Assembly (NCBI RefSeq): GCF_058153355.1
Contig: NZ_CM177019.1
DNA length: 64,000 nucleotides
Direction: 5' to 3' (one strand)
The position numbers and the translations under genes were made by a program. Numbering within the stretch: the stretch's first letter is position 1; every line of letters begins with the position of its first letter. The notes beneath the pieces were generated by a model. That model saw nothing but the letters and a program-made list of their open reading frames with translations. It was not told the origin of the DNA and did not search any database. Positions 1-64,000 of this stretch are shown here, piece by piece.

Positions 1-358
1 CTTCAGAGTCATTAATCTGGGCGTAATGGTCAGCCAGGACGAATATATTGATGCTGCCATTGAAACTGGCGCTGACGCGATTGTCGTCTCCTCTATCTAT
101 GGGCATGGCGATATCGATTGTCTGGGCATGCGCGAACGCTGCATCGAGCGTGGGCTGGGTAACATCATGCTCTATGTGGGCGGTAACCTGGTGGTCGGAA
201 AACATGACTTCGCTGACGTGGAAACCAAGTTCAAAGAGATGGGATTTGATCGCGTCTTTTCCCCAAGTCATGACTTAGAAGATGTTTGTCAGCTGATGGC
301 CCACGATATCACCCAACGTCATGACGTTGATACTCGCATTCTTGAAGAGGCAATCTGA
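1..358 (+). CDS. Glutamate mutase small (sigma, B12-binding) subunit, 5'-truncated by window edge
   Basis: Frame continues open to position 2 (FRVINLGV upstream of the first Met). Translation resembles clostridial GlmS/MutS B12-binding subunit (AIETGAD..VSS.YG.G.IDC, VGGN.VVGK). Sits first in a glmS-glmL-glmE-mal gene order. Confidence 0.8.
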
Positions 359-1746
359 TGCAAATCGTCTCTGTCGATATTGGATCGACGTGGACCAAAG
401 CAGCCCTCTTCACCCGGGAGGGGGACGCGTTAACGTTGGTTAACCACGTTCTGACCCCAACCACCACCCATCATCTGGCGAAAGGGTTTTTCTCCAGCCT
501 GGACCAGGTGTTAAACGTAGATGATGCCCTCCCCCTGTTAAACAGTGGTGAGGTTGCATTGAAGTATTCCTCCTCTGCCGAAGGTGGGCTGGCGGTTGCC
601 GCAATGGGATTGGTGCCTTCTATCACCCTGGAAACCGCGAAAGTAACCGCTCACTCTGCGGGTGCTAAAATTGCGCAATATTACGCCTACAAGCTGAACC
701 GCCGTGATATCCAGGCACTGGAAGAAACGCAGCCCGATATTCTCTTGTTCACCGGCGGCACCGACGGCGGAGAAGAAAGCTACGGACTGAATAACGCCCG
801 TGTGCTGGCAGAATCCAAACTCGACTGCGCCATTATTTATGCCGGAAACCGGGATATTCAGGATAAGGTGCAGGAGATCCTCGGGCATAAAGACCTGACC
901 ATCGTCGACAACGTTCTGCCCGATCTTGACCATCCGAACCCTTTAGCTGCACGCCAGGCTATCTGCGACATATTCCTTAAACGCATCGTTAAAGGGAAAG
1001 GGCTGGATGTCATTGTTGATAAAACAGGCGAAGAACCAATGCCGACACCATGGACGGTCTTTGAACTGGTTAAGGCAATCAGTAACGTCGATCACAGCTG
1101 GAAAGAGTTCATGCTGATCGACATGGGCGGCGCAACCACCGATGTCTATTCCGCCTGTGCCAACACGCTCTCGCCCGACACTGTTTTACATGGCGTACCG
1201 GAACCCTTCGTAAAACGGACGGTGGAAGGCGATCTGGGAATGCGCGTCTCGGCAATGGTTGTTGGTGAAAGTGCGAAAGAGTTAGTCAGTGTGAATTTTG
1301 CTCAGCAACCCGCACAGTTGGACGCTTTTTATCATTACCTCCGTCATCTAGTCGCTCATCCCGACTACTTACCCGCGAATGCAGATGAAAAATATTTCGA
1401 TACCGTCCTGGCCGGACTGTGTGTGGGTTATGCCACCGAAAGACATGCGGGCACCAAAAAAGAGGTCTGCACCTGCGTCGGCAATGTCGATTTACAGATG
1501 GGACGTGATCTGACAACCGTGCGTAAAGTCGTGGGTTCCGGCGGATGGCTCTCACGTGCCAGTCAGTTCGATATGCATCACTGGTTGAAATACCGCGAGT
1601 TAAACGACGACGGTAAACGCATTCTCTTACCGACCGAATTTGAATATTACCGCGATTACCGGGGGCTATTACCACTGCTGGCAAACGTCGCCAGAGTCGA
1701 TCCGCTGGCCGCCGCGCGCACCAGTATTCAATGCTTAACCCTATAA
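358..1746 (+). CDS. glmL: Glutamate mutase-associated protein L (MutL/GlmL-like, putative reactivase/chaperone)
   Basis: 462-aa ORF lying between the mutase S and E subunit genes, as in clostridial glm/mut operons. Start overlaps the upstream stop (ATGA). Confidence 0.7.
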   Translation: MQIVSVDIGSTWTKAALFTREGDALTLVNHVLTPTTTHHLAKGFFSSLDQVLNVDDALPLLNSGEVALKYSSSAEGGLAVAAMGLVPSITLETAKVTAHSAGAKIAQYYAYKLNRRDIQALEETQPDILLFTGGTDGGEESYGLNNARVLAESKLDCAIIYAGNRDIQDKVQEILGHKDLTIVDNVLPDLDHPNPLAARQAICDIFLKRIVKGKGLDVIVDKTGEEPMPTPWTVFELVKAISNVDHSWKEFMLIDMGGATTDVYSACANTLSPDTVLHGVPEPFVKRTVEGDLGMRVSAMVVGESAKELVSVNFAQQPAQLDAFYHYLRHLVAHPDYLPANADEKYFDTVLAGLCVGYATERHAGTKKEVCTCVGNVDLQMGRDLTTVRKVVGSGGWLSRASQFDMHHWLKYRELNDDGKRILLPTEFEYYRDYRGLLPLLANVARVDPLAAARTSIQCLTL

Positions 1747-1764
1747 CAATTAAGGCTGCAATCA

Positions 1765-3210
1765 ATGGAACTTCGAAATAAGAAATTAACCCATGACGAA
1801 TTCATGACCGAGCGGCAACAGGTATTGAAAACCTGGGAAACCGGCAAGGATGTTGAAAACTTTGAAGATGGCGTTAAATACCAACAAACCATTCCTGAGC
1901 ATAAACGCTTCTCTCATGCCCTGCTGAAAGCAGACAAGGAAGGTAAAACCCTTAGCCAACCGCGCGCAGGCGTGGCGCTGATGGACGAACACATCGAACT
2001 ACTGAAAACACTACAAGAAGAGTGCGATCTGCTGCCGAGCACTATCGATGCATATACCCGTCTGAATCGGTACGAAGAAGCGGCTGTAGGGATTAAAAAA
2101 TCCATCGAAGCCAGAACCTCTAAACTGAACGGTTTACCGGTAGTTAACCACGGCGTCGCAGCTTGCCGTCGCCTCACCGAAACTCTGCAAAAACCGCTAC
2201 AGATCCGCCACGGCACGCCAGATGCGCGTCTGCTGGCTGAAATCTCGATGGCCAGCGGCTTTACCAGTTATGAAGGCGGCGGCATTTCCTACAATATTCC
2301 GTATGCCAAGCGCGTAACGCTGGAAAAATCGATCCGCGACTGGCAGTACTGCGACCGTTTAATGGGGATGTATGAAGAACACGGGATCCGCATCAACCGC
2401 GAACCGTTTGGCCCACTAACGGGTACGCTGATCCCGCCGTTTATCTCGCACTCTATCGCGATAATCGAAGGCTTGCTGGCACTGGAACAGGGTGTGAAAT
2501 CTATTACCGTTGGTTATGGACAGGTCGGCAGCCTGACGCAGGATGTCGCGGCGATCCAGTCTCTGCGTGAACTTGCACACGAATACTTTCAGAGCTATGG
2601 CTATACCGACTATGAATTAAGTACCGTATTTCACCAGTGGATGGGCGGCTTTCCGGAGGACGAATCGAAAGCGTTCGCCATTATCTCCTGGGGTGCTGCC
2701 GTCGCGGGGATGTCTGGTGCTACCAAAGTCATCACCAAAAGTCCGCACGAAGCCTGGGGCATCCCGACTGCTGCTGCCAACATTCAGGGGCTAAAAGCCT
2801 CCCGCCAGATGCTCAACATGGTCAACGAGCAGAAATTCCCGCCGTGCCCGGCGGTTGAACTGGAAATTGAACTGATTAAGAGCGAGGTTCGCGCTGTACT
2901 GAACAAAGTGTTCGAACTGGGTAATGGTGATATTGCGCGCGGTACGGTGCTGGCATTTGAAGCGGGCGTACTGGATGTACCGTTTGCCCCAGCCGCCTGC
3001 AACGCAGGCAAAATTCTTCCGGTCCGTGACAACACCGGCGCGATACGCGTACTGGAAGCCGGAGCCGTTCCATTGCCAAAAGATATTCTCGACCTCCACC
3101 ACGATTACGTTGCTGAACGCGCACGCTTTGAAGGACGCCAACCGACATTCCAGATGGTTGTAGATGACATCAATGCTGTATCCCACAGTAAATTAATAGG
3201 AAGACCATAA
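1765..3210 (+). CDS. glmE: Glutamate mutase large (epsilon) subunit / methylaspartate mutase E
   Basis: 481-aa ORF of the expected size and operon position between glmL and methylaspartase. Confidence 0.8.
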   Translation: MELRNKKLTHDEFMTERQQVLKTWETGKDVENFEDGVKYQQTIPEHKRFSHALLKADKEGKTLSQPRAGVALMDEHIELLKTLQEECDLLPSTIDAYTRLNRYEEAAVGIKKSIEARTSKLNGLPVVNHGVAACRRLTETLQKPLQIRHGTPDARLLAEISMASGFTSYEGGGISYNIPYAKRVTLEKSIRDWQYCDRLMGMYEEHGIRINREPFGPLTGTLIPPFISHSIAIIEGLLALEQGVKSITVGYGQVGSLTQDVAAIQSLRELAHEYFQSYGYTDYELSTVFHQWMGGFPEDESKAFAIISWGAAVAGMSGATKVITKSPHEAWGIPTAAANIQGLKASRQMLNMVNEQKFPPCPAVELEIELIKSEVRAVLNKVFELGNGDIARGTVLAFEAGVLDVPFAPAACNAGKILPVRDNTGAIRVLEAGAVPLPKDILDLHHDYVAERARFEGRQPTFQMVVDDINAVSHSKLIGRP

Positions 3211-4451
3211 TGAAAATAAAACAGGCCCTTTTCACCGCTGGCTACTCTTCATTCTATTTCGATGACCAGCAGGCGATAAAAAACGGAGCGGGTCACGACG
3301 GCTTTTTTTATACCGGAGAGCCGGTAACACAGGGGTTTAACGCCGTACGTCAGGCCGGGGAGTGCGTTTCGGTTCAGTTGATTCTGGAAAACGGTGCGGT
3401 CGCCGTAGGCGACTGTGCTGCCGTACAGTATTCCGGGGCAGGCGGTCGCGATCCACTGTTCCTCGCAGAGCACTTTATTCCGTTCCTCAACGACCATATC
3501 AAGCCATTACTGGTAGGCCGCGATGTGGATGCTTTCCTGCCGAATGCCCGTTTCTTCGACAAATTGCGTATTGACGGAAACTTGCTGCATACCGCCGTAC
3601 GTTACGGATTATCACAGGCGCTGCTTGATGCTACCGCGCTGGCAACCGGCCGTCTAAAAACTGAAGTGGTCTGTGATGAATGGCAGTTGCCACGCGTGGC
3701 GGAATCCATTCCATTATTTGGTCAGAGCGGCGACGATCGATATATCGCTGTCGATAAGATGATCCTTAAGGGCATCGACGTGCTACCTCATGCGCTGATT
3801 AATAACGTCGAAGAGAAACTGGGCTTTAAAGGAGAAAAACTGCGCGAATATGTCCGTTGGCTATCCGATCGGATTCTAAGCAAACGCACCAGCGCACGCT
3901 ACCACCCTACCCTGCACATCGATGTATACGGCACTATTGGTCTGATCTTCGATATGGATCCGCTTCGCTGTGCGCAATACATCGCCAGTCTGGAAAAAGA
4001 GGCGCAAGGCCTGCCGCTCTACATTGAGGGGCCGGTCGATGCCGGTAACAAGCCCGATCAAATTCGCCTGCTGACCGCGATTACCAAAGAGCTGACGCGC
4101 CTCGGTTCCGGCGTGAAAATTGTGGCCGATGAATGGTGTAACACCTACCAGGATATTGTTGATTTCACTGATGCCGCCAGTTGCCACATGGTGCAAATCA
4201 AAACCCCGGATCTGGGCAGTATTCACAACATCGTCGATGCAGTTCTTTATTGCAACAGCCACAGCATGGAAGCGTACCAGGGCGGCACCTGCAATGAAAC
4301 CGATGTCAGCGCCCGCACGTGTGTCCACGTCGCCCTTGCCGCTCGCCCTATGCGTATGCTGGTAAAACCGGGGATGGGCTTTGACGAAGGCCTCGATATC
4401 GTCTTCAACGAAATGAATCGTACTATCGCGCTGTTGCAGGCTAAGGATTAA
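3210..4451 (+). CDS. mal: 3-Methylaspartate ammonia-lyase (beta-methylaspartase)
   Basis: 413-aa ORF, same length as clostridial methylaspartase, enolase-superfamily-like. Start overlaps the glmE stop. Confidence 0.8.
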   Translation: MKIKQALFTAGYSSFYFDDQQAIKNGAGHDGFFYTGEPVTQGFNAVRQAGECVSVQLILENGAVAVGDCAAVQYSGAGGRDPLFLAEHFIPFLNDHIKPLLVGRDVDAFLPNARFFDKLRIDGNLLHTAVRYGLSQALLDATALATGRLKTEVVCDEWQLPRVAESIPLFGQSGDDRYIAVDKMILKGIDVLPHALINNVEEKLGFKGEKLREYVRWLSDRILSKRTSARYHPTLHIDVYGTIGLIFDMDPLRCAQYIASLEKEAQGLPLYIEGPVDAGNKPDQIRLLTAITKELTRLGSGVKIVADEWCNTYQDIVDFTDAASCHMVQIKTPDLGSIHNIVDAVLYCNSHSMEAYQGGTCNETDVSARTCVHVALAARPMRMLVKPGMGFDEGLDIVFNEMNRTIALLQAKD

Positions 4452-4454
4452 CAA

Positions 4455-5825
4455 ATGGCTCGTTCTTTTAAAGTCTTATCGCCAACGGCAATCCTCGGGT
4501 ATGGATTCCCGGAAGAGAGCTTCCGCAAAGCGATGGCAGAATCGCCCGATCTGATCGCCGTTGATGCAGGCTCTTCCGATCCTGGCCCCCACTACCTCGG
4601 GGCGGGCAAACCGTTTACCGATCGCGCAGGGGTCAAACGCGATCTACGCTATATGATCACCGCAGGCGTGCAAAATAATATACCGGTGGTGATCGGAACG
4701 GCCGGCGGTTCTGGTGCAGCTCCACACCTGGAGTGGTGCCGAGAAATAATTCATGAGATTGCCCGGGAAGAGCACCTCGCGTTCTCGATGGCGCTGATCC
4801 CGGCAGACGTTGACAAAGCCATCGTCCACCAGGCGCTGGATAACGGCAAAATCACGGCGCTGGATTTTGTCCCGCCGTTAACCCACGACGCGATTGACGA
4901 AAGTACGTATATCGTCGCGCAAATGGGCGTCGAACCCTTCCAGCAGGCGCTGAAAGAAGGCGCGCAAGTGGTGCTGGGCGGGCGCGCTTACGACCCGGCC
5001 TGCTTTGCTGCGCTACCGATCATGCAAGGCTTTGATGAAGGTCTGGCGCTGCATTGTGGGAAAATCCTTGAATGCGCGGCAATCGCCGCAACGCCCGGCT
5101 CAGGCTCTGACTGTGCGATGGGCATCATTGATGACAACGGCTTTACGCTGAAGACATTTAATCCGAAGCGTAAATTTACCGAAACGTCAGCGGCTGCACA
5201 CACACTGTATGAGAAATCCGATCCCTACTTCCTGCCAGGACCTGGCGGCGTGTTGAACCTGAAAGGTTGCACATTTAAAGCGATCAATGATGGCGAAGTT
5301 TACGTCAGCGGTTCTAAGCATGAAGAAACGCCCTATGCCCTGAAACTGGAAGGTGCGCGGCGGGTGGGTTTCCGCTGTTTGACCATCGCCGGAACGCGCG
5401 ACCCGATCATGATCGCCGGGATCGATAACATCATCGATGAAGTCAAAACCAGCGTTTCGCGTAATCTGTCCTTAGACGATGACAGCATTCGCATCAATTT
5501 CCACCTGTACGGCAAAAACGGGGTGATGGGTAACCATGAACCGATGCAAACTGCCGGGCATGAGCTGGGGATTGTCCTTGATGTAGTTGCACCGACCCAG
5601 GAAATTGCCAACAGCGTTTGCTCGCTGGTGCGCTCTACCATGCTGCACTACGGCTATGAAAACCGCATCGCTACCGCAGGCAACCTGGCGTTCCCGTTCT
5701 CCCCTTCTGATATCCAGGGCGGGCCGGTATACGAATTTTCCATATATCACCTGATTGAAGCCAACGACGCTCTGCGTTTTGATTTCCATATTGAACAGGT
5801 GACGCCAGAAGGAGTTCAGGCATGA
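4455..5825 (+). CDS. DUF1446 (AtuA-like) family protein, function unknown
   Basis: 456-aa ORF tightly packed in the operon; family assignment from recollection of AtuA-like sequence features. Confidence 0.6.
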   Translation: MARSFKVLSPTAILGYGFPEESFRKAMAESPDLIAVDAGSSDPGPHYLGAGKPFTDRAGVKRDLRYMITAGVQNNIPVVIGTAGGSGAAPHLEWCREIIHEIAREEHLAFSMALIPADVDKAIVHQALDNGKITALDFVPPLTHDAIDESTYIVAQMGVEPFQQALKEGAQVVLGGRAYDPACFAALPIMQGFDEGLALHCGKILECAAIAATPGSGSDCAMGIIDDNGFTLKTFNPKRKFTETSAAAHTLYEKSDPYFLPGPGGVLNLKGCTFKAINDGEVYVSGSKHEETPYALKLEGARRVGFRCLTIAGTRDPIMIAGIDNIIDEVKTSVSRNLSLDDDSIRINFHLYGKNGVMGNHEPMQTAGHELGIVLDVVAPTQEIANSVCSLVRSTMLHYGYENRIATAGNLAFPFSPSDIQGGPVYEFSIYHLIEANDALRFDFHIEQVTPEGVQA

Positions 5826-6139
5826 AACAGTCAATTGTCTCACTGGCGCAAGTCATTCGTTCGAAAAATGCCGGACCTTACGAACTGGTTTTAGATATTT
5901 TATTTAAAACGAAAGAAAACTATGAGCGAGTAAAATCATCAGGGCAATTAACCCCAGAACTGATTGCGCGCTTATATCATGTTGAACCTGACTTTATTCA
6001 TCGTATTGTCTGGTTTGATCCTTCTAACGCAGTAAAAATTGTCATGCCACGAGATATTATCTCCGGGAATGTAGGTGACAATGATGTCTATGGCGCACAG
6101 CAACATGCACCTTTATTAAATATGAGTTTCGATTTGTAA
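5822..6139 (+). CDS. Small DUF4387-like protein (usual partner of DUF1446 proteins)
   Basis: 105-aa ORF overlapping the upstream stop by 4 nt, indicating translational coupling. Confidence 0.55.
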   Translation: MKQSIVSLAQVIRSKNAGPYELVLDILFKTKENYERVKSSGQLTPELIARLYHVEPDFIHRIVWFDPSNAVKIVMPRDIISGNVGDNDVYGAQQHAPLLNMSFDL

Positions 6140-6299
6140 AAATCCGAACACTTTTAGCCAACTGACATCCCGTCACTTATTGCAGCTCAACACTTCAGCT
6201 ATTTGTAAGGTTGTTATAGCAGGTAGATGCCTGAATCTCTATTCAGGCATCCACTTCTCCTGATTCTGATTTATCGCCGTGCACCTGATGGAGGAAAAA

Positions 6300-7580
6300 A
6301 TGAAGAAAATAAGTTTAACCACGATGATTCTTTTGGCGCTGGTACTTGGAATGATTATCGGCGTAGTGCTCAATAACACTGCTTCACCGGAAACAGCAAA
6401 ACTCTATGCGCAAGAAATATCGATATTCACGACGATTTTCTTACGACTGATAAAAATGATTATCGCTCCGTTAGTGGTCTCTACCCTGGTGGTAGGTATT
6501 GCTAAAATGGGCGATGCCAAAGCCCTTGGTCGTATTTTTTCTAAAACACTCTTTTTATTTATTTGCGCCTCATTGCTGTCAATTGCCTTAGGCTTGATAA
6601 CGGTAAATTTCTTCATGCCAGGCACAGGAATTAATTTTGTTGCACACGGTGCCGAAACCACCGGAGTGGTCGCGTCAGAACCCTTTACACTAAAAGTATT
6701 TATTTCGCATGCTTTCCCCACCAGCATTGTCGATGCCATGGCGCACAATGAAATTTTGCAAATCGTGGTGTTCTCAATTTTCCTCGGCTGTAGCCTGACG
6801 GCGATTGGTGAGAAAGGCAGCGCCATCGTTCACGCCTTAGATTCGCTGGCACATGCCATGTTAAAGCTCACTGGCTACGTCATGCTCTTCGCTCCCCTGA
6901 CCGTATTCGCCGCTATTTCAGCATTGATTGCTGAACGAGGACTGGCAGTTATGGTGAGCGCCGGGATCTTTATGGGTGAATTTTATTTCACCATGTTATT
7001 ACTTTGGGTGCTGCTTATCGGTCTGGCCATCGTTTATGTCGGCCCCTGCATCAGACGCCTGACCCGCGCCCTTTCAGAACCCGCCCTGCTGGCATTTACC
7101 ACATCCAGTTCTGAAGCTGCTTTTCCGGGAACGCTTGAAAAACTGGAGCAATTTGGCGTTTCCCCCAAAATTGCCAGCTTTGTCTTACCCATTGGCTACT
7201 CATTTAATCTCGTTGGATCAATGGCCTACTGCTCCTTCGCCACAGTTTTCATCGCCCAGGCCTGCAATATCCATTTATCCATCGGTGAGCAAATCACCAT
7301 GCTGTTGATCCTGATGTTGACCTCGAAAGGAATGGCTGGCGTACCACGCGCCTCAATGGTGGTTATCGCCGCCACGCTCAACCAGTTCAATATTCCGGAA
7401 GCGGGGCTGATCTTGCTGATGGGCGTTGATCCGTTCCTTGATATGGGGCGTTCCGCGACAAACGTCATGAGCAACGCAATGGGCGCTGCGATGGTGAGTC
7501 GGTGGGAAGGCGAACATTTCGGCGAGGGTTGTCGGGGTAAAGCATTAAAACCCAATGAATCGAACGTTGCTCTGCCCTGA
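6300..7580 (+). CDS. Dicarboxylate/amino acid:cation symporter (DAACS family), likely glutamate/aspartate uptake
   Basis: Multi-pass membrane protein with GltP/GltT-like sequence. Start chosen at the ATG (6300) preceded by a GGAGGA ribosome-binding site. Confidence 0.8.
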   Translation: MKKISLTTMILLALVLGMIIGVVLNNTASPETAKLYAQEISIFTTIFLRLIKMIIAPLVVSTLVVGIAKMGDAKALGRIFSKTLFLFICASLLSIALGLITVNFFMPGTGINFVAHGAETTGVVASEPFTLKVFISHAFPTSIVDAMAHNEILQIVVFSIFLGCSLTAIGEKGSAIVHALDSLAHAMLKLTGYVMLFAPLTVFAAISALIAERGLAVMVSAGIFMGEFYFTMLLLWVLLIGLAIVYVGPCIRRLTRALSEPALLAFTTSSSEAAFPGTLEKLEQFGVSPKIASFVLPIGYSFNLVGSMAYCSFATVFIAQACNIHLSIGEQITMLLILMLTSKGMAGVPRASMVVIAATLNQFNIPEAGLILLMGVDPFLDMGRSATNVMSNAMGAAMVSRWEGEHFGEGCRGKALKPNESNVALP

Positions 7581-7687
7581 GGGAGATCTTAAGCAATCAG
7601 AAGCCAATGACTACGCATTTTTATAAGCCGGATCATGAAGTTAGACGGCAATTAAGTAACACTAACGTTTAAGGTGAAAAGTGAAAT

Positions 7688-9340
7688 ATGTCCAAACCAT
7701 TTATCTGGCAAGAACCGTTTCTACAAAATAAAGACGGTACAGAATATACATTAATTAGCGATCAACATATTACAGTAACGGAATTAGACGGCGAAGAAGT
7801 AATAAAAATCGCTCCTGAAGCATTAACGCTGCTTGCCCGGCAGGCATTTTATGAAGCCTCTTTTTTCTTACGTTCCGCTCATTTGCAACAGGTCGCCAGC
7901 ATTCTTAACGATCCGCAGGCCAGCAGTAATGATAAATACGTTGCGTTGCAGTTATTACGTAATGCTGAAGTCTCAGCAAAAGGGGTATTACCCAACTGTC
8001 AGGATACCGGCACCGCAACTATTGTTGCCAGTAAAGGGCAACAGATATGGACCGGAGGCAACGACGCCGAAGCCTTAAGCAAAGGCATTTACACCACTTT
8101 TCAGGAAAATAATTTGCGCTTTTCACAAAATGCGCCGCTGGATATGTATACCGAAGTCAATACGTACACCAATCTACCGGCGCAGATTGATATCAGCGCC
8201 GTCGCTGGTGATGAGTACCATTTTCTCTGTATTAATAAAGGGGGCGGCTCCGCCAATAAAGCCGCACTTTATCAGGAAACCAAATCCTTATTGCAACCAG
8301 AAAAACTGACCGCATTTTTAATCGAAAAAATGAAATCGCTGGGCACCGCTGCCTGCCCGCCTTACCACATCGCCTTTGTCGTCGGAGGGCTTTCAGCCGA
8401 TCAAACCTTAAAAGTTGCCAAGCTGGCCTCTACGAAATATTACGACAATTTGCCCACCAGCGGAAACGAGCAGGGACAAGCATTCCGTGATATTGAGCTG
8501 GAAAAAGCGTTGCTCGAAGCCAGTCAGCAATTTGGTATTGGTGCGCAATTTGGGGGTAAATATTTCGCTCATGATATTCGCGTCATTCGTCTGCCGCGTC
8601 ACGGTGGCTCCTGCCCGATAGCTATGGCGCTCTCCTGTTCTGCCGATCGCAATATCAAAGCAAAAATTAACAAGCATGGTATCTGGCTGGAAAAACTCGA
8701 ACACAATCCGGGGCAATATATTCCAGCCTCACTGCGGGAAGAAAATCACGCGCAACATGTACAGCTGGATCTAAACCGTCCGTTGCGTGACGTGATGCAG
8801 GATCTCGCCAGATTACCGGTAGGCACCCGCGTGTCGTTAAGTGGTCCCATCGTAGTGGCGCGCGATATCGCCCACGCCAAAATAAAAGCGCGGCTGGATA
8901 GCGGCGAATCGATGCCGGATTATCTGAAGCATCATATTGTCTATTACGCTGGCCCGGCGAAAACACCGGAGAACATGGCCTGCGGTTCACTGGGTCCAAC
9001 CACGGGCGGTCGAATGGACGGTTATGTCGAAACCTTCCAGGCGGCTGGCGGCAGTCTGGTAATGTTATCGAAAGGTAACCGCAGCCAGCAGGTCACCGAT
9101 GCCTGTCACAAACATGGCGGCTTCAATCTGGGAAGTATTGGCGGTGCAGCTGCGTTACTGGCGCAAGAATATGTCAAAAGTCTGCGTTGCCTGGAATACC
9201 CGGAGCTGGGTATGGAAGCGGTGTGGATGATGGAAGTGGAAAATCTGCCCGCATTCATCCTGGTCGATGATAAAGGCAATAATTTCTTTAGTCAGTTTGA
9301 GCAGCAACACCGCTGCGCCAGTTGCCCTGCGGGACATTAA
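7688..9340 (+). CDS. fumD: Class I fumarate hydratase paralog, probable mesaconase (FumD-type)
   Basis: 550-aa ORF closely resembling FumA/FumB (CQDTGTA, GGGSANK, CPPYH, SCSADRN). Genomic context is the methylaspartate pathway. Confidence 0.85.
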
Positions 9341-9349
9341 GGAAAATGA

Positions 9350-9952
9350 ATGGAAGCGCGAATTTCAACTGAACGGCATGTGCAGCGCCAGCAGAAATTG
9401 AAGGAACAGGTCGATACGCGCGTCGCGGCGGCGATAGAGAAAAAAGGGATCTTGATTGTTTTCACCGGCAACGGCAAAGGGAAATCCACTGCCGCGTTTG
9501 GTACTGTGACGCGCGCGGTGGGTCATGGCAAAACGGTGGGGGTTGCGCAGTACATCAAGGGGCAATGGGACAACGGCGAATACAACCTTCTCCAGCCGCT
9601 GGGGGTTGAGTTTCATATTATGGGAACCGGTTTTACCTGGGAGACTCAGAACCGGCAAGCGGATATCGACGCGGCGAAAGAGGTCTGGTCGGAAAGCAAA
9701 CGGATGCTGGCTGACAAGCGTTACGACTTAGTGGTGCTTGATGAGCTGACCTATATGCTGGCTTACCATTATCTGGACACCGAAGAAGTGATCACTTCTC
9801 TGCAAAACCGCCCGGCACAACAAAGTGTCATTGTCACCGGACGCAGTTGCCACAGTCAGATATTAAAAATGGCGGATACGGTCAGCGAAATCCGCCCCGT
9901 CAAACATGCTTTTGATAACGGCATTCAGGCGCAGCCGGGTATCGACTGGTAA
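9350..9952 (+). CDS. Cob(I)alamin adenosyltransferase (BtuR/CobO family)
   Basis: 200-aa ORF with P-loop-like GNGKGKSTAA, characteristic of CobA/BtuR-type ATP:corrinoid adenosyltransferases. Confidence 0.8.
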   Translation: MEARISTERHVQRQQKLKEQVDTRVAAAIEKKGILIVFTGNGKGKSTAAFGTVTRAVGHGKTVGVAQYIKGQWDNGEYNLLQPLGVEFHIMGTGFTWETQNRQADIDAAKEVWSESKRMLADKRYDLVVLDELTYMLAYHYLDTEEVITSLQNRPAQQSVIVTGRSCHSQILKMADTVSEIRPVKHAFDNGIQAQPGIDW

Positions 9953-9955
9953 TAA

Positions 9956-9990
9956 CTGCGCCTGGCATCCCGCCAGGCGCAGGTTTTACA
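9956..9990. terminator. Bidirectional intrinsic terminator between the adenosyltransferase gene and the convergent LysR gene
   Basis: Perfect 10-bp inverted repeat ctgcgcctgg/ccaggcgcag with a 7-nt loop, followed by a T-run. Confidence 0.6.
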
Positions 9991-10891
9991 TCTCCTGCGG
10001 TACGACCGATTTCGCCAGCAACCATTCACGAAATTGCTGCAAGTGCGGCGAGTCAGACTTCTCTTCCTGCCACGTCATAATAAAACGATTACCGGTACGA
10101 ATAGGCACATCACAGGGAATCACCATATCGCCACTATCCAAATCATGTTGAATAGCGAACCGTGGTAACAGCGCCACGCCGAGATTAGAGCGCACGGCGG
10201 CAATCAGCATTGAAAGCAAATCGAAACGTGGTCCGTTATTGACCAGCGGACTGCTAACGCCAGATAAAGCAAACCACTCTTCCCAGCCAGTAATACGGGT
10301 GCTTTGATGCAGAAGTGGTAACTCAGTAAGCAGTTCTGCCACTGAAAGTTTTTGATCGGACATTGCAAGCAAACTGCCGCTGCATACCGGCAAAATCTCC
10401 TCTTCAAAGAGATATTCTACTTCCGCCCAGGGCGCGCAAAAATTTTCGCGCATAATGACAGCATCGTACTCCCGATTAAGAAAATCGCCGTTATTAGCTA
10501 AAGAATGAATATTAACAATAATATCGGGATGTAACTTTGTGAATTCATGTAAATTTGGGATTAACCAGTGGGTACTAAACGTAGGATTAACGGCAAGTTC
10601 AATAACCTGAACCGTAGGCTGCCAGGTCATAATCGTATTGGTATCGCGTTCCAGCTTATTTAATGTTTCTTTTACTATCCCCAGGTAATACTTCCCTGCA
10701 TCATTAAGAAAAATGCGTTTTTTAGAGTGTGAAAATAGCGGAGTATGTAAAAATTCCTCCAGCGCACTTACTTGTCTGAATACAGCACTTTGGGTTAACG
10801 CTAACTCCTCTGCCGCTCTGGTATAGCTTTCATGACGTGCGACGACCTCAAAAGTCACCAGCAGCTCCGTTTTAGGTATTTTTCCTCGCAT
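9986..10891 (-). CDS. LysR-family transcriptional regulator
   Basis: N-terminal helix-turn-helix typical of LysR regulators (TFEVVARHESYTRAAEELALTQSAVFRQV). Start could instead be the upstream ATG at 10921. Confidence 0.85.
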   Translation of the reverse strand: MRGKIPKTELLVTFEVVARHESYTRAAEELALTQSAVFRQVSALEEFLHTPLFSHSKKRIFLNDAGKYYLGIVKETLNKLERDTNTIMTWQPTVQVIELAVNPTFSTHWLIPNLHEFTKLHPDIIVNIHSLANNGDFLNREYDAVIMRENFCAPWAEVEYLFEEEILPVCSGSLLAMSDQKLSVAELLTELPLLHQSTRITGWEEWFALSGVSSPLVNNGPRFDLLSMLIAAVRSNLGVALLPRFAIQHDLDSGDMVIPCDVPIRTGNRFIMTWQEEKSDSPHLQQFREWLLAKSVVPQEM

Positions 10892-11480
10892 AATGCCGTC
10901 CGTGAAAAAATAACAATTCAAAAATTATTTTATAAAAAACAGTAGCACTAATGAATATCATAATTCAAATAAACAAACCAGTCAGCTATATGTCTAACCA
11001 GGAAAATAAAGTGACAATAATCCTAAAACAGGAATTTCACCTCAGTTATCCGCATGCAATACTTTAAAGCTATTATTGCAAGAATATTATTCATATACAT
11101 GAATATACTCTAAATAAGTCAAGTTGCAGGAAGGGAACAAATAATGAATTTCCAGAAGCTTACATAAGTAAGTGACCTGGGTGAGCGAACATCGATGCAG
11201 CACATGCAACTTGAATTATGACAAGTATACAATGATAAATTTATATACCCTATGTTATATATTATCTATGTCCGGTTAGATTGAATGAGTCATAGCCTTA
11301 AAAGACTTCACAAAAGATAATTCCTCTTTAACAATAAGCCAGATTTACCACTTGTAAAACTTGCTATCGCCACATACACTACGCGCGTTTTCTTTCCCTT
11401 TTGCTGGCTGCTGACCGGAAAGACAAAATTACCCTCGCAATACAGGGGGTTGATTAACGTCTATATTTCAGGACAGCGTT
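10892..11480. promoter_or_regulatory. AT-rich divergent intergenic region between the LysR gene and the RtcB-like gene
   Basis: About 590 bp of strongly AT-rich non-coding DNA between divergently oriented genes. Confidence 0.5.
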
Positions 11481-12878
11481 ATGCATCATCTTTCAAGGCT
11501 TGATAAAGCCTTTCTGCGCAAAGGGATCCAACTTTCCCGCGCCAACAATATTGTTTCATTATGTCGTCCATCAGGAGCCAGTGCCCGCGTACTGCTGCCG
11601 GACGAACTGCCGCTGGAAGAAAAAGCAGTAACACAACTGCTTGATTTTGCAGAAGTGAAGCTACCAGACCACCCAGGTTATGTGCGCCAGACGTGCGCGA
11701 CGCCAGATTTTCATCCCGGCAATGGCGTCCCCGTTGGCGCGGTGGTGGCCTCAACGCCGGATTTAGTCATTCCCGCCGCCATCGGCACCGATATTTCTTG
11801 TGGCATGCGGCTGCTGACGACCGGATTAACACTTGAGCAAGCCGAAGCGCATAAAGACGTCATCGCTCAGCGGTTAACGCAAGTGCTACTGCAAAATGAG
11901 CGCGATGTTCCGTTATCCGCACAGGCGTTCACCGCGCTTTTTGATGGCGGACCGGCAGATTGCGTGTCGACCTTGCCATCAGCAGGTCTCTGGACACGCA
12001 CGAATATCCCCCGAATGGTACAAGAGATTGACCGCTGCATTGGGCTTAACGAGCATAACAGTCATTCGCGTTATGCCCCACCCGCCCTGCTGGCAACGGA
12101 CCGCGCATTACTCCGCGATCCTTGTCTTGGTACGCCGGGTTCAGGTAATCATTTTATTGAACTTCAGGTCGTTGATAGCGTGGTTGATCGCCATGTAGCC
12201 TGGCAACAAGGGCTGAAAACAGGCGATATTGTGGTGATGATCCACAGTGGATCGCGAGATGTTGGCTTTTACGTCGGAAGACGCTGGATGGATCGCGCCC
12301 GTGCTGAATGGCCCACCGGACATAAACATCCACAAAGCGGGTTATATGGTCTGGCAGGCGGACTGGCGGAGGAATATCTACAAGCGATAGGAATGGCGGC
12401 GCGTTACGCGTGGTTAAATCGCGTGACAATTGCCGAAATGGTGCGCGTATGTCTTGCCAATCTCTTTCATCAGGACAATTCGCATCTGGTGGTGGATGTG
12501 CCACATAACATCATCCTTCGCGAGCATGAAATGAATATTCATCGCAAAGGCGCAACACCGGCACGAGTGGGCAATCTGGCGTTAATCCCCGGTTCAATGG
12601 GCGATTATTCGTGGCTTGCGGTAGGTTGCGGCAACCCGGAGTGGCTGTGGTCTTGCAGTCACGGAGCAGGACGCAGCCAGCGTCGGCAGGCCATGCGCTC
12701 ACGCGCGACTGAAGAGTCAACGTTGCCGTGGCAATGCGTCACATTGCGCGAAGAACGGCGTATTGAAGAAGCGCCAGCTGCTTATAAAGATATTGGTCCG
12801 GTTATCGAAGCCCAACAAGAGGCCGGATTAATTCATCCAGCGGTTAGATTCCGACCGTGGTTAACGTTTAAAGCATAA
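11481..12878 (+). CDS. RtcB-family RNA ligase-like protein (orphan paralog)
   Basis: 465-aa ORF with RtcB hallmark motifs (DISCGMR, GSGNHFIE, HSGSRDVG, CSHGAGR). No rtcA or rtcR gene adjacent. Confidence 0.75.
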   Translation: MHHLSRLDKAFLRKGIQLSRANNIVSLCRPSGASARVLLPDELPLEEKAVTQLLDFAEVKLPDHPGYVRQTCATPDFHPGNGVPVGAVVASTPDLVIPAAIGTDISCGMRLLTTGLTLEQAEAHKDVIAQRLTQVLLQNERDVPLSAQAFTALFDGGPADCVSTLPSAGLWTRTNIPRMVQEIDRCIGLNEHNSHSRYAPPALLATDRALLRDPCLGTPGSGNHFIELQVVDSVVDRHVAWQQGLKTGDIVVMIHSGSRDVGFYVGRRWMDRARAEWPTGHKHPQSGLYGLAGGLAEEYLQAIGMAARYAWLNRVTIAEMVRVCLANLFHQDNSHLVVDVPHNIILREHEMNIHRKGATPARVGNLALIPGSMGDYSWLAVGCGNPEWLWSCSHGAGRSQRRQAMRSRATEESTLPWQCVTLREERRIEEAPAAYKDIGPVIEAQQEAGLIHPAVRFRPWLTFKA

Positions 12879-12975
12879 AAAAGGCCATCATACGATGGCC
12901 AACCATGTCGAAACCGACAGCCCTTCGCCATTCCTGTAGAGGGAAGCGGCGAGGGCTATTTCTTATTACAGATAT
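12875..12975 (-). ncRNA. sdhX: sucD 3' UTR ending in an intrinsic terminator; expected position of the SdhX (RybD) sRNA
   Basis: Hairpin ggccatc-gtatg-gatggcc followed by a U-tract on the minus strand immediately after the sucD stop. The sRNA identity is from position only; its sequence was not verified. Confidence 0.5.
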
Positions 12976-13845
12976 TTATTTCAGAACAGTTTTCAGTGCT
13001 TCACCGATATCCGCCAGGCTGCGAACGGTTTTCACGCCTGCGGCTTCCAGAGCAGCAAATTTCTCATCCGCAGTCCCTTTCCCACCGGCAATGATGGCAC
13101 CCGCGTGGCCCATACGTTTGCCTTTCGGCGCAGTTACACCAGCGATGTAACCTACAACTGGCTTGGTAACGTGCTCTTTGATGTACGCAGCCGCTTCTTC
13201 TTCAGCGCTACCGCCGATCTCACCGATCATCACGATCGCTTCGGTCTGCGGATCTTTTTCGAACATTTCGAGGATGTCGATAAAGTTAGAGCCTGGGATC
13301 GGGTCGCCGCCGATACCGACACAGGTCGACTGACCGAAACCGTAATCCGTGGTCTGTTTAACCGCTTCATAGGTCAGTGTACCGGAACGGGAAACGATAC
13401 CCACTTTACCCGGTTTGTGAATGTGACCAGGCTGGATGCCGATTTTACATTCACCCGGAGTGATAACGCCTGGGCAGTTCGGGCCGATCATGCGTACGCC
13501 AGCTTCGTCCAGTTTCACTTTCACCGTCAGCATATCCAGCGTCGGGATGCCTTCAGTGATGGTGATAATCAGTTTGATACCTGCGTCGATGGCTTCCAGA
13601 ATGGAGTCTTTGCAGAACGGAGCCGGTACGTAGATAACAGAAGCGGTAGCGCCAGTGGCAGCAACGGCTTCACGCACAGTGTTGAACACCGGCAGACCGA
13701 GGTGGGTAGTACCGCCTTTACCAGGGGTTACGCCGCCAACCATTTTAGTGCCGTATGCAATGGCCTGTTCAGAGTGGAAAGTCCCCTGGCTACCAGTAAA
13801 GCCCTGGCAGATAACCTTGGTGTTTTTATCAATTAAAATGGACAT
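12976..13845 (-). CDS. sucD: Succinyl-CoA synthetase alpha subunit
   Basis: 289-aa ORF matching SucD. Confidence 0.97.
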
Positions 13846-15011
13846 TATTTCCCCTCCACTGCGGCAACAACCTGCTGAGCTGCATCCGTCAGACCTTTTG
13901 CTGCAATAATATTCAGGCCGCTGTCAGCCAGTTTCTTCGCGCCGAGTTCGGCGTTGTTACCTTCCAGACGTACCACGACCGGTACGTTAACACCCACTTC
14001 CGCTACCGCGCCGATGATACCGTCAGCGATCAGGTCGCAACGAACGATACCGCCGAAGATGTTAACCAGAACGGCTTTCACTTTGTCGTCAGAGAGGATG
14101 ATTTTGAATGCTTCGGTTACACGTTCTTTGGTTGCGCCACCGCCAACGTCCAGGAAGTTAGCCGGTTCGCCGCCGTGCAGTTTAACGATGTCCATGGTGC
14201 CCATCGCCAGACCTGCGCCGTTAACCATACAACCGATGTTACCGTCCAGCGCAACGTAGTTCAGTTCCCACTGTGCAGCCTGTGCTTCACGTGGATCTTC
14301 CTGCGACTGGTCGCGCATTTCACGCAGATCAGGCTGGCGGAACAGTGCGTTGCCATCAGCACCCAGTTTACCGTCGAGGCAGATCAGATCGCCCTGTTTG
14401 GTAATAACCAGCGGGTTAATTTCGATAAGAGCAAGGTCGCGCTCAAGGAAAATGGTCGCCAGACCCATGAAAATTTTGGTGAACTGTTGAACCAGTTTAC
14501 CTTCCAGGCCCAGTTTGAACGCCAGCTCACGCCCCTGATACGGCATCGGGCCAGTCAGCGGATCAAGCGCAACTTTGTGGATCAGGTGCGGAGTTTCTTC
14601 CGCCACTTTTTCGATTTCCACGCCGCCTTCAGTGGAGGCCATAAAGACCACGCGACGGGAACTACGGTCTACAACGGCACCAAGATACAGCTCTTTAGCG
14701 ATATCGGTCGCTGCTTCAACCAGAATCTGGTTAACCGGTTGGCCATTAGCATCTGTTTGATACGTTACCAGACGCTTGCCCAGCCAGTTTTCTGCAAAAG
14801 CACGGATGTCTTCTTTGCTGTTTACAACTTTCACACCGCCCGCTTTACCGCGGCCACCAGCGTGAACCTGACATTTCACTACCCACGGACCGGCACCGAT
14901 TTTTGAAGCGGCTTCTTCTGCTTCGCGTGGAGTAGTACAGGCATAACCCACCGGTGCTGGTAAGCCATAGCGGGCAAAAAGTTGTTTTGCCTGATATTCA
15001 TGTAAGTTCAT
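13845..15011 (-). CDS. sucC: Succinyl-CoA synthetase beta subunit
   Basis: 388-aa ORF starting [16 protein letters not shown]; stop overlaps the sucD start. Confidence 0.97.
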
Positions 15012-15089
15012 GTGTTCTGTCCATCCTTCAGTAATCGTTATCTTTTAAACCGTAGACCGAATATTTCGTATCGCTTCCGGGTATTGTCG

Positions 15090-15275
15090 GTCACCCGTAG
15101 GCCTGATAAGACGCGCAAGCGTCGCATCAGGCATCGCGTGTCGGATGCGGCGCGAGCGCCTTATCCGACCTACATTGATGGTCCCCGTAGGCCTGATAAG
15201 ACGCGTCAGCGTCGCATCAGGCTTCAATTGCCGGAGAAAGCGATAATGCCTCATCCGGTCTACAGTGCAGGTGAA
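15090..15275. repeat. REP/BIME palindromic elements in the sucB-sucC intergenic region
   Basis: Repeated gcctgataagacgcg...cgtcgcatcaggc and ggatgcggcg palindromic units. Confidence 0.8.
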
Positions 15276-15285
15276 ACTTAAACTA

Positions 15286-16503
15286 CTACACGTCCAGCAG
15301 CAGACGCGTCGGATCTTCCAGCAACTCTTTGATCGTTACCAGGAAGCCCACGGACTCGCGACCATCGATCAGACGGTGATCGTAGGACAGCGCCAGGTAC
15401 ATCATCGGCAGGATCTCAACCTGACCATTCACTGCCATCGGACGATCTTTGATAGCGTGCATACCCAGAATTGCGCTCTGCGGCGGGTTGATGATAGGCG
15501 TAGACATCAGGGAACCGAACACACCACCGTTGGTGATGGTGAAGTTACCACCGGTCAGATCCTCAACCGTCAGCTTGCCGTCACGGCCTTTAACTGCCAG
15601 CTCTTTAATTTTCTTCTCGATGTCTGCCATGCCGAGGGTATCGACATCACGCAGAACCGGCGTCACCAGGCCGCGCGGGGTCGATACCGCCATGCTGACG
15701 TCGAAATAGTTGTGGTAAACCACATCATCGCCGTCGATAGAAGCATTCACTTCCGGGTAACGTTTCAGGGCTTCAACCACCGCTTTCACGTAGAAGGACA
15801 TAAAGCCCAGACGGATGCCGTGACGTTTTTCAAACGCTTCACCATACTGCTTACGCAGATCCATAATCGGCTTCATGTTGACTTCGTTGAACGTGGTCAG
15901 CATGGCAGTAGAGTTTTTCGCTTCCAGCAGACGCTCTGCCACACGCTTACGCAGGCGAGTCATCGGAACACGTTTTTCGCTACGTGCAGCCAGAGCCGGT
16001 TGCGCCGCCGTAGTAGCTGCTGCCGGTGCAGACTCTTTCGCCGGGGCTTTCGCCAGATGTTTTTCCACATCTTCACGGGTCAGACGACCACCTACACCGG
16101 TGCCTTTAATGGCGCTGGCATCAAGATTGTGTTCAGCCAGCAGGCGACGGATCGCCGGGCTTAAGGCATCGTTGTTTTGCTCTTCCAGAGACGCCTGTTG
16201 GCGTTGTGCCGGAGTGGACGCTTTCTCTTCAGATTTGGCGCTGGTTTCTTTACCGGCGCTGTTGCCTTCACGCAGGCGACCAAGGATCTGACGAGACGTT
16301 ACGGTTGTACCTTCATCTTCCAGAACCGCATCCAGAATGCCGTCTGCTGATGCCGGTACTTCCAGTACCACTTTGTCAGTTTCGATTTCTACCAGCACTT
16401 CATCACGTACGACTGCGTCGCCGGGTTTTTTATGCCAGGTTGCGACGGTGGCATCGGCTACGGATTCAGGCAGGTCAGGGACCAGAATATCTACGCTACT
16501 CAT
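15286..16503 (-). CDS. sucB: Dihydrolipoyllysine succinyltransferase (2-oxoglutarate dehydrogenase E2)
   Basis: 405-aa ORF with lipoyl domain and Ala/Pro-rich linkers. Confidence 0.97.
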
Positions 16504-16517
16504 TGTGTATCCTTTAT

Positions 16518-19319
16518 TTATTCGACGTTCAGCGCGTCATTAACCAGATCTTGTTGCTGTTTCTGGTGAACGGACATATACCCTACCGCCGGAGAGGCGG
16601 AGGCCGGGCGGCCTGCATAACGCAGAGAAGCCCCAAACGGAATCACTTCACGGAAATGATGCTGGCTGCAGTACCATGCGCCCTGGTTGAGCGGCTCTTC
16701 CTGGCACCAGACAAAATCCTTGACGTGAGCAAACTGCTGCAACACTTCCTGCATCGCTTTATGCGGGAACGGGTAGAGTTGCTCGATACGCACAATGGCG
16801 ACATCGTGTTGATTGTTCTTACGACGTTGTTCCAGCAGGTCGTAATAAACCTTACCAGAACACATCACTACACGCTTAACGCCCTTCGGATCAAGCTCGT
16901 CGATTTCACCGATGGCTGGCAGGAAGGTGCCGTTCGCCAGTTCTTCGAGGCTGGAAACCGCCAGCGGATGACGCAGCAGGGATTTCGGCGACATCACGAC
17001 CAGCGGACGACGCATCCCGCGCAGCGCCTGACGACGCAGCATGTGGTAAACCTGTGCCGGGGTAGACGGTACGCACACCTGCATGTTTTGCTCAGCGCAA
17101 AGTTGCAGATAACGTTCCAGACGCGCGGAGGAGTGCTCCGGCCCCTGCCCTTCATACCCGTGCGGCAGCAGCATTACCAGACCACACATCCGGCCCCATT
17201 TCTGTTCGCCAGAGGAGATGAACTGGTCGATAACCACCTGCGCACCGTTGGCAAAGTCACCAAACTGCGCTTCCCAGATGGTCAGCGTGCGCGGCTCTGC
17301 GGTGGCATAACCGTATTCAAACGCCAGCACTGCTTCTTCAGACAGTACGGAGTCCCAGACGCGGAACGCGCCCTGACCATTATGGATATGTTGCAGGGGC
17401 GTGTAAGTGGAACCGTTGGACTGGTTGTGGATCACCGCATGGCGATGGAAGAAGGTACCGCGACCGGAGTCTTCACCCGACAGGCGGACCGGAATGCCTT
17501 CATCAACCAGCGTGGCGTAAGCGAGGTTTTCCGCGCCGCCCCAGTCGAACAGTTTCTCACCGGCAGCCATTGCCTGGCGATCGCCATAAATTTTGGCAAC
17601 GCGAGACTGCATTTCAACCGCTTCCGGCACCGTACTGATACGTTTAGCCAGTTCCTGCAGGCGCTTCATCTCAACTTTGTTCGGGTACTCTTCGTCCCAT
17701 TCGTGGTTGAGGTACGGCGACCAGGTGAAAGAGTGCATGTTCATCGGACGCCACTCTGCTACCACGCAATCGCCAGCATCCAGCGCATCACGGTACAGGT
17801 TAACCATCTCGGTGGCATCTTCCAGCGTCACGACTTTTTCCTGCTCCAGCTTGTCAGCGTAGATTTTGCGCGGCGTCGGATGTTTTTTGATTTTCTGATA
17901 CATCAGCGGCTGAGTTGCACTCGGCTCGTCGGCTTCGTTGTGGCCGTGACGGCGGTAGCACACCAGGTCGATGAAGACATCACGTTTAAAGGTGTTACGG
18001 AAATCGAGCGCCAGACGGGTCACAAAGGCAACGGCTTCCGGATCATCCGCATTAACGTGGAAAATCGGTGCCTGTACCATCTTGCCGATATCAGTACAGT
18101 ACGGCGTAGAACGGGCATCCAGCGGGTTAGAGGTAGTGAAACCAACCTGGTTGTTGATAACGATACGTACCGTACCGCCAACTTCATAACCACGCGCTTT
18201 CGACATGTTCAGGGTTTCCTGAACCACGCCCTGCCCGGTCACTGCGGCATCACCGTGGATGGTGATTGGCAGCACTTTGTTGCTGCTCGGCTCATCGAGT
18301 CTGTCCAGACGGGCGCGAACAGAACCGATAACTACCGGGCTTACAATCTCAAGGTGAGACGGGTTAAACGCCAGCGCCAGGTGAACCAGGCCGCCATCGG
18401 TCTGGAAGTCAGACGAGAAGCCCATGTGGTATTTCACGTCGCCCGTGCCGAGGTGTTCTTTATGTTTACCGGCAAACTCGTCGAACAAGTCTTGCGGTTT
18501 TTTACCCAGCACGTTAACCAGCACGTTCAGACGACCACGGTGCGCCATCCCGAGAACCACTTCACGGGTGCCGCTATTGCCAGCATGGCGGATCATCTCT
18601 TTAAGCATCGGGATTAACGCGTCACCGCCTTCCAGCGAGAAGCGTTTTGCGCCAGGGAATTTTGCGCCGAGGTAACGTTCAAGGCCTTCAGCGGCGGTCA
18701 GTTCGCTTAAGAAGCGTTTTTTCTCTTCGCTATTGAAAGTCGCGCGACCAGACTCGATACGCTGTTGGATCCAGCGTTTTTCTTCGGTGCTGGTAATGTG
18801 CATGTACTCGGCACCAATCGGGCCGCAGTAGGTTTGCTTGAGGGCTTCCAGCAGCTCGCCGAGTTTCATGGTTTCTTTGCCGCTGGCAAATGAACCGACG
18901 TTGAAGGTCTCCTGGAAGTCTGCTTCGGTCAGATCGTGGAAAGACGGATCCAGATCGGCCACTTTATCTTGCTGCCACAGTCCCAGCGGATCGAGATTCG
19001 CATGCTGGTGACCGCGGAAGCGGTATGCGTTAATGAGCTGCAGGACTTTAACCTGCTTCACATTGGTGTCAGGGTCGGAGATCGTTGAAGAGTAACGTGA
19101 AGCGTCTTTCGCCAGGCGGCGGAAATATTCACGCGTTTGAGAGTGGAATTGATCCGGTTTGACTCCCGTACCAGGTAACTGCTGGAACGTCGAACGCCAG
19201 TTAGCGTCAACCGAGTCAGGATCGGTTAAGAAGTCTTCATAGAGCTGTTCTATCCAGCTCTGGTTTGCGCCAGAGAGGTAAGAAGAGTCCAACCAGGCTT
19301 TCAAAGCGCTGTTCTGCAT
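16518..19319 (-). CDS. sucA: 2-Oxoglutarate dehydrogenase E1 component
   Basis: 933-aa ORF starting [17 protein letters not shown]. Confidence 0.97.
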
Positions 19320-19476
19320 CGTGATCCCTTAAGCATCTTTTTTATGCTTACTTCGCCGTGGATACTACCACGCACAGTGATGTGCGTGCCGGGGTTCACT
19401 TGCGAGCTCTTGTCTACGTAGTGGCTCGCGAAGGAACCTTTAAAAACTGTCTTAGTGTCAGGGGCAGTTTTTAAAG

Positions 19477-19762
19477 ATTTCCTGCATTTCTTTTGTAGGC
19501 CGGATAAGGCGTTCACGCCGCATCCGGCGCTGTTTGCCTGATGCGACGCTTGCGCGTCTTATCAGGCCTACGATTCCTGCATTTCTTTTGTAGGCCGGAT
19601 AACGCATTCACGCCGCATCCGGCACTGGTTGCCTGATGCGACGCTTGCGCGTCTTATCAGGCCTACGATTTCTGCATTTCTTTTGTAGGCCGGATAAGGC
19701 GTTCACGCCGCATCCGGCACTGGTTGCCTGATGCGACGCTTGTGCGTCTTATCAGGCCTGGG
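19477..19762. repeat. Three tandem copies of a ~95-bp REP/BIME unit in the sdhB-sucA intergenic region
   Basis: Unit tctgcatttcttttgtaggccggataaggcgttcacgccgcatccggc...gcctgatgcgacgcttgcgcgtcttatcaggcctac repeated head-to-tail three times with a few substitutions. Confidence 0.85.
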
Positions 19763-19763
19763 T

Positions 19764-20480
19764 TTACGCATTACGCTGCAACAACATCGACTTGATATGG
19801 CCGATGGCGCGCGTCGGGTTCAGCCCCTTCGGACATACACTGACGCAGTTCATGATGCTGTGACAGCGGAATACGCTGAATGCATCGCTCAAACCGTCGA
19901 GGCGGCTGTCAGTCTCGGTATCACGGCTATCGATCAGGAAACGATATGCCGCTAACAAGCCTGCCGGGCCGATAAACTTATCGGGATTCCACCAGAAAGA
20001 CGGACAAGAGGTTGAACAACATGCGCAGAGAATACATTCATACAGCCCGTCGATTTTTTCGCGCTGCTCTGGCATCTGTAAATGCTCGCGAGCTGGCGGA
20101 TTTTGTCCATTATTCAACAGGTAAGGCTTAATTTTCTCATATTGCGCATAGAATTGTCCCATGTCTACCACCAAATCGCGGATCACCGGTAAACCTGGCA
20201 GCGGGCGAATCACAATCTTCTTGCCCGGCTGGTTGAGTGCCGAAATCGGGGTAATACAGGCCAGACCATTCTTACCGTTCATGTTCAGACCGTCGGAACC
20301 GCACACACCTTCACGGCAGGAGCGGCGGAACGACAGGCTGGGATCTTTCTCTTTCAACTGGATAAGCGCATCCAGCAGCATCATGTCGCGACCTTCTTCC
20401 GCTTCCAGGGTGTAATCCTGCATACGCGGAGCATCATCAACATCCGGGTTATAGCGATAAATTGAAAACTCGAGTCTCAT
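19764..20480 (-). CDS. sdhB: Succinate dehydrogenase iron-sulfur subunit
   Basis: 238-aa ORF with cysteine clusters for the Fe-S centres. Confidence 0.97.
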   Translation of the reverse strand: MRLEFSIYRYNPDVDDAPRMQDYTLEAEEGRDMMLLDALIQLKEKDPSLSFRRSCREGVCGSDGLNMNGKNGLACITPISALNQPGKKIVIRPLPGLPVIRDLVVDMGQFYAQYEKIKPYLLNNGQNPPAREHLQMPEQREKIDGLYECILCACCSTSCPSFWWNPDKFIGPAGLLAAYRFLIDSRDTETDSRLDGLSDAFSVFRCHSIMNCVSVCPKGLNPTRAIGHIKSMLLQRNA

Positions 20481-20495
20481 TTTCCTGTCTCCGCA

Positions 20496-22262
20496 TTAGT
20501 AAGTACGAATCTTCGGCGGGAATGCCGGGCGCAGTTTCGGTTCCATGTTGACGCTTCGGCGCGTCATGGATTCCGACTCTGGCAGATACAGGGAGTGGCA
20601 CAGCCAGTTTTCATCATCACGATCCGGGAAGTCGAAGCGGCTATGCGCGCCACGGCTTTCGGTACGGAAGTTGGCAGAAACAGCCGTTGCATACGCCGTT
20701 TCCATCAGGTTATCCAGTTCCAGGCATTCAACGCGCTGGGTGTTGAACTCGCTGGAAGTGTCATCCAGACGGGCATTTTTCAAACGCTCGCGGATCACTT
20801 TCAACTGCTCAAGCCCTTTTGCCATCGCATCACCTTCACGGAAGACCGAGAAGTTATGCTGCATACATTCTTGCAGTGCTTTACGAATCGCCACCGGATC
20901 TTCACCATTACGGTTGTTGTTCCAGCGATTCAGACGCTCCAGAGACGCTTCAACATCAGACTCGCTGGCATCGCGCAGTGCACCCTGCTCGGCAATAGAC
21001 TCTTGCAGATGCAGGCCCGCTGCGCGACCAAAGACCACCAGATCCAGCAGCGAGTTGCCGCCAAGACGGTTAGCGCCGTGTACCGATACACAAGCGATTT
21101 CACCTACCGCGAACAGCCCCGGAACAACCACATCTTCGCCTTTCTCGTTCACCGTCAGCGCCTGACCGGTCACTTTGGTCGGAATACCGCCCATCATGTA
21201 GTGACAGGTTGGGATAACCGGAATCGGCTCTTTCACCGGATCGACGTGTGCGAAGGTACGGGAGAGTTCAAGGATACCCGGCAGACGGGATTCGAGAACT
21301 TCTTTACCCAGGTGGTCGAGTTTCAGTTTTGCATGTGGCCCCCACGGACCATCACAGCCGCGACCTTCACGGATTTCGATCATGATGGAACGCGCCACCA
21401 CGTCACGGCCCGCCAGGTCTTTGGCGTTCGGCGCATAACGCTCCATAAAGCGTTCGCCATGTTTGTTCAGCAGGTAACCGCCTTCACCACGGCAACCTTC
21501 GGTGACCAGTACGCCCGCACCTGCTATACCGGTCGGGTGGAACTGCCACATTTCCATATCCTGCACAGGTACACCTGCACGGATAGCCATGCCGACGCCA
21601 TCGCCGGTGTTAATGTGCGCGTTGGTGGTGGACTGATAAATACGCCCTGCCCCGCCGGTTGCCAGCACAGTCGCACGGGCTTTGAAGTAAACCACTTCAC
21701 CGGTTTCGATGCACAGTGCGGTACAACCAACTACCGCGCCATCCTGGTTCTTCACCAGATCCAGCGCATACCACTCGGAGAAAATGGTGGTGTGGTTTTT
21801 CAGGTTCTGCTGATAAAGCGTGTGCAACAGTGCGTGACCAGTACGGTCAGCTGCCGCCGCAGTACGTGCCGCCTGCTCGCCACCGAAGTTTTTCGACTGG
21901 CCGCCAAACGGACGTTGATAGATACGACCATCATCAAGACGCGAGAACGGTAGCCCCATGTGTTCCAGTTCCAGAATCGCTTCCGGCCCGGTTTTACACA
22001 TATATTCAATCGCGTCCTGGTCACCGATATAGTCCGACCCTTTTACGGTGTCGTACATATGCCATTCCCAGTTATCTTCATGGGTATTACCCAGCGCAAC
22101 AGTAATGCCGCCTTGCGCAGAAACGGTATGGGAACGGGTCGGGAAGACTTTGGAGAGCAGCGCACAGGTTTGGCCGCTCTGGGAAATTTGCAGCGCCGCG
22201 CGCATACCTGCGCCACCGGCACCAATCACAACTGCATCAAATTCTCTGACTGGCAATTTCAT
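20496..22262 (-). CDS. sdhA: Succinate dehydrogenase flavoprotein subunit
   Basis: Start placed at [19 protein letters not shown] (FAD-binding motif); the ORF track extends 4 codons further upstream. Confidence 0.97.
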
Positions 22263-22609
22263 CACACACCCCACACCACAACGAATCCATAAATCACGTA
22301 AACCACCAGTGCAACGACAATCACCAGTTGCAGCATCAGGCGCAAGGCCAGCGGTTTAACGTAGTCGGTCAACACCTGCCACATGCCGATCCAGGCATGG
22401 ATCAAGATAGAAAACAGCGCCAGCAGGGTGAACACTTTGGTGAACGCAGAGGCGAAGAAACCAATCCAGACTTCATATGTCAGCTCGCCACTGGTAGCGA
22501 AAAAACCGACCATATAAATGATGTAAAGCGTCAGGACGATAGCGGTAGCGCGAACGAGGATGAAATCATGTACGCCATTGCGTCCTAATGCGGAGGCGTT
22601 GCTTACCAT
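22262..22609 (-). CDS. sdhD: Succinate dehydrogenase membrane anchor subunit
   Basis: 115-aa hydrophobic protein. Confidence 0.95.
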
Positions 22610-22992
22610 ACGAGGACTCCTGCGAGAAGTGAAAGCACGACAGTAATAACAAAGGAGATTTTGGCGGAGCGTTTACCCGCTTCGAATGTTTCTTCCAGAT
22701 AGCCAAAATCCATCATCATGTGGCGAATACCTACGACGACGTGATATGCCAGAGCGGTAAGAATGCCCCACATGATAAATTTGACGAAGAAGCTGCCCAT
22801 AATCGCGGAAGCTTGCTCGAAACCTTCAGGGGAAGAGAGGCTGGTACCCAGAAGCCACAGCAGGATGCCCACTGCAACAAAGGTGATCACACCGGAAACG
22901 CGATGGAGAATGGACGCTATCGCCGTGACGGGGAACCGGATGGTCTGTAGGTCCAGATTAACAGGTCTTTGTTTTTTCACATTTCTTATCAT
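22603..22992 (-). CDS. sdhC: Succinate dehydrogenase cytochrome b556 subunit
   Basis: Start placed at [15 protein letters not shown], giving 129 aa. Confidence 0.95.
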
Positions 22993-23701
22993 GAATAACG
23001 CCCACATGCTGTTCTTATTATTCCCTTTGGACTACAGGCACAGATGTTAATGTTCTGTTACCAGGAGACATTGGGATTTCCTTTCTCCGGTCTGCTTGCG
23101 GGTCAGACAGCGTCCTTATCTATAACCACGAGTCATATAAAACACTGCTTCCAGATGTTAAAACGACACGCCAAAACGCTGGGTGGCTCGGGATTGCAGG
23201 GGATTCCGAAGACCTGGCGGCAGTATAGGCTGTTCACAAAATCATTACAATTAACCTACATATAGTTTGTCGGGTTTTATCCCGAACAGTGATCTGGGTC
23301 ACGATAACAACATTTATTTAATTTTTAATCATCTAATTTGACAATCATTCAACAAAGTTGTTACAAACATCACTAGGAAAAGCATATAATGCGTAAAAGT
23401 TATGAAGTCAGTATTTCACCTAAGATTAACTTATGTAACAGTGTGGAAGTATTGACCAATTCATTCGGGACAGTTATTAGTGGTAGACAAGTTTAATAAT
23501 TCGGATTGCTAAGTACTTGATTCGCCATTTATTCGTCATCAATGGATCCTTTACCTGCAAGCGCCCAGAGCTCTGTACCCAGGTTTTCCCCTCTTTCACA
23601 GAGCGGCGAGCCAAATAACAAACGGGTAAAGCCAGGTTGATGTGCGAAGGCAAATTTAAGTTCCGGCAGTCTTACGCAATAAGGCGCTAAGGAGACCTTA
23701 A
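22993..23701. promoter_or_regulatory. Divergent gltA / sdhCDAB-sucABCD promoter region
   Basis: About 700-bp AT-rich intergenic region between divergent gltA and sdhC. Individual regulator sites were not mapped. Confidence 0.7.
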
Positions 23702-24985
23702 ATGGCTGATACAAAAGCAAAACTCACCCTCAACGGGGATACAGCTGTTGAACTGGATGTGCTGAAAGGCACGCTGGGTCAAGACGTTATTGATATCCGT
23801 ACTCTCGGTTCAAAAGGTGTGTTCACCTTTGACCCAGGCTTCACTTCAACCGCATCCTGCGAATCTAAAATTACTTTTATTGATGGTGATGAAGGTATTT
23901 TGCTGCACCGCGGTTTCCCGATCGATCAGCTGGCGACCGATTCTAACTACCTGGAAGTTTGTTACATCCTGCTGAATGGTGAAAAACCAACTCAGGAACA
24001 GTATGACGAATTTAAAACGACGGTGACCCGTCATACCATGATCCACGAGCAGATTACCCGTCTGTTCCATGCTTTCCGTCGTGACTCGCACCCTATGGCA
24101 GTCATGTGTGGTATTACCGGCGCGCTGGCGGCGTTCTATCACGACTCGCTGGATGTTAACAATCCTCGTCATCGTGAAATTGCCGCGTTCCGCCTGCTGT
24201 CAAAAATGCCGACCATGGCCGCGATGTGTTACAAGTATTCCATTGGTCAGCCATTCGTTTACCCGCGCAACGATCTCTCCTATGCCGGTAACTTCCTGAA
24301 TATGATGTTCTCCACGCCGTGCGAACCGTATGAAGTCAACCCGATTCTGGAACGTGCTATGGACCGTATTCTGATCCTGCACGCTGACCATGAACAGAAC
24401 GCCTCTACCTCCACCGTGCGTACCGCTGGCTCTTCGGGGGCGAACCCGTTTGCCTGTATCGCAGCAGGTATTGCTTCACTGTGGGGACCTGCGCACGGTG
24501 GTGCTAACGAAGCAGCGCTGAAAATGCTGGAAGAAATCAGCTCCGTTAAACACATTCCGGAATTTGTTCGTCGTGCGAAAGACAAGAATGACTCTTTCCG
24601 CCTGATGGGCTTCGGTCACCGCGTGTACAAAAACTACGACCCGCGCGCCACCGTCATGCGTGAAACCTGCCACGAAGTCCTGAAAGAGCTGGGCACGAAG
24701 GATGACCTGCTGGAAGTAGCTATGGAGCTGGAAAATATCGCGCTGAACGATCCGTACTTTATTGAGAAAAAACTGTACCCTAACGTCGATTTCTACTCTG
24801 GTATCATCCTGAAAGCGATGGGTATTCCGTCTTCCATGTTCACCGTCATATTCGCTATGGCACGTACAGTTGGCTGGATCGCCCACTGGAGCGAAATGCA
24901 CAGTGACGGCATGAAGATTGCCCGTCCACGTCAGCTGTATACCGGCTATGAAAAACGCGATTTTAAAAGCGACATCAAACGTTAA
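23702..24985 (+). CDS. gltA: Citrate synthase
   Basis: 427-aa ORF starting [36 protein letters not shown]. Confidence 0.98.
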
Positions 24986-25014
24986 CTGCTGATTCCTAAG
25001 CAGTAAATTCTGTT

Positions 25015-25045
25015 AACCCGCCTTTAAAAGGCGGGTTAATTTTTA
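25015..25045 (+). terminator. gltA intrinsic terminator
   Basis: Hairpin aacccgcc-tttaaaa-ggcgggtt followed by a T-run. Confidence 0.75.
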
Positions 25046-25376
25046 TCTACCTGAACACAAAAAAATGTAAAAATAAAATTAATTAACCGGCTGACATTAA
25101 TATTGCAAAATAATAGAATTGTTCATTTTATCGGCAAAATAATAAGTTTTAATTAAGGTATCTGCTTTTAGTTACATTTATAACCTCATGAAAATGAGGT
25201 ATATCTCTCTCATTCCCCCGATAACATTCATTAAATTATTAATTCATCACATCAATTAGTTAACCTTGCATTTAATATAATTAATAATATTTTTAAGTAA
25301 AACTAAAAACATTCGACAATCAAATAAGATATTCTGATATCGCTATACTTTTTCTATTTCTGTAAAGGACTCAGTT

Positions 25377-25943
25377 ATGTTTAAAGGACAAAAAACATTG
25401 GCCGCATTGGCCGTATCTCTGTTATTCACTGCACCGGTTTATGCAGCTGATGAAGGTTCTGGTGAAATTCACTTTAAAGGTGAGGTTATAGAAGCACCAT
25501 GTGAAATACATCATGATGATATTGATAAAGAAATTGAGCTAGGTCAGGTGACCACCAGCCACATTAATCAGTCTCATCACAGCGATGCGGTTGCTGTCGA
25601 CCTGCGTTTAATCAACTGCGACCTGGAAAACTCTAATAACGGTTCCGGTGGCAAGATTTCTAAAGTCGCGGTCACCTTCGATAGCTCAGCGAAAACCACT
25701 GGCGCAGATCCGATACTCAACAATACCAGCACTGGCGAAGCCACCGGTGTCGGCGTGCGTTTAATGAATAAGGATCAAAGCAATATCATTTTAGGCACTG
25801 CTTCTCCGGATATCGACCTCGCACCAACGTCCAGTGAACAAACACTGAACTTCTTTGCCTGGATGGAACAAATTGATCAAGCGACACCAGTAACGGCAGG
25901 GGCTGTTACAGCGAATGCAACCTACGTACTGGATTATAAATAA
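25377..25943 (+). CDS. ybgD: Fimbrial subunit (chaperone-usher pilus)
   Basis: 188-aa ORF with signal peptide and fimbrin-like sequence. Confidence 0.9.
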   Translation: MFKGQKTLAALAVSLLFTAPVYAADEGSGEIHFKGEVIEAPCEIHHDDIDKEIELGQVTTSHINQSHHSDAVAVDLRLINCDLENSNNGSGGKISKVAVTFDSSAKTTGADPILNNTSTGEATGVGVRLMNKDQSNIILGTASPDIDLAPTSSEQTLNFFAWMEQIDQATPVTAGAVTANATYVLDYK

Positions 25944-25992
25944 GCGTTATTGGGCGGCATCACTGCCGCCTTTCTTAAAATATTTATCTGGT

Positions 25993-28452
25993 ATGGACAC
26001 CGTGAATATTTATCGACTCTCTTTTGTATCCTGCCTGGTCATGGCGATGCCTTCCGCCATGGCGGTTGAATTCAACCTGAATGTCCTCGACAAATCGATG
26101 CGTGAGCGCATTGATATTTCATTATTAAAGGAAAAAGGTGTCATTGCTCCCGGTGAATATTTTGTCAGCATTGCGGTAAATAATAACCAAATCAGTAATG
26201 GGCAAAAAATTAACTGGCAAAAAAAGGGTGACAATACCATTCCGTGCATCAATGATTTATTGGTCGATAAATTTGGCTTAAAACCTGAAGTCCGTCAGTC
26301 GTTACCCCTGATTAATCAGTGCGTCGATTTTAGCTCCCGACCAGAAATGCTCTTCAATTTTGATCAGGCCAGTCAGCAACTGAATATCACCATCCCACAG
26401 GCCTGGCTGGCGTGGCACTCAGATAACTGGACTCCACCCTCCACATGGAAAGAAGGTGTCCCCGGTGTCCTGATGGATTACAACTTGTTTGCCAGCAGCT
26501 ACCGCCCACAGGATGGCAGCAGCAGCACTAATCTTAACGCCTACGGAACAGCCGGAATTAACGCGGGGGCATGGCGCTTACGCAGTGACTATCAGTTGAA
26601 TCAAAATGATGGCGATGATAACCATGAGCAGTCAGGCGAAATATCACGTACCTATCTTTTTCGCCCGCTACCGCAATTAGGTTCAAAATTAACCCTCGGC
26701 GAAACGGATTTTAGTTCCAATATTTTCGACGGTTTTTCTTATACCGGCGCGGCACTGGCGAGTGACGACCGGATGTTACCGTGGGAACTGCGCGGCTACG
26801 CTCCACAAATTAGCGGTATTGCACAAACCAATGCCACGGTGACGATCAGTCAATCAGGCCGCGTCATCTACCAGAAAAAAGTCCCGCCAGGCCCGTTTAT
26901 CATTGATGATCTGAATCAGTCCGTCCAGGGGACGCTGGATGTCAAAGTGACGGAAGAAGATGGTCGGGTGAACAATTTCCAGGTTTCGGCAGCATCGACG
27001 CCTTTCCTTACGCGCCAGGGGCAGGTTCGCTATAAACTTGCTGCCGGTCAGCCGCGAACATCTATGTCTCATCAAACTGAAAATGAAACCTTTTTTAGCA
27101 ATGAAGTTTCCTGGGGGATGCTGTCAAATACCTCGCTGTACGGCGGCCTGCTGATTTCGGGTGACGACTACCATTCTGCCGCAATGGGTATCGGGCAAAA
27201 TATGCTCTGGCTTGGTGCATTGTCGTTTGATGTCACCTGGGCCAGTAGTCAGTTTGATACTCAGCAGGACGAGCGGGGCTTAAGTTACCGCTTTAATTAC
27301 AGCAAACAAGTGGATGCCACTAACAGCACGATTTCGCTCGCCGCTTATCGCTTCTCAGATCGTCATTTTCACAGCTACGCCAACTATCTGGATCACAAAT
27401 ACAACGACAACGATGCGCAGGACGAAAAACAGACGATCAGCTTATCCGTGGGGCAACCGATTACCCCACTGAACCTCAATCTGTACGCCAACCTGCTGCA
27501 TCAAACCTGGTGGAATGCAGACGCCTCCACGACCGCCAACATCACGGCGGGTTTTAATGTTGATATTGGTAACTGGAGAGATATCTCGATCTCGACGTCA
27601 TTCAATACAACCCATTACGAAGATAAAGATCGCGACAACCAGATTTACCTGTCGATTTCGCTTCCCTTCGGTAACGGTGGTCGGGTCGGTTATGACATGC
27701 AAAACAGTAGCCACAGCACCACACACCGCATGTCGTGGAACGATACGCTGGATGAACGAAATAGCTGGGGGATGTCTGCTGGACTACAATCCGACCGTCC
27801 GGACAATGGAGCCCAGGTGAGCGGTAACTATCAGCACCTGAGTACAGCGGGTGAGTGGGATCTTTCTGGTACTTATGCTGCCAATGACTACAGTTCTGTT
27901 AGCAGCAGCTGGAGTGGTTCTTTCACGGCGACGCAATATGGTGCAGCCTTCCATCGCCGCAGCTCCACCAATGAACCACGCCTGATGGTCAGCACCGATG
28001 GCGTGGCAGATATTCCGGTTCAGGGCAATCTCGACTACACCAACCATTTTGGCATTGCAGTGGTACCGCTGGTTTCCAGTTATCAACCTTCCACCGTGGC
28101 CGTGAACATGAACGACTTACCCGACGGCGTGACGGTGACAGAAAACGTCATCAAAGAAACGTGGATTGAAGGCGCAATAGGTTACAAATCACTGGCATCC
28201 CGTTCCGGTAAAGACATTAACGTCATCATTCGCAACGCCAGCGGTCAGTTCCCTCCCCTCGGTGCGGATATCCGTCAGGATGGCAGCAGCATTAGCGTGG
28301 GGATGGTTGGCGAGGAAGGACACGCCTGGTTAAGCGGAGTCGCTGAAAATCAAAAGTTTACCGTGATCTGGGGTGATAGTCAGCGTTGCTCGATCCATCT
28401 TCCTGAACATATGGAAGACACCGCAAATCGCCTGATTTTACCTTGTCATTAA
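25993..28452 (+). CDS. ybgQ: Fimbrial outer-membrane usher
   Basis: About 820-aa usher-family protein. Start is uncertain: ATG at 25993 or GTG at 26002. Confidence 0.9.
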   Translation: MDTVNIYRLSFVSCLVMAMPSAMAVEFNLNVLDKSMRERIDISLLKEKGVIAPGEYFVSIAVNNNQISNGQKINWQKKGDNTIPCINDLLVDKFGLKPEVRQSLPLINQCVDFSSRPEMLFNFDQASQQLNITIPQAWLAWHSDNWTPPSTWKEGVPGVLMDYNLFASSYRPQDGSSSTNLNAYGTAGINAGAWRLRSDYQLNQNDGDDNHEQSGEISRTYLFRPLPQLGSKLTLGETDFSSNIFDGFSYTGAALASDDRMLPWELRGYAPQISGIAQTNATVTISQSGRVIYQKKVPPGPFIIDDLNQSVQGTLDVKVTEEDGRVNNFQVSAASTPFLTRQGQVRYKLAAGQPRTSMSHQTENETFFSNEVSWGMLSNTSLYGGLLISGDDYHSAAMGIGQNMLWLGALSFDVTWASSQFDTQQDERGLSYRFNYSKQVDATNSTISLAAYRFSDRHFHSYANYLDHKYNDNDAQDEKQTISLSVGQPITPLNLNLYANLLHQTWWNADASTTANITAGFNVDIGNWRDISISTSFNTTHYEDKDRDNQIYLSISLPFGNGGRVGYDMQNSSHSTTHRMSWNDTLDERNSWGMSAGLQSDRPDNGAQVSGNYQHLSTAGEWDLSGTYAANDYSSVSSSWSGSFTATQYGAAFHRRSSTNEPRLMVSTDGVADIPVQGNLDYTNHFGIAVVPLVSSYQPSTVAVNMNDLPDGVTVTENVIKETWIEGAIGYKSLASRSGKDINVIIRNASGQFPPLGADIRQDGSSISVGMVGEEGHAWLSGVAENQKFTVIWGDSQRCSIHLPEHMEDTANRLILPCH

Positions 28453-28466
28453 TTAAGGAAATGAAA

Positions 28467-29198
28467 ATGACATTTATGAAAGGACTTCCCCTTTTGTTGT
28501 TGGTTACCAGTCTGTGTAGCCACGCTGCACTACAACCCGACCGCACTCGCATTGTGTTTAACGCTAATGATAAAGCTACCAGTCTGCGAGTAGATAATCG
28601 TAGCGATAAACTCCCCTACCTCGCTTATTCCTGGCTCGAAAATGAAAAAGGGGAGAAAAGCGACGATCTTCTGGTCGCCCTGCCACCGATACAACGTCTG
28701 GAACCGAAAGCAACAACGCAGGTGCGGATAGTCAAGCAAGCCTCGACCGCGAAATTACCGGGCGATCGCGAAACGCTATTTTTCTACAATATGCGTGAAA
28801 TTCCTCCCGCCCCGGAAAAAAACAGCGACCATGCCGTTCTGCAAGTCGCCATCCAGAGCCGTATCAAGGTGTTCTGGCGACCGTCTGCATTACGCAAGAA
28901 AACAGGAGAAAAGGTCGAACTGCAGTTACAGGTCAGCCAGCAGGGCAATCAGCTTAGCTTAAAAAACCCTACTGGCTATTATCTGACCATCGCGTATCTT
29001 GGGCGAAATGAGCAAAGCGTTCTCCCGGGCTTCAAAACTGTGATGATTGCGCCTTTTAGTACAGTAAGCACAACCACTGGAAATTATAGTGGCAGCCAGT
29101 TTTATCTCGGTTATATGGATGATTATGGCGCATTACGCATGACAACGCTCAACTGTAACGGGCAATGCCGTTTACAGGCTGTGGAGGCGAAGAAATGA
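28467..29198 (+). CDS. ybgP: Fimbrial periplasmic chaperone
   Basis: PapD-like chaperone; start placed at [12 protein letters not shown] (signal peptide). Confidence 0.9.
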
Positions 29199-30256
29199 GT
29201 GCTGGCAAGGGATTGTTGCTCATCATCTGTCTGTTATTTCTACCGTTAAAATCTGCGCTTGCCCTGAACTGTTACTTTGGTTCATCCGGTGGTTCGGTAG
29301 AAAAATCGGAATCTATTCAACCATTTGCTGTACCAGGGAATGCCAAACCCGGCGATAAGATCTGGGAGTCTGACGATATTAAAATTCCCGTCTATTGTGA
29401 CAACAATACCAACGGCAACTTTGAGAGCGAGCATGTCTACGCCTGGGTAAACCCGTACCCGGGAATTCAGGATCGCTATTATCAACTCGGCGTAACTTAC
29501 AATGGTGTTGATTATGATGCTAACCAGGGAAAAAGCCGCATCGACACTAACCAGTGCATCGACAGCAAAAACATTAATATTTATACCCCTGAGCAGATCA
29601 TCGCGATGGGATGGCAGAACAAAATTTGCTCTGGTGATCCCAATAATATTCATATGTCGCGTACGTTTCTCGCTCGCATGCGGTTATACGTCAAGATACG
29701 AGAGATACCGCCGCATGATTATCAAAGCACGCTCAGCGATTACATTGTGGTGCAATTTGATGGCGAAGGAAGCGTTAATGAGGACCCAACCGCCCAAAAC
29801 CTGAAATATCATATTACCGGTCTGGAAAACATTCGGGTATTGGATTGCAGCGTCAATTTTTCTATTACCCCAGCCAACCAGGTCATTGATTTTGGTAAAT
29901 TTAATGTACTGGATATCCGGCGACACAACATGACAAAAACATTCGGTATTAAAACGACAAAATCACAAAACGATCAATGTACCGACGGATTCAAAGTCAG
30001 CTCCTCGTTTTATACCGAAGAAACGTTGGTTGAAGAAGATAAAGCATTGCTGATTGGTAATGGTCTGAAGCTACGTTTACTGGATGAAAACGCCTCGCCC
30101 TATACCTTCAACAAATACAGCGAATATGCCGACTTCACCAGTGACATGCTGATCTACGAAAAAACCTATACGGCTGAACTTTCGTCTATTCCCGGCACTC
30201 CCATTGAGGCTGGCTCCTTCGATACCGTGGTGCTTTTTAAGATTAACTATAACTAA
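29195..30256 (+). CDS. ybgO: Fimbrial adhesin-like subunit
   Basis: 353-aa ORF with signal peptide, last gene of the ybgDQPO operon. Start overlaps the ybgP stop. Confidence 0.85.
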
Positions 30257-30265
30257 TTTCCCATG

Positions 30266-30298
30266 ATGCCCTTTGCAACCGAAAGGGCATCTCTTTCA
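30266..30298 (+). terminator. ybgO intrinsic terminator
   Basis: Hairpin atgcccttt-gcaaccg-aaagggcat followed by a T-rich tract. Confidence 0.6.
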
Positions 30299-30406
30299 GA
30301 AAATTGCTGATTTTCCCCTTTTCCTTGATTGCTGTTATTTTTTCCTGGCCCGGCTTTCTTTATGCTGTATCGATACACCAAAGAGAAAATAATGAGGAAG
30401 CGAAGG

Positions 30407-31453
30407 ATGCCAGTTTTGCAGTGGGGAATGTTATGTGTGCTTTCACTTCTCCTTTCTATTGGCTTCCTCGCGGTACATCTTCCGGCGGCACTATTACTTG
30501 GGCCAATGATCGCCGGAATCATCTTTAGTATGCGCGGAATTACTCTGCAACTTCCCCGATCCGCTTTTCTCGCCGCGCAGGCCATTCTTGGCTGCATGAT
30601 TGCGCAAAACCTGACCGGTTCGATCCTGACCACGCTAGCGGTGAACTGGCCGATTGTGTTAGCTATTTTACTGGTGACGTTACTTTCCAGCGCCGTCGTG
30701 GGTTGGTTATTGGTGCGCTATAGCTCACTGCCTGGAAATACCGGTGCCTGGGGTTCTTCTCCTGGCGGCGCGGCGGCAATGGTCGCTATGGCGCAAGATT
30801 ACGGCGCAGATATTCGCCTGGTGGCATTTATGCAATATCTGCGAGTGCTGTTCGTCGCGGGGGCCGCTGTTCTGGTCACCCGCATGATGCTGGGCGATAA
30901 CGCTGAAGCGGTTAACCAGCAGATCGTCTGGTTCCCGCCAGTGAGCATTAATCTCCTGCTTACGATTTTGCTCGCGGTCGCTGCCGGTACGGCGGGATGC
31001 TTGCTACGTCTTCCTTCCGGCACGATGCTCATCCCGATGCTGGCGGGCGCGCTGCTCCAGTCTGGTGAGTACATAACCATCGAACTACCGGAATGGCTTC
31101 TGGCGATAGCCTATATGGCAATTGGCTGGCGGATTGGTCTTGGTTTCGATAAACAAATATTACTGCGAGCATTGCGTCCACTGCCACAAATCCTGCTGTC
31201 GATTTTTGCTCTGCTGGCTATTTGTGCGGGTATGGCGTGGGGGCTGACCCGGTTTATGCATATTGATTTTATGACTGCCTACCTCGCCACCAGTCCCGGC
31301 GGGCTTGATACCGTGGCGGTCATCGCCGCAGGGAGCAATGCCGATATGGCGCTTATTATGGCGATGCAAACCCTACGCCTGTTCAGTATTTTGCTGACGG
31401 GGCCAGCCATTGCGCGGTTTATTTCAACCTATGCGCCGAAGCGGTCGGCCTAG
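30407..31453 (+). CDS. abrB: AbrB-family membrane protein (putative regulator/transporter)
   Basis: Start placed at [11 protein letters not shown], giving 348 aa; highly hydrophobic. Confidence 0.9.
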
Positions 31454-32241
31454 TGCTGGCAGCCTGGACACCAGTAAAACGGGCGCGAGGACAACGTGGT
31501 TTTCTCAATGATGCTGCCACAACGTTCGCACGGTTCGCCATCACGATGAAAAACCTTAAAGCGAAACAGCGCCCCATGATGTTTATTCTCATCCACCTGC
31601 CCCCGCGTAGCGTAAGAAAGTCGAGGAATCTCCAGTAACGCGTGTGCGAGTGCATCCAGTTGCGCCGCATTGAGATCTTTCGCTTTATGATTGCCGGTTA
31701 ACCCCACCTGCCAGAGGATCTCCACCCGCAAATAATTGCCAAGCCCAGCCAGAAACGCCTGATCGAGTAGTAATCCAGCAAACTGACGGTTACGAAAGCG
31801 CGGCGACAATAACCGTTCTTTCACCATTTCCGGCGTCAGATTCGGGTCGAGTACATCGGGGCCAACGCGTTGTAAAAACGGATGCGTGGTCAGTTGTTCC
31901 GGAGTCAACATCTCAATATCCGAGGCGCTATAAAGTAGAATGGTTTTGTCGACAGTTTGCAGTTTTACCCGCAATACTCGCGTGGTCTGCGGCTCTTCGC
32001 CGGTATCAACCACGCGCCAGACGCCGTAAAGCTGATTATGGCTGTAGAGCGTTAACCCGTTGGAAAAATGAGTTAACAACGCCTTACCTCGCGTTTCCAC
32101 ATGGGTAACGTGTTGACCGATAAGTTGTGATTGATAAGGTTTTAACTGCGGGAAGGCAAACCAGACATCAGTTAGAGGTTTGCCTTTGATCGCCGCCTCC
32201 AGGTTATCCGCTGCACGGCGGATCTCCGGGCCTTCAGGCAT
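31450..32241 (-). CDS. nei: Endonuclease VIII (DNA glycosylase/AP lyase)
   Basis: 263-aa ORF with the [10 protein letters not shown]-terminus typical of the Fpg/Nei family and a C-terminal zinc finger (CERCG..CPGCQ). Confidence 0.95.
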
Positions 32242-32276
32242 GGTGATATCCTTTTTTCATTCTTTATTAAGCGGGG

Positions 32277-33011
32277 TTATGCTGCGACAACAATCCCCTT
32301 TTCGGCAAATGTAGAGCGTAGTCGGCGGGCGAACGCCAGTGCGTGTTCTCCATCGCCATGCAGGCAGACCGTTTGCGCCGTGACCGTTGCCCATTCGCCG
32401 TTGATACTTTTGACTCTGCCGTGTTGCACCATCTCCAGCGTCTGCGCCAGCGCCTGTTCTTCGTTTTCAATCAACGCGCCAGGCTGACTTCGCGGTACCA
32501 GTGAGCCGTCAGCCTGATATCCGCGATCGGCAAATACTTCCTCGCGCGTTGTCAGGCCATATTGCTTGCCTGCACGAATCAGCTCGCTTCCCGCCAGCCC
32601 AACGAGAATCAACGCCGGATCGCAAGCGTAAACTGCTCTGGCAATGGCGTCTGCCAGTTGTGCCTCTTTCGCCGCCTGGTTGTATAACATGCCGTGCGGT
32701 TTGACGTGACGCATCACGCCGCCTTGCGCGCGAGCAATAGCGGCCAGCGCACCAATTTGATACAGCGTTTGGGCGTAAACGGTTTCCGGCGGCAATTGCA
32801 TGGCGCTACGGCCAAAATGTTCCCTGTCCGGAAAGCTCGGGTGAGCGCCAATGGCGACACCATTTTGTATGGCGTCACGCACACAAGCCTGCATGGTTTG
32901 TGCATCGCCTGCATGAAATCCACAGGCAATATTGGCTGAGGAAACCAGCGTTAATAGCTCTGCATCACTCGCGCAGCCTTCGCCCAGATCGGCGTTCAGG
33001 TCAATTTTCAT
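32277..33011 (-). CDS. pxpA: 5-Oxoprolinase subunit A (LamB/YcsF family)
   Basis: 244-aa ORF starting [12 protein letters not shown] (ybgL). Confidence 0.92.
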
Positions 33012-33933
33012 TGTGCAGCCGCCACGCTAATTGTTCGAAATAACGTTGCTGATCTTGCCGCGCTTTCAGTGCCTCTTCCAGTGAACACTGGACAAAATGA
33101 ATCGGCTGACCGAGCGGAATTTGCGCCAGATGATACATATCAGCCTCAATGATACAGGCAATACGCGGGTACCCACCGGTGGTTTGCGCGTCGTTCATCA
33201 ACACAATCGGCTGCCCGTTATGCGGCACCTGCACCACGCCCGGCAACAAACCATGAGATAACAGTTCGCGATCGGTGGTGCGTTTTAAAATTTGCCCCTG
33301 TAAGCGATAACCCATGCGGTTACTTTGCGGGCTAAGTTGCCAGGGCGAACGCCAGAATGCATCCTGCGAGGCACGATCGAACTCATGATATTCCGGCCCT
33401 GGCAAGGCGCGAATGCGGTTGCCCCACAGCAGCTGTTTAACGCCCTGCGCTTCCATAAAATCACGCTTCGATTTACCCATCGGGAGTCGGTCACCATCCT
33501 TCAGTAAACGGCCTTCCAGCCCACCAATCCCCACTTTGAGATCGGTACTGCATGACCCCATTACCGGCGGAACATCAATACCACCCGCGACCGCCAGATA
33601 ACTGCGCATCCCGTGCTGCGGGCGTTTAAGCGTTAAACGCTGGCCTGCTTTCATCGGCAATCGCCAGCCAGTCCAGACGGCATTATCATCCAGCCGCGCT
33701 TCGCAACCTGCCCCCGTCAGGGCAAACCAACCATCAGTTTCGAACTCTACCGTTAACTGACCGAGCGTGATTTCCAGCGCCGGAGCGTTGGCATCATTAC
33801 CCACCAGCAGGTTAGCAATGCGTAACGCAGGCATATCCAGTGCGCCGCAGTGGCTGATACCCGACTGGCGAAAACCGTGACGACCGCCATCCTGCACAGT
33901 AGTATACATGCCCGCACGAATAATCTTCAGCAT
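33001..33933 (-). CDS. pxpC: 5-Oxoprolinase subunit C
   Basis: 310-aa ORF (ybgK), overlapping its neighbours in the operon. Confidence 0.92.
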
Positions 33934-34583
33934 ACTCCCTCCTTCTGCGGTACAAAGCGCACGCTGTCTCCCGGACGTAATAAGATGGGTTCGTCACGCG
34001 CCGGATCAAACAGGCTGAGTGAGGTATGACCAATCAACTGCCAGCCGCCCGGCGTTGCCAGCGGATAAACACCGGTCTGCGGCCCGCCGATCCCGACAGA
34101 ACCTGCCGGAACGAGCAAGCGCGGTTCAGCGCGCCGTGGCGTGTGTAGTTGTTCCGGCAAACTCCCGAGATACGGGAAGCCCGGTTGAAAACCTAAAAAC
34201 CAGACCACGTATTCCACAGAGGAGTGCAATTCAACAACCTGTTTTTCGCTCAATCCACAATGCGCCGCGACCACCGCCAAATCCGGTCCGCCTGCGCCAC
34301 CGTAAACCACCGGAATTTCAATAAAACGAGACTCCGGCTCCAGCGCCTCACTCTCCTCCCACCAGCGTTGCAAACGCTCTATGGCATCCAGCGCCAGCGA
34401 CTCAGGATTACGTAAAATCACCGTGATATTGTTCATGCCGGGAATGGCTTCAACCACATTCGGCATATCCACCAGACGCTGCGCCAGTCGCCAGATCCGT
34501 TTCTGGCTAGCCAGCGTCACCGGCGGTTCCAGCTCCAGCACTACCGCCGTTTCACCTATCAGATAACAACGCGCTCGTTGCAC
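33927..34583 (-). CDS. pxpB: 5-Oxoprolinase subunit B
   Basis: 218-aa ORF (ybgJ). Confidence 0.92.
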
Positions 34584-34605
34584 TTTCGATCCCTCTGATT
34601 ATTCG

Positions 34606-35349
34606 TTATGCAGGATTAGGAATATCAATAAAGGTCACATCAAGATCGGTATTTTCATTCAGCCACTCGCTCAATGCGCGAATACCACCGCGTTCAGTGG
34701 CATGGTGACCCGCAGCATAAAAATGCAATCCCTGCTCGCGGGCTGAATGAATGGTCTGTTCAGAAACTTCGCCAGTAATAAAAGCATCCACGCCAAAACG
34801 CGCGGCGCTATCGATAAAACTCTGCCCGCCGCCCGTGCACCAGGCAACGCGCTGAACCACCTCAGGTCCGGTATCGCCACACCATAACGGCTTACGACCC
34901 AGACGCGCTTCAATCCAGGAAGCCAGCTCCAGTCCCGGCACAGGCATGGTCAGTTCGCCCCACGGCACCAACGGCTCAATTTCGCCCAAGACCGTAATCC
35001 CAAGTAACGCCGCCAGCTGTGCGTTATTGCCCAGCTCTGGATGTGCGTCAAGCGGCAAATGCCAGCCATACAGGTTGATATCATTCGCCAGCAACGTTTT
35101 TAAACGGTTACGCTTCATGCCGCGAATTACCGGGGATTCGCCTTTCCAGAAGTAGCCATGATGCACAATGACCGCATCCGCGCCCAGACGCACCGCTTCA
35201 TCGAGCAAAGCCTGGCTGGCGGTGACACCGGTAACAATTTTTTGCACCGTCTCTTTGCCTTCCACCTGCAAACCATTCGGCGCGTAATCACTAATCGCCG
35301 CGCTGTTCAGTTTTTCGTTAATCAGTTGTTCCAGTTCGATGTTTTTCAT
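34606..35349 (-). CDS. ybgI: NIF3-family metal-binding protein (GTP cyclohydrolase 1 type 2 homolog)
   Basis: 247-aa ORF with NIF3-like sequence. Confidence 0.92.
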   Translation of the reverse strand: MKNIELEQLINEKLNSAAISDYAPNGLQVEGKETVQKIVTGVTASQALLDEAVRLGADAVIVHHGYFWKGESPVIRGMKRNRLKTLLANDINLYGWHLPLDAHPELGNNAQLAALLGITVLGEIEPLVPWGELTMPVPGLELASWIEARLGRKPLWCGDTGPEVVQRVAWCTGGGQSFIDSAARFGVDAFITGEVSEQTIHSAREQGLHFYAAGHHATERGGIRALSEWLNENTDLDVTFIDIPNPA

Positions 35350-35436
35350 CTTCGCGCCTTCCGTATTCTGATAGCTACACCGTTAACATAGCGTTACCTC
35401 GCCTGTTCGTCGATAGCCAATCTTTTGACATATTAA

Positions 35437-37101
<1,665 letters not shown>

Positions 37102-37143
37102 CAGGTCAGCACCGATGCCTGATAAGACGCTCGCTGCGTTTTA

Positions 37144-38562
37144 TCAGGCTCCTTTCCTCGCTTCTTCGTACGCTGCCAGCGTTCGCAGCCTTGCCTCTTT
37201 GTGATCAACTATCGGTTGCGGATAATCCAGCGTCACACCTGCTTTCTGCGCCCACTTCCACGGTTCATGCACCGCTTTCCCTGGTACATCACGCAACTCT
37301 GGTAACCACTGGCGGATAAACTCACCTTCGTGGTCAAATTTCTCGCCCTGAGTTGTCGGGTTGAAAATACGGAAATACGGTGCAGCATCAGTTCCAGTAG
37401 AAGCCGCCCATTGCCAGCCACCGTTATTGGCTGCCAAATCACCATCAATCAGTTGCGACATGAAATATCGCTCGCCTTCCCGCCAGTCGATCAGCAAATC
37501 TTTCACCAGAAAACTGGCAGTAATCATCCGCAGGCGATTATGCATCCAGCCAGCGCTGTTAAGCTGACGCATGGCCGCATCAACAATCGGGTATCCCGTT
37601 TTGCCTTCCTGCCAGGCCTTTAAATGCGCGGGATTGCTTTGCCACTGTACGCGATCGGTCCAGGCAATAAAGGGGCGATGCTTACACAGTGACGGGTGAT
37701 ACGTCATCAAATGACGGTAGAACTCGCGCCAGATCAGCTCATTAAGCCAGACGCTACCCGGTCCGCCTTCCAGCGCCTGCGGCTGTTCCGCCAACAGGCG
37801 ATGCAGACACTGGCGAGGCGATAACCTACCCGTTGCAAGGCTTGCAGACAAACGGCTGGTGCCTTCCACTGCCGGAAAATCACGCTGCTGATCGTACTGA
37901 CTCGCACCGTTCTGGCAAAACTGGCGTAATTGCGCAATCGCCGCTTTTTCTTCCACCGGGAAATGCGCGGTATCGAAAGACTGACGAGGGTAATTCAGCG
38001 TAATAGATGGCGCGGGATCTAATGATCCGCTACTCCGAACTTTTGGCGCAGCGACGCACTCCGGCATCCCTTCCCGCAGCCGTTTCAGCCAGGCATTCTT
38101 AAAAGGCGTAAAGACTTTGTACATCTCATGATTGCCAGTCATCACCGCCCCCGGCGGCAGGATCACGCTGTCATCGAACCCTTCACACACCACGTTACTC
38201 AGCGCTCTTTCAACTTCCACATCCCGCGCCCGCTCATTCACCTCATACTGATAGTTATAAAACAGATGGGTAACACGATTTTCCGCGCACACCTGTTTAA
38301 CTATTTCGACGCTGGCGGCAAAGTCATCCACTTCATGAAACAGCAAAGGAATGCCTTTTTCCGCCAGCGCGATTTGTAGCCCGTTCAGTTGTGCATTGAT
38401 AAATTCAGCCTGACGCGGCGACATATTATGCGCCGCCCACTGGCGTGGTGTAGCGATATACAACGCCAGCACGCGTGCAGACGAATAGCGGCAAGCGGCC
38501 GCCAGCGCGAGATTATCATGCAGACGTAAATCCTGGCGAAACCAGACCAGATGGGTAGTCAT
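37144..38562 (-). CDS. phr: Deoxyribodipyrimidine photolyase
   Basis: 472-aa ORF starting MTTHLVWFRQDLRLHDNLALAAA. Confidence 0.95.
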   Translation of the reverse strand: MTTHLVWFRQDLRLHDNLALAAACRYSSARVLALYIATPRQWAAHNMSPRQAEFINAQLNGLQIALAEKGIPLLFHEVDDFAASVEIVKQVCAENRVTHLFYNYQYEVNERARDVEVERALSNVVCEGFDDSVILPPGAVMTGNHEMYKVFTPFKNAWLKRLREGMPECVAAPKVRSSGSLDPAPSITLNYPRQSFDTAHFPVEEKAAIAQLRQFCQNGASQYDQQRDFPAVEGTSRLSASLATGRLSPRQCLHRLLAEQPQALEGGPGSVWLNELIWREFYRHLMTYHPSLCKHRPFIAWTDRVQWQSNPAHLKAWQEGKTGYPIVDAAMRQLNSAGWMHNRLRMITASFLVKDLLIDWREGERYFMSQLIDGDLAANNGGWQWAASTGTDAAPYFRIFNPTTQGEKFDHEGEFIRQWLPELRDVPGKAVHEPWKWAQKAGVTLDYPQPIVDHKEARLRTLAAYEEARKGA

Positions 38563-39068
38563 AAAACTCCTGCATGGCGCAAGTTAATCACCCGCGGCCA
38601 AAGTTCGAAATAACGCTGCTCTGAAAGCCAGGCGTCAGGATAAAGCGCCATATAGTGTTTGATACGCATCAGCGGCGCAAGAAGCGGTTGCTCGCCACGG
38701 CGATAACTGTCGATAAGCGCCGCCAGCTGCTGGCGTTCTGTGGAATCAATATGTGGGCGAAAATAACCCTGAACGTGCATCAAAACGTTGGTGTGATCGC
38801 GCGGGTTGGCGGGATGAGAAAGCAAAACAATGACGCGTTGGCGGTACTGGTTGTAATAGTCATCCAGATTTTGCCACTGGTGAATATCAGCCACAAACGG
38901 GCCAAGTTTGCGGTATTCCGGCTGGGAATGAGCCAGAAAGACGAGTTTATAGCGGCTGTGATAATCGTTGAGCGCCCCGCGCGTTAAGCCATGTTCTTTC
39001 AGTCGATGTAACTCATAAAGCGCGAAGATACGGATTAAAGTGCTTTCATCAAATCGTTGCTGATTCAT
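38559..39068 (-). CDS. ybgA: DUF1722-family protein
   Basis: Start placed at MNQQRFDESTLIRIFALYEL, giving 169 aa; overlaps the phr start. Confidence 0.9.
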   Translation of the reverse strand: MNQQRFDESTLIRIFALYELHRLKEHGLTRGALNDYHSRYKLVFLAHSQPEYRKLGPFVADIHQWQNLDDYYNQYRQRVIVLLSHPANPRDHTNVLMHVQGYFRPHIDSTERQQLAALIDSYRRGEQPLLAPLMRIKHYMALYPDAWLSEQRYFELWPRVINLRHAGVL

Positions 39069-39153
39069 TACTGCTCCTGAACGGTTTACAGGAGTAAGTG
39101 TAGACGTTGGCAAATGATGTTTGTGAAGTTAATCCTGTTGTAGCAGGGCAAGA

Positions 39154-39977
39154 TTACGAAAGCACGCTCCCCGCAAGGACTGACGCCAGGTAGTTTCTGT
39201 CCATGGCTGCCCTTTCCATTCACACGTGAAATCAATAAGTTCATCAGGGACATCGCAAACAATGTGAAGACGGATTTCTTCTCTGCCGTGACTCTTTTCA
39301 CTAATTGCGTAACTGTCATGCTCTGGATTATTTAATTCTTTCAGTGAGAATTTTTCCTCAAAGGCTTTATTTAGCCGCCCCTGGTTTCCTTTTACAGCGA
39401 ATAAATAATCACCTCCCTGTTTTTGTATCTTCTCTGCAATATCTTTCTGGCAACCCATCGCATCAGTTGTGATGATTTTTCCTTTAATATCCAGCATGTT
39501 AAGAAGTTCAGGGATAGCTGTAATTTCATTTGATTTCTCATCCGTCCTGATCTGTCCGATGACCAGACTGTGCATTGTTGAGAACGCACTAATGACATGA
39601 ATCGCTCCCCTGCAGCGACTCTTGTCATAAGAATGCCGGAGCTTTTTTCCATCAATTGCAATGACGTCTTTATCATCTGAAGAATGGCAGTCACGCATCC
39701 AGTTAATAAAGCACTCGTGAAATTTTGCAGGACTGATACAGGATACAACTCTGGCAATGGTATCGTGAACAGGAATACCATTTTCAAAATCACCCTATTG
39801 CTTCAAAAAATCGAGATGTGTTTCCCCAAAATCCTCTATATCTTCTCAACCTTCTGCACCCGAAATAACGGCGCAAATAGTCAACAGTAGAATATCCGAT
39901 AATTTATGTTCCACTTTCCAGGCTTGTCTGTAATCGGGGATAATAGAAATATGTTCCATCAATTTTTTAAGTACCAT
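39154..39977 (-). pseudogene. H-repeat-associated (ISAs1-family) transposase pseudogene
   Basis: N-terminus [43 protein letters not shown] hits an in-frame TGA. Downstream frames carry [20 protein letters not shown]...[18 protein letters not shown] and the terminal [16 protein letters not shown], requiring a frameshift and an internal deletion after ...EWKG. Confidence 0.85.
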
Positions 39978-40370
39978 TTTGTTCTCCTTAATTATGTAAG
40001 GAGTATTTGATCATGTATAAGCAATAAAAAACAGCTTCAGGTAATGAGGAATATCTCAATTTTTAAACATAAAATGCGAATTGTTTAGTACAAAAAAGCA
40101 GCGTTACGTGATCTTTTCCTGCCATGGGTCTTTACCACAGCAGCTGGGGTTGTTTGGGACCGACTTCCGACAGCAGATCCCGGTGAGCCTGCCACCATCT
40201 CTTCACAAGCTTATGCTTATTACATGCAAAACGTCCCGTTTTGCATCTTTGTGCCTACGGCACACGATGATCTTTCCCTGAGGAGTCATACTTTGTTAGG
40301 ATAAAAAACCTTTAAATAGCTTTCCTACCTTCCAATAAAAACCACAGAATCAGCAATGTTTAAATTTCAA

Positions 40371-41192
40371 TCAGTATTGAGTTTCATTTGTGATCTCTAC
40401 ATTCACTCCTGATGGCTTCTCGCTAAATAAATATCTCATACTCTCATTCTCCATAATCACGGATATATTTAACCCTCCATGAATCCATTGATATGTAATA
40501 TTTTTATCATCAATCTTATAACTAAAATTCCCAATTGGTAACTTTTCCTTCAGATAATTATTCTCCTCATAACTAAGTGCTAGTAATTTATCATAGGCAC
40601 CTTTTAAATCAAAACCCTCAAAATAGCAATGTTCTTTTGATGAACCATCAAATTCTTTTCTGGGATTAGCATCATGACACCAAGTCGACCATTTTTCTTT
40701 TTTTTCCTCAGAAGTATGTTTTTTTTCATTGAAAAACAGCACATAATATTTCTCTGGGATTATTATCTGATCATTAATTTTTAAGATATCTCTATATGGC
40801 CCAGGACATTTATGAACAGAATCCATAATGGATATTTCTTCAGGAAAAAGTTTGCCTTCATGTTTAAATAATTTCCTGTACATACCAACTGTTGTTTGTG
40901 ATAAGTAATATGACAAGGGCTTTTTTTTAACTTCAACATAGTCAGTCGAGCATACGAGACTATTTTCCAATGAATAATCATTTATCGTTAGCTTTCGCCC
41001 ATCCATATTTATCACTACCTTACTGTATGTTTCATCAAGGGCACTTATTATAAGCGAATCATGTTTACCAAAAACATCGATATCTGAAACATTATGATAA
41101 ATCCATACGGTATTTTTAGTATTATCATTAGAATATGCGATACCATGAATAAAAAAAATCATTAGAAAGCCCATAAAAAATTTACCGCGCAT
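40371..41192 (-). CDS. Putative periplasmic immunity protein for the adjacent T6SS cell-wall-lytic effector
   Basis: 273-aa ORF with Sec-type signal peptide (MRGKFFMGFLMIFFIHGIAYS), Lys/Asn-rich, AT-rich codon usage, 19 bp downstream of the effector gene. No recognisable homology, so function is inferred from position. Confidence 0.6.
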   Translation of the reverse strand: MRGKFFMGFLMIFFIHGIAYSNDNTKNTVWIYHNVSDIDVFGKHDSLIISALDETYSKVVINMDGRKLTINDYSLENSLVCSTDYVEVKKKPLSYYLSQTTVGMYRKLFKHEGKLFPEEISIMDSVHKCPGPYRDILKINDQIIIPEKYYVLFFNEKKHTSEEKKEKWSTWCHDANPRKEFDGSSKEHCYFEGFDLKGAYDKLLALSYEENNYLKEKLPIGNFSYKIDDKNITYQWIHGGLNISVIMENESMRYLFSEKPSGVNVEITNETQY

Positions 41193-41211
41193 ACAAATTC
41201 CTTAATGTAAA

Positions 41212-43977
41212 TCAATGTGATGAATCATAAACATTATTCAAAAATAGATTTTGTTCTTTTCGGCGTCGTATAACAAGGCCAGCAACTCCGCCATTTGTAA
41301 TATCAAGAAATTCATTGGAGGCACCTATATAATCCTTTTGATTAAGTTTAGAATTCAAATTCGGTGCCTTACTCATGCTCCCCATATTAAACAATAAACT
41401 TATTAACGCATCAAATTCGTACTGATATAAATCCACACTCACTGTTCTTTTAAGCTCACTAACAAAACCAGATAAACGCTCTTCAAATAACTCATCAGCT
41501 TTAGCAATTGTTATTCCATGCTGAAATTCTTCTGGTAAAACTATATCATTGCAACGTTGTGTAGCAATTAAATGTCCATAACCTATAGTACAGTAACCTT
41601 CTGAATCATTATATGCTGTTAGTTGTAAATATTCCCATTCTTTTATAAAACCCTTACCTTTATTTGATACATTCAAATCTGCAATGGCGATCCTTTCAGC
41701 AGTTTGTTCTTCGTTAAAACTATTGATGTACCCCTCCATCAATATATCAATTGGATCATGTAAATCATCCCGTCTATAAAATGGAGGTATTTGTGTATTA
41801 TTCGGCGGAGGCGCTCCATTGTTTCCTGGATAGTATTCAAAATGCAACATATAAACCACTTCTTCCCCAGGGATTATAACTGGAGGCCTCCCTGTATCAG
41901 GTTTAATCATCAACCCTGTTTTGGCAATTATTGCCCCTTGCATAATATGATCATTAATCTTTACTAAAATACTTGATGGATCAACTTCACCATACCGCAC
42001 ATAGAAATGCCGACCATCTCTAGTCGAGTGCTCAATCGTAACTTGCCAAGTACCGTAATAGTATCGAGAAATAGCTCTTACTATTCCGTTGCAAACCGAA
42101 ACAATATCAGACTTCGGTTCCGTATATAGATCACGCGCTCCATGTTTTCTATTACCATTATTACGATTTCGTCCAAATATAGCTTGAGAGGCATTTCGAT
42201 CTGTCAAGGCAGCAGCCCAAAAATAATTTTTCCACTTTCCATTTTTGTCATTATTAGGTTTTACTTTTAAAGGAAAAATAATTTGATTTGATTTTTTCTG
42301 AGATAATGAATCTAAAAACACAACCGGATGAAAATGCCACACAGCATCATCACTATTAAACGGAGATACCCCGCTCATCCACTCCAGATCCAGCTGCCAC
42401 TTCTCACAGTATGCCACTTCCTCTGTATCCAGATCTTTATAAAATCCTTCCCACCGCCCTGTCGAGCGCCCTCCGTACCATTCGCTGTGGTGTTTAACTA
42501 TCAGATGATTCACCACATTTCTCACCAGTGGTTCACGCACGATCAGCGCCTGTCTGATCTCTTCCTCCGTCACTTTTCCATCACCGTCCTGATCCATACC
42601 CGCCATCAGCTCACGATAAAAGGGCGGTACCTGCTCATACAGCCACTCATCTCCCTGTTCTGCGGCACGGCTTATTGAGTCAAACGCTTCCGGCACCCAT
42701 CCTTCGTACGGGCTGTACGTCATGTCACCGCTGCTGTTCTCCTCCAGCGGTTGAAAACCCAGCTTCAGTAAATCATACTGTCCGGCCTCTTCAACATCCT
42801 TTTGTGGCAGCCAGCCGGTTCCGGTGATATTAAACCACCACTGCTGCGATTCATCCGTGACTGGTGTCGTGGCTTCCCGCGGAAGAACGCGCTGAGCACC
42901 CAGCGTGGCTGCGGTTGCGGTAAATACCTCCTGTCCCGGAACGGCCTGCCGGGTGTATAAAATTATCCCTTTTGGTGCCAGAACAGTCCGTTTTTCTCCC
43001 TTAACGCCTGCCGGGTTGGATAAGAACTTTGGCATATTCGGGTCTGTACTCAGAACCTCCAGATGGACGAACCACTCGCGCTCAATCTCACCGCTTCCCT
43101 CGCCAGGATAATCCTCGCATCCCATAAATCCGACCGGTGTTCCGGCACTGACTTTCCACTCTTCCGTTTCGTCGACCGTCTGTACCGAGTCAAAAATGCC
43201 TTTTGCCTTCGCCTTCTGCATCCACTCAGGCATCAGCATCTGTATTTCGCCATCTGACTCCATCAGATCCGGATCCAGGGTCACCCAGTACTGCTCATTC
43301 CCCGGTTTATTGCCTTCCAGCAGGCGAACCAGTCCGAATGTCGTCAGGACCGGCTGGCCGTTATTGGTCACGTAAAAACGTCCGGTCCGGGATGACACAA
43401 ACCGATCTCCCGCATTAAGTGTCCTGTTTCCGCTGATTTTCGGGGGTATCCAGTACGTGGCATGATCTCCGCTTTCCTGCCCCTCGGGAAGGCCGTTCTT
43501 TCCCGGGATGTATCGGTGCAGCAATATGCCACCATGCCCGGTTTTAACTTTATAGCAGGGGGAGCCGGGATAATCGTTCACCGGGGCCAGATGCATATAG
43601 AGACAGTAAAATTCCAGCCAGCTTTCTTTTTTTTGCGGGTCTGGCTGGCACTGCGATTTCACCAGAACAAATGTGCTGCTGTAACGGAGTTGCTGCCCTT
43701 TGTAGGGGCCTTTCAGGTAATCATTATTTATCCGGTACGCCGCAATGGTGCCATCGGCCATAAACTGAAGAGGAACCGGTTCTCCGGTAGCGGCGGTATC
43801 CGGTTTCAGGGCTGATAACGGATTAGACACGTCACTGATATGTATCCCGCCGTGCCACAGCCCGTTTCCACCCAGCAGCCAGGTTCCGTGCGCTTCTTTG
43901 TCAATAAGCCGCATTATCTCATCCAGTGAGCGAAACTCTTTGCCTTCTTTATCCCTGATGGGATGGCTGATTTTCAT
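41212..43977 (-). CDS. VgrG-linked T6SS effector with C-terminal T4-lysozyme-like (GH24) muramidase domain and internal M23-peptidase-like domain
   Basis: 921 aa. Residues ~770-915 align motif-for-motif with T4 lysozyme (KEWEYLQLTAYNDSEGYCTIGYGHL vs ...[24 protein letters not shown]; Glu/Asp/Thr triad positions present). Residues ~605-716 carry HGARD...MLHFEYY, resembling M23 HxxxD...HxH. EF-hand-like loop DQDGDGKVTEEE at residues 462-473. Start lies 9 nt after the vgrG stop with an AGGA ribosome-binding site. Confidence 0.75.
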   Translation of the reverse strand: MKISHPIRDKEGKEFRSLDEIMRLIDKEAHGTWLLGGNGLWHGGIHISDVSNPLSALKPDTAATGEPVPLQFMADGTIAAYRINNDYLKGPYKGQQLRYSSTFVLVKSQCQPDPQKKESWLEFYCLYMHLAPVNDYPGSPCYKVKTGHGGILLHRYIPGKNGLPEGQESGDHATYWIPPKISGNRTLNAGDRFVSSRTGRFYVTNNGQPVLTTFGLVRLLEGNKPGNEQYWVTLDPDLMESDGEIQMLMPEWMQKAKAKGIFDSVQTVDETEEWKVSAGTPVGFMGCEDYPGEGSGEIEREWFVHLEVLSTDPNMPKFLSNPAGVKGEKRTVLAPKGIILYTRQAVPGQEVFTATAATLGAQRVLPREATTPVTDESQQWWFNITGTGWLPQKDVEEAGQYDLLKLGFQPLEENSSGDMTYSPYEGWVPEAFDSISRAAEQGDEWLYEQVPPFYRELMAGMDQDGDGKVTEEEIRQALIVREPLVRNVVNHLIVKHHSEWYGGRSTGRWEGFYKDLDTEEVAYCEKWQLDLEWMSGVSPFNSDDAVWHFHPVVFLDSLSQKKSNQIIFPLKVKPNNDKNGKWKNYFWAAALTDRNASQAIFGRNRNNGNRKHGARDLYTEPKSDIVSVCNGIVRAISRYYYGTWQVTIEHSTRDGRHFYVRYGEVDPSSILVKINDHIMQGAIIAKTGLMIKPDTGRPPVIIPGEEVVYMLHFEYYPGNNGAPPPNNTQIPPFYRRDDLHDPIDILMEGYINSFNEEQTAERIAIADLNVSNKGKGFIKEWEYLQLTAYNDSEGYCTIGYGHLIATQRCNDIVLPEEFQHGITIAKADELFEERLSGFVSELKRTVSVDLYQYEFDALISLLFNMGSMSKAPNLNSKLNQKDYIGASNEFLDITNGGVAGLVIRRRKEQNLFLNNVYDSSH

Positions 43978-43986
43978 GTTCAGTCC

Positions 43987-46185
43987 TTATCGTGAGAATC
44001 TTCCCGGCCGTTGTGGCGGTACCTTATCCTGCTGGGGAGGATCAAAGGCTTCCTGTACACTTTTCCGTGGTGGCTCCGCCCCTTCAGTTCCAGGTCCGCC
44101 ATTGTCATAATCTGCCAGCGCTTTCAAAACCGCCGGTCGTAGCGTCGGCACCGGCGTTCCCGGACTACCGCCGCTATTGAGATTGATTTTCGGCCCGACG
44201 ATGTCCACGCCCCCTGAATGGATGACCACAAACGAACCACCCACCTTTAGGGTGATTTTACCGCCACTCTCCAGTACGATTTCATTCCGGACCTTCATTC
44301 CCAGCGCACCGGTAATCTTCCTCGCCAGGTCGCCCTTCACCTCCAGACTGTGCTTTCCCTCCACCAGGCTGATATGGTTCCCCGTCGTCTTATGCTCCTG
44401 CTTCCCTTCCACCGTCACTTTACGGTCGTTTCTGACATACAGGCCGTCATCGTGACTCACGCTCACCGTCCGGTCATTCGTCACCTTCAGCGTCTGGTCA
44501 TTACGTACCGTTATGCGCCGGTCGTTCGCCACCGTGATACTCTGGTCGTGACCCCCTTCTTTTCTGGTGCCGACCTCAACCGTCTGCCCCTTCACCACCC
44601 TTATCTTCTGGTCGTTACCGATGGTCTCCGTATGGTCATGCTTCACGTCCGTCGTCCGGTCGTTAAGCACCTCCGTGTCCATGTTCTTCTGCGCGTGGAT
44701 ATACACCTGCTCACTGTCCGTCGCATCCTCGAAACGCAGTTCATTAAAGCCGCTTCCTTTATAGGTCTTCGAGCGGATGGTCATCTGCGTCCGCGTGCCC
44801 GGTAAATCCCCCGGTGAACGGTTATCTTCATGGTAGGTCCGCCCCGTCACAATGGGCTGGTCCGGGTCGCCGTTCAGAAAGTCCACTATCACTTCCTGAC
44901 CCACACGCGGTATCGCCAGATTGCCGAACCCCGGTCCCGCCCATGCCTGCGACACCCGTATCCAGCACGAACTCTCCTCCGTCATCCCGTGATAACGGTC
45001 CCAGTGAAACTTCACCCGTACCCGGCCATGCTCGTCGCAGAATATCTCCTCACCCTTCGGCCCGGTCACGATGGCACTCTGCGGGCCGTCCACCTTCGGC
45101 TTCGGCAGCGGCGCGTGACGCCACGTCCTGTCTGCCGGTATCACCTCAAACTGATTGCTCAGTGTCGTCCCTTCACCGTGACTCCCGTGCAGCGCCTGCG
45201 GCTGTTCTCCCCGCAGTGTGCTTCCCACAACCTGCCATTCCCGGTTCAGCGTCTCTGAGGGATGGCCCGTCAGCCGGAACCGCGTTCCCGGCCACAGCCG
45301 CGCCGTGTTACACACCCCGCTCGCCGTCTCCGCCCCGTTCCGCCACCCTTCCGTCTGGTAACGCGCAAAATCCTGGCCATGCTGCTCATCCTTGAAACGC
45401 CCCGGATAATCAAATATCTCGTACTGCGTTCCCTGCCCGTTCAGGCTCTCCCCGTCATGGCTGTAGTACCCCGGCCACCCCGGCGTTTTGAACGTATAAT
45501 CCTGCGTCTCCACCGACGCCACGCTTATCTGCGCACGGTAACGAAACTCACTGATGTACTCCGTCGTTCCCCCGGTCGTGGTATTCGGGTTAAACGCCAG
45601 CGCCCCCATTCCCGTCAGCCCCGCCACGTCATCACACACCGCCAGCTTCTGCTCCGGCCCTTCCTGACCGCAGCGCTCATAAAAGAAGATACCTTCCTCC
45701 GCCCACAGCCGGGTCAGGAATGCCAGGTCGCTCTCCCCGTACTGCACGCAGAACTCCCGCGCCGGGTGCGCCTCATAGAACAGCGGCATCCACGCCGTCA
45801 CCCCGTTCTCTCTCAGAAGCTGTGCTGATATCGTCTGAATGTCCTGCTGCTGGAAGATACGGAAGTTCTGCCGTAACCCTGCCCGCCACAGCGGCGGGCT
45901 GATGCTCAGGGAATAACGCATCTGCCAGTCGTTGTTCTCACCGAGCTGCACCTCCGTCACGATACCGCTGACGTAACGCTGCGGGATATCACCCTGCCAG
46001 ACCGTCAGCACCGCGCTCTTCTCCAGAAAATCCTCCGCCATCAGGTCGGACAGCCCGCTGGCGATATCCACATCCAGGATGAACGACGTGCAGTGGTGCT
46101 GGTACAGACGGAAGCTCACCACCGCCGTCGCCATCTCCACGATACCGTCCACCGACAGCGTGAAACGTAATCCTTCTGAGGACAT
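43987..46185 (-). CDS. vgrG: Type VI secretion system spike protein VgrG
   Basis: N-terminus MSSEGLRFTLSVDGI and gp27/gp5-like VgrG sequence (FRLYQ..., ISPPLWRAGLRQNFRIFQ, EGIFFYE). The ORF track offers an upstream ATG at 46218; 46185 is preferred by comparison with typical VgrG N-termini. Confidence 0.9.
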   Translation of the reverse strand: MSSEGLRFTLSVDGIVEMATAVVSFRLYQHHCTSFILDVDIASGLSDLMAEDFLEKSAVLTVWQGDIPQRYVSGIVTEVQLGENNDWQMRYSLSISPPLWRAGLRQNFRIFQQQDIQTISAQLLRENGVTAWMPLFYEAHPAREFCVQYGESDLAFLTRLWAEEGIFFYERCGQEGPEQKLAVCDDVAGLTGMGALAFNPNTTTGGTTEYISEFRYRAQISVASVETQDYTFKTPGWPGYYSHDGESLNGQGTQYEIFDYPGRFKDEQHGQDFARYQTEGWRNGAETASGVCNTARLWPGTRFRLTGHPSETLNREWQVVGSTLRGEQPQALHGSHGEGTTLSNQFEVIPADRTWRHAPLPKPKVDGPQSAIVTGPKGEEIFCDEHGRVRVKFHWDRYHGMTEESSCWIRVSQAWAGPGFGNLAIPRVGQEVIVDFLNGDPDQPIVTGRTYHEDNRSPGDLPGTRTQMTIRSKTYKGSGFNELRFEDATDSEQVYIHAQKNMDTEVLNDRTTDVKHDHTETIGNDQKIRVVKGQTVEVGTRKEGGHDQSITVANDRRITVRNDQTLKVTNDRTVSVSHDDGLYVRNDRKVTVEGKQEHKTTGNHISLVEGKHSLEVKGDLARKITGALGMKVRNEIVLESGGKITLKVGGSFVVIHSGGVDIVGPKINLNSGGSPGTPVPTLRPAVLKALADYDNGGPGTEGAEPPRKSVQEAFDPPQQDKVPPQRPGRFSR

Positions 46186-46360
46186 ATAAACCCCATAGCT
46201 ACCGCACTCATGGTGCAAACCATACGGGCTTATAAGAAAGGCTTAAGTGAGATATCTGCCAGATAGCAACTATTAGGAAAATATTTATATATATTTCATG
46301 AATATATATTTCGGTTGGTATAACGGTGTCTAAATATTCCTCTGAACATCTTCCTGATAC

Positions 46361-46397
46361 AAAAAAACCGCCAGCGTCTCCGCTGGCGGTTTTCTTT
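46361..46397. terminator. Bidirectional intrinsic terminator downstream of ybfA
   Basis: A6-accgccagcg-tctc-cgctggcggt-T4 hairpin flanked by A- and T-runs. Confidence 0.8.
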
Positions 46398-46415
46398 GAA
46401 CGTCATGTTTAGCAA

Positions 46416-46622
46416 TCAGTAAAAATCACCGGTTGCCTTTTCGGCCTGATCCATCCACACCGGTTTATCGCTGGTTTTCGACCAGACGCGATGCAGGTAG
46501 CTGTAAAAGCGGGCGCGGTCTTTCCAGAAAAGCATGAAAGGCAGCGCCAGGACGCCCGCTGCAACCGCATAAGTACGGCGTAAAAAGATAAGCCATGCAG
46601 GATATTCTCTGTAGAGTTCCAT
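46416..46622 (-). CDS. ybfA: DUF2517-family small protein
   Basis: 68-aa [46 protein letters not shown]. Confidence 0.9.
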
Positions 46623-46829
46623 ACTTTTCTCCCCCTTTTGTATCTACCCGGTGAATGGCACCGGAAAAATGAATTTGTTTATCTGATGAAAATAGTACCG
46701 CCTTTTGTGTAATTTTACTACTCATCCGACCACTTATTTTTGCTTATTGATGGTTTATTTACATTCACTCTGTAATTAAGTTACACAAAAGTTAAATTAA
46801 TACTAAACATTAGTTAAATCATGGCTTTT

Positions 46830-46865
46830 GCCATTTTTATACTTTTTTTACACCCCGTCCGCAGA
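46830..46865 (+). promoter_or_regulatory. kdpFABC promoter with KdpE-binding box
   Basis: T-rich direct-repeat sequence ttttatacttttttttacaccccgtcc about 70-100 bp upstream of kdpF, matching the remembered KdpE operator. Confidence 0.7.
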
Positions 46866-46934
46866 TTTTTGCGAAATCTTTGCAGCCAGAATTCTACCCT
46901 TCCGGTATCACTTTTAGGCCACTGGAGGTGCACT

Positions 46935-47024
46935 GTGAGTGCAGGCGTGATAACCGGCGTATTGCTGGTGTTTTTATTACTGGGTTATCTGGTTTATGCC
47001 CTGATCAATGCGGAGGCGTTCTGA
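46935..47024 (+). CDS. kdpF: Potassium-transporting ATPase small subunit KdpF
   Basis: GTG-initiated 29-codon [32 protein letters not shown]; its stop overlaps the kdpA ATG. Confidence 0.9.
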
Positions 47025-48697
47025 TGGCTGCGCAAGGGTTCTTACTGATTGCCACGTTTTTACTGGTATTAATGGTACTGTCGCGTCCTTTAGGCAGCGG
47101 GCTGGCGCGGCTGATTAATGACATACCTCTTCCCGGTACAGCGGGCGTTGAGCGCGTACTTTTTCGTTTACCTGGCGTCTCTGACCGTGAGATGAACTGG
47201 AAGCAGTATCTCTGTGCCATTCTCGGCCTGAACATGCTGGGGCTGGCAGTGCTGTTTTTTATGTTGCTCGGTCAGCACTATCTGCCGCTTAACCCGCAGC
47301 AACTGCCGGGGCTGTCGTGGGATCTGGCGCTGAATACCGCCGTCAGCTTTGTCACGAATACCAACTGGCAATCTTACAGCGGTGAAACCACATTAAGCTA
47401 TTTCAGCCAGATGGTGGGCTTAACGGTACAAAACTTTCTTTCTGCCGCCAGCGGGATTGCGGTGATTTTTGCCCTCATCCGTGCATTTACCCGCCAGAGC
47501 ATGAGCACACTCGGGAATGCCTGGGTCGATCTGCTACGCATCACGTTATGGGTGCTAGTCCCTGTGGCGTTGTTGATCGCACTGTTTTTTATTCAACAAG
47601 GTGCGCTGCAAAACTTTCTGCCCTATCAGGCGGTGAATACCGTTGAAGGAGCGCAACAGCTGTTACCCATGGGGCCTGTAGCTTCTCAGGAAGCGATCAA
47701 GATGCTCGGTACTAACGGCGGTGGCTTCTTTAATGCCAACTCGTCGCATCCGTTTGAAAACCCAACCGCACTGACCAACTTCGTGCAGATGCTGGCGATT
47801 TTCTTGATCCCAACAGCGCTGTGCTTTGCCTTTGGTGAAGTGGCAGGCGATCGCCGCCAGGGGCGCATGTTGCTGTGGGCGATGTCAGTGATTTTTGTCA
47901 TCTGCGTAGGCGTGGTGATGTGGGCAGAAGTTCAGGGTAATCCTCATCTGCTGGCGCTGGGTGCGGACAGCAGCATCAATATGGAAGGTAAAGAGAGCCG
48001 TTTCGGCGTGCTGGTCAGTAGCCTGTTTGCGGTCGTGACTACAGCGGCTTCCTGTGGCGCGGTGATTGCGATGCATGATTCGTTTACCGCTCTCGGCGGC
48101 ATGGTGCCGATGTGGCTGATGCAAATTGGTGAAGTGGTGTTCGGCGGTGTCGGTTCTGGTCTTTACGGCATGATGCTGTTTGTCCTGCTGGCGGTGTTTA
48201 TTGCTGGGCTGATGATTGGTCGTACGCCGGAATATCTGGGTAAAAAAATCGACGTACGCGAGATGAAACTGACCGCACTGGCGATTCTGGTCACTCCAAC
48301 GCTGGTACTGATGGGCGCAGCACTGGCGATGATGACCGACGCCGGACGTAGCGCCATGCTCAACCCTGGCCCGCATGGTTTTAGCGAAGTGCTGTACGCC
48401 GTGTCATCCGCCGCTAACAACAACGGCAGCGCCTTTGCCGGATTAAGCGCCAACTCTCCGTTCTGGAACTGTTTACTGGCGTTCTGCATGTTTGTCGGTC
48501 GCTTCGGGGTGATTATCCCGGTAATGGCAATTGCCGGTTCGCTGGTGAGTAAAAAGAGCCAACCCGCCAGCTCCGGCACGCTGCCAACGCACGGCCCGCT
48601 GTTTGTTGGCCTGTTAATCGGCACCGTGTTGCTGGTTGGCGCACTGACCTTTATCCCTGCCCTGGCGCTTGGTCCGGTGGCGGAATATCTCTCCTGA
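47024..48697 (+). CDS. kdpA: Potassium-transporting ATPase K+-binding subunit A
   Basis: Start placed at [16 protein letters not shown], giving 557 aa. Confidence 0.97.
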
Positions 48698-48719
48698 TGA
48701 TATTGAGTGAGCACTGAAT

Positions 48720-50768
48720 ATGAGTCGTAAACAACTGGCGCTATTCGAACCAACACTTGTCGTTCAGGCGCTGAAAGAAGCGGTGAAAAAATTAAACCCG
48801 CAGGCGCAATGGCGCAATCCGGTGATGTTTATCGTCTGGATCGGCAGTCTGCTGACCACCTGTATTAGCATCGCGATGGCAAGCGGCGTGATGCCTGGCA
48901 ATGCGCTGTTTAGCGCGGCAATTAGCGGCTGGCTGTGGGTCACCGTACTGTTCGCTAATTTCGCCGAGGCGCTGGCAGAAGGCCGCAGTAAAGCGCAGGC
49001 CAACAGTCTGAAAGGGGTGAAAAAAACTGCCTTTGCCCGCAAGCTGCGTGAGCCGAAATATGGCGCTGTGGCAGACAAAGTTCCTGCCGATCAACTGCGT
49101 AAAGGCGATATCGTACTAGTAGAAGCTGGCGATATTATCCCCTGCGATGGTGAAGTCATTGAAGGGGGTGCATCGGTCGATGAAAGCGCCATCACTGGGG
49201 AATCGGCACCGGTGATCCGTGAATCCGGTGGCGATTTTGCCTCCGTCACTGGCGGCACGCGTATTCTTTCTGACTGGCTGGTGATTGAGTGCAGCGTTAA
49301 CCCCGGTGAGACATTTCTGGATCGGATGATCGCGATGGTGGAAGGCGCGCAGCGACGTAAAACGCCGAACGAGATTGCCCTGACCATTCTGCTGATTGCC
49401 CTGACTATCGTCTTTTTACTGGCAACCGCCACGCTGTGGCCGTTTTCCGCGTGGGGCGGTAATGCAGTCAGCGTAACGGTACTGGTGGCGCTGTTGGTCT
49501 GTCTGATCCCAACCACTATTGGCGGCCTGTTGTCAGCGATCGGCGTCGCCGGAATGAGTCGGATGCTGGGCGCGAATGTGATTGCCACCAGCGGACGTGC
49601 AGTTGAAGCGGCGGGCGACGTGGACGTCCTGCTGCTGGATAAAACCGGCACCATCACACTCGGTAACCGTCAGGCATCAGAGTTTATCCCTGCGCAGGGC
49701 GTAGAGGAAAAAACGCTGGCCGACGCAGCACAACTGGCTTCGCTGGCCGACGAAACGCCGGAAGGCCGCAGTATTGTGATCCTCGCCAAGCAGCGTTTTA
49801 ACCTGCGCGAGCGCGATGTGCAGTCGCTTCACGCCACTTTTGTACCGTTTACTGCGCAAAGTCGAATGAGCGGGATCAATATCGACAACCGTATGATCCG
49901 TAAAGGTTCTGTCGATGCCATTCGCCGCCATATTGAAGCTAACGGTGGTCACTTCCCTGCCGATGTCGATCAAAAAGTCGATCAGGTTGCGCGTCAGGGG
50001 GCCACGCCTCTGGTAGTGGTGGAAGGTTCCCGCGTGCTGGGCGTTATTGGGCTGAAAGATATCGTCAAAGGCGGCATTAAAGAGCGCTTCGCCCAACTGC
50101 GCAAAATGGGCATTAAAACGGTGATGATTACCGGTGATAACCGTCTGACTGCCGCCGCGATAGCTGCGGAAGCGGGTGTCGATGATTTTCTCGCCGAAGC
50201 GACACCGGAGGCCAAGCTGGCATTGATTCGTCAGTATCAGGCGGAAGGCCGTTTGGTGGCGATGACCGGCGACGGCACCAACGATGCTCCGGCGCTGGCG
50301 CAGGCAGATGTCGCGGTAGCGATGAACTCCGGCACTCAGGCGGCGAAAGAAGCGGGCAATATGGTGGATCTCGACTCTAACCCGACCAAGTTGATCGAGG
50401 TGGTGCATATTGGCAAACAGATGCTGATGACCCGTGGCTCGCTCACTACCTTCAGCATCGCCAACGATGTGGCGAAATACTTCGCCATTATTCCGGCGGC
50501 GTTCGCGGCAACGTATCCGCAGTTAAATGCGCTGAACATCATGCGCCTGCATTCGCCCGACTCCGCCATTCTCAGTGCGGTCATTTTCAACGCCTTGATT
50601 ATCGTCTTTTTGATTCCCCTGGCGTTAAAAGGCGTGAGTTATAAACCGCTTACCGCTTCTGCCATGTTGCGCCGTAACTTATGGATTTACGGTCTGGGTG
50701 GGCTGCTGGTGCCGTTTATTGGTATCAAAGTCATTGATTTACTGCTGACCGTTTGCGGTCTGGTGTGA
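48720..50768 (+). CDS. kdpB: Potassium-transporting P-type ATPase catalytic subunit B
   Basis: 682-aa ORF with P-type ATPase motifs DKTGT and [10 protein letters not shown]. Confidence 0.98.
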
Positions 50769-50776
50769 GGTTTACC

Positions 50777-51349
50777 ATGAGTGGATTACGTCCGGCATTA
50801 TCAACATTTCTCTTTTTGTTACTGATTACTGGCGGTGTTTACCCGCTGCTGACCACCGCGCTGGGGCAATGGTGGTTTCCCTGGCAGGCCAATGGTTCGT
50901 TGATTCGCGAAGGTGATACGGTGCGCGGCTCGGCATTAATCGGGCAGAATTTTACCGGCAACGGCTATTTTCATGGTCGCCCGTCGGCAACGGCAGAAAT
51001 GCCCTATAATCCACAGGCTTCTGGCGGGAGCAATCTGGCGGTCAGTAACCCTGAGCTGGATAAACAAATCGCTGCACGCGTTGCCGCATTACGGGCCGCT
51101 AACCCGGACGCCAGCACGAGCGTTCCGGTTGAACTGGTGACGGCGTCAGCAAGCGGGCTGGACAATAACATTACCCCGCAAGCGGCGGCCTGGCAGATTC
51201 CTCGCGTGGCGAAAGCGCGTAATCTCAGCGTTGAACAGCTCACGCAGCTGATCGCAAAATATAGCCAACAACCGCTGGTGAAATATATCGGCCAGCCGGT
51301 CGTCAACATTGTCGAACTCAATCTGGCGCTGGATAAGCTTGATGAATAA
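50777..51349 (+). CDS. kdpC: Potassium-transporting ATPase subunit C
   Basis: Start placed at [27 protein letters not shown], giving 190 aa. Confidence 0.95.
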
Positions 51350-54026
51350 CGAACCCTTACGTCCCGACCCCGATCGTCTGCTGGAACAAACTGCCGCGCC
51401 GCACCGGGGGAAGCTGAAAGTTTTTTTCGGTGCCTGTGCAGGCGTCGGGAAGACCTGGGCGATGCTGGCAGAAGCCCAACGACTGCGGGCGCAAGGGCTG
51501 GATATTGTGGTTGGCGTGGTTGAAACTCACGGACGGAAAGATACCGCCGCAATGCTGGAAGGGCTGGCTGTTCTGCCGCTAAAACGCCAGGCGTACCGTG
51601 GGCGGCATATCAGCGAGTTTGATCTCGATGCCGCCCTCGCCCGCCGTCCGGCGCTGATCTTAATGGACGAACTGGCGCACAGTAATGCGCCAGGTTCTCG
51701 TCATCCTAAACGCTGGCAGGACATTGAAGAGCTGCTGGAAGCAGGCATTGATGTTTTCACTACCGTCAACGTTCAGCATCTGGAAAGTCTGAATGATGTG
51801 GTCAGTGGCGTCACCGGAATTCAGGTACGGGAAACCGTGCCCGATCCTTTTTTTGATGCTGCCGACGACGTGGTGCTGGTGGACTTGCCCCCGGACGATC
51901 TGCGCCAGCGGCTGAAAGAAGGCAAAGTCTATATTGCCGGGCAGGCGGAGCGCGCCATTGAACACTTTTTCCGCAAAGGCAATCTGATCGCCCTGCGCGA
52001 ACTGGCACTGCGCCGTACTGCCGATCGCGTAGATGAGCAAATGCGCGCCTGGCGGGGGCATCCTGGCAAAGAGAAAGTCTGGCACACGCGCGACGCGATC
52101 CTTTTATGTATTGGGCATAACACCGGCAGCGAAAAACTGGTCCGCGCGGCGGCGCGGTTGGCGTCACGGCTGGGGAGCATCTGGCACGCGGTGTATGTTG
52201 AAACCCCTGCCCTGCACCGCTTACCGGAGAAAAAACGTCGGGCAATTCTCAGCGCCTTACGTCTGGCGCAGGAGCTGGGCGCGGAGACGGCAACACTTTC
52301 TGATCCAGCGGAAGAGAAAGCGGTAGTGCGTTATGCCCGTGAACATAATCTCGGCAAGATTATTCTCGGTCGCCCGGCCTCGCGCCGCTGGTGGCGTCGG
52401 GAAACGTTTGCTGACCGACTGGCGCGAATCGCCCCCGATCTCGATCAGGTGCTGGTCGCGCTTGATGAACCACCCGCCCGCACGATTAACAACGCGCCGG
52501 ATAGCCGCTCTTTTAAAGACAAGTGGCGGGTACAGATTCAGGGATGCGTGGTTGCCGCCGCGTTATGCGCCGTTATCACCTTAATTGCCATGCAGTGGCT
52601 GATGGCGTTTGATGCCGCCAACCTAGTGATGCTGTATCTGCTTGGCGTGGTGGTGGTGGCGCTATTTTATGGACGCTGGCCTTCGGTGCTTGCTACCGTC
52701 ATTAATGTGGTGAGTTTCGATCTCTTTTTTATCGCCCCACGCGGCACGCTCGCCGTCTCTGATGTGCAGTATCTGCTGACTTTCGCGGTGATGTTAACCG
52801 TCGGGCTGGTGATCGGGAATCTTACTGCTGGCGTACGTTATCAGGCGCGGGTAGCCCGTTACCGCGAGCAACGCACACGACACTTATATGAAATGTCGAA
52901 AGCTCTGGCTGTGGGACGCAGTCCGCAGGACATCGCCGCCACCAGCGAACAATTTATTGCTTCCACGTTTCATGCCCGCAGTCAGGTGTTGTTGCCCGAT
53001 GACAACGGCAAATTGCAGCCGTTGACACATCCGCAAGGAATGACGCCGTGGGACGATGCCATCGCGCAATGGAGTTTTGATAAAGGCCTGCCTGCGGGCG
53101 CGGGCACCGACACGTTACCCGGTGTGCCATACCAGATTTTGCCGTTAAAAAGCGGCGAGAAAACCTACGGACTGGTGGTGGTGGAACCGGGGAATCTGCG
53201 CCAGTTGATGATCCCGGAACAGCAACGCCTGCTGGAGACGTTCACGCTGTTAGTTGCCAATGCCCTGGAACGCCTGGCACTGACCGCCAGCGAAGAACAG
53301 GCGCGGATGGCAAGCGAACGAGAACAGATCCGCAACGCCCTGCTGGCGGCGCTTTCGCATGATTTACGCACGCCGCTTACGGTGCTGTTCGGTCAGGCAG
53401 AAATCTTAACGCTCGATCTGGCAAGCGAAGGATCGCCTCACGCCCGCCAGGCCAGCGAGATTCGTCAGCATGTGCTGAACACGACCCGACTGGTGAATAA
53501 TCTACTGGATATGGCGCGAATTCAGTCCGGCGGCTTTAATTTGAAGAAAGAGTGGTTAACGCTGGAAGAAGTGGTCGGCAGCGCGCTGCAAATGCTGGAA
53601 CCGGGTTTATCCTCGCCCATCAACCTTTCTCTGCCAGAACCGCTGACCTTAATCCACGTTGACGGGCCACTCTTTGAACGGGTGCTGATTAATCTGCTGG
53701 AGAACGCGGTGAAATACGCGGGTGCGCAGGCCGAAATTGGTATCGATGCCCACGTTGAGGGCGAAAATCTACAACTGGATGTCTGGGATAACGGCCCCGG
53801 TCTTCCACAAGGCCTGGAGCAGGCGATATTCGATAAGTTTGCTCGTGGAAATAAAGAGTCGGCGGTGCCGGGCGTTGGGCTTGGGCTGGCAATTTGTCGG
53901 GCGATTGTGGATGTACACGACGGCACCATTACCGCGTTCAACCGACCGCAAGGTGGTGCCTGTTTTCGTGTTACACTTCCCCAGCAAACTGCCCCTGAAC
54001 TTGAAGAATTTCATGAGGATATGTGA
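51342..54026 (+). CDS. kdpD: Sensor histidine kinase KdpD
   Basis: Start placed at [14 protein letters not shown], giving 894 aa; histidine-kinase H-box LSHDLRTPL; overlaps kdpC and kdpE. Confidence 0.97.
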
Positions 54027-54700
54027 CAAACGTTCTGATTGTTGAAGATGAACAGGCTATTCGTCGCTTTCTGCGCACAGCGCTGGAGGGCGATGGGATG
54101 CGCGTCTTTGAGGCCGAAACGCTGCAACGCGGCTTGCTGGAAGCGGCAACCCGTAAGCCAGATTTGATTATTCTCGATCTCGGCCTGCCAGACGGTGATG
54201 GGATTGAGTTTATCCGCGACCTGCGCCAGTGGAGCGCGGTGCCAGTAATTGTGCTTTCCGCCCGCAGCGAAGAGAGCGACAAAATCGCCGCGCTGGATGC
54301 CGGAGCGGATGATTACCTGAGTAAGCCATTTGGTATTGGCGAATTACAGGCCCGTCTGCGCGTTGCTTTACGCCGCCACTCTGCTACCACCGCGCCCGAT
54401 CCGCTGGTGAAATTTTCTGATGTTACCGTCGATTTAGCCGCCCGCGTAATCCACCGCGGCGAGGAAGAGGTGCACCTCACACCGCTTGAGTTCCGCCTGC
54501 TGGCGGTGCTGCTCAACAACGCCGGAAAAGTGCTCACCCAGCGCCAGCTCCTCAACCAGGTGTGGGGGCCAAATGCGGTCGAACACAGCCACTATTTGCG
54601 TATATATATGGGGCATCTGCGACAAAAACTGGAGCAAGATCCCGCCCGCCCTCGCCATTTTATTACTGAAACCGGTATTGGGTATCGGTTTATGCTTTGA
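54023..54700 (+). CDS. kdpE: Response regulator KdpE (OmpR family)
   Basis: 225-aa ORF starting [17 protein letters not shown], with receiver and winged-helix domains. Confidence 0.97.
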   Translation: MTNVLIVEDEQAIRRFLRTALEGDGMRVFEAETLQRGLLEAATRKPDLIILDLGLPDGDGIEFIRDLRQWSAVPVIVLSARSEESDKIAALDAGADDYLSKPFGIGELQARLRVALRRHSATTAPDPLVKFSDVTVDLAARVIHRGEEEVHLTPLEFRLLAVLLNNAGKVLTQRQLLNQVWGPNAVEHSHYLRIYMGHLRQKLEQDPARPRHFITETGIGYRFML

Positions 54701-54736
54701 ATGTTAATTTTAATATATCCTGTCTTTTATTAATTA

Positions 54737-54766
54737 AAGCCGTAATAATAAATACGGCTTTTTATC
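54737..54766 (+). terminator. kdpE intrinsic terminator
   Basis: Hairpin aagccgta-ataataaa-tacggctt followed by a T-run. Confidence 0.7.
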
Positions 54767-54933
54767 TTAAACAACACACAAAAATAACAATTCAATATTT
54801 TATATTACTGAGTGAAAAACTCATCATTAAATAAATTAAGGTTGATCATTTTTTATTGATCACCTTCACAGTTCAACCGTATTTTCTGGATAGAATACCT
54901 TCACCTTCATTCACATCAGGAAAGGTAAATCAA

Positions 54934-55038
54934 ATGGAAAACAACAGCCGCACTATGCCCCATATAAGGCGGACAACCCATATTATGAAGTTTGCTCATC
55001 GTAATAGCTTCGACTTTCACTTCTTCAATGCCCGTTAG
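54934..55038 (+). CDS. speFL: speF leader / ornithine-sensing ribosome arrest peptide SpeFL
   Basis: 34-codon ORF MENNSRTMPHIRRTTHIMKFAHRNSFDFHFFNAR about 250 bp upstream of speF, preceded by an AGGAAAGG ribosome-binding site. Confidence 0.85.
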   Translation: MENNSRTMPHIRRTTHIMKFAHRNSFDFHFFNAR

Positions 55039-55295
55039 TCTGTCGACTAAGGGCACTTCAGCGTACAGGTCTTCCTGACTCTCTGTATTACAGGCATACG
55101 CCTGTATTCCGCAGTGCTCATTCTCTGTTAACCCTTATATTATCAGCCACCGGACTGGTAAGGGTTTCTGCATTCTGAAAAAAGCAATCTACTGATTTAT
55201 TTATCAGCGGGGTAACTTTGCTTTTTTTCCGGCACGATCGATTTCTCATTCGAGAAATTGAGGACCTGCTATTACCTAAACTAAAGAGATGAAAA

Positions 55296-57494
55296 ATGTC
55301 AAAATTAAAAATTGCGGTTAGTGATTCTTGCCCGGACTGTTTTACCACGCAGCGAGAATGTATCTATATTAATGAAAACAGTAATATCGATGTGGCGGCA
55401 ATAGTTTTATCGATCAACGATGTTGCACGAGGAAAACTCGATGAAATCGATGCCACGGGTTATGGCATCCCGGTATTTATTGCTACTGAAGATAAAGAAC
55501 GTGTACCCGCAGAGTATTTGCCCCGTATTTCGGGTGTATTTGAGAATTGCGAATCACGACGAGAATTTTATGGTCGTCAGTTAGAAACCGCAGCCAGCCA
55601 TTATGAAACTCAACTGCGCCCGCCCTTCTTCCGCGCACTGGTCGATTATGTCAATCAGGGCAATAGCGCTTTTGACTGCCCGGGTCATCAGGGGGGTGAG
55701 TTTTTCCGTCGCCATCCGGCAGGCAATCAGTTCGTGGAATATTTTGGCGAAATGCTCTTCCGCTCCGACTTGTGTAATGCCGACGTAGCAATGGGCGATC
55801 TACTGATTCATGAAGGTGCGCCATGCATTGCACAGCAACATGCGGCTAAAGTGTTTAATGCCGATAAAACGTACTTTGTTTTAAACGGCACCTCCTCTTC
55901 CAACAAAGTGGTTTTAAACGCCCTGCTAACACCGGGTGATCTGGTGCTGTTTGACCGCAATAACCATAAGTCTAACCACCACGGGGCCTTGCTACAGGCT
56001 GGTGCAACACCGGTTTATCTGGAAACAGCACGTAACCCGTATGGTTTTATCGGTGGTATTGATGCGCACTGCTTCGAAGAAAGTTATCTGCGTGAACTGA
56101 TTAGAGAAGTTGCACCGCAACGGGCAAAAGAGGCGCGTCCGTTCCGCCTCGCTGTGATTCAGTTAGGCACCTACGACGGTACTATTTATAACGCCCGCCA
56201 GGTGGTGGATAAAATCGGTCATCTGTGTGACTACATCCTGTTTGACTCAGCATGGGTCGGCTATGAACAGTTTATTCCGATGATGGCGGACTGTTCGCCG
56301 CTGCTACTGGAGCTTAATGAGAACGATCCGGGTATTCTGGTTACGCAATCTGTACATAAGCAGCAGGCTGGTTTTTCTCAGACTTCACAAATTCATAAAA
56401 AAGACAGCCATATCAAAGGGCAACAGCGTTATGTACCGCACAAACGCATGAACAACGCCTTTATGATGCACGCCTCCACCAGCCCGTTCTATCCGCTGTT
56501 TGCCGCACTGGATATTAACGCCAAAATGCATGAAGGTGTCAGCGGTCGTAATATGTGGATGGATTGTGTGGTTAACGGTATTAATGCCCGCAAATTGATC
56601 CTCGATAACTGCCAGCACATTCGTCCGTTCGTTCCTGAACTGGTGGATGGTAAACCCTGGCAATCGTATGAAACAGCGCAAATTGCGGTTGATCTGCGCT
56701 TCTTTAAATTTGTACCCGGTGAGCACTGGCATTCTTTTGAAGGTTACGCAGAGAATCAATACTTTGTCGATCCGTGCAAACTGTTGCTGACAACCCCAGG
56801 TATTGATGCACGTAACGGCGAATACGAAGCGTTCGGTGTACCCGCGACGATTCTTGCTAACTTCCTGCGCGAAAATGGCGTAGTGCCGGAAAAATGCGAT
56901 CTTAACTCCATCCTCTTCCTGCTGACTCCGGCAGAAGATATGGCCAAACTGCAGCAACTTGTTGCCCTGCTGGTACGCTTCGAAAAACTACTGGAAGCTG
57001 ATGCGCCTCTGGCGGAAGTATTGCCTTCCATCTACAAACAGCATGAAGAGCGCTACGCCGGTTATACCCTGCGTCAGTTGTGCCAGGAAATGCATGATTT
57101 GTATGCCCGTCACAACGTGAAACAACTGCAAAAAGAGATGTTCCGTAAGGAACACTTCCCACGCGTCAGCATGAATCCACAGGAAGCCAACTATGCCTAC
57201 TTACGCGGTGAAGTGGAATTGGTTCGTCTGCCGGATGCAGAAGGCCGTATCGCAGCCGAAGGTGCGCTTCCTTATCCTCCGGGTGTGCTGTGTGTTGTTC
57301 CGGGTGAAATCTGGGGTGGTGCTGTTCTGCGTTACTTCAGCGCTCTGGAAGAAGGGATCAATCTGCTGCCAGGTTTTGCACCGGAGCTGCAGGGTGTCTA
57401 TATCGAAGAACATGATGGTCGTAAGCAAGTTTGGTGCTATGTCATCAAGCCTCGTGATGCGCAAAGCACCCTGTTGAAAGGGGAAAAATTATGA
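55296..57494 (+). CDS. speF: Inducible ornithine decarboxylase
   Basis: 732-aa ORF with PLP-dependent decarboxylase sequence (SVHKQQAG). Confidence 0.97.
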   Translation: MSKLKIAVSDSCPDCFTTQRECIYINENSNIDVAAIVLSINDVARGKLDEIDATGYGIPVFIATEDKERVPAEYLPRISGVFENCESRREFYGRQLETAASHYETQLRPPFFRALVDYVNQGNSAFDCPGHQGGEFFRRHPAGNQFVEYFGEMLFRSDLCNADVAMGDLLIHEGAPCIAQQHAAKVFNADKTYFVLNGTSSSNKVVLNALLTPGDLVLFDRNNHKSNHHGALLQAGATPVYLETARNPYGFIGGIDAHCFEESYLRELIREVAPQRAKEARPFRLAVIQLGTYDGTIYNARQVVDKIGHLCDYILFDSAWVGYEQFIPMMADCSPLLLELNENDPGILVTQSVHKQQAGFSQTSQIHKKDSHIKGQQRYVPHKRMNNAFMMHASTSPFYPLFAALDINAKMHEGVSGRNMWMDCVVNGINARKLILDNCQHIRPFVPELVDGKPWQSYETAQIAVDLRFFKFVPGEHWHSFEGYAENQYFVDPCKLLLTTPGIDARNGEYEAFGVPATILANFLRENGVVPEKCDLNSILFLLTPAEDMAKLQQLVALLVRFEKLLEADAPLAEVLPSIYKQHEERYAGYTLRQLCQEMHDLYARHNVKQLQKEMFRKEHFPRVSMNPQEANYAYLRGEVELVRLPDAEGRIAAEGALPYPPGVLCVVPGEIWGGAVLRYFSALEEGINLLPGFAPELQGVYIEEHDGRKQVWCYVIKPRDAQSTLLKGEKL

Positions 57495-58810
57495 GTCAGG
57501 CTAAATCGAACAAAATGGGCGTCGTTCAGTTAACCATACTGACGATGGTCAACATGATGGGCTCCGGCATCATCATGCTGCCGACAAAGCTTGCCGAAGT
57601 TGGGACAATCTCAATAATCTCCTGGTTGGTGACAGCCGTAGGCTCAATGGCGCTGGCATGGGCATTCGCAAAATGCGGTATGTTCAGCCGTAAATCAGGC
57701 GGTATGGGCGGTTATGCCGAGTATGCTTTCGGTAAATCCGGTAACTTTATGGCGAACTATACCTACGGCGTCTCGCTGCTGATTGCTAACGTGGCGATTG
57801 CTATTTCGGCAGTTGGTTACGGCACCGAACTGCTCGGCGCGAGTTTGTCACCAGTGCAGATTGGTCTGGCAACCATCGGAGTGCTGTGGATTTGTACCGT
57901 GGCTAACTTTGGTGGTGCGCGCATTACCGGGCAAATCAGTAGCATTACCGTGTGGGGGGGCATTATTCCGGTGGTAGGCTTGTGCGTTATCGGCTGGTTC
58001 TGGTTTAGCCCGACACTTTACGTTGATTCCTGGAATCCGCATCATGCACCGTTCTTCAGTGCGGTAGGTTCTTCCATCGCCATGACGCTGTGGGCTTTTC
58101 TTGGTCTGGAGTCTGCGTGTGCGAATACTGATGTAGTGGAAAACCCGGAACGTAATGTGCCAATCGCGGTACTCGGCGGTACGTTAGGTGCGGCGGTGAT
58201 TTATATCGTCTCCACCAACGTGATTGCCGGGATTGTGCCCAATATGGAGCTGGCAAATTCAACGGCACCATTTGGTCTGGCCTTCGCGCAAATGTTCACA
58301 CCGGAAGTGGGTAAAGTCATTATGGCGCTGATGGTGATGTCCTGCTGCGGTTCGCTACTTGGCTGGCAGTTCACCATTGCCCAGGTGTTTAAATCTTCAT
58401 CTGATGAAGGCTACTTCCCTAAAATTTTCTCCCGTGTAACCAAAGTGGATGCACCGGTTCAGGGGATGTTGACCATTGTGATTATTCAGAGTGGATTGGC
58501 ACTGATGACCATTAGCCCGTCACTGAACAGCCAGTTCAACGTGCTGGTTAACCTGGCCGTGGTGACCAATATCATCCCATATATTCTGTCGATGGCGGCA
58601 TTAGTCATTATTCAGAAGGTCGCCAATGTGCCACCATCAAAAGCGAAAGTAGCAAACTTTGTTGCCTTTGTTGGTGCGATGTACAGTTTCTATGCGCTGT
58701 ACTCATCCGGGGAAGAAGCCATGCTGTACGGTTCCATCGTGACTTTCCTTGGTTGGACACTGTATGGTCTGGTATCACCACGCTTTGAACTGAAAAACAA
58801 ACACGGTTAA
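57491..58810 (+). CDS. potE: Putrescine:ornithine antiporter
   Basis: 439-aa APC-family transporter; start overlaps the speF stop. Confidence 0.97.
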   Translation: MSQAKSNKMGVVQLTILTMVNMMGSGIIMLPTKLAEVGTISIISWLVTAVGSMALAWAFAKCGMFSRKSGGMGGYAEYAFGKSGNFMANYTYGVSLLIANVAIAISAVGYGTELLGASLSPVQIGLATIGVLWICTVANFGGARITGQISSITVWGGIIPVVGLCVIGWFWFSPTLYVDSWNPHHAPFFSAVGSSIAMTLWAFLGLESACANTDVVENPERNVPIAVLGGTLGAAVIYIVSTNVIAGIVPNMELANSTAPFGLAFAQMFTPEVGKVIMALMVMSCCGSLLGWQFTIAQVFKSSSDEGYFPKIFSRVTKVDAPVQGMLTIVIIQSGLALMTISPSLNSQFNVLVNLAVVTNIIPYILSMAALVIIQKVANVPPSKAKVANFVAFVGAMYSFYALYSSGEEAMLYGSIVTFLGWTLYGLVSPRFELKNKHG

Positions 58811-58825
58811 TAAAGCGAAATAAAA

Positions 58826-58860
58826 AAGGGCGATTGAATGATCGCCCTTTCTGTTTGTTG
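58826..58860 (+). terminator. potE intrinsic terminator
   Basis: Hairpin aagggcgat-tgaatg-atcgccctt followed by a T-rich tract. Confidence 0.75.
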
Positions 58861-58880
58861 ACAAAGAGTTCGTTATTTAT

Positions 58881-59024
58881 GCCGCATCCGGCAGGTGTAG
58901 GGTCCAAACGCGGTCGAACACAGCAACTATTTGCGTAATTATATGAGGCATTTGCGACAAAAACTGGAACAGGATCTCGTCCGCCCCGCCATTTCATTAC
59001 TGAAACCGGTATTGGGTATCGGTT
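58881..59024. repeat. Degenerate non-coding duplicate of the kdpE 3' end (direct repeat of 54557..54700)
   Basis: Manual alignment gives roughly 90% identity over ~144 nt (about 14 substitutions and one 1-nt indel), including the kdpE stop codon context ...ggtattgggtatcggtttatgctttga. Confidence 0.85.
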
Positions 59025-59157
59025 TATGCTTTGAAAAAAGTGGCAATGTATGGATAAAGTCATTTTTTATTCAAATATAAGGAACTTAATATTTAAAAAA
59101 TGTCCCATACAATGCCTCATCATAAATGACACCGTAGCACACAAGGAGCAAGTAGCG

Positions 59158-59808
59158 ATGCGTGAAGTGAGTCAGTTAGTAAATACTGAAGATTCAGCCT
59201 GGCCAATAATCCAGAATTGGTTAAAAGAAGCCACAAACCATGCCGAACTCTTACCGGTTAATAAAGATTTAGCCGAAACCGCGCTTTATCAATTACAGGT
59301 TACAACAAAATCACCGATGGGTGCGCTTGTCTATGGCTCCGGAGGTCTGCTGATTGATAACGGTTGGTTACGCATAGCAGGCTCTGGTCACCCCCGGTTA
59401 CCACGAGATCCAGCAAGTTGGACACAACGCCCTGAATTCGCAAGCGTGCGGGCTTTACCCATCGCCGATGATGTCGCAGGGGGAATTTTTGCTCTTAATG
59501 GTGGCGATCTTGGGGAAGATACTGGCTGCGTTTATTATTTTGCGCCAGATACGCTGAATTGGGAAAGTCTGGAGGTTGGATATTCTGAGTTTCTTCAGTG
59601 GGCATTATCCGGTGATTTAGATACCTTCTATGAAAATGTACGCTGGCCGCAATGGCAAGAAGACGTAATAAAATTATCGGCAACGGAAGCCTTCACTTTC
59701 TACCCTTTCTTATGGGTACAAAGTGAAGAAGCAAGAACAAGAAAAGTTATTTCGCTTACTGAACTCTGGGAAATGCAGTATCAAATGAAAGAAACAATCA
59801 CGCAATAA
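59158..59808 (+). CDS. ybfG: DUF2625-family protein
   Basis: Start placed at MREVSQLVNTEDSAWPIIQNWLKEA, giving 216 aa. The ORF track offers a longer version from 59050. Confidence 0.7.
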   Translation: MREVSQLVNTEDSAWPIIQNWLKEATNHAELLPVNKDLAETALYQLQVTTKSPMGALVYGSGGLLIDNGWLRIAGSGHPRLPRDPASWTQRPEFASVRALPIADDVAGGIFALNGGDLGEDTGCVYYFAPDTLNWESLEVGYSEFLQWALSGDLDTFYENVRWPQWQEDVIKLSATEAFTFYPFLWVQSEEARTRKVISLTELWEMQYQMKETITQ

Positions 59809-59848
59809 GACATGTTCAGGTCCGGGTTTCATTCCCGGACTCGCTATT

Positions 59849-60343
59849 TTAATGTGTGTTTATCGCTTTCAATTCTTGCTGGCAATTTTCTGACTGACAG
59901 CGTCGCAACTCAATAATCCCGACATGCATCATCGAGCCAAAAAATCCGCTTTCGCTGACATAATCCTCATTAACTATCGGTCGAGTGCCGGGCTTACCCT
60001 GGCAAATCCCCATAAAAAATGAGGTGTAGCATTGCCATTCAGGATTTAAACCGGTCTTTTCTTGTGCTGACATATCATGAAGATAAGTAAGTTCTTTTTC
60101 GTTCCCGCCTGACAACTGCCAGCGGCGGGTATTATCAGGTAAGTTATCGCCACGGCAATTTGTCTTACACCGGGAAGGCGCAATATTTACCGCAATGCTA
60201 CCCGTTAATCCTCTGGTTTTATCTTTAGGGGTCAGTAACCAGTCACCAGCTAATGATGATTGTTCAGGTTGGGCGCATGCTGTCAGCAGTAGTGTGGCGG
60301 TAATTAATGCCACTCTGACGACCAGACTCCTTTTGGTCTTCAT
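59849..60343 (-). CDS. ybfP: Putative lipoprotein
   Basis: Start placed at MKTKRSLVVRVALITATLLLTAC (lipoprotein signal peptide with lipobox LTAC), giving 164 aa. Confidence 0.85.
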   Translation of the reverse strand: MKTKRSLVVRVALITATLLLTACAQPEQSSLAGDWLLTPKDKTRGLTGSIAVNIAPSRCKTNCRGDNLPDNTRRWQLSGGNEKELTYLHDMSAQEKTGLNPEWQCYTSFFMGICQGKPGTRPIVNEDYVSESGFFGSMMHVGIIELRRCQSENCQQELKAINTH

Positions 60344-60399
60344 TTTGAATTCCCTTGAGCTATTCAGTTTGTTGGCAAAGTACTCGTTGTTCATGCCGG

Positions 60400-60500
60400 A
60401 TGCGGCGTGAACGCCTTATCCGTCCTACAAAATAGTGCAAATTCAATATATTGCACCATCCTCGTAGGCCTGATGAACGTAGCGTATCAGGCTATCATAA
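60400..60500. repeat. REP palindromic elements
   Basis: gccggatgcggcgtgaacgccttatccg and aggcctgat...atcaggc palindromic units. Confidence 0.7.
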
Positions 60501-60502
60501 GT

Positions 60503-60535
60503 AAAAAGGGCGATCTTCCGACCGCCCTTTTTCTT
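60503..60535 (-). terminator. pgm intrinsic terminator (bidirectional hairpin)
   Basis: aaaaagggcg-atcttccgac-cgcccttttt with A/T runs on both sides. Confidence 0.8.
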
Positions 60536-60546
60536 ATTTAATGTGT

Positions 60547-62187
60547 TTACGCGTTTTTCAGAACTTCGCTAACAATCTCAACCGCTTCTTTCTCGATCTG
60601 CTTGCGATGTTCTTCACCGAGGAAGCTTTCGCAGTAGATTTTGTATGCGTCTTCCGTGCCTGACGGACGCGCGGCGAACCAGCCGTTGTCAGTCATCACT
60701 TTCAGACCGCCAATAGAAGCACCGTTGCCCGGTGCCGCCGTCAGGCGCGCGGTGATCGGGTCACCAGCCAGGGTGCTGGCGCTCACCATTTCCGGAGACA
60801 GCTTAGACAGCGCCGCTTTTTGCGCGGAAGTCGCAGCTGCCTGCAAACGGTTATAGCTCGGCGCACCAAACCGTTTTGCCAGTTCGTTGTAGTGTTCCTG
60901 CGGGTTCTTACCGGTGACCGCGGTGATTTCTGCCGCCAGCAGACACATAATGATACCGTCTTTATCGGTGGACCACGGCGTGCCGTCGAAACGCAGGAAG
61001 GAAGCCCCTGCGCTCTCTTCGCCGCCAAAGCCGAAGCTGCCGTCGAACAGACCATCAACAAACCATTTGAAGCCTACCGGGACTTCTACCAGCTTACGGC
61101 CCAAATCATTGACCACACGGTCGATCATCGCAGATGAAACCAGCGTTTTACCGACAGCAACATCTTTGCCCCACTGCGGACGATGCTGGAACAGGTAGTT
61201 GATCGCCACTGCCAGGTAATGGTTAGGATTCATCAAACCTGCCGGAGTGACGATACCGTGACGGTCATAATCCGGGTCGTTAGCAAACGCCAGATCGAAC
61301 TTATCACGCAGTGCCAGCAGACCCGCCATCGCACACTCGGAGGAGCAGTCCATACGGATCGCGCCGTCTTTATCAAGGTGCATAAAGCGGAAGGTTTGAT
61401 CGACCTGATCGTTAACGATGGTCAGGTTGAGGTTGTAATACTCGCCAATGCGCTTCCAGTATTCAATACCGGAACCGCCCAGCGGATCAACGCCCAGCGT
61501 CAGGCCCGCTTTCTGAATCGCCGCCATATCAACTATATCGGCCAGACCTTCCACAAACGGCTGCACCAGATCCTGCTCTTTCACATGACCGGATGCCATC
61601 GCTTCGTCGAGGGAGATACGCTTCACACCTTTCAGGCCATCGGCCATCAGTGCGTTGGCCCTGTCCTCCACCACTTTGGTGACGTTAGTATCAGCCGGGC
61701 CACCATTTGGTGGATTGTACTTGATACCACCATCTTCCGGCGGGTTATGGGACGGTGTAATCACGATACCGTCTGCCAGCGGGCCACCTTTTTTATTGTG
61801 AACCAGGATGGCATTGGAAACGGCAGGCGTCGGAGTGAAGCCATTGTTTTCCTGCACAATAACATCTACGCCGTTCGCTGCCAGCACTTCCAGTACGGAA
61901 ATGAACGCAGGCTCGGACAGGGCGTGAGTATCTTTACCCACATAGCAAGGGCCAGTGATGCCGTTTTTCGCACGTTCTTCAGCAATTGCCTGAGCGATCG
62001 CCAGAATATGCGGCTCGTTAAAGCTGTGGCGCGCTGCACTGCCACGGTGACCGGAAGTACCGAATTTCACCGCGTGCTCCGCATTCCCTGCTTCTGGTTT
62101 CAGTACATAGTATTGCGCCGTCAGTTGGGCGACGTTAATCAAATCACTCTGTTGTGCAGGTTGGCCTGCACGATTGTGGATTGCCAT
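60547..62187 (-). CDS. pgm: Phosphoglucomutase
   Basis: Start placed at [16 protein letters not shown], giving 546 aa; phosphoserine-loop motif TSGHRG. Confidence 0.97.
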
Positions 62188-62212
62188 TGCTTTGTCCTTT
62201 GTCTGCAACGTT

Positions 62213-62758
62213 TTAGATAGTTCCGCAAACCTTCTCAATCAATTCCGCCGGGAATTGCATCGACTGCATGATGTGTTCGATCATGCTGCATTTACGGCCG
62301 GTGTTGGTGTTGGTGATCACCCAATACGGCGTGCCTGGCACATGTTTCGGCTTGGTCTGATTACCATTTTTCAGCAGCGTTTGTTCATCTGCCGCAAAGT
62401 AAACGCGTGTACGACCGTGCAACGATTCCGTGGCCTCGGCAAACGCCTGGGCGTCAAGAGAATATAGTGTAGACAACAGCAGCATGAAGCGATTGACCGC
62501 TCGCTTTTGCTCTGCGTATTCGTCTGAAAGCAAAAGTTCACGCATTGCGCGAACCTTGTCTTTAATCGTTTTGACCGGCTTCGCTTCGACGATAGCAGGT
62601 GACGCAACGCGAACCTCTTTCGTCACCGGAGCAGCAGGCTGTGATGCGGCGGAAAATTTCAACATACGCCGTAAAATGTCGGATGCGCTCTCGCCGATAT
62701 GCTTAGTGTGGCTGGCAATATAGCTGTAGAGTTCATCATCAACTTCAATCGTTTTCAT
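62213..62758 (-). CDS. seqA: Replication initiation negative regulator SeqA
   Basis: Start placed at [33 protein letters not shown], giving 181 aa. Confidence 0.97.
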
Positions 62759-62942
62759 CTTAATCCAGTGCAGTGTCTTAGCTGAATACAAGTCGCCAGG
62801 AGTATATGAATAAATCCCGGCAGCGGATAGCGTCAAGCCTGGCTTGCAGAAAAACTCGGATTAAACCTTATTTGTTGCAGCCCTGTGGCACAATGGTCAA
62901 CATAATACCCTAACCCGACAACGCGAAAAAAAGAACTTTGCC

Positions 62943-63707
62943 ATGAAATTGAATATCCGCGCGCAAACTGCACAAAACCAGCACAATAATTCTCCCATCG
63001 TTCTTGTCCATGGTCTGTTTGGCAGCCTCGACAACCTTGGCGTACTGGCTCGCGATCTGGTAAACGATCACAATATCATCCAGGTTGATATGCGTAACCA
63101 CGGTCTTTCCCCGAGAGATCCGGTGATGAGTTACCCGGCGATGGCCCAGGATCTTGTTGACACTCTGGATGCACAGCAGATCGATAAGGCAACATTTATT
63201 GGACACTCAATGGGCGGTAAAGCGGTGATGGCACTGACTGCACTGGCCCCCGATCGCATCGATAAACTGGTGGCGATTGACATCGCGCCGGTCGACTATC
63301 ACGTACGCCGTCATGATGAGATTTTCGCGGCCATCAACGCAGTCAGTGAATCAGACGCACAAACACGCCAGCAAGCAGCGGCAATAATGCGCCAGCATCT
63401 TAATGAAGAAGGGGTGATTCAGTTTCTGTTGAAATCTTTTGTTGACGGGGAGTGGCGCTTTAACGTGCCAGTATTGTGGGATCAGTATCCGCATATTGTG
63501 GGTTGGGAGAAAATCCCGGCATGGGATCACCCTGCCCTGTTTATCCCAGGCGGCAATTCTCCGTATGTTAGCGAGCAGTATCGTGATGATTTACTGACAC
63601 AATTTCCACAGGCACGAGCGCATGTGATTGCTGGCGCGGGTCACTGGGTCCATGCTGAAAAACCGGATGCGGTATTACGCGCTATCCGTCGCTATCTCAA
63701 TGATTAA
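62943..63707 (+). CDS. ybfF: Alpha/beta-hydrolase esterase
   Basis: 254-aa ORF with GHSMGG nucleophile elbow. Confidence 0.95.
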   Translation: MKLNIRAQTAQNQHNNSPIVLVHGLFGSLDNLGVLARDLVNDHNIIQVDMRNHGLSPRDPVMSYPAMAQDLVDTLDAQQIDKATFIGHSMGGKAVMALTALAPDRIDKLVAIDIAPVDYHVRRHDEIFAAINAVSESDAQTRQQAAAIMRQHLNEEGVIQFLLKSFVDGEWRFNVPVLWDQYPHIVGWEKIPAWDHPALFIPGGNSPYVSEQYRDDLLTQFPQARAHVIAGAGHWVHAEKPDAVLRAIRRYLND

Positions 63708-63846
63708 CGTAACTGATTAAAAACCCAGCGTCCGCGTCGCTTTCCGCGCGTGGGCGTTGGCGTGACTCATCGCGCTGATGTATTATGGCGCGCTATCCAT
63801 CCGGGCAGAGGCCTGGCTGATTGTTTCCCCCGAAGTCACCAAGATC

Positions 63847-64000
63847 ATGGCCAAAGAACAAACGGACCGTACGACATTAGATCTGTTCGCGCACGAGCGT
63901 CGACCGGGACGACCGAAAACTAATCCGCTTTCGCGCGATGAACAGCTGCGTATTAATAAACGCAACCAGCTAAAACGCGACAAAGTACGTGGCCTTAAGC
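63847..64000 (+). CDS. ybfE: YbfE (ribbon-helix-helix-like small protein), 3'-truncated by window edge
   Basis: ATG at 63847, translation MAKEQTDRTTLDLFAHERRPGRPKTNPLSRDEQLRINKRNQLKRDKVRGLK..., open to the end of the window. Confidence 0.75.
   Translation, partial: MAKEQTDRTTLDLFAHERRPGRPKTNPLSRDEQLRINKRNQLKRDKVRGLK

Follow-up and report, generated by a model that had tools for sequence, protein, structure and literature searches.

A decayed H-repeat of the ISAs1 family and a group II intron fragment at the border of a vgrG island

Genes and features at the locus

The stretch of DNA analysed here, referred to as the window (64 kb in length), contains an accessory island at positions 39107-46360 (no strand assigned) that comprises vgrG, an effector gene, a 273-aa open reading frame (ORF) and a composite H-repeat. 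The vgrG gene (43987-46218, minus strand) encodes a VgrG (TssI) spike protein with matches to Phage_GPD (E = 2.3e-74), Phage_base_V and Gp5_trimer_C. It is followed by the gene for a 921-aa presumed T6SS effector (41212-43977, minus strand), which in Pfam shows a Peptidase_M23 domain that scores 27.4 bits and falls below its cutoff of 28.7, an EF-hand and a carboxy-terminal Phage_lysozyme domain (89 bits). The 273-aa ORF (40371-41192, minus strand) has no family match in Pfam or NCBIfam; in related loci it invariably comes after the effector with the lysozyme domain, and it is presumed, by position only, to encode the immunity protein of that effector. The island has the expected arrangement, in which an effector that contains a toxic domain comes after vgrG, and these Pfam assignments agree with the original prediction that an H-repeat flanks a T6SS cassette at this site, the role in secretion being presumed. 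Promoter and terminator scans returned sites no more numerous than in shuffled sequences. The first core gene to the right is ybgA (DUF1722; 38559-39068, minus strand), which was identified from the ORF list, the annotation and Pfam and is neighboured by phr (37144-38562, listed without a strand).

The bounds of the island follow from the Escherichia representative L018 (labelled 'E. coli'), which has no island at this site: the equivalents of window positions 46361 and 39106 lie 8 nt apart there, so that the ybfA terminator is 8 nt from the region upstream of ybgA. In K-12, homology across kdpF-ybfA reaches window position 46217 and is picked up again at the H-repeat, continuing through ybgA and phr, and the genes in between are rhsC-ybfB-ybfO-ybfC-ybfQ-ybfL. 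Other E. coli strains contain different Rhs or VgrG modules directly to the left of the left inverted repeat of the same remnant. Also, the cassette of the window is very similar to that of strain N96 up to the H-repeat (14 mismatches in 2737 nt, or 0.5%, across 42843-40107), as against 54 mismatches (3.4%) in the next 1611 nt rightwards from the left inverted repeat. Such a step in divergence points to a recombination breakpoint at the left edge of the H-repeat. The empty site, the module swaps and the divergence step together support the view, put forward in the original prediction, of a recombination-prone accessory locus that corresponds to the rhsC region of K-12.

The H-repeat itself (ISEc1-type, ISAs1 family) is a 978-bp remnant at 39144-40121 on the minus strand, recognized by BLAST comparison with H-rptB of K-12 and by the synteny of ybgA and phr. 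Its length is that of the 1291-bp H-rptB minus 313 nt. In the BLAST alignment, window positions 40121-39209 correspond to H-rptB positions 1-913 (96.3% DNA identity over 913 nt, gap-free) and window positions 39210-39144 to H-rptB positions 1225-1291 (97.0%). The remnant of the transposase coding sequence extends from an ATG at 39977-39975 to the stop codon of the original frame, a TAA at 39156-39154 (39154-39977, minus strand), and was delimited from translations and from Pfam and NCBIfam matches. For these profile scans both in-frame stop codons, described below, were repaired. The repaired product matches the Pfam families DDE_Tnp_1_assoc (E = 4.7e-34) and DDE_Tnp_1 (E = 1.1e-16), and also the NCBIfam model for ISAs1 family transposases (NF033564), with 292.9 bits against a cutoff of 70 (E = 2.7e-87), although only positions 1-229 of the 314 in that profile are covered.

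Both ends of the element coincide with the inverted repeats of H-rptB. The right terminal inverted repeat (IRR), which reads CAGGGCAAGATTA inward, lies at 39144-39156 on the plus strand, 76 nt from the ATG of ybgA; it was found by a motif scan and coincides with the end of the homology to H-rptB. The inner left terminal inverted repeat (IRL), CAGGAAAAGATCACG, lies at 40107-40121 on the minus strand; it emerged from the same kind of scan and consists of the 15 nt that precede a full intron in R32, N96 and AP025747. By manual count, IRR and the outermost 13 nt of IRL (CAGGAAAAGATCA, 40109-40121, minus strand) are alike at 10 of 13 positions. A degenerate version of the motif has only three matches in the entire 64-kb window, namely IRR, the inner IRL and an outer stub of IRL that is discussed below. 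No direct repeat that might represent a target-site duplication was seen beside the right end and either of the two left ends (inner or outer), an absence that is uninformative after rearrangements. With no flanking duplication, insertion of the element at this site by transposition is an inference and not shown directly.

The original prediction of a decayed H-repeat/ISAs1 transposase is thus borne out by the family models and by the 96% identity to an intact, yhhI-type H-repeat (H-rptB). It had placed the coding remnant exactly (39154-39977); the whole element is larger, and the terminal inverted repeats that it proposed to look for at the edges lie at 39144 and 40121. Transposase homology and inverted repeats at both ends are features that the element has in common with the ISAs1 family, and a complete element of about 1.3 kb with an intact ORF is what it lacks. 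It is evidently a remnant and not an active member of the family.

Lesions in the transposase gene and the ybfD locus

Three lesions were identified in the coding remnant. A TGA at 39846-39848 (minus strand) replaces W44, after the residues ISGAEG; the codon is TGG in all other compared copies, and GCA_015332025.1 has the same codon as the window. A TAG at 39795-39797 (minus strand) replaces Y61, after DFLKQ, where other copies have TAT. The third lesion is an out-of-frame internal deletion of 313 nt, whose junction with a 2-nt overlap lies at 39208-39210 (minus strand, break between 39209 and 39208), as defined by BLAST and by the coverage of the DDE profile. The deletion comprises positions 914-1226 of H-rptB, or about residues 257-360 of the transposase, and joins DFTCEWKG to a carboxy-terminal stretch in another frame that runs to the TAA at 39156-39154. 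The frame changes because 313 is 3 x 104 + 1 and hence no multiple of 3. At least three lesions had been predicted; their number was right, as were the TGA after ISGAEG and the deletion after EWKG, but the 'frameshift' counted among them is an effect of the deletion, and the second stop, the TAG at Y61, had been overlooked. A separate frameshift by a small insertion or deletion was rejected, since the alignment from the ATG to the deletion junction is gap-free against three other copies.

In the remnant, Pfam DDE_Tnp_1 is covered at positions 3-139 of 200, compared with 3-200 of 200 in intact YhhI, so the deletion takes away the carboxy-terminal third of the DDE domain of the transposase. Within the lost stretch lies HWHVENKLHWRLD, which we take to be the place of the catalytic glutamate in IS4-like DDE enzymes. 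With two early stops and a missing catalytic carboxy terminus, production of a transposase from the remnant would be impossible and the locus is probably enzymatically inert. Both ends are kept, and mobilisation in trans is conceivable. Recoding of the TGA and TAG codons was also considered and was rejected on three grounds: the two stop codons are different, the lesions in other strains are unrelated, and the catalytic carboxy terminus is deleted in any case.

The genes ybgA, phr and dtpD are also the neighbours of ybfD in K-12 and across thousands of E. coli genomes, where PGAP annotates a pseudogene, 'ybfD: ISAs1 family transposase', at the same place. We compared nine alleles of the ybfD locus (the window, GCA_015332025.1, K-12, R32_14_1F, N96, AP025747, 266917_2, GPEC1258 and KE55), and all nine have identical deletion end points (the H-rptB 913/1225 break) and the same right junction. 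The window copy therefore has both marks of a ybfD orthologue, namely the position and orientation upstream of ybgA-phr and the locus-specific 313-nt deletion. Because the deletion and the right junction are common to all of the alleles, they point to a single loss that predates either the split of the lineages or an exchange of the segment between them. The secondary lesions are different from lineage to lineage: W44* and Y61* in the window and GCA_015332025.1, a TAG at the W of FEWKG in K-12, E65* in 266917_2, Y16* in KE55 and a +1 frameshift in GPEC1258; the alleles of R32 and N96 have no secondary lesion before the junction. A deletion common to all, combined with secondary lesions that are lineage-specific, argues for one old deletion followed by independent decay in each lineage. 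On this evidence the dead insertion sequence is almost certainly ybfD, one of the copies of the ISEc1-type H-repeat (ISAs1 family) in Escherichia. The remnant is already known, as the ybfD H-repeat pseudogene is annotated in essentially every E. coli genome; ybfD of K-12 is the H-rptC3 of the older Rhs literature.

The genome itself belongs to Escherichia but lies outside E. coli sensu stricto: its dtpD-phr segment is 90-95% identical to that of nearly all E. coli genomes (5404 of 5423, with a best match of 97.6%). Among the matches listed in a search of genome contigs with the photolyase protein were two Escherichia representatives, E. albertii (92%/84% DNA identity) and one labelled 'E. coli' in which the site is empty.

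Pairwise dN/dS values over the first 256 codons range from 0.05 to 0.35, those among ybfD alleles being 0.1-0.3, and are not about 1; values so far below 1 count against a long-dead pseudogene evolving on its own. Nor are the 5' parts of the ybfD alleles most closely related to one another. The window copy, for instance, has a dS of 0.075 to yhhI as against 0.124 to ybfD of K-12, and the dS between ybfD of KE55 and the intact ISEc1 of GPEC1258 is 0.027. In our reading, the low dN/dS would reflect a 5' part that was replaced or converted by intact H-repeats, and not selection on ybfD.

Two other readings of the damaged gene were weighed. Each stop differs by a single base from the codon in other copies (TGG to TGA, TAT to TAG), as would be the case if both were errors of sequencing or assembly and the copy were no more damaged than other ybfD alleles. 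We consider the chance of this to be practically nil. The independent assembly GCA_015332025.1, which has 1 mismatch in 3813 nt relative to the window, contains the same bases at both positions, so the stops are not sequencing errors; moreover, the 313-nt deletion inactivates the gene by itself. Slightly more room may be left for a useful function of the remnant as a truncated, domesticated YbfD, such as a DNA-binding regulator or an inhibitor of transposition, although this too is very improbable. K-12 annotates ybfD as a coding sequence for a 253-aa 'H repeat-associated putative transposase YbfD', a 189-aa ORF remains in the window at 39129-39698, and dN/dS in the 5' codons stays under 1, all of which would suit a domesticated protein. 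However, any product of the window copy would lack the amino-terminal DDE_Tnp_1_assoc domain because of the stops at codons 44 and 61, the gene is interrupted at other positions by stops or frameshifts in other strains, PGAP calls it a pseudogene, and conversion from intact copies explains the low dN/dS equally well. Decay of a transposase gene, with the 5' part probably refreshed from intact H-repeats, is the reading that we prefer.

The composite left end

The left end of the H-repeat is duplicated and interrupted, an arrangement that the original prediction had overlooked together with the intron fragment in it. On the minus strand the order is: the flank ending in GTATGACTCCT; a 15-nt stub of IRL, CAGGGAAAGATCATC (40266-40280, minus strand); a 144-nt segment running from GTGTGCCGTAGGCAC to GTAAAGACCCATGG (40122-40265, minus strand); the inner IRL; and the body of the H-repeat, beginning with TAACGCTGC. 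The outer stub, found by the motif scan, is a direct repeat of the inner IRL at 12 of 13 positions and represents exon 1 of an old intron insertion. The 144-nt segment abuts the inner IRL and is assigned to the 5' end of a group II intron of the E.c.I9 type by Rfam and by alignment with REL606. It begins with GTGTG at 40265-40261, which is the 5' consensus of group II introns (GUGYG), it matches RF01999 (group-II-D1D4-2) at 40196-40079 on the minus strand with 42.9 bits (gathering score 36), and it aligns collinearly with the beginning of the full introns in R32 and N96. The D5/D6 domains and the intron-encoded reverse transcriptase are present in those two strains, and the window contains no match to RF00029 and no reverse transcriptase ORF. 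The segment is, judged by its sequence, a fragment and not an intron.

By manual reading of the alignment, the fragment in the window differs from that in REL606 by 3 mismatches in 144 nt. The REL606 fragment (NC_012967, 242510-242668; 159 bp, 98% identical to the reference) is catalogued as E.c.I9-tr2 (PMC3522654, Tables S2/S3), and the assignment of the window fragment to the E.c.I9 type is indirect in that it uses these published coordinates for REL606. The introns E.c.I2 and E.c.I9 specifically target the Rhs insertion sequences ISEc1-5 at two positions (Leclercq and Cordaux 2012, PMC3522654). The intron scrap is one of an already catalogued type.

Several genomes clarify the history of this homing site. 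In R32_14_1F a full intron follows exactly 15 nt of the left end, with an ltrA pseudogene, a match to RF01999 (93.1 bits) and D5/D6 domains (RF00029, 62.8 bits). N96 and AP025747 have the arrangement of the window, with the inner site filled by a full intron; the homing site of the window, at 40107/40106, is therefore unoccupied. The 3' junction of the intron is ambiguous by one base, the occupied site reading CTCAC T TAACGC and the empty site CACG TAACGC. The position at which E.c.I9 homes is 15 nt into the H-repeat from its left end, and the inner site, empty here, has probably been re-occupied in N96 and AP025747. The combination of stub, intron fragment and IRL is not confined to this locus: about 2500 E. 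coli genomes have it in front of ydcC as well, and REL606 has it in front of an intact H-repeat. A pattern scan of the genome contigs for an intron/IRL junction with a variable gap gave no matches. A literature search on H-rpt elements and group II introns, and on ISAs1 together with H-repeats and Rhs, gave no hits. In addition, the composite element is bracketed by an inverted repeat with arms at 39052-39066 and 40347-40361 (13 of 15 positions); the start of ybgA contains one of the arms, and the repeat is most likely due to chance.

How the composite end arose can be approached from its junctions. Relative to the window and N96, which have no extra intron nucleotides, the junction in ydcC has 3 and that in REL606 has 15, and the H-repeat side of all three variants is the first base of IRL. 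Just 3' of the junctions the intron contains CAGGGGGAACGATCA, which resembles IRL (CAGGGAAAGATCA). In-register unequal crossing-over between IRL and this IRL-like intron motif was rejected as a source of the junctions, none of the three being an in-register hybrid, and so was a plain deletion inside an occupied allele, which cannot recreate a complete inner IRL. The composite left end may best be understood as the scar of an older event that joined an H-repeat end to the interior of an intron-occupied H-repeat. Such a scar could have formed if one H-repeat inserted itself into an intron that sat in another and the two H-repeat bodies then recombined; an end-precise adjacent deletion is the alternative.

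A different possibility is that the composite of outer stub, intron fragment and H-repeat is a mobile H-repeat variant that transposed as one unit by means of the outer stub, with the junction variants produced by end-precise activity of the transposase (adjacent deletions, or repeated insertion beside the IRL-like intron motif). The same architecture does occur at three unrelated loci, namely kdp-phr, ydcC/RhsE and the yafV-ivy interval of REL606, and the homology among them begins exactly at the outer stub in each case; the constant H-repeat side of the junctions, their variable intron side (0, 3 or 15 nt) and the nearby CAGGGGGAACGATCA would also follow. Against this, no target-site duplication was seen, the loci covered are a handful, and a single event with small deletions afterwards, or recombination among H-repeats, could give the same picture. 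We regard unit transposition as unlikely. The broader proposal, that an ISEc1-type H-repeat transposase acted on these ends in nature and moved a composite of H-repeat and intron scrap, through end-precise adjacent deletions or repeated insertions beside the IRL-like E.c.I9 motif, is a doubtful one to about the same extent. If true, it would provide sequence-level evidence of both activity and target preference for an H-repeat insertion sequence. We know of no report of H-repeat transposition and, to our knowledge, transposition of this family member in E. coli has not been observed. A scar of an older joining event is the explanation that we favour for the composite left end.

Present role and comparison with known elements

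The present role of the remnant would be a passive one. It may amount to a repeat that marks the invariant right edge of an island in which vgrG or rhs, effector and immunity genes can be swapped, and it is likely to be a homing site for E.c.I9 as well. The remnant is the fixed right limit of the ybfA-ybgA hot spot, where Escherichia strains swap Rhs/VgrG toxin cassettes, and the 313-nt deletion common to its alleles is a handy marker of the island border. The nested scars of insertion sequence and intron illustrate the use of insertion sequences by group II introns as safe homing sites. The value of the analysis lies mainly in a correct annotation, and current understanding is unchanged.

The closest intact relatives of the remnant are H-rptB/yhhI and ydcC of E. 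coli, which are ISEc1/ISEc5-type elements of the ISAs1 family with a length of 1291 bp and a 378-aa transposase. The window copy is 96-97% identical to them at the DNA level, with the inverted-repeat ends and the start of the ORF in common. In contrast to the window copy, which lacks 313 nt and has two stops in addition, yhhI and ydcC conserve the intact 378-aa ORF and a complete DDE_Tnp_1 domain. The left end of ydcC, as in the window, consists of stub, intron fragment and IRL.

The counterpart in K-12 is ybfD (b0706), the H-repeat of the RhsC region beside ybgA, which has the same position, orientation, deletion end points and right junction as the window copy and is 94.7-94.9% identical to it in DNA sequence. 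The two differ at the left end: ybfD of K-12 lacks the first 24 nt and is fused to the right end of ybfL, whereas the window copy keeps the left inverted repeat and has the intron fragment in front of it. The island upstream is also different, being a vgrG cassette in the window and the array from rhsC to ybfL in K-12.

At the level of the island, the locus resembles the orphan vgrG-effector-immunity islands and the Rhs arrays with displaced tips of Enterobacteriaceae, which likewise combine VgrG, a cell-wall-degrading effector, a small unannotated ORF and an H-repeat boundary. Unlike the Rhs arrays, the island in the window has no Rhs core. N96 and AP025747 show a related arrangement, in which a second H-repeat 5' fragment lies between a VgrG-pyocin DNase module and a truncated (551-aa) copy of the same effector. 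Finally, the intron fragment is comparable to the catalogued E.c.I9-tr1 and E.c.I9-tr2 (PMC3522654), which are also 5' fragments located in Rhs-associated insertion sequences, 15 nt inside the left end. On its 3' side the window fragment is 15 nt shorter than that of REL606 (E.c.I9-tr2) and 3 nt shorter than that of ydcC, and it occupies a different locus from E.c.I9-tr2.

Intron remnant at the left end of the H-repeat

Directly upstream of the H-repeat remnant, on the minus strand, window 40122-40280 holds a 144-nt 5' fragment of the group II intron E.c.I9 together with a duplicated 15-nt H-repeat left end. The inner homing site of the remnant (40107/40106) is unoccupied in the window; E. coli strains N96, AP025747 and R32 each have a full intron at this position. 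The junctions between the intron and the left inverted repeat (IRL) differ at all three loci compared, with 0 (window 40122), +3 (ydcC locus, L005 ~4013-4025) and +15 nt (REL606, L097 ~3155-3170) of intron kept relative to the window; in every one of them, the break point is the first base of the IRL. An IRL-like motif, CAGGGGGAACGATCA, lies within the intron just 3' of the three junctions.

In KE55 (L016 ~4330-4420), a diverged sequence (TAGGCACAAAGATGCAA...), similar to the 5' end of the same E.c.I9-type intron, is found upstream of the ybfD IRL, where the annotation gives an IS630 pseudogene. The 3' junction of the intron contains an ambiguous base, since the occupied alleles of R32 and N96 (L001 7111-7120; L004 7111-7120) read ...CTCAC-T-TAACGC and the empty alleles of the window (40100-40110) and REL606 read CACG-TAACGC at the corresponding site. 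The two possibilities are that ...ACT is the 3' end of the intron or that an additional T is present at occupied sites.

Divergence of the ybfD alleles

H-repeat codons 1-256 were compared across the window, L001-L005, L014-L016 and L097. Among the ybfD pseudogene alleles in this set dN/dS is 0.1-0.3, and these alleles do not form a clade apart from the intact H-repeats. The low dN/dS, together with the non-monophyly, suggests that ybfD alleles may have undergone gene conversion from intact H-repeat copies.

Other repeats and small RNA matches

A 15-nt inverted repeat (13/15 matching; window 39052-39066 and 40347-40361) stands on either side of the composite H-repeat, with one arm within the ybgA start codon region, and is probably due to chance. 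Elsewhere in the window, four naRNA4 (CssrE, REP-type) repeats at 15100-15170 and 19498-19758 score above the gathering score of Rfam RF02564, and an Rfam match to the ES036 (CssrF) sRNA at 60429-60471 reaches 45.5 bits, where the gathering score is 37.6.

Island content and cassette exchange

Downstream of the lysozyme/M23 effector lies a 273-aa open reading frame (window 40371-41192) that has no match in Pfam or NCBIfam. The product, presumably the immunity protein, starts with a stretch that resembles a signal peptide (MRGKFFMGFLMIFFIHGIAYS). An Escherichia representative genome, 'E. coli' SCPM-O-B-8794 (L018 9440-9460), runs from the ybfA terminator to ybgA without any island (compare window 39106 and 46361), and thus shows the site of the 7.25-kb island in its empty state.

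In N96, AP025747 and related genomes, the 921-aa effector is cut to 551 aa by a second H-repeat 5' fragment of 419 nt, 93.6% identical to H-rptB, the intact K-12 element (L004 11746-12163; L006 3924-4341; also L009, L011 and L012), which stands between the shortened effector and an upstream VgrG-pyocin S DNase and immunity module. When the window is compared with N96 (42843-38501 against L004), divergence is 0.5% within the cassette and rises to 3.4%, with the step exactly at the H-repeat left end. The exchange of the cassette between lineages is therefore younger than the divergence of the core genes that flank it.

Follow-up and report, generated by a model that had tools for sequence, protein, structure and literature searches.

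In the window, the whole 64,000-nucleotide stretch of contig NZ_CM177019.1 (assembly GCF_058153355.1) that was analysed, we identified three consecutive minus-strand open reading frames: vgrG, an effector gene and a gene for a putative immunity protein (Table 1). An earlier note on this DNA had placed a compact vgrG-effector-immunity cassette at the rhsC position of K-12, and the flanks bear this out, matching K-12 MG1655, in which the order at the corresponding position is ybfA-rhsC-ybfB…ybfD-ybgA-phr: on one side lies ybfA (46416-46622) with kdpFAB, and on the other lie ISAs1/H-repeat remnants, ybgA and phr. Gene order and synteny, like the domain identities, folds, motif conservation, composition and homology breakpoints given below, were established directly. 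The spacing is 9 bp between vgrG and the effector gene and 19 bp between the effector gene and the immunity gene, with a ribosome-binding site (AAGGA) ahead of both genes downstream of vgrG. Because these gaps are so short, there is no space within the cassette for an adaptor or PAAR gene; in agreement with the earlier observation that none intervenes, a scan for ORFs of at least 60 aa found no adaptor or PAAR ORF between or adjoining the three genes, and the cassette contains no DUF4123, DUF1795, DUF2169 or PAAR gene. Chance reading frames could be excluded for the cassette, given that VgrG and the 921-aa protein match profiles. No T6SS core genes were found within the 64-kb window and no phage genes near the cassette, and a simple promoter scan upstream of vgrG yielded nothing above chance.

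Table 1. Features of the cassette and its border, in window coordinates
Feature	Position	Strand	Remarks
vgrG (tssI)	43990-46185, stop 43987-43989	minus	732 aa from ATG at 46185
VgrG C-terminal tail PPQRPGRFSR	43990..44019	minus	proposed docking peptide for WHIX cavity
Effector gene	41215-43977, stop 41212-41214	minus	921 aa; WHIX – M23 – GH24
WHIX secretion/loading domain, effector aa 1-556	42310..43977	minus	homology to catalogued WHIX
WHxxxH motif, W41-H42-G-G-I-H46 (WHGGIH)	43840..43857	minus	invariant in alignment A1
EF-hand inside WHIX, aa 455-478, loop DQDGDGKVTEEE at 462-473	42544..42615	minus	Pfam EF-hand_1 9.8e-4
M23/LytM-fold domain, aa ~569-754	41716..42273	minus	AlphaFold2 model, Foldseek, alignments
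GH24 phage-type lysozyme (muramidase), aa ~770-921	41215..41670	minus	PF00959 7.5e-25
Immunity gene	40374-41192, stop 40371-40373	minus	273 aa; predicted periplasmic
ISAs1 (H-repeat) 5' fragment	39703..40096	minus	bounds cassette

Comparison of the effector with Pfam and NCBIfam gave no match to Rhs/YD families, as expected from its previous description as a non-Rhs protein. Its residues 1-561 are 98.75% identical to an E. coli ORF (locus L002) whose last 100 residues are identical to the WP_000703217.1 entry in the supplementary files of Fridman et al. (PLoS Biol 2025, PMC12135965), the study in which the WHIX motif WHxxxH was defined; WHIX is bipartite, and WHxxxH belongs to its first region. 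According to that study, WHIX alone is sufficient for T6SS secretion, it co-precipitates with VgrG4 in E. coli, where other Aeromonas proteins are absent, and more than 98% of the genomes with a WHIX gene carry a T6SS (PMC12135965). In the window effector, H42 and H46 are spaced as HxxxH, and H42 and H129 are 87 residues apart vs. 90 for H19 and H109 of TseP, a comparison of residue numbers only; the zinc and catalytic residues of the TseP N-domain are H19, H23, H109, H339, H359 and E539 (PMC11893102). By analogy with the amidase activity reported for TseP-N, the WHIX domain of the window effector may be an amidase, a third activity that is uncertain because WHIX by itself is non-toxic in the E. 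coli periplasm (Fridman et al., PMC12135965). Profile comparison of WHIX with the M23 family gave a weak match (probability 12.5%).

The VgrG protein scored 586 bits against TIGR03361 (cut-off 186) and contains the Pfam domains Phage_GPD, Phage_base_V and Gp5_trimer_C; an identical 732-aa vgrG gene call is present at another locus (L006). Among the VgrGs encoded upstream of effector homologues, a tail of the …GRFSR type is shared even where the bodies are only 24% identical, and the pattern …G(R/L)(F/I)SR recurs on otherwise unrelated VgrGs: the tail reads …PAQRRGRFSR in Enterobacter hormaechei (body only 24% identical), …QIQRIFSR in Citrobacter and …RKGLISR in a Pantoea-type symbiont. At one E. 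hormaechei locus (L014), a nonsense codon strips the tail from VgrG and widens the vgrG–effector gap, so that either the effector may go without loading or the tail may be dispensable. In published work, Awe1 uses its WHIX domain to bind A. jandaei VgrG4 at the C-terminal 14 residues, which delivery requires as well; the tail K684…VSFSGR694 is needed both for the binding of WHIX and for delivery (PMC12135965). VgrG2 was likewise recovered in pull-downs with TseP-N (PMC11893102). Docking of the effector on the VgrG tail would thus by analogy be expected in this strain, and adaptor-free docking on VgrG, which the earlier note had suggested, is the mechanism that experiments have demonstrated in the WHIX class (PMC12135965, PMC11893102). 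One question that arises is whether …GRFSR serves generally as the address label by which WHIX is loaded.

The HMM searches that the earlier note had proposed support its view that the 921-aa protein contains peptidoglycan-degrading domains, with Pfam matches to Phage_lysozyme (7.5e-25) and Peptidase_M23 (4.3e-5). PDB endolysins match the GH24 domain down to 2.5e-16 (8app), and its triad E782/D791/T797 is intact, with E782 and D791 invariant in alignment A1 and a spacing equal to that of the T4 lysozyme triad E11/D20/T26. WP_032211049.1, which exemplifies the ‘Lysozyme-like’ WHIX effectors (PMC12135965), agrees with the lysozyme-type C-terminus at roughly three-quarters of the last 100 residues, counted by eye.

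The Peptidase_M23 match ends before the HxH motif. An AlphaFold2 model of the domain (pLDDT 90.1) had 44 Foldseek matches in the PDB at E ≤ 0.001, nearly all of them LytM/M23 domains, and its structural neighbours include lysostaphin, LytM, ShyA, EnvC and the LytM domain of DipM. The top match in the Foldseek list was a cyanophage ejectosome protein. Substitutions in the domain were mapped by a 33-sequence alignment together with a profile-to-PDB alignment. The zinc ligands are kept, namely H612 and D616 of HxxxD together with H712, the His that stands second in HxH; among the 33 aligned sequences D616 never varies, and H612 and H712 are each retained in at least 90%. The two catalytic histidines of M23, one in ‘YxHL’ and the other at the start of HxH, are both absent: RYGE aligns with YGH(V/L) in the M23 domains of StM23 and phage 2638A, with E664 at the His position, and MLHFE aligns with HLHFE, with M710 at the His position. 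The variant RYGE is invariant in the aligned sequences (33/33), which range from Enterobacterales to Campylobacterota; for MLHFE, as for the HxxxD histidine, conservation is at least 90%. Because both canonical catalytic histidines are missing, the M23 domain may be no enzyme. A glutamate is able to act as general base in metallopeptidases. Stand-alone homologues that consist of M23 only precede small signal-peptide ORFs in toxin/immunity-like arrays, which suggests that the domain could be toxic alone. Whether the conserved Glu-variant M23 domain is an active endopeptidase is a question that these findings raise.

The 273-aa protein encoded downstream begins with an N-terminus that, read by eye, is of Sec type (MRGK, then a hydrophobic stretch to …HGIA|YS). 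It matched no Pfam or NCBIfam family, and its own family has only 55 cluster representatives among 1.84 billion proteins, with four invariant cysteines (C81, C129, C172 and C189). With this signal peptide-like N-terminus and the four cysteines the protein looks periplasmic, as had been predicted. Its model has two lobes (pLDDT 88.6, pTM 0.55) and no fold match in the PDB; A9MN06 in AFDB, from the same Salmonella strain as the immunity protein SARI_02624, is a structural match with 33% identity (E 1.3e-25). The gene is kept directly 3' of the effector gene in Enterobacter and Citrobacter, and it stays intact beside truncated orphan toxins in other strains. How one 273-aa protein without a known fold would neutralise two different enzymes is a further question.

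Full-length homologues of the effector (63-71% identity) were found in Enterobacter and Citrobacter, and the E. hormaechei homologue lies inside the main T6SS cluster (hcp-clpV-vgrG-[921 aa]-[278 aa]-…-PAAR-tssM). The 9-bp spacing between vgrG and effector gene recurs in 2 of the 3 E. hormaechei loci (L015 and L016; L014 differs) and in the locus of the Pantoea-type symbiont (L025). Salmonella proteins with M23 and GH24 cargo include one of 62% identity (P0047) and one of 48% identity to the M23 query (P0137). Two other assemblies contain near-identical intact trios. Along the cassette, GC content falls from vgrG (0.597) through WHIX (0.529) and cargo (0.351) to the immunity gene (0.309), and other E. 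coli WHIX cassettes are homologous only as far as window position 42311. Orphan modules of WHIX 3' part, toxin and immunity gene in N96, L003 and L002 all start at the equivalent of window position 42843, and the same ISAs1 5' fragment abuts them; the unit of ISAs1 5' fragment, WHIX 3' arm, toxin and immunity gene occurs with an identical junction at two E. coli chromosomal sites. Of the 5,426 complete E. coli genomes, 1 contained the toxin–immunity module, there solely as an orphan. Judged by its sequence, the cassette is a rare member of the WHIX effector class described in 2025-2026. The earlier impression that the domain combination represents an undescribed effector family does not hold, since the N-terminal 561 aa are catalogued WHIX, the lysozyme-type C-terminus is close to the catalogued WP_032211049.1, and a collinear pair, SARI_02625/SARI_02624, has already been tested (PMC12992299). 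What had not been described before is the active-site variant of M23, the family of two-lobed immunity proteins with four cysteines, for which there is no solved fold, and how rare the cassette is.

With WHIX subclass I (PMC12135965) the cassette shares an N-terminal WHIX with WHxxxH, a gene directly after vgrG, a peptidoglycan-targeting C-terminal cargo, a downstream signal-peptide protein and a conserved N-terminus bearing polymorphic C-termini, and the dataset of Fridman et al. includes both near-identical E. coli WHIX domains and the ‘Lysozyme-like’ C-terminus WP_032211049.1. The window effector has M23 and then GH24 in tandem C-terminal to WHIX and one immunity gene, whereas in the ‘double-blade’ subclass II a toxin flanks WHIX on either side, and two immunity genes are needed (PMC12135965). 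The supplementary file of C-terminal sequences in that study gives only the last 100 residues per protein (PMC12135965), and an internal M23 domain would be missed if the C-terminal classes rest on those residues alone. SARI_02625/SARI_02624 in SPI-21 of Salmonella enterica subsp. arizonae (Front Microbiol 2026, PMC12992299) is collinear in EF-hand, M23 and endolysin, with domains and triad offset by ~108 residues (E890/D899/T905-906 vs. E782/D791/T797, likened by positions) and a Sec-signal immunity protein of 276 aa vs. 273 aa; it differs in genus, in size (1,032 aa vs. 921 aa) and in setting (SPI-21 vs. an auxiliary module at the rhsC position). In that study, which expressed the endolysin part alone and did not recognise WHIX, the periplasm-targeted endolysin part of SARI_02625 was toxic, rescue by SARI_02624 was partial, and a competition phenotype was observed (PMC12992299).

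The Aeromonas dhakensis effector TseP is a chimera of amidase and lysozyme (Wang et al., eLife 2025, PMC11893102) that Fridman et al. count among the WHIX-containing effectors (PMC12135965). It docks directly on the VgrG encoded upstream, contains an EF-hand, and shares with the window effector the N-to-C drop in GC and the lysozyme-type C-terminus, but lacks the M23 insert that the window effector has between WHIX and lysozyme; when the window effector was compared with PDB sequences, no TseP chain ranked among its best matches. Orphan arrays of toxin and immunity genes of the Rhs and CDI type, the K-12 rhsC locus at the same chromosomal site among them, likewise combine a conserved 5' delivery part with swappable 3' toxin and immunity modules; a stretch of the conserved part serves their displaced orphans as homology arm, and the module borders carry ISAs1 fragments. 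Unlike Rhs arrays, the window cassette has neither YD repeats nor an Rhs core, and WHIX is what is conserved in it. In Acinetobacter baumannii, Tse4 (Le et al. 2021) is also described, in the paper that cites it (PMC12135965), as cleaving peptidoglycan by two activities, apparently with just one immunity protein; the description there, of a lytic transglycosylase and endopeptidase with no WHIX reported, sets it apart.

We consider it very probable that the three genes form an auxiliary (orphan) T6SS module composed of a spike, a subclass-I WHIX cargo effector and a periplasmic immunity protein. Secretion, docking, toxicity and protection are taken here from homologues or the literature and would proceed as follows. 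The WHIX cavity (N-terminal ~556 residues) would cap the short …QRPGRFSR tail of the VgrG encoded upstream, so that no adaptor would be required, and a T6SS encoded elsewhere would fire VgrG with its bound effector into an adjacent Gram-negative cell. There the cargo would attack periplasmic peptidoglycan at two bonds, with the GH24 muramidase cutting the glycan strand and the M23/LytM-fold domain cutting peptide cross-links by means of the zinc ligands H612/D616/H712 and Glu664 in place of the catalytic His. The producer and its kin would be shielded by the disulfide-bonded 273-aa periplasmic protein. As to origin, the toxin/immunity part (GC 31-35%) was on this reading acquired horizontally and joined to the resident E. 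coli vgrG–WHIX (GC 53-60%), with the junction exactly at the WHIX/cargo boundary. A more elaborate version, in which the effector has three blades (WHIX amidase, Glu-for-His M23 endopeptidase and GH24 muramidase), the immunity protein has one lobe per cargo enzyme, and the ISAs1 fragment, WHIX 3' arm, toxin and immunity gene form a portable exchange module, seems to us unlikely.

It is possible, if on the doubtful side, that the M23-like domain is a non-catalytic LytM module, serving in binding or targeting or in hydrolase activation like EnvC and NlpD, and that all toxicity resides in GH24. The retention of all three zinc ligands, unlike in degenerate LytM factors, argues against such a role, as do the constancy of RYGE, MLHFE and the HxxxD histidine, the M23-only homologues in toxin/immunity-like arrays and the capacity of glutamate to be a metallopeptidase general base. 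Consistent with it are the replacement of both canonical catalytic histidines by E664 and M710, the weak and truncated Pfam match, the EnvC and DipM LytM domains among the structural neighbours, and the demonstration of toxicity in Salmonella for the endolysin part only (PMC12992299). We regard as decidedly improbable that the cassette is no weapon in this strain, for want of a compatible T6SS or because its genes are silent, and is kept mainly for immunity against the same toxin from neighbours. The window without a T6SS core gene, the promoter scan without a convincing match and the other strains that keep an intact immunity gene with a truncated toxin would fit this explanation, whereas the prevalence of T6SS among WHIX-gene genomes (>98%; Fridman et al., PMC12135965) speaks against it. 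The trio is moreover full length, with AAGGA sites ahead of both downstream genes and an intact vgrG tail, and is near-identical and intact in two other assemblies.

Many cargo effectors need DUF4123, DUF1795 or DUF2169 chaperones, and E. hormaechei clusters encode a PAAR protein a few genes downstream. That the window effector depends for loading on an adaptor or PAAR protein from an unlinked gene, and not on direct capture of the VgrG tail, nevertheless appears very unlikely, given a cassette without an adaptor or PAAR gene, a tail kept across unrelated VgrG bodies, and a WHIX domain that alone is enough for secretion and co-precipitates with VgrG4 (PMC12135965). Phage lysins frequently contain Phage_lysozyme and M23 domains, and the cyanophage ejectosome protein tops the M23 Foldseek list; yet we give almost no credence to a phage-derived lysis or tail-lysin gene without a T6SS link, as there are no phage genes near the cassette, the enzymes are fused to the T6SS-specific WHIX 9 bp after vgrG, and homologues lie in T6SS core clusters.

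Answers to the questions on the M23 domain, the immunity protein and the VgrG tail would leave the current picture of T6SS unchanged, and the cargo enzymes could be modestly interesting as antibacterial lysins. For E. coli, the cassette at this locus shows that the classic rhs sites also host non-Rhs WHIX cassettes, with a swapping of toxin and immunity genes like that of Rhs.

The earlier note had placed three consecutive minus-strand ORFs between ybfA and an H-repeat remnant, and we confirmed their exact coordinates (see table). The first is unambiguously a vgrG (TIGR03361, 586 bits; Pfam Phage_GPD, Phage_base_V and Gp5_trimer_C), and AAGGA ribosome-binding sites precede both the effector gene and the 273-aa gene. 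The cassette lies between ybfA with kdpFAB and a stretch of ISAs1/H-repeat remnants, ybgA and phr. These flanks match the gene order of K-12 MG1655, where the equivalent position holds rhsC-ybfB-…-ybfD, and the proposed location at the K-12 rhsC position stands, as does the proposed lack of an adaptor or PAAR gene, no such ORF being found in the ORF listing of the cassette. No T6SS core genes were found within the 64-kb window, and a promoter and terminator scan gave counts no better than shuffled sequence. A group II intron fragment sits between the 273-aa gene and the ISAs1 remnant; at the same spot, strain N96 and the homologous locus L003 have a complete intron that includes an ltrA reverse transcriptase, adjoining a duplicated copy (~160 bp) of the window's fragment.

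Features of the window, with matches and base composition
Feature	Position	Strand	Details
Methylaspartate-pathway gene block	358-10921
RtcB-family gene	11481-12878	+	465 aa
naRNA4/CssrE (Rfam RF02564)	15100-15170	-	one separate copy
naRNA4/CssrE (Rfam RF02564)	19498-19758	+	three tandem copies; 75-87 bits across all copies
Group II intron fragment	40079-40280	-	Rfam group-II-D1D4-2, 42.9 bits at 40079-40196
Third ORF (putative immunity gene)	40374-41192	-	273 aa; start 19 bp past effector stop; GC 0.309, GC3 0.26
Effector ORF	41215-43977	-	921 aa; start 9 bp past vgrG stop
WHIX part	effector aa 1-556		GC 0.529, GC3 0.58
EF-hand	effector aa 455-478		Pfam 1e-3
Cargo	effector aa 557-921		GC 0.351, GC3 0.23
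Peptidase_M23	effector aa 611-688		Pfam 4.3e-5
Phage_lysozyme	effector aa 779-908		Pfam 7.5e-25
vgrG	43990-46185	-	732 aa, ATG at 46185; GC 0.597, GC3 0.73

The remainder of the window consists of housekeeping genes (suc/sdh/gltA, kdp, speF-potE, pgm) and an island for the methylaspartate route of glutamate fermentation, which encodes GlmL, methylaspartate mutase subunit E, methylaspartate ammonia-lyase and class I fumarate hydratase, together with a DctA/GltP-type transporter, a cob(I)yrinic acid adenosyltransferase and a LysR regulator. In the RtcB-family protein, only residues ~213-464 match RtcB models, and the N-terminal part of ~210 residues does not. The naRNA4/CssrE copies lie, by their coordinates, in intergenic gaps beside long ORFs that are taken, by ORF size and order only, to be suc/sdh genes.

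HMM searches of the two proteins downstream of vgrG gave a divided result: the effector matched lysozyme, M23 and EF-hand families, in line with the peptidoglycan-degrading domains predicted earlier, and the 273-aa protein had no Pfam or NCBIfam match. No Pfam family matched over the first ~560 residues of the effector, a region that contains WHGGIH (aa 41-46), an instance of the WHxxxH signature from which the T6SS secretion domain WHIX takes its name (Fridman et al., PMC12135965). The assignment to WHIX goes beyond this motif: in E. coli MFDS1022581, vgrG is followed by an 829-aa ORF to which residues 1-561 are 98.75% identical, and over its last 100 residues this ORF is identical to WP_000703217.1 in the supplementary files of that study (PMC12135965). 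The C-terminus of the effector (…NNVYDSSH) is clearly homologous to WP_032211049.1, an example of the 'Lysozyme-like' class in Table 1 of the same paper. The idea that WHIX is a divergent M23 fold yielded a weak hhalign result for the WHIX-only vs. M23 alignments (12.5% probability, with the G…G…HxE region alone aligned). A phage-lysin origin was set aside given the lack of phage genes nearby, the fusion to WHIX, the vgrG 9 bp upstream and the homologues in T6SS clusters. Among the homologues, the 939-aa Enterobacterales protein P0030 has WHIX at 151-703, that is, after an N-terminal extension of ~150 residues; it may be a subclass II 'double-blade' effector related to that of the window.

The GH24 domain of the cargo aligns to solved endolysins (E down to 2.5e-16 in a PDB sequence search) and keeps E782, D791 and T797, spaced as are E11, D20 and T26 in T4 lysozyme. 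A phmmer search with the M23 region alone (aa 560-758) found nothing among PDB sequences, and a family profile was required to reach M23 PDB entries by sequence. The AlphaFold2 model of this region, built from 33 homologues, is confident (pLDDT 90.1), and its PDB neighbours are almost all LytM/M23 proteins, including lysostaphin, LytM, ShyA, Csd1/2 and EnvC. When the family profile was aligned to M23 structures, the zinc ligands were found to be kept (H612 and D616 in RKHGARD, and H712) and two histidines to be replaced, by E664 (RYGE) and M710 (MLHFE). Histidines at these two positions are usually regarded as catalytic, and their replacement could indicate a non-catalytic LytM module, a reading that we consider rather unlikely. 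In the 33-sequence alignment, which takes in stand-alone M23 proteins of Gilliamella, Schmidhempelia, Campylobacter and Helicobacter, RYGE is invariant (33/33), and at least 90% of the sequences share the HxxxD histidine and MLHFE; this pattern suggests a constrained variant active site in a domain that is probably active.

Searched exhaustively, 1.84 billion cluster representatives yielded only 55 relatives of the 273-aa protein, mostly of 270-290 aa. In their alignment the N-terminus is hydrophobic and four cysteines are invariant, features that fit a periplasmic protein with disulfide bonds and agree with the periplasmic location predicted earlier (signal-peptide cleavage was judged by eye). 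The structural model has a pLDDT of 88.6 and a pTM of only 0.55, which points to two lobes (about 28-156 and 172-271) of uncertain mutual orientation. It had no PDB match at E ≤ 0.001, and its AFDB matches were all uncharacterised proteins or lipoproteins, one of them from Salmonella arizonae RSK2980 and some of them single-lobe proteins matched as isolated structures. Each lobe may counter one of the two enzymes. A search for the lobes as separate one-lobe proteins, each linked to one toxin, gave half-length sequence matches that were adjacent split pseudogene pieces where the context sufficed (locus L022, 123 aa + 143 aa), and the remaining ones sat on contigs too short to judge. Against a 16-sequence database, a C-lobe profile weakly matched small ORFs after M23/M15 toxins of Campylobacterota (E 1.7e-9 to 1.7e-3) and did not match the ORF directly after one Campylobacterota M23 toxin. 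The GH24-only WHIX effector P0126 was considered as a one-lobe immunity case and rejected, because its lysozyme belongs to another type and is paired with an unrelated immunity protein.

Homologues of the 273-aa protein are encoded directly 3' of the effector homologue in E. hormaechei and Citrobacter freundii, and the gene stays intact beside truncated toxin genes in other E. coli. The Salmonella arizonae pair SARI_02625/SARI_02624, reported in 2026, has an EF-hand–M23–endolysin layout and a signal-peptide partner of ~276 aa; the endolysin part was toxic to E. coli when targeted to the periplasm, the partner gave partial rescue, and deletion of the pair produced a competition phenotype (PMC12992299). 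By published positions, the domain and catalytic-triad coordinates of SARI_02625 are offset from those of the window protein by a constant ~108 residues. From the conserved synteny and, by analogy, these experiments, we infer that the 273-aa protein acts as the immunity protein, and we hold the antibacterial toxin–immunity reading of the earlier note to be probably right on function.

GC drops stepwise along the cassette, from vgrG to the immunity gene. Other E. coli have a vgrG–WHIX cassette at the yibF (rhsA-side) locus, to which the window cassette is homologous in DNA sequence only as far as window 42311, the WHIX/cargo junction (codon 556). Of 5,426 complete E. coli genomes, one (N96) has the cargo and immunity DNA, as a 5'-truncated orphan, and none was found to have the intact trio; a draft assembly and a metagenome contig each have a near-identical intact trio. 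At the ybfA–ybgA locus, where the cassette lies in the window, N96 and several draft genomes encode a VgrG–pyocin-S DNase fusion and its immunity gene. An ISAs1 5' fragment comes next, and after it the orphan, whose start corresponds to window 42843 (effector codon ~379), with the 273-aa gene intact behind it. The yibF-locus orphan of MFDS1022581 has a different cargo, the same start nucleotide and the same adjoining ISAs1 fragment. At the ybfA–ybgA locus of N96, L003 and L007-L009, the evolved VgrG–pyocin-S/colicin DNase fusion (1,151 aa) and its Colicin_Pyocin immunity gene take the place of the 3' end of vgrG and of codons 1-378 of WHIX in the window-type cassette; in N96, an IS66 element also interrupts the vgrG.

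In a 16-kb locus of Salmonella enterica LS483428.1, one vgrG precedes a chain of at least four WHIX modules of cargo and immunity gene: a full effector and its immunity gene come first, then units whose cargo is pesticin+LprI, M23-GH24 (here the immunity gene is split), muramidase or GH19. This chain is a stacked orphan array. Downstream of the immunity gene in two E. hormaechei loci (L014:9968-10762 and L016:9929-10762), orphan ORFs run from a point inside WHIX (…EWFIHLEVLS…) to the WHIX/cargo junction; together with the CHAP-domain ORF and the small ORF after them, they look like another displaced WHIX cargo module. The E. coli orphan modules and the Salmonella chain are arranged in the style of Rhs/CDI orphan arrays, and the retained WHIX 3' segment could plausibly serve as a homology arm for cargo switching.

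The earlier note did not recognise the domain combination as a described effector family, a view that does not hold: the WHIX class and its loading mechanism were published in 2025 (PMC12135965; TseP, PMC11893102), and together with the SARI pair they make the cassette a rare E. coli example of an already described effector type. TseP of Aeromonas dhakensis, cited as a WHIX-containing effector by Fridman et al. (PMC12135965), shares with the window protein an EF-hand and a GC drop between the N and C parts (PMC11893102). Literature on E. coli vgrG islands and on Enterobacter and Klebsiella T6SS M23 effectors concerns different proteins (DUF3289-M23; LysM-SLT-M23 'Tke'). In the literature as searched, four aspects appear undescribed: this cargo on WHIX, its two enzyme-type domains in tandem on one side and accompanied by only one immunity gene; the M23 variant with Glu in place of His; the fold of the 273-aa protein; and the shared ISAs1/WHIX junction of the orphans.

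TseP binds its upstream VgrG directly (PMC11893102), and the window effector would resemble it in this respect. The WHIX domain of Awe1 co-precipitates with VgrG4, and removal of the last 14 residues of VgrG4 abolished binding, secretion and killing (PMC12135965); adaptor-free loading is thus backed by experiment for the WHIX class, and by analogy, together with the conserved VgrG tail, the direct docking proposed earlier is probably correct. The VgrGs upstream of effector homologues end in …PPQRPGRFSR in the window, …PAQRRGRFSR in E. hormaechei, …PPQIQRIFSR in Citrobacter and …ARKGLISR in a Pantoea-type symbiont; A. jandaei VgrG4 ends in …KVSFSGR (PMC12135965). The E. hormaechei VgrG is of the DUF2345 type, and its body is only 24% identical to that of the window VgrG, so the shared tail does not simply reflect common descent of the whole protein. 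The E. hormaechei effector homologue lies inside a core cluster (hcp-clpV-vgrG-effector-immunity-…-PAAR-tssM), a link between the effector family and the T6SS that does not depend on published work. Relative to L015 and L016, the E. hormaechei locus L014 has a CAG→TAG change (L014:5930-5940) that shortens VgrG by its last 18 codons, so that the …RRGRFSR tail is lost, and the 921-aa effector homologue downstream is still intact; eleven further places with similar neighbour genes were grouped with this locus, the sequence being read for L014 itself. This loss provides a natural test of whether the VgrG tail is needed.

Follow-up and report, generated by a model that had tools for sequence, protein, structure and literature searches.

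The window, which is the whole 64-kb stretch of DNA analysed here (64,000 nucleotides of contig NZ_CM177019.1, assembly GCF_058153355.1), contains a compact vgrG–effector–immunity operon on the minus strand, inserted between ybfA/kdp and ybgA/phr. The effector gene is the central gene of the operon (41212..43977, minus strand) and encodes a protein of 921 aa, in which the open reading frame and the domain matches give the order WHIX domain, M23-like domain and GH24 muramidase. The stop codon of vgrG (43987..46218, minus strand), which encodes the T6SS spike protein (TIGR03361, E 5.2e-176; TIGR01646, E 7.4e-127), is separated from the effector ATG by 9 bases, and the true start of vgrG is probably an internal ATG (MSSEGLRF...) located 11 codons inside the listed TTG open reading frame. 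The VgrG C-terminus is a Pro/Gly-rich linker followed by the tail ...PPQRPGRFSR, of which the ending ...RPGRFSR resembles the ...SFSGR tail reported for VgrG4. The immunity gene (40371..41192, minus strand) follows the effector gene after 19 bases; its GC content is about 0.34, and its product of 273 aa carries a Sec signal peptide. An AAGGA Shine-Dalgarno sequence is found ahead of both the effector and the immunity gene, in the latter case 6 nt 5' of the ATG.

The ybgA-side edge of the island is a frameshifted remnant of an ISAs1/H-repeat (ybfD-like) transposase, recognised from its ORF fragments (39129..39977, minus strand), and an ISAs1/H-repeat element is annotated at the equivalent site in strains N96 and MFDS1022581. 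No T6SS core genes were found within the 64-kb window, where vgrG lies directly upstream of the effector. The toxin cassette is present in 1 of 5,426 complete E. coli genomes. The top NCBIfam match of the effector is a gene-transfer-agent endolysin, far under the cutoff of that model; a phage endolysin origin of the gene was rejected in view of its place in a vgrG operon and of the N-terminal WHIX domain.

The N-terminal part of the effector, residues 1-556 (42310..43977, minus strand), is a T6SS loading and secretion domain of the WHIX type, assigned by homology to the published WHIX dataset. It is identical in 553 of 556 residues (99.5%) to the dataset member WP_000703217.1, which is present in both the sequence file and the tree of the WHIX paper (PMC12135965), and it contains the WHxxxH motif as defined in that paper, the source of the WHIX name, as W41-H42-G-G-I-H46 (43840..43857, minus strand). 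By motif and dataset homology, the effector is a WHIX-class T6SS protein. The domain has a core of M23-like type together with SH3b-like parts and a helical region with an EF-hand, where the canonical calcium-binding loop DQDGDGKVTEEE (residues 462-473; 42559..42594, minus strand; Pfam EF-hand_1, E 9.8e-4) lies in the second WHIX region. In 49 homologues, W41, H42, G43 and H46 are at least 90% conserved, Y127-M128-H129 is also conserved, and H305, E307, W547, H548 and H550 of the second region are invariant. Published experiments show that WHIX alone is enough for secretion and that it binds to the VgrG tail; in the WHIX paper, WHIX alone was not toxic when placed in the periplasm of E. coli, and its assigned role is the capping of the VgrG tail (PMC12135965).

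An earlier note on this DNA, made from the letters alone, reported M23-like echoes in this N-terminal region, and the motifs on which it relied are all present in the open reading frame (WHGGIH at 41-46, YCLYMHL at 124-130 and ILLHRY at 151-156). The echoes are explained by the predicted M23-like fold of the WHIX core. ILLHRY, however, is a chance match, because it is not conserved and homologues have R at 154. What the note had overlooked is that, judged by homology, the N-terminal 556 residues form a secretion and loading domain and by default not a second toxin module.

Homologues share the N-terminal 61% of the effector and differ in their C-termini, which carry GH19, pesticin-like, GH108, PF11860 or CHAP domains. 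The WHIX-encoding part of the gene has a GC content of 0.52-0.55, and a low-GC cassette encoding the M23-like and GH24 domains begins after residue 556, that is, at residue 557. The recombination point after HPVVFLD556 is clean, and this junction illustrates the swapping of toxin-immunity cassettes onto an unchanging loading domain.

The C-terminal domain, residues 770-915 (41233..41670, minus strand), matches the entire Pfam Phage_lysozyme model (PF00959, positions 1-125 of 125, E 7.5e-25) and GH24 endolysins in the PDB with E-values from 2.5e-16 (8app) to 2e-9, a similarity well above what chance would give. In the HMMER alignment with T4 lysozyme, residues 782-876 correspond to residues 11-117, so that E782, D791 and T797 take the places of E11, D20 and T26; the spacings of 9 and 6 residues are the same in the two proteins. 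The catalytic Glu and Asp are invariant and the Thr/Ser is conserved in 12 homologues. The last 100 residues of the effector are 74% identical to WP_032211049.1, the 'Lysozyme-like' example of the WHIX paper (PMC12135965). The motifs KEWE (779-782), NDSEG (790-794) and CTIGYGH (796-802), from which the note had recognised a T4-lysozyme-like C-terminus of about 150 residues with Glu, Asp and Thr, lie within 0-1 residue of its numbering, and that assignment is borne out by the Pfam match and the T4 register. These comparisons support a muramidase of the T4/P22 type with an intact triad, which is predicted to be active.

Between the WHIX and GH24 domains, a family profile and alignments define a variant M23-fold domain at residues 566-750 (41728..42282, minus strand), for which the M23 beta-sheet fold was found. 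M23 structures in the PDB were reached only by the family profile; a PDB search using this region as a single sequence gave no match. The domain has a signature of 14 residues (R605, R610, H612, D616, H650, R661, Y662, E664, M710, H712, E714, R735, R736 and D741), which is near-invariant in 150 diverse cluster representatives with a mutual identity of 50% or less. Compared with canonical M23 peptidases, the domain also has extra conserved segments, FPL..KP.N on the N-terminal side and PF.RR.DL.DP on the C-terminal side. The zinc ligands H612, D616 and H712 are all retained and near-invariant in the 150 representatives; H612-GAR-D616 aligns with H32 and D36 of lysostaphin, and among 151 aligned sequences the first zinc-ligand His is present in 143 and the Asp in 146. 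The invariant Arg located 7 residues ahead of the first His is at the position of the oxyanion-stabilising Arg of EnpA and Csd3.

The catalytic histidines are a different matter. The distal motif is M710-L-H712 and not HxH, with Met at the first, catalytic His in both alignments, and Met occupies position 710 in 142 of the 143 non-gap sequences. The central catalytic His (H260 of LytM; H82 of lysostaphin in mature numbering) is absent, as there is no His in residues 659-667, and its position falls on the invariant E664 (YGE for YGH) or, in the second alignment, on the variable D666. Judging from the alignments, both catalytic histidines are substituted, most likely by E664 and M710. HGARD (612-616), YVRYGEV (659-665) and MLHFE (710-714) had been pointed out beforehand with numbering off by 0-1 residue, and the reading of the distal motif as altered holds in part, since only the catalytic first His is lost and the zinc-ligand H712 is kept. 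R661, which had been proposed as the counterpart of the central His, was ruled out by both alignments, and neither of the two positions given by them is a His. With the WHIX core, the three M23-like signals noticed in the effector are all accounted for.

In 72 of the 150 representatives, the M23-like domain is the last one before the C-terminus. It is the sole recognised effector domain of the VgrG fusion P0179, in which Pfam finds Phage_GPD and Peptidase_M23 only, and it is also fused to PAAR-like DUF4280 proteins. The conservation and distribution indicate that, as far as the sequences tell, the domain is not decaying. Comparative genomics by itself counts against a role of the M23-like modules as degenerate domains for binding or targeting, the interpretation that the note had favoured in view of the single immunity gene, because the zinc ligands are kept, the signature is near-invariant and the domain stands alone in the VgrG fusion.

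The immunity protein has no match in Pfam, PDB or NCBIfam, and it consists of two domains, an N-terminal one of about residues 22-175 (40668..41129, minus strand) and a C-terminal one of residues 180-273 (40374..40655, minus strand). The C-terminal domain is homologous to small putative immunity proteins encoded after effectors with the M23-like domain only, which were assigned as such only by their position and signal-peptide or lipobox sequences. The profile-profile comparison (hhalign) gave 97.7% with E 1.8e-12, and the comparison with L006_161 gave 95.7% with E 9.6e-9; hmmsearch gave 49.5 bits for L013_160 and 35.6 bits for L006_161. These single-domain relatives were found via the loci of the M23-like-only effectors, whereas word-indexed searches with the immunity protein, as a single sequence and as a profile, gave close two-domain relatives only. 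For a second family of small proteins (L011_145/159/163 and L012_150), the alignment covers the same region, but the hhalign value of 16% is not significant. The 248-aa and 212-aa genes after a DUF4280-M23-like protein at locus L008 and the truncated 88-aa gene at locus L007 gave no significant match to the immunity protein.

In the loci read, the N-terminal domain occurs only in proteins of 273-306 aa encoded after cassettes containing both the M23-like and GH24 domains, and it is absent from the proteins of roughly 160 aa encoded after M23-like-only effectors. The same kind of immunity protein, of roughly 280-306 aa, follows the two-domain cassette even on a DUF4280 carrier in a metagenome contig. 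This distribution suggests that the N-terminal domain neutralises the GH24 muramidase, and the homology of the C-terminal domain suggests that it answers the M23-like module. The observation that only one immunity gene follows the effector is correct, yet that gene encodes a two-domain protein of which the C-terminal domain is homologous to the putative immunity proteins of M23-like-only effectors.

These results point to the following mechanism, which we regard as rather probable as a whole, namely a VgrG-loaded WHIX effector with a lysozyme, a zinc M23-like module and a two-domain immunity protein. The effector would be a WHIX-class cargo that is loaded on VgrG and reaches the periplasm of competing Gram-negative bacteria. 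Residues 1-556 would cap the C-terminal tail of the adjacent VgrG and drive export. The low-GC cassette that follows residue 556, exchanged horizontally, would contribute two modules attacking the cell wall. The GH24 muramidase would cut the glycan strand via E782, D791 and T797. The zinc-binding M23-fold module would most probably cleave peptidoglycan at a peptide or amide bond, in either the stem or the cross-link, with E664 most likely acting as the general base and M710 replacing the other catalytic His. The producer would be protected in its periplasm by the single fused immunity protein of 273 aa. The domain identities, folds, conservation, cassette, operon layout and immunity-domain homology form the direct basis of this proposal; secretion, catalysis by either module, the bond cleaved and the pairing of immunity domains with modules are what we infer. 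The available sequences support the view that the effector is a secreted antibacterial protein. They favour two toxic modules over a degenerate targeting domain, because the zinc ligands are kept, the signature is near-invariant, the M23-like domain occurs as the sole recognised effector domain of a VgrG fusion and the immunity protein has two domains.

The absence of both canonical M23 catalytic histidines could also mean that only the GH24 domain is toxic and that residues 566-750 form a catalytically dead module for binding or targeting peptidoglycan. EnvC, NlpD, DipM and LECT2 are well-known examples of degenerate M23 folds that serve non-enzymatic roles, and loss of these histidines is elsewhere typical of LECT2 and the non-catalytic LytM factors. 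There is just one immunity gene downstream, and in the Salmonella relative discussed below the endolysin domain was the only one tested and was found toxic. However, the zinc ligands are lost in the degenerate LytM factors, while the present domain has all three as invariant residues, and the C-terminal-most position in 72 of 150 representatives and the sole recognised effector role in one VgrG fusion also speak against this explanation. In addition, the genes after M23-like-only effectors encode small signal-peptide proteins or lipoproteins that share homology with the immunity C-terminal domain, and immunity would be unnecessary against a pure binding domain. We consider this explanation improbable. 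Still less probable is a toxic but non-hydrolytic M23-like domain, which would de-repress amidases or autolysins of the prey in the manner of EnvC and NlpD or sequester a periplasmic target; EnvC and NlpD do not have the zinc-triad ligands, and the zinc triad, the Arg at the oxyanion position and the invariant Glu at or near the catalytic His position suit a working metallohydrolase.

A further explanation adds a third activity, in which WHIX would also be a zinc-dependent N-acetylmuramoyl-L-alanine amidase. TseP-N, which is a WHIX protein, is reported to be a zinc-dependent amidase (PMC11893102), and in the present effector W41-H42...H46, Y127-M128-H129, H305/E307 and H548/H550 are conserved on an M23-like fold. 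In contrast, the WHIX paper describes a non-toxic, VgrG-tail-capping domain (PMC12135965), and the residues conserved here are only putative counterparts of those mutated in TseP-N. This addition is rather unlikely, and if it were true, the effector would attack three different peptidoglycan bonds.

Returning to the mechanism with two toxic modules, we tentatively suggest, at somewhat less than even confidence, that residues 566-750 represent a widespread, uncharacterised catalytic variant of the M23 fold, with the zinc triad and a Glu in place of the catalytic histidines (R..R.H...D / H / RYGE / MLHxE / RR..D). It would serve as a stand-alone antibacterial toxin of T6SS and polymorphic-toxin systems with a dedicated immunity family, and it would be paired here with a lysozyme, with the two immunities fused. 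By this analysis, a rare gene of an Escherichia vgrG island belongs to the WHIX effector class. If the variant domain is an active hydrolase, it would be a new catalytic solution in a well-studied family of peptidoglycan hydrolases and would define a new toxin/immunity family on VgrG and PAAR-like carriers. It could then be of practical use for engineered lysins, and WHIX has already been proposed as a delivery chassis.

Among known systems, WHIX subclass I (Fridman et al., PLoS Biol 2025, PMC12135965) is like the present effector in that the WHxxxH WHIX protein is encoded directly after vgrG, ends in a cargo directed at peptidoglycan and has an immunity gene with a signal peptide downstream. 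The nearest listed example is WP_032211049.1 with its 'Lysozyme-like' C-terminus; each C-terminus is typed by one domain, and an M23 fold between WHIX and a lysozyme is not described in the parts of that paper compared. The 'double-blade' WHIX effectors of the paper have toxins flanking WHIX and two separate immunity genes, whereas both cargos are C-terminal here and one fused gene follows.

The effector and its immunity protein as a whole already have a published relative in SARI_02625/SARI_02624 of SPI-21 in Salmonella enterica subsp. arizonae (Front Microbiol 2026, PMC12992299). SARI_02625 is reported to have the same domain order (EF-hand, M23 peptidase match and endolysin with an E/D/T triad) in 1,032 aa compared to 921 aa here, and SARI_02624 is a signal-peptide immunity protein of 276 aa compared to 273 aa. 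Competition assays showed the two to be an effector and its immunity protein, and toxicity in the periplasm was seen for the endolysin domain. The paper mentions WHIX 0 times, and the M23 catalytic residues and a two-domain immunity protein are not discussed in the part compared.

TseP of Aeromonas dhakensis (eLife 2025, PMC11893102) is likewise a VgrG-dependent chimera, in which a WHIX-type N-domain is joined to a C-domain described as a lysozyme. Its halves differ in GC, and one immunity protein binds both. TseP is described with only two domains, and its second activity is ascribed to the N-domain, of which the zinc-dependent amidase activity is lost on mutating H19, H23, H109, H339, H359 and E539; TseP-N was superposed on the M23 peptidase 3SLU, and two further TseP homologues behaved likewise (PMC11893102). 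Tse4 of Acinetobacter baumannii (Le et al. 2021, bioRxiv 10.1101/2021.03.04.433973) also joins a domain that cleaves glycan to a zinc-peptidase domain of the M23 type, and this bifunctional T6SS peptidoglycan effector reportedly needs a single immunity protein. Its order is, however, reversed (LysM, gp144-like lytic transglycosylase, peptidase), with another glycosidase family and no WHIX; the domain search of the present effector gave no LysM and no SLT/gp144-type match and so did not place it with the Tse4 type. In the papers compared, neither the variant M23 site nor the fusion in the immunity protein appears to have been described. Canonical M23 enzymes (LytM, lysostaphin, ShyA, Csd3 and StM23) have HxH and the central His, where the present domain has Met and Glu (or no counterpart of the latter), and the degenerate LytM factors EnvC and NlpD have lost their zinc ligands, of which residues 566-750 keep all three.

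The effector (41212..43977, minus strand, 921 aa) is encoded by the middle gene of a compact vgrG-effector-immunity operon. The stop codon of vgrG (43987..46218, minus strand, 743 aa; TIGR03361, E 5.2e-176) lies 9 bases ahead of the effector ATG, with an AAGGA Shine-Dalgarno sequence between them, and the immunity ORF (40371..41192, minus strand, 273 aa) starts 19 bases past the effector stop and is also preceded by AAGGA. The mechanical ORF of vgrG begins at a TTG (46185-46218) and its VgrG profile match starts from residue 20; the ATG 11 codons inside (MSSEGLRF...) is the more likely start. The VgrG C-terminus is a Pro-rich linker followed by ...RPGRFSR. The island is flanked by ybfA/kdpFA on one side and ybgA/phr/dtpD on the other, and a frameshifted ISAs1/H-repeat (ybfD-like) transposase remnant, spread over several frames, lies between the immunity gene and ybgA (39129-39977). 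No T6SS core genes were found in the 64-kb window. Of the 5,423 E. coli records that match the flanking housekeeping DNA (35620-38562, dtpD, phr), 5,404 do so at only 90-95% identity and a handful at 97.6%, so the host probably belongs to a divergent or cryptic Escherichia lineage and is not a typical E. coli.

A database search showed that the first ~61% of the effector (~560 residues) is common to many enterobacterial proteins at 45-99% identity. Their C-termini vary (GH19 chitinase-like, pesticin-like muramidase, GH108, PF11860 muramidase, CHAP, M23 plus Phage_lysozyme), and a constant N-terminus with varied C-termini is the pattern expected of polymorphic toxins. According to the available text of PMC12135965, the hallmark of the WHIX class is a bipartite N-terminal domain containing a WHxxxH motif, its fusion partners are almost exclusively peptidoglycan-targeting domains, and its genes usually adjoin vgrG and are followed by signal-peptide immunity genes. 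In the effector, the motif is W41-H42-GGI-H46. Residues 1-556 are identical at 553 of 556 positions to WP_000703217.1, which is present in the sequence file and tree of PMC12135965; the identity ends abruptly at 557, just past HPVVFLD. The last 100 residues share 74% identity with WP_032211049.1, which the available text gives as an example of a "Lysozyme-like" C-terminus. The protein has the features of the class, and as a whole it can be assigned to subclass I of the WHIX effectors. The same text reports experiments in which WHIX alone was enough for T6SS secretion and bound the cognate VgrG at its C-terminal tail.

The earlier note quoted several motifs, all of which are present within one residue of its numbering, and described M23-like echoes in the N-terminal region. 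Since W41, H42, H46, Y127, M128, H129, H305, E307, H548 and H550 are conserved across 49 homologues, WHGGIH and YCLYMHL are genuine features, belonging to an M23-like core inside WHIX. The third echo, ILLHRY, is not conserved; the homologues carry Arg at 154. The N-domain of TseP, the WHIX equivalent, is reported to be a Zn-dependent amidase and was superposed on the M23 peptidase 3SLU (PMC11893102), a report at odds with the finding, in the available text of PMC12135965, that WHIX by itself is non-toxic in the periplasm. The second WHIX region, where the model confidence is lowest (pLDDT 56-78), contains a textbook EF-hand loop, DQDGDGKVTEEE (42559-42594, effector residues 462-473). The amidase activity of TseP was not restored by calcium (PMC11893102).

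The GC content is 0.52-0.55 over residues 1-500 and falls to 0.29-0.40 further on; a similar contrast was reported between the N- and C-domains of TseP (PMC11893102). At 42310 (codon 556/557), the protein sequence upstream shares 99.5% identity with an E. coli WHIX-GH19 effector, the sequence downstream is unrelated to it, and the GC content drops from ~0.53 to ~0.35, remaining at ~0.34 through the immunity gene. A sharp recombination breakpoint lies directly after the conserved HPVVFLD. E. coli seldom has this cassette: of 5,426 complete genomes, one carries it (strain N96, 99.8% identity), and the copy there is an orphan, truncated at its 5' end, that lies behind a different vgrG-pyocin pair.

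Strain N96 holds vgrG islands at the same chromosomal position. Its locus (L001, NZ_CM169999.1, 4001-10757) combines vgrG with an S-type pyocin effector and the matching immunity gene; after them come a transposase fragment and the orphan effector copy (551 aa) with its immunity gene. A group II intron and an IS66 element are close by, and the site resembles a graveyard or reservoir of effectors. In E. coli MFDS1022581 (L002, 3352-4409), a WHIX-GH19 effector and an immunity gene of 136 aa are followed downstream by ISAs1 fragments. The orphan pieces past these fragments carry the annotations 'EF-hand domain-containing protein' and 'N-acetylmuramidase family protein' and are apparently a further WHIX C-terminal module that was displaced. 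In Enterobacter hormaechei (L003/L004, 8968-11406), a full-length 921-aa homologue and a 278-aa immunity gene lie inside the main T6SS cluster, followed by a 264-aa WHIX second-region fragment, a CHAP-like orphan of 415 aa and a gene of 119 aa, so that displaced WHIX cargo modules stand in tandem.

At the C-terminus, the full Pfam Phage_lysozyme model matches residues 779-908 (E 7.5e-25), and GH24 endolysins in PDB match at E 2.5e-16 to 2e-9. The T4 lysozyme (T4L) alignment begins at effector residue 782, equivalent to T4L residue 11, so that E782, D791 and T797 fall on T4L E11, D20 and T26 and are spaced exactly as there; twelve homologues show conservation at all three. By sequence criteria, the GH24 domain is an intact predicted muramidase, in line with the proposal of the earlier note, and we regard it as highly likely that the protein is a vgrG-linked effector of the WHIX class whose GH24 domain is intact.

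The middle domain (residues 566-750) gives a partial match to Pfam M23 (E 4.3e-5, model positions 2-73 of 96). A full HMMER search with this region against 1.84 billion representatives returned 438 clusters at E<=1e-3, 61 of them at E<=1e-30. A profile from 54 clusters, each member of which individually matches Pfam M23 (54/54), matched M23 peptidases in PDB at E 3e-10 (StM23, Csd3/Pgp3, ShyA, LytM). When aligned to StM23 and to lysostaphin (hhalign 97%), H612 and D616 are the HxxxD zinc ligands, H712 is the second His of HxH, also a zinc ligand, and M710 occupies the place of the first His. According to an M23 review, catalysis, and not zinc binding, is the role of the first HxH His and of the central His (LytM H260). 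Neither alignment places a His at the central position, which is occupied by E664 against StM23 (YGH/YGE) and by the variable D666, two residues on, against lysostaphin. The altered HxH and the missing central His noted earlier stand; R661, then taken as the counterpart of the central His, is contradicted by both alignments.

Among the 150 best representatives, with pairwise identity <=50%, R605, R610, H612, D616, H650, R661, Y662, E664, M710, H712, E714, R735, R736 and D741 are nearly invariant. R605 lies seven residues N-terminal to H612, and EnpA and Csd3 have an oxyanion-stabilising Arg at roughly this position (M23 review). At the sensitivity of a single-sequence search, 106 of the 150 show no match to the GH24 or WHIX query, and in 72 no more than 25 residues follow the domain. 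The carriers include a VgrG with the domain as a C-terminal extension (P0179), PAAR-like DUF4280 proteins (P0204, P0156) and a protein encoded downstream of a vgrG gene (P0196); the N-terminal fragments of P0215 and P0228, judged from their sequences without a profile, look like Rhs core ends. The domain is a conserved M23 variant, not a decaying one, and behaves as a toxin module would whose metal site is kept by strong purifying selection.

The 273-aa immunity protein carries a signal peptide and has no match in Pfam, PDB or NCBIfam. Three other loci, from Enterobacter, Citrobacter and a metagenome contig with a DUF4280 carrier instead of WHIX, encode a long protein (278, 293 and 306 aa) after the M23-like+GH24 cassette, and the long immunity proteins are mutually homologous in both halves. 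The cassette thus travels together with its immunity gene. After effectors ending in the M23-like domain, the next genes encode ~145-163 aa with signal or lipobox sequences. Two of these, L013_160 (after P0161; hmmsearch 49.5 bits) and L006_161 (after the VgrG-M23-like protein; 35.6 bits, hhalign 95.7%, E 9.6e-9), match the C-terminal part of the long-immunity profile (180-270 here), as does L011_157 (27.5 bits), a small ORF upstream of the M23-like effector P0186; a profile of the three aligns to the long-immunity profile at 97.7% (hhalign, E 1.8e-12). A second small-protein family, found after other M23-like-only effectors, aligned to the same region without significance (hhalign 16%). In the loci covered, the N-domain (~22-175) occurs only with GH24-containing cassettes.

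The L011 locus (199-6854, metagenome contig) is an array of peptidoglycan-toxin/small-protein pairs, in which two M23-like effectors, a Tlde1/M15-like protein and a CHAP-like protein are each followed by 135-173-aa signal-peptide genes. L011_145, L011_159 and L011_163, with L012_150, make up a second candidate immunity family with no significant relation to the immunity protein of the window.

The earlier note weighed a dual toxin against degenerate M23-like modules that bind or target peptidoglycan, and preferred the latter, to which a single immunity gene seemed suited. The gene is indeed single, but its product has two domains, the C-domain of which matches proteins linked to M23-like-only effectors. 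It is most economical to assume that the C-domain neutralises the M23-like module; with that assignment, and with the N-domain seen only in GH24 cassettes, the N-domain would by elimination neutralise the lysozyme. The near-invariant Zn ligands, the frequent C-terminal position of the domain and the C-domain homology all speak against degeneracy, and the dual-toxin reading is favoured. That the M23-like module is itself toxic, probably hydrolytic, and answered by the immunity C-domain is somewhat more probable than the contrary.

A comparable published effector is SARI_02625 of Salmonella arizonae SPI-21, which in the available text of PMC12992299 has EF-hand, M23 and endolysin domains, forms an effector/immunity pair with SARI_02624 (276 aa, signal peptide) in competition assays, and has an endolysin domain toxic in the periplasm. 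The present effector has this reported domain order too, and its immunity protein is of 273 aa. That publication does not mention WHIX, and its available text contains no examination of the M23 residues or of the immunity-protein architecture. In the literature available on WHIX and related T6SS effectors, a variant M23 active site kept across a large toxin subfamily and a modular, fused immunity protein appear undescribed. WHIX effectors with lysozyme-like C-termini are already known, the available text of PMC12135965 listing 432 "Lysozyme-like" proteins, as are bifunctional T6SS effectors that target peptidoglycan and have one immunity gene: Tse4, with LysM, lytic transglycosylase and M23-type peptidase domains in that order, and TseP (PMC11893102).

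Follow-up and report, generated by a model that had tools for sequence, protein, structure and literature searches.

A polymorphic type VI secretion system (T6SS) effector of the TseP-type family contains a genuine canonical EF-hand motif. Judging from sequence alignments, its loop is strongly conserved, in the pattern that is expected of a calcium site. The effector is encoded by a 921-aa open reading frame on the minus strand (41212-43977) of the 64,000-nucleotide stretch of DNA that we analyzed, which we call the window; we identified it by its translation, its homologues, and an architecture that matches SARI_02625. The predicted calcium-binding loop, DQDGDGKVTEEE, has 12 residues (aa 462-473; 42559-42594, minus strand). 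According to the original prediction, these residues fit the EF-hand pattern exactly and are followed immediately by IRQAL, and both the translation and the PROSITE pattern PS00018 agree. As to its role, we believe with moderate confidence that the loop serves as a stabilizing structural site, to which calcium binds once the effector has reached the periplasm; we infer each part of this proposal (the binding of Ca2+, the occupancy by compartment, and the stabilization).

The segment that fits PS00018 is DQDGDGKVTEEEI, and the loop has residues with oxygen ligands at positions 1, 3, 5, and 12, a glycine at position 6, and a hydrophobic residue at position 8. Across all six-frame ORFs in the window with 100 aa or more (33,034 aa in total), PS00018 matches nowhere else, and about 0.13 matches would be expected from all of the window's ORFs together. 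When the 921-aa protein was shuffled 200,000 times, PS00018 matched 0.38% of the shuffles, and a stricter pattern (D-x-[DN]-x-[DN]-G-x-[ILV]-x3-E) matched 0.07%. Because only about 0.4% of shuffles match, chance is an unlikely explanation. Pfam's EF-hand_1 (PF00036) matches aa 455-478 with E = 4.8e-5 and 23.0 bits, which is below the gathering score of 25.4, and EF-hand_6, _5, _7, and _8 give weaker matches to the same stretch. A match of the PF00036 type at E <= 0.01 is present in 25 of 34 family members, and several homologues carry a precomputed annotation of PF00036 or PF13202. Both PS00018 and a comparison to PDB sequences with phmmer identify a single EF-hand loop in the protein, and a motif search found no second D-x-[DN]-x-[DN]-G elsewhere in it. 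Finally, an ORF on the plus strand that overlaps the loop (42328-42678) is without support, while hundreds of homologues match the minus-strand ORF over its full length.

The loop is also strongly conserved in homologues, except in several lineages that have lost it. The 921-aa ORF has 252 homologues at E <= 1e-5; among the best 120 of these, which are enterobacterial, 106 match PS00018 at the same site. Across 58 sequences that are less than 90% identical, positions 1, 3, 5, 6, 8, and 12 of the loop are conserved at 83-97% (with N and D pooled at position 3), and positions 2, 4, and 10 have an entropy of about 2 bits. Relatives from Burkholderia and Paraburkholderia are merely 31-35% identical to the window's module, in two segments, and the loop is present in 116 of 120 of them. 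In 91 of these relatives that could be anchored by the SEW motif (see below), D1, G6, K7, T9, A10, and E12 are invariant. Also, an 846-aa protein from Aeromonas sp. is colinear with the N-terminal module, including the EF loop (BLASTP, E = 6e-27 and 3e-27), and its segment DTDKSGELDSKE aligns to the loop. The liganding residues are under clear purifying selection in the enterobacterial, Burkholderia, and Aeromonas branches. Nevertheless, the loop was lost or remodelled repeatedly, in several lineages that kept the same two flanking helices, and natural variants without it persist with intact toxin domains. Relatives that lack the loop include E. coli plasmid genes and a clade with LENPQFHGVNE.

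The original prediction placed the loop in an effector linker, and this needs to be corrected. It lies in a conserved, all-helical subdomain that closes the N-terminal module (aa ~420-560; 42298-42720, minus strand; delimited by AF2 on alignment A2), about 90 residues ahead of the junction at which toxins are swapped (aa ~558-561). The complete EF-hand has 29 residues (E-helix, loop, and F-helix; aa 453-481; 42535-42621, minus strand), as indicated by Pfam EF-hand_1, PDB matches, and AF2. The 29-residue template fits the flanks: Y454, L457, M458, and M461 lie on the entering side, and I474, A477, and L478 lie on the exiting side. When we compared aa 422-560 to PDB sequences with phmmer, solved EF-hand proteins were matched only via aa 454-477 (Streptomyces CabD, 3akb, at E = 2e-5, and calmodulins at E = 1e-3 to 1e-2). 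The AF2 model of aa 396-560, built from alignment A2, has a helix at 452-461, a 9-residue loop at 462-470, and a helix at 471-479, with moderate pLDDT (~68-77). In this model, the exiting helix begins at loop position 10, as in a canonical EF-hand. (A full-length AF2 model from 34 sequences had a pLDDT of 64, and below 50 at the EF-hand, which makes it unusable for the site.)

The helices that AF2 predicts in the subdomain are at 427-440, 452-461, 471-479, 483-497, 510-514, 518-530, 532-536, and 551-558. A candidate for a degenerate EF partner in this model is the helix at 483-497, a 12-residue loop at 498-509, and the helix at 510-514, for which fold searches were not significant. No other part of the N-terminal module is as well conserved as this subdomain, and an orphan toxin cassette in E. 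coli begins at the equivalent of aa 419. Two other motifs stand out. KHHSEW (aa 495-500; 42478-42495, minus strand) begins 22 residues past the loop; H496, S498, E499, and W500 are invariant in alignments A1 and A2, and x-SEW persists in remote relatives, even in some that lack the EF loop. WHFHP, at the end of the module (aa 547-551; 42325-42339, minus strand), has invariant W547, H548, H550, and P551 and is found in 111 of the 150 best representatives. We considered whether Cys525 might be a papain-like nucleophile that acts with H548 or H550 and rejected this, as several homologues have another residue in place of the cysteine, and it is too close to the histidines.

The N-terminal module as a whole (aa 1-560; 42298-43977, minus strand) resembles TseP-N and is common to homologues whose C-termini differ. 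In nearly all homologues, the shared part stops at aa 558-561 and is followed by variable toxin domains (GH19, GH24, GH108, CHAP, pesticin-like, SLT, and others). At this junction, the GC content falls from 53% to 35%. The module is 98.7% identical to that of P0009, a GH19 variant from E. coli, and its profile spans 1028 clusters at 50% identity. Because the only match of this profile among PDB sequences is a weak one to polcalcin (E = 0.73), the module appears to have no solved structure. The M23/LytM-like fold of the module contains, by conservation, a putative first metal-ligand motif, W-H42-G-G-I-H46 (43840-43857, minus strand), and two partner motifs, YMH129LA (43585-43599, minus strand) and VH305LEV (43054-43068, minus strand). 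At H42, H46, H129, H305, and E307, conservation is 90% or higher, and the histidine motifs are also found in relatives from Burkholderia, Aeromonas, and Rahnella. They probably correspond to the zinc residues of TseP, which would make this a putative zinc site.

The variable C-terminal toxin module (aa 561-921; 41215-42297, minus strand), which we delimited using Pfam, PDB, Foldseek, and GC content, contains two domains. The first is an M23 peptidase-like domain (aa 611-688 by Pfam; 41914-42147, minus strand), whose score for Peptidase_M23 (PF01551) of 27.4 bits is under the gathering threshold of 28.7; HGARD is present at 612-616 and MLHFE at 710-714, so that HxH reads M-L-H. The second is a GH24 phage-type lysozyme (aa 779-908; 41254-41643, minus strand) that matches Phage_lysozyme (PF00959) at E = 3.9e-25, with 89 bits as compared to a gathering threshold of 22.3. 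E782, D791, and T797 form a Glu-Asp-Thr triad with the spacing of T4 lysozyme, and the endolysins 8app and 9kbq from PDB match this domain (E = 2.5e-16). Foldseek relates the C-terminal module to GH24 lysozymes and to lysostaphin/LytM. The best database match of this module is merely 71% identical.

The effector gene belongs to an orphan vgrG island, which occupies the rhsC site of E. coli, between ybfA and ybgA. Directly upstream of it, with a 9-nt gap, is the gene for the VgrG (TssI) spike (43987-46218, minus strand), which matches TIGR03361 (VI_Rhs_Vgr) at E = 5e-176 as well as Pfam's Phage_GPD, Gp5_trimer_C, and Phage_base_V. On the other side is a gene for a probable periplasmic immunity protein of 273 aa (40371-41192, minus strand), identified by its translation and by having the position and size of SARI_02624. 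Its N-terminus, MRGKFFMGFLMIFFIHGIA/YS, looks by eye like a signal peptide, its GC content is 31%, and it has no match in Pfam or NCBIfam. The island is bounded by the remnant of an ISAs1 (H-repeat) transposase (39129-39698, minus strand; a partial match to NF033564 at E = 8e-56) with an in-frame stop upstream.

The motif itself is already known: it has been reported in TseP, SARI_02625, and PSPTO_5413, and many family members are named "EF-hand domain-containing protein" by NCBI. The original prediction described EF-hands as rare in bacterial toxins, which overstates the case for this class, given what has been published on these three proteins, on Tse3, and on other lytic enzymes of the cell wall such as Slt35/SltB and LysGH15. 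TseP of Aeromonas dhakensis (UniProt K1JFN7, also "EF-hand domain-containing protein") was described in eLife in 2025 (PMC11893102). In that study, mutating the EF-hand did not critically affect toxicity or the assembly of the T6SS, the amidase activity that was lost to EDTA was restored by Zn2+ and not by Ca2+, and the zinc-dependent activity was assigned to H19, H23, H109, and H339. TseP-N binds both VgrG2 and TsiP, the immunity protein of TseP; assembly of the T6SS depends on it, and its Foldseek list includes proteins from E. coli, Klebsiella, Enterobacter, and S. arizonae that are named like the window's family (PMC11893102). Like the window's protein, TseP is a VgrG-dependent T6SS effector whose N-terminal module has histidine-based zinc motifs and a predicted EF-hand, whose C-terminal lysozyme domain was apparently fused on (the GC content differs), and whose immunity gene lies downstream. 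Unlike the window's protein, with its M23 and GH24 domains, TseP has one lysozyme domain, which has GH19 proteins as its neighbours in fold. Within the segments that can be aligned, the Aeromonas branch is only ~27-38% identical to the window's protein, and when we looked for TseP among the representatives by its published residues (H19, H23, H109, H339, H359, E539, and E663), no sequence fit.

Another counterpart is SARI_02625 from SPI-21 of Salmonella enterica subsp. arizonae, which together with SARI_02624 is an effector-immunity pair that acts in the periplasm (Front Microbiol 2026, PMC12992299). It has the same order of EF-hand, M23-like domain, and GH24 endolysin, and the residues of its E-D-T triad are likewise spaced by 9 and 6. 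SARI_02624 has 276 aa and a Sec signal peptide and is encoded downstream, as is the 273-aa protein in the window. In the same 90% cluster family, the proteins from Salmonella are ~62% identical to the window's protein. On the other hand, SARI_02625 is annotated as having 1032 aa, with ~110 more residues at the N-terminus, and it lies inside a full T6SS cluster rather than in an orphan vgrG island. Another such protein, PSPTO_5413 from Pseudomonas syringae pv. tomato DC3000, is encoded near vgrG2a in the HSI-II T6SS cluster (PMC7283901). By its description, it too has both an EF-hand motif and a peptidase domain that is lysostaphin-like (M23). A calcium-modulated role in targeting the cell wall was already proposed for it, and it was not seen to be toxic when expressed in E. 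coli (PMC7283901).

Calcium sites of the EF-hand type are also found in other cell-wall hydrolases. In the crystal structure of Tse3, a T6SS muramidase effector from Pseudomonas aeruginosa, the Ca3 site is a 12-residue helix-loop-helix that the authors liken to a canonical EF-hand (PMC3792639). Tse3 differs in having an unrelated SLT/goose-lysozyme-like fold, and its site belongs to the catalytic domain, close to the substrate groove, rather than to a helical subdomain of its own. The family 3 lytic transglycosylases (E. coli Slt35/MltB and P. aeruginosa SltB1-3) are periplasmic, cleave peptidoglycan, and have a single unpaired Ca2+ site of the EF-hand type (published for Slt35/SltB in PMC12547810), which is held to serve stability or partner binding and not catalysis. 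Their loops differ in being non-canonical, with 15-17 residues, and in lying inside the catalytic domain, and they have no homology to the window's module. Finally, the CHAP domain of the staphylococcal phage lysin LysGH15 (PMC4022735) hydrolyses the cell wall and has a calcium site, likewise similar to an EF-hand, that is a demonstrated on/off switch by the active site, but its fold and context are unrelated.

If the loop is a structural calcium site, then one Ca2+ would be held by the side chains of D462, D464, and D466 and by the backbone carbonyl of K468, while T470 would contribute via a water molecule and E473 would bind in bidentate fashion. In the cytoplasm of the producer, where free Ca2+ is sub-micromolar, the site would be mostly empty. 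It would fill once the VgrG spike delivers the effector to the periplasm of a rival, where Ca2+ tracks the external concentration. The filled site would rigidify the helical subdomain and hence the link between the delivery/amidase module and whichever toxin is fused past aa 560. Like the EF-hand of E. coli Slt35, the site would be helpful, and catalysis would not require it. We expect the effector to act in the periplasm because it has GH24 and M23 domains, because the neighbouring gene encodes a signal-peptide-like start, and because of the precedent of SARI_02625/SARI_02624. A stabilizing role that is not essential fits with the lack of a critical phenotype for EF-hand mutants of TseP and with the restoration of its amidase by Zn2+ rather than Ca2+, and it also fits with the repeated natural loss of the loop while the flanking helices were kept. 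The EF-hand sites of Slt35/SltB and the Ca3 site of Tse3 are precedents for a structural role.

Alternatively, as the original prediction suggested, the EF-hand could be a switch: while it is empty, the effector would be inactive or partly folded in the cytoplasm, and Ca2+ in the periplasm would turn on the hydrolase or hydrolases, as for the CHAP domain of LysGH15. The conservation of the loop would be explained equally well, and the loop belongs to the best-conserved stretch of the module, with the invariant KHHSEW 22 residues downstream. The calcium sites in the substrate groove of Tse3 are another precedent, and a switch is what was suggested for PSPTO_5413 (PMC7283901). We nevertheless consider a switch to be unlikely, as the TseP results on both EDTA and EF-hand mutants speak against it, the free swapping of C-terminal toxins argues against a specific allosteric link, and variants without the loop persist in nature with their toxin domains intact.

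It seems rather improbable to us that the EF-hand subdomain might instead mediate a calcium-dependent contact, by binding or releasing the VgrG tail, the immunity protein, or an envelope protein of the target. Such a contact was suggested for the SltB1 EF-hand and PBP2, the interaction of SltB1 with PBP2 is reported to be calcium-dependent, TseP-N does bind both VgrG2 and TsiP and is needed for assembly, and the subdomain, besides being the most conserved region, travels with orphan toxin cassettes. But the EF-hand mutants of TseP still support T6SS assembly. We are about equally doubtful that the helix-loop-helix is a relic that is kept for folding, with an acidic loop that binds no metal in vivo or binds it without consequence, so that its conservation would reflect the structural constraints of a turn. 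Such a relic could be lost or remodelled between the same helices, as happened repeatedly, and mutating it would give no phenotype, as in TseP. On the other hand, it is the liganding positions 1, 3, 5, and 12 and Gly6 that are conserved while other positions vary freely, and this pattern holds between clades that are ~30% identical elsewhere, which would not be expected of a mere turn.

The original prediction also allowed for a chance match or a dockerin-like fragment, which is hardly credible: the motif is short, and otherwise nothing favors this idea, while the rarity of matches among the shuffles and the presence of the loop at the same position in hundreds of homologues oppose it. A dockerin consists of two tandem calcium-binding segments of ~22 residues (an F-hand pair), whose loops usually have Asp at position 12. 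The window's protein has a single loop with Glu at position 12 and then a helix, no duplicated 22-residue segment, and no match to a dockerin family in Pfam at E <= 1.

The presence of the motif is no discovery, as NCBI annotates it and at least three papers about related effectors have dealt with it. The sole test of its function by mutation, that in TseP, gave a negative result under laboratory conditions. Because the loop has been lost several times despite selection on its ligands, there are natural pairs of effectors with and without it, which could be compared for stability and in competitions at set concentrations of calcium. Such effectors are being engineered as lytic antimicrobials, so it would be of practical value to know whether calcium stabilizes them. 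A bolder idea, which we think is improbable, is that the EF-hand, KHHSEW, and WHFHP together form one calcium-controlled element, in the best-conserved part of the module, that gates either the effector's release from VgrG or the activity of any toxin domain that is recombined in past aa 560. If so, this element would be a generic sensor of arrival in the periplasm that is common to hundreds of polymorphic T6SS toxins that target the cell wall.

The protein that we examined is the product of a minus-strand ORF at 41212-43977, and its translation (921 amino acids) contains the canonical EF-hand loop that had been noticed in the sequence. The loop DQDGDGKVTEEE is residues 462-473, is encoded exactly by 42559-42594, and is followed by IRQAL. 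The 13-mer DQDGDGKVTEEEI matches PROSITE PS00018, and no other match occurs in the window's long ORFs, which total 33,034 amino acids over six frames. Pfam's EF-hand_1 also hits residues 455-478 (E = 4.8e-5; 23.0 bits, slightly under the curated 25.4 bits), and four further Pfam EF-hand models match this stretch more weakly. On either side of the loop, the residues fit the pattern of hydrophobic positions expected for an entering and an exiting helix. When residues 422-560 were compared to all PDB sequences with phmmer, only EF-hand proteins matched, and only via residues 454-477.

The ORF begins 9 nt past vgrG/tssI (43987-46218, minus strand; TIGR03361, E = 5e-176) and ends 19 nt ahead of a 273-amino-acid ORF (40371-41192). 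The N terminus of this putative immunity protein resembles a signal peptide, and the protein has no family match in Pfam or NCBIfam. Near its C terminus, the 921-residue protein has a GH24 phage lysozyme domain (residues 779-908; Pfam E = 3.9e-25) with an intact catalytic triad (E782/D791/T797), preceded by an M23 peptidase-like domain (residues 611-688) that scores just under the Pfam threshold; PDB sequence and fold searches agree with both assignments. Given the neighboring vgrG, the putative immunity ORF, and these domains, we predict that the protein is a T6SS effector that is linked to VgrG, degrades the cell wall, and has an immunity partner in the periplasm. Both of its M23-like domains lack the first His of HxH (VHLEV at 43054-43068 has F-V-H and MLHFE at 41836-41850 has M-L-H) and keep the remaining metal ligands.

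The vgrG-effector-immunity island (39129-46218) sits between ybfA/kdp and ybgA/phrB, and the surrounding genes (kdpFABC, ybfA, ybgA, phrB, and dtpD) are those of an Escherichia coli-type chromosome. An ISAs1 (H-repeat) transposase gene that is truncated and has an in-frame stop bounds the island (39129-39990, minus strand), and ISAs1 fragments likewise lie beside the related islands of other E. coli genomes. In other E. coli strains, this chromosomal site is occupied by rhsC elements or by a vgrG with S-type pyocin cargo. Of 5,426 complete E. coli genomes, none has the whole effector gene, and only 3 have its N-module (residues 1-560), which in them lies at the mtlA-yibF locus and is fused to GH19.

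The original prediction placed the loop in a linker. Instead, BLASTP and GC content put it inside a conserved module, about 90 residues upstream of a junction near residue 560. Our homologue search returned 252 proteins; among the best 120, which are those listed, about 10 align over the full length of the effector (61-71% identity), while over 100 share only its first 560 or so residues. In nearly all cases the BLASTP alignment ends at residue 558-561, after which come hydrolases of peptidoglycan that differ between homologues (GH19, N-acetylmuramidase PF11860, pesticin-like PF16754, GH108, CHAP, and others). The N-module is 98.7% identical to that of an E. coli GH19 variant, and for the C-terminal half no database match exceeds 71% identity. 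GC content drops sharply within the gene at 42250-42400 (residues ~541-560): it is 52.8% for residues 1-560 but 35.1% for residues 561-921, 30.9% for the immunity ORF, and 59.5% for vgrG. On these sequence comparisons, the effector is a polymorphic toxin whose toxin-immunity cassette was exchanged at about residue 560, and the present cassette (40371-42297) looks to have recombined in recently from a low-GC source.

The helical subdomain that holds the loop may take part in this exchange. E. coli MFDS1022581 (NZ_CP169399.1) has an orphan cassette behind an ISAs1 fragment (locus L001, 7352-8409); this cassette begins at the equivalent of residue 419 (MTYSPYEGW...DQDGDGKVTEEE..., with an identical EF-hand) and continues, with a frameshift, into an N-acetylmuramidase. 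So it seems that the helical EF-hand subdomain moves with displaced toxin cassettes, and it is plausibly a homology arm for toxin-swapping recombination.

Among the best 120 of the 252 homologues, 106 match PS00018 at the homologous position. In 58 N-modules with under 90% mutual identity, the loop has D at positions 1 (88%) and 5 (90%), N or D at position 3 (~90%), G at position 6 (95%), E at position 12 (97%), and V at position 8 (83%, otherwise I, L, or M). Entropy at positions 2, 4, and 10 is about 2 bits, versus a module mean of 0.97. This is the pattern that would be expected of a metal site, and not of a plain turn. The 14 exceptions are of two kinds: loops with one residue replaced (G6 by V or E, D1 by G or N), and the plainly degenerate loops of two clades (MGQDG--KISGEE and LENPQFHGVNE--V), whose flanking helices are intact.

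The most invariant residues of the N-module lie elsewhere: KHHSEW (residues 495-500, 42478-42495), W509, E532-W-M, and WHFHP (residues 547-551, 42325-42339). These persist even in relatives without the EF loop. This set, with three invariant histidines and a glutamate, hints at a second site that binds metal or has another function. Also, some members (homologues P0015, P0023, P0033, and P0076; representatives P0318 and P0370-P0373) are annotated with about 150-170 extra residues ahead of the N-module.

More distant relatives retain the loop unevenly. Using tblastn, we found relatives on plasmids. vgrG-linked GH108 effectors of Burkholderia glumae have the loop DTDHDGKVTALE and a relative on a small Enterobacter plasmid has DQNHDGELSGEE; the loop is degenerate in Rahnella and lost from several plasmid genes of E. 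coli and Cronobacter. A search seeded with the Burkholderia module uncovered a parallel family in Burkholderia and Paraburkholderia that follows the same cassette scheme. In this family, 116/120 members keep the PS00018 loop, and D1, G6, K7, T9, A10, and E12 are invariant in the 91 members for which the SEW motif served as anchor. Only residues 22-111 (35% identity) and 452-560 (31%) can be aligned between the E. coli and Burkholderia modules, and the 13-residue EF segment is identical at 9 positions. Finally, 1.84 billion representatives were searched exhaustively with a profile, which gave 1028 clusters (E ≤ 1e-3). Of the best 150 representatives, 111 have the downstream [WY]HxHP anchor, and 50 of these 111 have a strict EF loop (60 if Tyr or Phe is permitted at position 8); in the remainder, the same helices flank a loop that is lengthened or degenerate. 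As the loop is retained in most branches and lost in others, the EF-hand is old, selected in most of the family, and dispensable in some of it.

Some N-module relatives have no vgrG nearby (L005, L007, and L009, on E. coli conjugative plasmids, and L010). L010 is the mobilisable 6.2-kb Enterobacter sp. plasmid pJBIWA005_5, which carries only mobilisation and exclusion genes, a fusion of the N-module to a pesticin-like muramidase, and a lysozyme inhibitor of the LprI family; this layout resembles that of a bacteriocin plasmid. In Rahnella aceris plasmid pRAHAQ01, a 1162-residue relative (L008, 1024-4512) follows vgrG and a small intervening ORF. It has a degenerate loop STNSDGYYSPDE at the homologous site and a second, canonical EF-type loop DSDQNGNIGNNDL at residue 938, in its C-terminal part.

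The loop is one more case of a known and already annotated feature. NCBI names many members of this family "EF-hand domain-containing protein" or "calcium-binding protein." TseP of Aeromonas dhakensis exemplifies a family of VgrG-dependent chimeric effectors; its N-domain (1-603) serves as a structural component of the T6SS as well as a Zn-dependent amidase, and its C-domain is a lysozyme (eLife 2025, PMC11893102). Mutating the EF-hand of TseP did not critically affect toxicity or T6SS assembly, and its amidase activity was restored by Zn2+ and not by Ca2+ (PMC11893102). The supplementary Foldseek list for TseP-N includes E. coli, Klebsiella, Enterobacter, and S. arizonae proteins that are named like our homologues (PMC11893102), and an 846-residue Aeromonas protein from our representative search aligns colinearly with the N-module, loop included. 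SARI_02625 from SPI-21 of Salmonella arizonae has exactly the same domain order (EF-hand, M23, GH24), belongs to a demonstrated effector-immunity pair with a 276-residue immunity protein (2026, PMC12992299), and as published is about 110 residues longer than our effector. PSPTO_5413 of P. syringae, in the HSI-II cluster near vgrG2a, combines an EF-hand with a lysostaphin-like domain, and calcium-modulated activity was already proposed for it (2020, PMC7283901), so the same hypothesis is in print. The crystal structure of Tse3 has a 12-residue EF-hand-like calcium site (PMC3792639), and EF-hand-type sites occur in other cell-wall enzymes, such as family 3 lytic transglycosylases (PMC12547810) and the LysGH15 lysin (PMC4022735).

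What might the loop do? In E. coli, free calcium differs between the cytoplasm and the periplasm. We infer that the loop does bind Ca2+, as a single site that would have little bound in the cytoplasm and would fill in the periplasm; once filled, it would stabilise the helical subdomain between the delivery/amidase module and the exchangeable toxin, as is held for Slt35. We put the chances of this reading at about even. The analysis itself shows the motif, the selection on its residues, its place in the protein, and the family to which the protein belongs. The original prediction is thus supported in part. It also raised activation of the toxin upon arrival in the periplasm, but a true calcium switch seems unlikely: the TseP data, the ease with which unrelated toxin domains are swapped, and natural variants without the loop all speak against it. 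A calcium-dependent contact with a partner would be more doubtful still, and we give similarly little credence to a functionless relic. Chance is excluded, because a PS00018 match arises in just 0.38% of 200,000 shuffles of the effector protein and the loop is conserved at the homologous site, and so is a dockerin-like fragment, given the single loop, the Glu at position 12, and no dockerin match in Pfam at E ≤ 1.

The feature itself is not new. What is left of interest is the function of a strongly conserved motif, and a family that has both loop-bearing and loop-less relatives would permit a clean test of it.

Follow-up and report, generated by a model that had tools for sequence, protein, structure and literature searches.

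The window analysed here, a stretch of 64,000 nucleotides, carries on its minus strand an orphan T6SS 'vgrG island' of an E. coli-group chromosome. The island consists of a vgrG gene followed by the genes encoding an effector and a 273-residue signal-peptide protein and by an ISAs1 transposase fragment; it is flanked by ybfA and kdpFABCDE upstream and by ybgA and phr downstream (Table 1). The other large ORFs of the window have housekeeping functions (kdp, speF/potE, sdh/suc and others), and no T6SS core genes were found within the 64 kb. The site between ybfA/kdp and ybgA/phr is the position occupied by rhsC in K-12. The locus resembles the E. coli vgrG/Rhs islands in its site, in the ISAs1 (H-repeat) remnant at the distal end (where NF033564 covers profile positions 66-229 of 314), and in its low-GC, polymorphic cargo and immunity genes, whereas it carries as cargo a WHIX peptidoglycan hydrolase instead of a PAAR/Rhs toxin.

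Table 1. Features of the vgrG island, with positions in the window.
Feature	Position	Strand	Basis
vgrG (tssI) CDS, 732 aa	43987..46185	-	Phage_GPD, Phage_base_V and Gp5_trimer_C; TIGR03361
Hinge, S671-D692, ~22 aa, SGGSPGTPVPTLRPAVLKALAD	44110..44175	-	alignment with other E. coli VgrG alleles
Variable Gly/acidic spacer, Y693-A703, ~11 aa, YDNGGPGTEGA	44077..44109	-	comparison of protein clusters
Putative cargo-linked docking module, E704-R732, ~29 aa, EPPRKSVQEAFDPPQQDKVPPQRPGRFSR	43990..44076	-	co-occurrence, cross-genus conservation
Extreme C-terminal motif, R729-F-S-R732	43990..44001	-	conservation across carriers
Stop codon and 9-bp gap	43978..43989	-	Shine-Dalgarno-like TAAGGA overlaps the stop codon
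WHIX domain, effector residues 1-558	42304..43977	-	WHxxxH motif, homology to catalogued WHIX proteins
Putative EF-hand calcium-binding loop, effector residues 455-478, DQDGDGKVTEEEI	42544..42615	-	PF00036, E 4.8e-5
Toxic C-terminal part of the effector	41212..42303	-	PF00959, PF01551; stop codon 41212-41214
M23-peptidase-like region, effector residues 611-688	41914-42147	-	PF01551, 27.4 bits vs. cut-off 28.7
GH24 phage-type lysozyme, effector residues 779-908	41254-41643	-	PF00959, E 3.9e-25
Candidate immunity protein, 273 aa	40371..41192	-	position and N-terminal signal-peptide-like hydrophobic segment
Truncated ISAs1-family (H-repeat) transposase, distal end of the island	39129..39698	-	DDE_Tnp_1; NF033564

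The vgrG gene starts with an ATG at 46185 (a TTG at 46218, in the same open frame, is a possible alternative start) and ends with a TAA at 43987-43989, the final residue, R732, being encoded by 43990-43992. Three plus-strand ORFs (43898-44110, 43992-44180 and 44177-44455) were regarded as shadow ORFs of this 59% GC gene. The Pfam scan placed Phage_GPD at residues 34-328, Phage_base_V at 385-451 and Gp5_trimer_C at 468-542, and the NCBIfam model TIGR03361 matched the protein with an E-value of 5e-176. The beta-helices of solved gp5/VgrG structures align with it until residue ~670 (position 205 of a query beginning at residue 466). Past residue 542, no Pfam model matched at E 0.01 or better; the tail of the protein has no significant match among solved structures and is covered by no Pfam or NCBIfam family. 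Moreover, neither a DUF2345 nor a TTR-like domain was found by the Pfam scan after the gp5 repeats. According to the Pfam, NCBIfam and structure alignments, this VgrG is a canonical gp27/gp5 core without a folded C-terminal effector or extension domain, and the domain scans ruled out both a DUF2345/TTR extension and an 'evolved VgrG'.

The protein finishes with a Pro/Gly-rich tail of 61-65 residues. The peptide quoted in the earlier note reads exactly on the minus strand, its 65 residues spanning 43990-44184; the Gly/Pro-rich tail of about 70 residues claimed there was confirmed, except that its limit at 44200 is too far, VGPKI being the last turn of the beta-helix. Proline and glycine represent 18.5% and 12.3% of the tail versus 3.9% and 10.2% of the remainder of VgrG, and the maximum proline content of any 65-residue window of the core is 10.8%. 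The description of the segment as low-complexity and proline-rich holds for the proline, whereas an entropy of 3.7 bits (4.16 for the core) is not that of a strictly low-complexity sequence. The tail is probably disordered.

Three parts can be recognized in it. The hinge directly follows the last beta-helix turn (GPKINLN) and is common, in the alignment, to the VgrGs of STEC299 (with DUF4123/Tle1 cargo) and UPEC536 and to the second VgrG of locus L001; the DNA similarity of vgrG to about 640 E. coli genomes ends at 44107-44144. The spacer varies in sequence and in length (roughly 8-30 residues) over the 14 protein clusters having the same tail design. The putative docking module begins with EPPRK and ends with VPPQRPGRFSR; its conserved anchors are V-Q-[DE]-x-F, V-P-P-Q and the C-terminal R-F-S-R, and the extreme C-terminus is the most conserved portion of the whole tail.

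The effector encoded downstream is 921 residues long. Its ATG lies at 43977, and exactly 9 bp (coding strand: ggactgaac) separate it from vgrG, as previously reported for this DNA. It is a WHIX protein of subclass I, with the landmarks WHGGIH (residues 41-46) and the conserved KHHSEW (495-500) and WHFHP (547-551); W41, H42 and H46 are invariant in an alignment of 18 sequences and at least 90% conserved in alignments of 46-49 sequences. Residues 1-558 share 99% identity with E. coli WP_000703217.1 (corresponding by length and locus, L001, to our protein cluster P0001), which is present in the WHIX tree and C-terminus supplementary files of Fridman et al. 2025 (PMC12135965). This N-terminus of about 558 residues occurs in at least 275 protein clusters, fused to many different peptidoglycan hydrolases; distant WHIX relatives are found in Pseudomonas and Aeromonas (including an A. 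dhakensis locus), those from Aeromonas being ~27-40% identical over the best segment. In the AlphaFold model (pTM 0.82-0.84) the WHIX domain has an M23/LytM-like core with SH3b-like subdomains. The PF00036 match to the putative EF-hand loop is just under the Pfam cut-off, and the loop falls in a lower-confidence helical part of the model; its D462 is nearly invariant in the alignments of 46-49 sequences. The C-terminus of the effector resembles WP_032211049.1, a member of the 'Lysozyme-like' WHIX class.

The gene of the 273-residue protein has a GC content of 31%, and its product matched neither Pfam nor NCBIfam families. In its position and signal peptide it agrees with the genes reported downstream of WHIX effectors (PMC12135965), and by analogy the protein is likely the immunity factor. 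A domain scan of the neighbours of the vgrG-effector pair did not retrieve any DUF4123, DUF1795, DUF2169 or PAAR, either between or beside the two genes, in agreement with the adaptor gene having been called absent. Adaptor-dependent loading of the DUF4123/Tap-Tec, DUF1795/Eag or DUF2169 type was ruled out at the locus on the grounds of the 9-bp gap and of neighbours lacking these families; an adaptor may be encoded elsewhere in the genome.

The earlier note had proposed the tail as a direct docking site for the effector, specific to its family, and had suggested a comparison of E. coli vgrG C-termini with the downstream effectors. This comparison was carried out on 5,426 E. coli genomes: the DNA of the distal tail is present in three of them, and that of the effector N-terminus in the same three, adjacent each time. 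The same VgrG scaffold is found with other tails and other cargo in about 640 E. coli genomes; where both scaffold and hinge are shared, the different tails are followed by a DUF4123 adaptor and Tle1, or by an M35 peptidase, and the UPEC536-type allele bears an extension of ~100 residues. The distal tail, therefore, was not seen in VgrGs with unrelated cargo: it strictly co-occurs with WHIX cargo. More generally, in E. coli, its close relatives and other genera, the tail diverges among VgrG alleles having a common core and co-varies with the type of cargo. A search of the protein database with the 51-residue tail alone retrieved no match (the word index requires three shared 5-mers), and a 133-residue query retrieved only short VgrG fragments. 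As a reverse check, two sampled contigs encoding the tail design were inspected, and a WHIX gene follows in both of them, immediately in the Salmonella contig and behind the gene of a DUF3828 protein in the Enterobacter one.

The proposed specificity for the effector family holds for the last ~29 residues and not for the first ~22, which are common to alleles with unrelated cargo; only the distal ~29 residues track WHIX cargo, and neither the hinge nor the spacer. The Gly/Pro richness marks a linker, not the recognition element. This bears on a different reading, in which the whole segment of ~70 Gly/Pro-rich residues is the binding surface, one version of it assuming PxxP-type contacts to SH3-like effector subdomains. 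The proline content of the tail is in line with such an idea, as is the stretch P724-Q-R-P727-G-R729, which fits the class II SH3 ligand pattern PxxPxR. However, besides the sharing of the hinge by VgrGs with unrelated cargo and the variability of the spacer, the pattern does not keep its second proline among relatives (VPPQRRGRFSR, VPPQIQRIFSR, PPASDGVMSR), and PAAR, Aeromonas and Pseudomonas carriers keep the terminal motif only, without the proline pattern. We consider the whole segment quite improbable as a binding surface, and, given the variable second proline, the SH3-ligand reading of VPPQRPGR was rejected as a mechanism of general validity.

The R-F-S-R end is one case of a [F/I/L/M]-S-[R/E/D]-COOH motif found on VgrG and PAAR carriers encoded upstream of WHIX genes. 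By hand count, about 50 of about 53 such carriers have this end, although they represent roughly eight independent lineages and their relatedness inflates the figure; the tally includes subclass II loci, in which an immunity gene intervenes. Carriers of the motif comprise short VgrGs, longer VgrGs whose C-terminal region differs (Citrobacter, Pantoea, Buttiauxella and Lelliottia), the VgrGs of Pseudomonas, Aeromonas and Cupriavidus, and PAAR proteins (Siccibacter and Erwinia). The deviating ones include that of Rahnella, ending with ...KDFSA, and that of Marinobacter, where LFS lies six residues before the end. The motif was found in none of about ten other VgrGs encoded at the same loci. In Siccibacter and Erwinia, the PAAR gene is located between vgrG and the WHIX gene, and it is the PAAR protein that ends with ...LLSR or ...IFSR, the VgrG ending with ...APDRR. 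The terminal motif is conserved at the protein level on different carriers.

The conservation of the last vgrG codons could in principle reflect a constraint acting on the nucleotides, through the ribosome-binding site and translational coupling of the effector gene, and not a signal in the protein. The TAAGGA overlapping the stop codon, together with the 9-bp spacing, forms an arrangement suited to translational coupling and kept from Escherichia to Aeromonas. Nevertheless, the Shine-Dalgarno-like bases sit in the stop codon and the gap, outside the sense codons, and synonymous variation is seen in the codons for F, S and R/E (TTC/TTT; TCA/TCG/TCT/TCC; CGA/CGG/CGC; GAA/GAG/GAT). Furthermore, the motif is kept at loci with a gap of 20-200 bp, with a TGA stop or with an intervening immunity gene. 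Because the codons vary synonymously and the motif persists when gap and stop are changed, selection on the terminal motif acts on the protein; the nucleotide-level explanation is hardly credible and, given the synonymous variation and the long-gap loci, was rejected as the cause of the conserved end.

Two Aeromonas systems provide experimental counterparts. In A. jandaei, removal of the last 14 residues of VgrG4 abolished both the co-precipitation and the secretion of the Awe1 WHIX domain, while VgrG4 itself was still secreted, and the WHIX cavity was modelled as capping the VgrG4 tail (PMC12135965). In A. dhakensis, a tail of ~30 residues of VgrG2 dictates the delivery of TseP, a chaperone-independent WHIX-type effector, and is sufficient to redirect it (Liang et al. 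2021, PMC8668125). TseP-N binds VgrG2, and TseP-C likewise pulled it down in vitro (eLife 2025, PMC11893102).

The pair VgrG4-Awe1 (PLoS Biol 2025) and the one described here both include a WHIX domain with WHxxxH fused to peptidoglycan hydrolase domains, an upstream vgrG without adaptor, and a signal-peptide immunity gene adjoining the effector; VgrG4 ends with ...KVSFSGR, loading requiring the last 14 residues, and the present VgrG with ...GRFSR. However, Awe1 belongs to subclass II, with toxic domains flanking WHIX and the immunity gene between vgrG and effector, whereas the effector described here has an N-terminal WHIX domain followed by two tandem hydrolase modules; the sequence identity is low. 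As for VgrG2-TseP, the similarities are a canonical VgrG with a divergent tail, the chaperone independence of TseP, whose N-terminal ~600 residues bind VgrG, an identical 9-bp gap with a stop codon that overlaps the SD (A. dhakensis locus L044), and a GC content dropping stepwise from vgrG to the WHIX domain and to the toxin domain. On the other hand, the VgrG2 tail ends with ...AFYLFSE and so bears the opposite charge at its terminus, the C-terminal part of TseP consists of just one lysozyme domain, and TseP-N is reported to be a Zn-dependent amidase.

On the basis of the co-occurrence and of the experiments on homologues (PMC12135965, PMC8668125), which support the tail as a candidate direct docking site, the distal module of the VgrG tail is very probably bound directly, without adaptor, by the WHIX domain of the neighbouring effector, its predicted receptor. 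By analogy with these homologues, we infer a physical WHIX-tail binding and a requirement of the tail for secretion. Hinge, spacer and docking module would form a flexible three-part tail ending the spike, the Pro/Gly-rich stretch serving to tether a ~100-kDa cargo so that it can be accommodated next to the spike tip; recognition would reside in the distal module, above all in its free C-terminal [hydrophobic]-S-[R/E] end. Through direct binding of WHIX residues 1-558 to this module, the effector would ride the spike and be fired into a rival cell, where the M23-like and lysozyme domains would degrade peptidoglycan, the 273-residue signal-peptide protein acting as the putative immunity factor.

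The opposite possibility is that the tail represents a mere disordered end or leftover linker, loading of the effector relying on a PAAR protein, on an adaptor from another locus or on beta-helix contacts. It could draw on the AlphaFold single-chain docking, which gave no confident placement, on the PAAR gene that separates vgrG from the WHIX gene at the Siccibacter and Erwinia loci, and on the pull-down of VgrG2 by TseP-C (PMC11893102). It is nonetheless very unlikely in view of the strict co-occurrence of the distal tail with WHIX cargo, of the ...LLSR/...IFSR end being borne, in the PAAR loci, by the PAAR protein and not by VgrG, and of the published tail truncation and swapping in the two Aeromonas systems (PMC12135965, PMC8668125).

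Direct tail docking of WHIX effectors was already published between 2021 and 2025, and the locus is an ordinary new example of it. The docking interpretation is thus supported but not new, since it has already been shown for WHIX homologues, and the finding itself will not surprise a specialist. The VgrG of the EAEC Sci-1 system carries a DUF2345 and a transthyretin-like C-terminal domain, on which Tle1 docks directly without an adaptor. Direct adaptor-free docking on a C-terminal extension of an E. coli VgrG is also what is predicted here; the extension is folded in EAEC, whereas here it is a Pro-rich tail of ~61 residues modelled as disordered, and the cargo families differ. Agrobacterium VgrG1/Tap-1 (DUF4123) and VgrG2/DUF2169 are examples of adaptor-dependent VgrG tails. 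With these, and with the E. coli STEC299 type, the present VgrG shares the principle of a divergent short C-terminus specifying the cargo on a conserved scaffold, and with the STEC299 allele also the scaffold and hinge themselves; however, adaptor-dependent tails (...KECLKRAQEAAAAFAPRG) bind an adaptor-effector complex, whereas no adaptor gene accompanies the pair here.

The present data add an Escherichia example to the known T6SS loading mode in which a WHIX domain caps a VgrG tail, and the survey sharpens the recognition element to a distal module of ~29 residues with a short C-terminal motif, found in several gamma- and betaproteobacterial genera. They might be used for the sequence-based prediction of which spike carries which WHIX effector, as a guide for tail-graft engineering of T6SS delivery, and for mutational or structural tests of WHIX loading on precisely named residues; according to a 2026 paper, the molecular-level workings of WHIX-VgrG loading are still unexamined (PMC13323088).

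A further step, which we put forward tentatively and consider possible but doubtful, is that [hydrophobic]-S-[R/E]-COOH represents a portable, universal WHIX-loading tag of VgrG and PAAR proteins, acting as a pseudo-substrate or product mimic in the LytM/M23-like Zn groove. The tail would then insert into the LytM-like groove of the WHIX domain. If so, the need for a free C-terminus would be explained, as well as the fact that most Zn-site mutants of TseP-N lost both the structural/loading role and the amidase activity (PMC11893102); moreover, the groove might be freed for peptidoglycan after the effector has departed from the spike.

In AlphaFold2 single-chain models (WHIX domain, Gly-Ser linker and tail), a pLDDT of at least 50 was reached, with 12 paired rows, only in the last five residues, GRFSR; without a tail alignment, linker and tail were all below 50. 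When the terminal R/E and the WHIX residues were screened for charge-swap covariation, positions 301, 71 and 527 came out as candidates; they are only a lead, as the division into two tail types follows that into two clades. Position 301, four residues before the invariant H305, is acidic if the tag ends with R and basic if it ends with E, a pattern that makes it a candidate specificity contact.

The vgrG ORF, read on the minus strand, terminates in exactly the peptide quoted by the earlier note, which had pointed to a Pro/Gly-rich tail; the last 65 residues indeed contain 18.5% Pro and 12.3% Gly vs. 3.9% and 10.2% in the core, where Pro reaches at most 10.8% in any 65-aa window. Judging from its sequence, the 732-aa protein is a canonical VgrG, with Pfam matches to Phage_GPD (residues 34–328), Phage_base_V (385–451), and Gp5_trimer_C (468–542) and a match to TIGR03361 (E 5e-176). 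Solved gp5/VgrG beta-helices could be aligned up to residue ~670, and the solved structures compared gave no match past this point. In the best reading, the tail divides into a hinge (S671–D692), a spacer (Y693–A703), and a putative docking module (E704–R732), which the neighbouring effector would recognise through its WHIX domain.

The island harbors vgrG, the effector gene, a gene for a 273-aa signal-peptide protein, and an ISAs1 transposase fragment, flanked by ybfA/kdpFABCDE on one side and ybgA/phr on the other. The ybfA–ybgA interval is the rhsC site of E. coli K-12; the sdhA gene of the window is 95–99.4% identical to E. coli genomes. No T6SS core gene, PAAR, or adaptor family was found within the 64-kb window, in agreement with the claimed absence of an adaptor gene, and the positions of the vgrG stop and effector start codons confirm the 9-bp gap. 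A Shine-Dalgarno-like TAAGGA overlaps the stop codon and the gap; the same arrangement is kept from Escherichia to Aeromonas (loci L004–L008 and L044–L065 from other genomes), which suggests that the translation of spike and cargo is tightly coupled. GC content decreases stepwise over 40371–46185 (vgrG 0.60, WHIX 0.53, toxin end 0.35, immunity gene 0.31; flanks 0.54), which points to a mosaic island that recombined at the hinge and where WHIX meets the toxin end.

Table. Coordinates of the features in the window and in loci from other genomes.
Feature	Sequence	Coordinates	Strand	Remark
vgrG stop codon TAA	window	43987–43989	minus	ORF reading
Effector ATG start	window	43977	minus	921-aa ORF, next after vgrG
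TAAGGA	window	43978–43989 (stop codon plus 9-bp gap)		
Effector gene	window	41212–43977	minus	
EF-hand loop	window	42544–42615	minus	effector residues 455–478
Truncated ISAs1 (H-repeat) transposase	window	39129–39698		ends island
Island site, ybfA side	window	46416–46622		
Chitinase-like toxin end, 136-aa downstream gene	L001 (E. coli CP169399)	3460–6783 (region incl. orphan ORFs)		
Chitinase-like toxin end, 136-aa downstream gene	L084 (E. coli CM169999)	2080–4123 (region incl. orphan ORFs)		
VgrG allele on window scaffold, with following 690-aa protein	L089 (E. coli WTPO01000001)	1–2552		
Motif-bearing small PAAR (Siccibacter, Erwinia)	L013	5530–5964		between vgrG and WHIX gene
Motif-bearing small PAAR (Siccibacter, Erwinia)	L014	916–1353		between vgrG and WHIX gene
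Motif-bearing small PAAR (Siccibacter, Erwinia)	L015	2201–2647		between vgrG and WHIX gene

The first ~558 effector residues match at least 275 protein clusters from Citrobacter, Salmonella, Enterobacter, Klebsiella, Cronobacter, Pantoea, and other genera, and a genome scan retrieved remoter relatives in Pseudomonas, Aeromonas (including an A. dhakensis locus), and Cupriavidus. The proteins of these clusters combine this N-terminus with GH19-like, pesticin-like, GH108, CHAP, N-acetylmuramidase, or M23+lysozyme ends. The conserved WHGGIH (WHxxxH) motif and these relatives mark the region as the WHIX domain of Fridman et al. 2025 (PMC12135965), whose dataset includes E. coli WP_000703217.1, 99% identical over residues 1–558.

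The association between tail and cargo was checked in 5,426 complete E. coli genomes, using as a probe the DNA of the last 46 vgrG codons. Tail DNA was retrieved from three of them, and the DNA of the effector N-terminus from the same three, adjoining the tail in each case; here the pair lies in a different vgrG island, adjoining yibF, with a chitinase-like toxin end and an immunity gene different from that of the window. The vgrG scaffold is common to ~640 other genomes, with similarity ending at 44107–44144 of the window, and its other-cargo alleles precede a DUF4123 adaptor and Tle1, or an M35 peptidase. In the protein alignment, SGGSPGTPVPTLRPAVLKALAD, immediately past the beta-helix, is common to these other-cargo alleles, which makes roughly a third of the "tail" a generic hinge and leaves the proposed effector specificity to the distal part.

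In the three E. coli genomes with this pair (loci L001 and L084), a 136-aa gene lies downstream of the toxin end, and past an ISAs1 fragment there are orphan "EF-hand" and "N-acetylmuramidase" ORFs, which look like a displaced WHIX C-terminus/toxin tip, analogous to orphan Rhs tips. The E. coli VgrG allele of L089, on the window's scaffold, ends in ...ETRVKFMFS (similar ...KF[MI]FS ends occur in P0137, P0142, and P0148). The next gene encodes a 690-aa protein that has a WHGGVH motif, matches the WHIX profile weakly (E 2e-14, chiefly in its N-terminal region), and gives a Pfam M23 match below threshold (residues 42–155); this may represent a divergent WHIX-like class with another terminal tag.

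Across genera, the proteins encoded upstream of WHIX genes have alike C-terminal ends despite differing carrier type: ...PPQRRGR[FI]SR on longer VgrGs whose C-terminal region differs (Citrobacter, Pantoea, Buttiauxella, Lelliottia), ...GVMSR (Kosakonia, Serratia), ...LLSR or ...IFSR on 145–149-aa proteins confirmed as PAAR (Siccibacter, Erwinia), ...FVFSE (Pseudomonas, including subclass II loci with an intervening immunity gene), ...YLFSE (Aeromonas), ...FGFSE (Cupriavidus), and ...NLFSD. About ten same-locus VgrGs not preceding WHIX have different ends. Where the motif is PAAR-borne, the neighbouring VgrG lacks it (ending in ...APDRR in Siccibacter and Erwinia), so that the same tag can ride on the PAAR tip. 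Fourteen protein clusters (Escherichia, Pseudocitrobacter, Salmonella, Citrobacter, Enterobacter, and Huaxiibacter) are built alike, with the hinge, a variable spacer, and EPPRKNVQDTF...VPPQxxx[RI]FSR in succession; in the reverse check, from tail to cargo, a WHIX gene came next in both sampled contigs, immediately in Salmonella and with a DUF3828 protein in between in Enterobacter. A constraint at the nucleotide level is contradicted by the synonymous variation of the last vgrG codons and by loci that keep the motif although the gap is long or the stop codon another one, and the TAAGGA falls within stop codon and gap; the constraint thus acts on the protein.

Experiments on homologues agree with the docking of WHIX on the tail. 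When A. jandaei VgrG4 is shortened by the 14 C-terminal residues (...KVSFSGR), its own secretion continues, and the WHIX domain is neither bound nor exported; a deep WHIX cavity was proposed to cap the tail (PMC12135965). In A. dhakensis, ~30-aa VgrG tails dictate effector specificity, and VgrG3 given the VgrG2 tail delivers the chaperone-independent TseP (PMC8668125), whose N-terminal part, reported as a Zn-dependent amidase, binds VgrG2 (PMC11893102). Together with the E. coli co-occurrence and the cross-genus motif, these data support the tail as a direct docking site for this effector family. The mechanism is already published, and the Escherichia pair would be a candidate further case; the modest additions here are the dissection of the tail and the [F/I/L/M]-S-[R/E/D]-COOH end on VgrG and PAAR carriers, a motif that the WHIX paper does not describe in its main text (PMC12135965). 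According to a 2026 paper, a molecular-level examination of WHIX is still wanting (PMC13323088).

In AlphaFold models of WHIX, a Gly-Ser linker, and the tail as one chain with a free C-terminus, pLDDT ≥50 was confined to the five C-terminal residues (GRFSR) with 12 paired alignment rows; without the tail alignment, linker and tail were all below 50. One may speculate that the tail fills the LytM-like groove of WHIX as a pseudo-substrate, which would fit the unexplained finding that most Zn-site mutants of TseP lose the structural role (PMC11893102) and WHIX position 301, charge-swapped between tail types and confounded by phylogeny.

C-terminal to WHIX, the effector carries two tandem hydrolase modules, M23-like (residues 611–688; 27.4 bits, just under the Pfam cut-off of 28.7) and GH24 phage-type lysozyme (779–908; Pfam, E 3.9e-25), followed by only one candidate immunity gene, whereas in the published "double-blade" layout WHIX is flanked by a toxic domain on either side and there are two immunity genes. 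WHIX itself embeds a canonical EF-hand calcium loop, DQDGDGKVTEEEI, in a lower-confidence helical part of the model (residues 441–480, pLDDT 53–66); its residue D462 is nearly invariant across genera.
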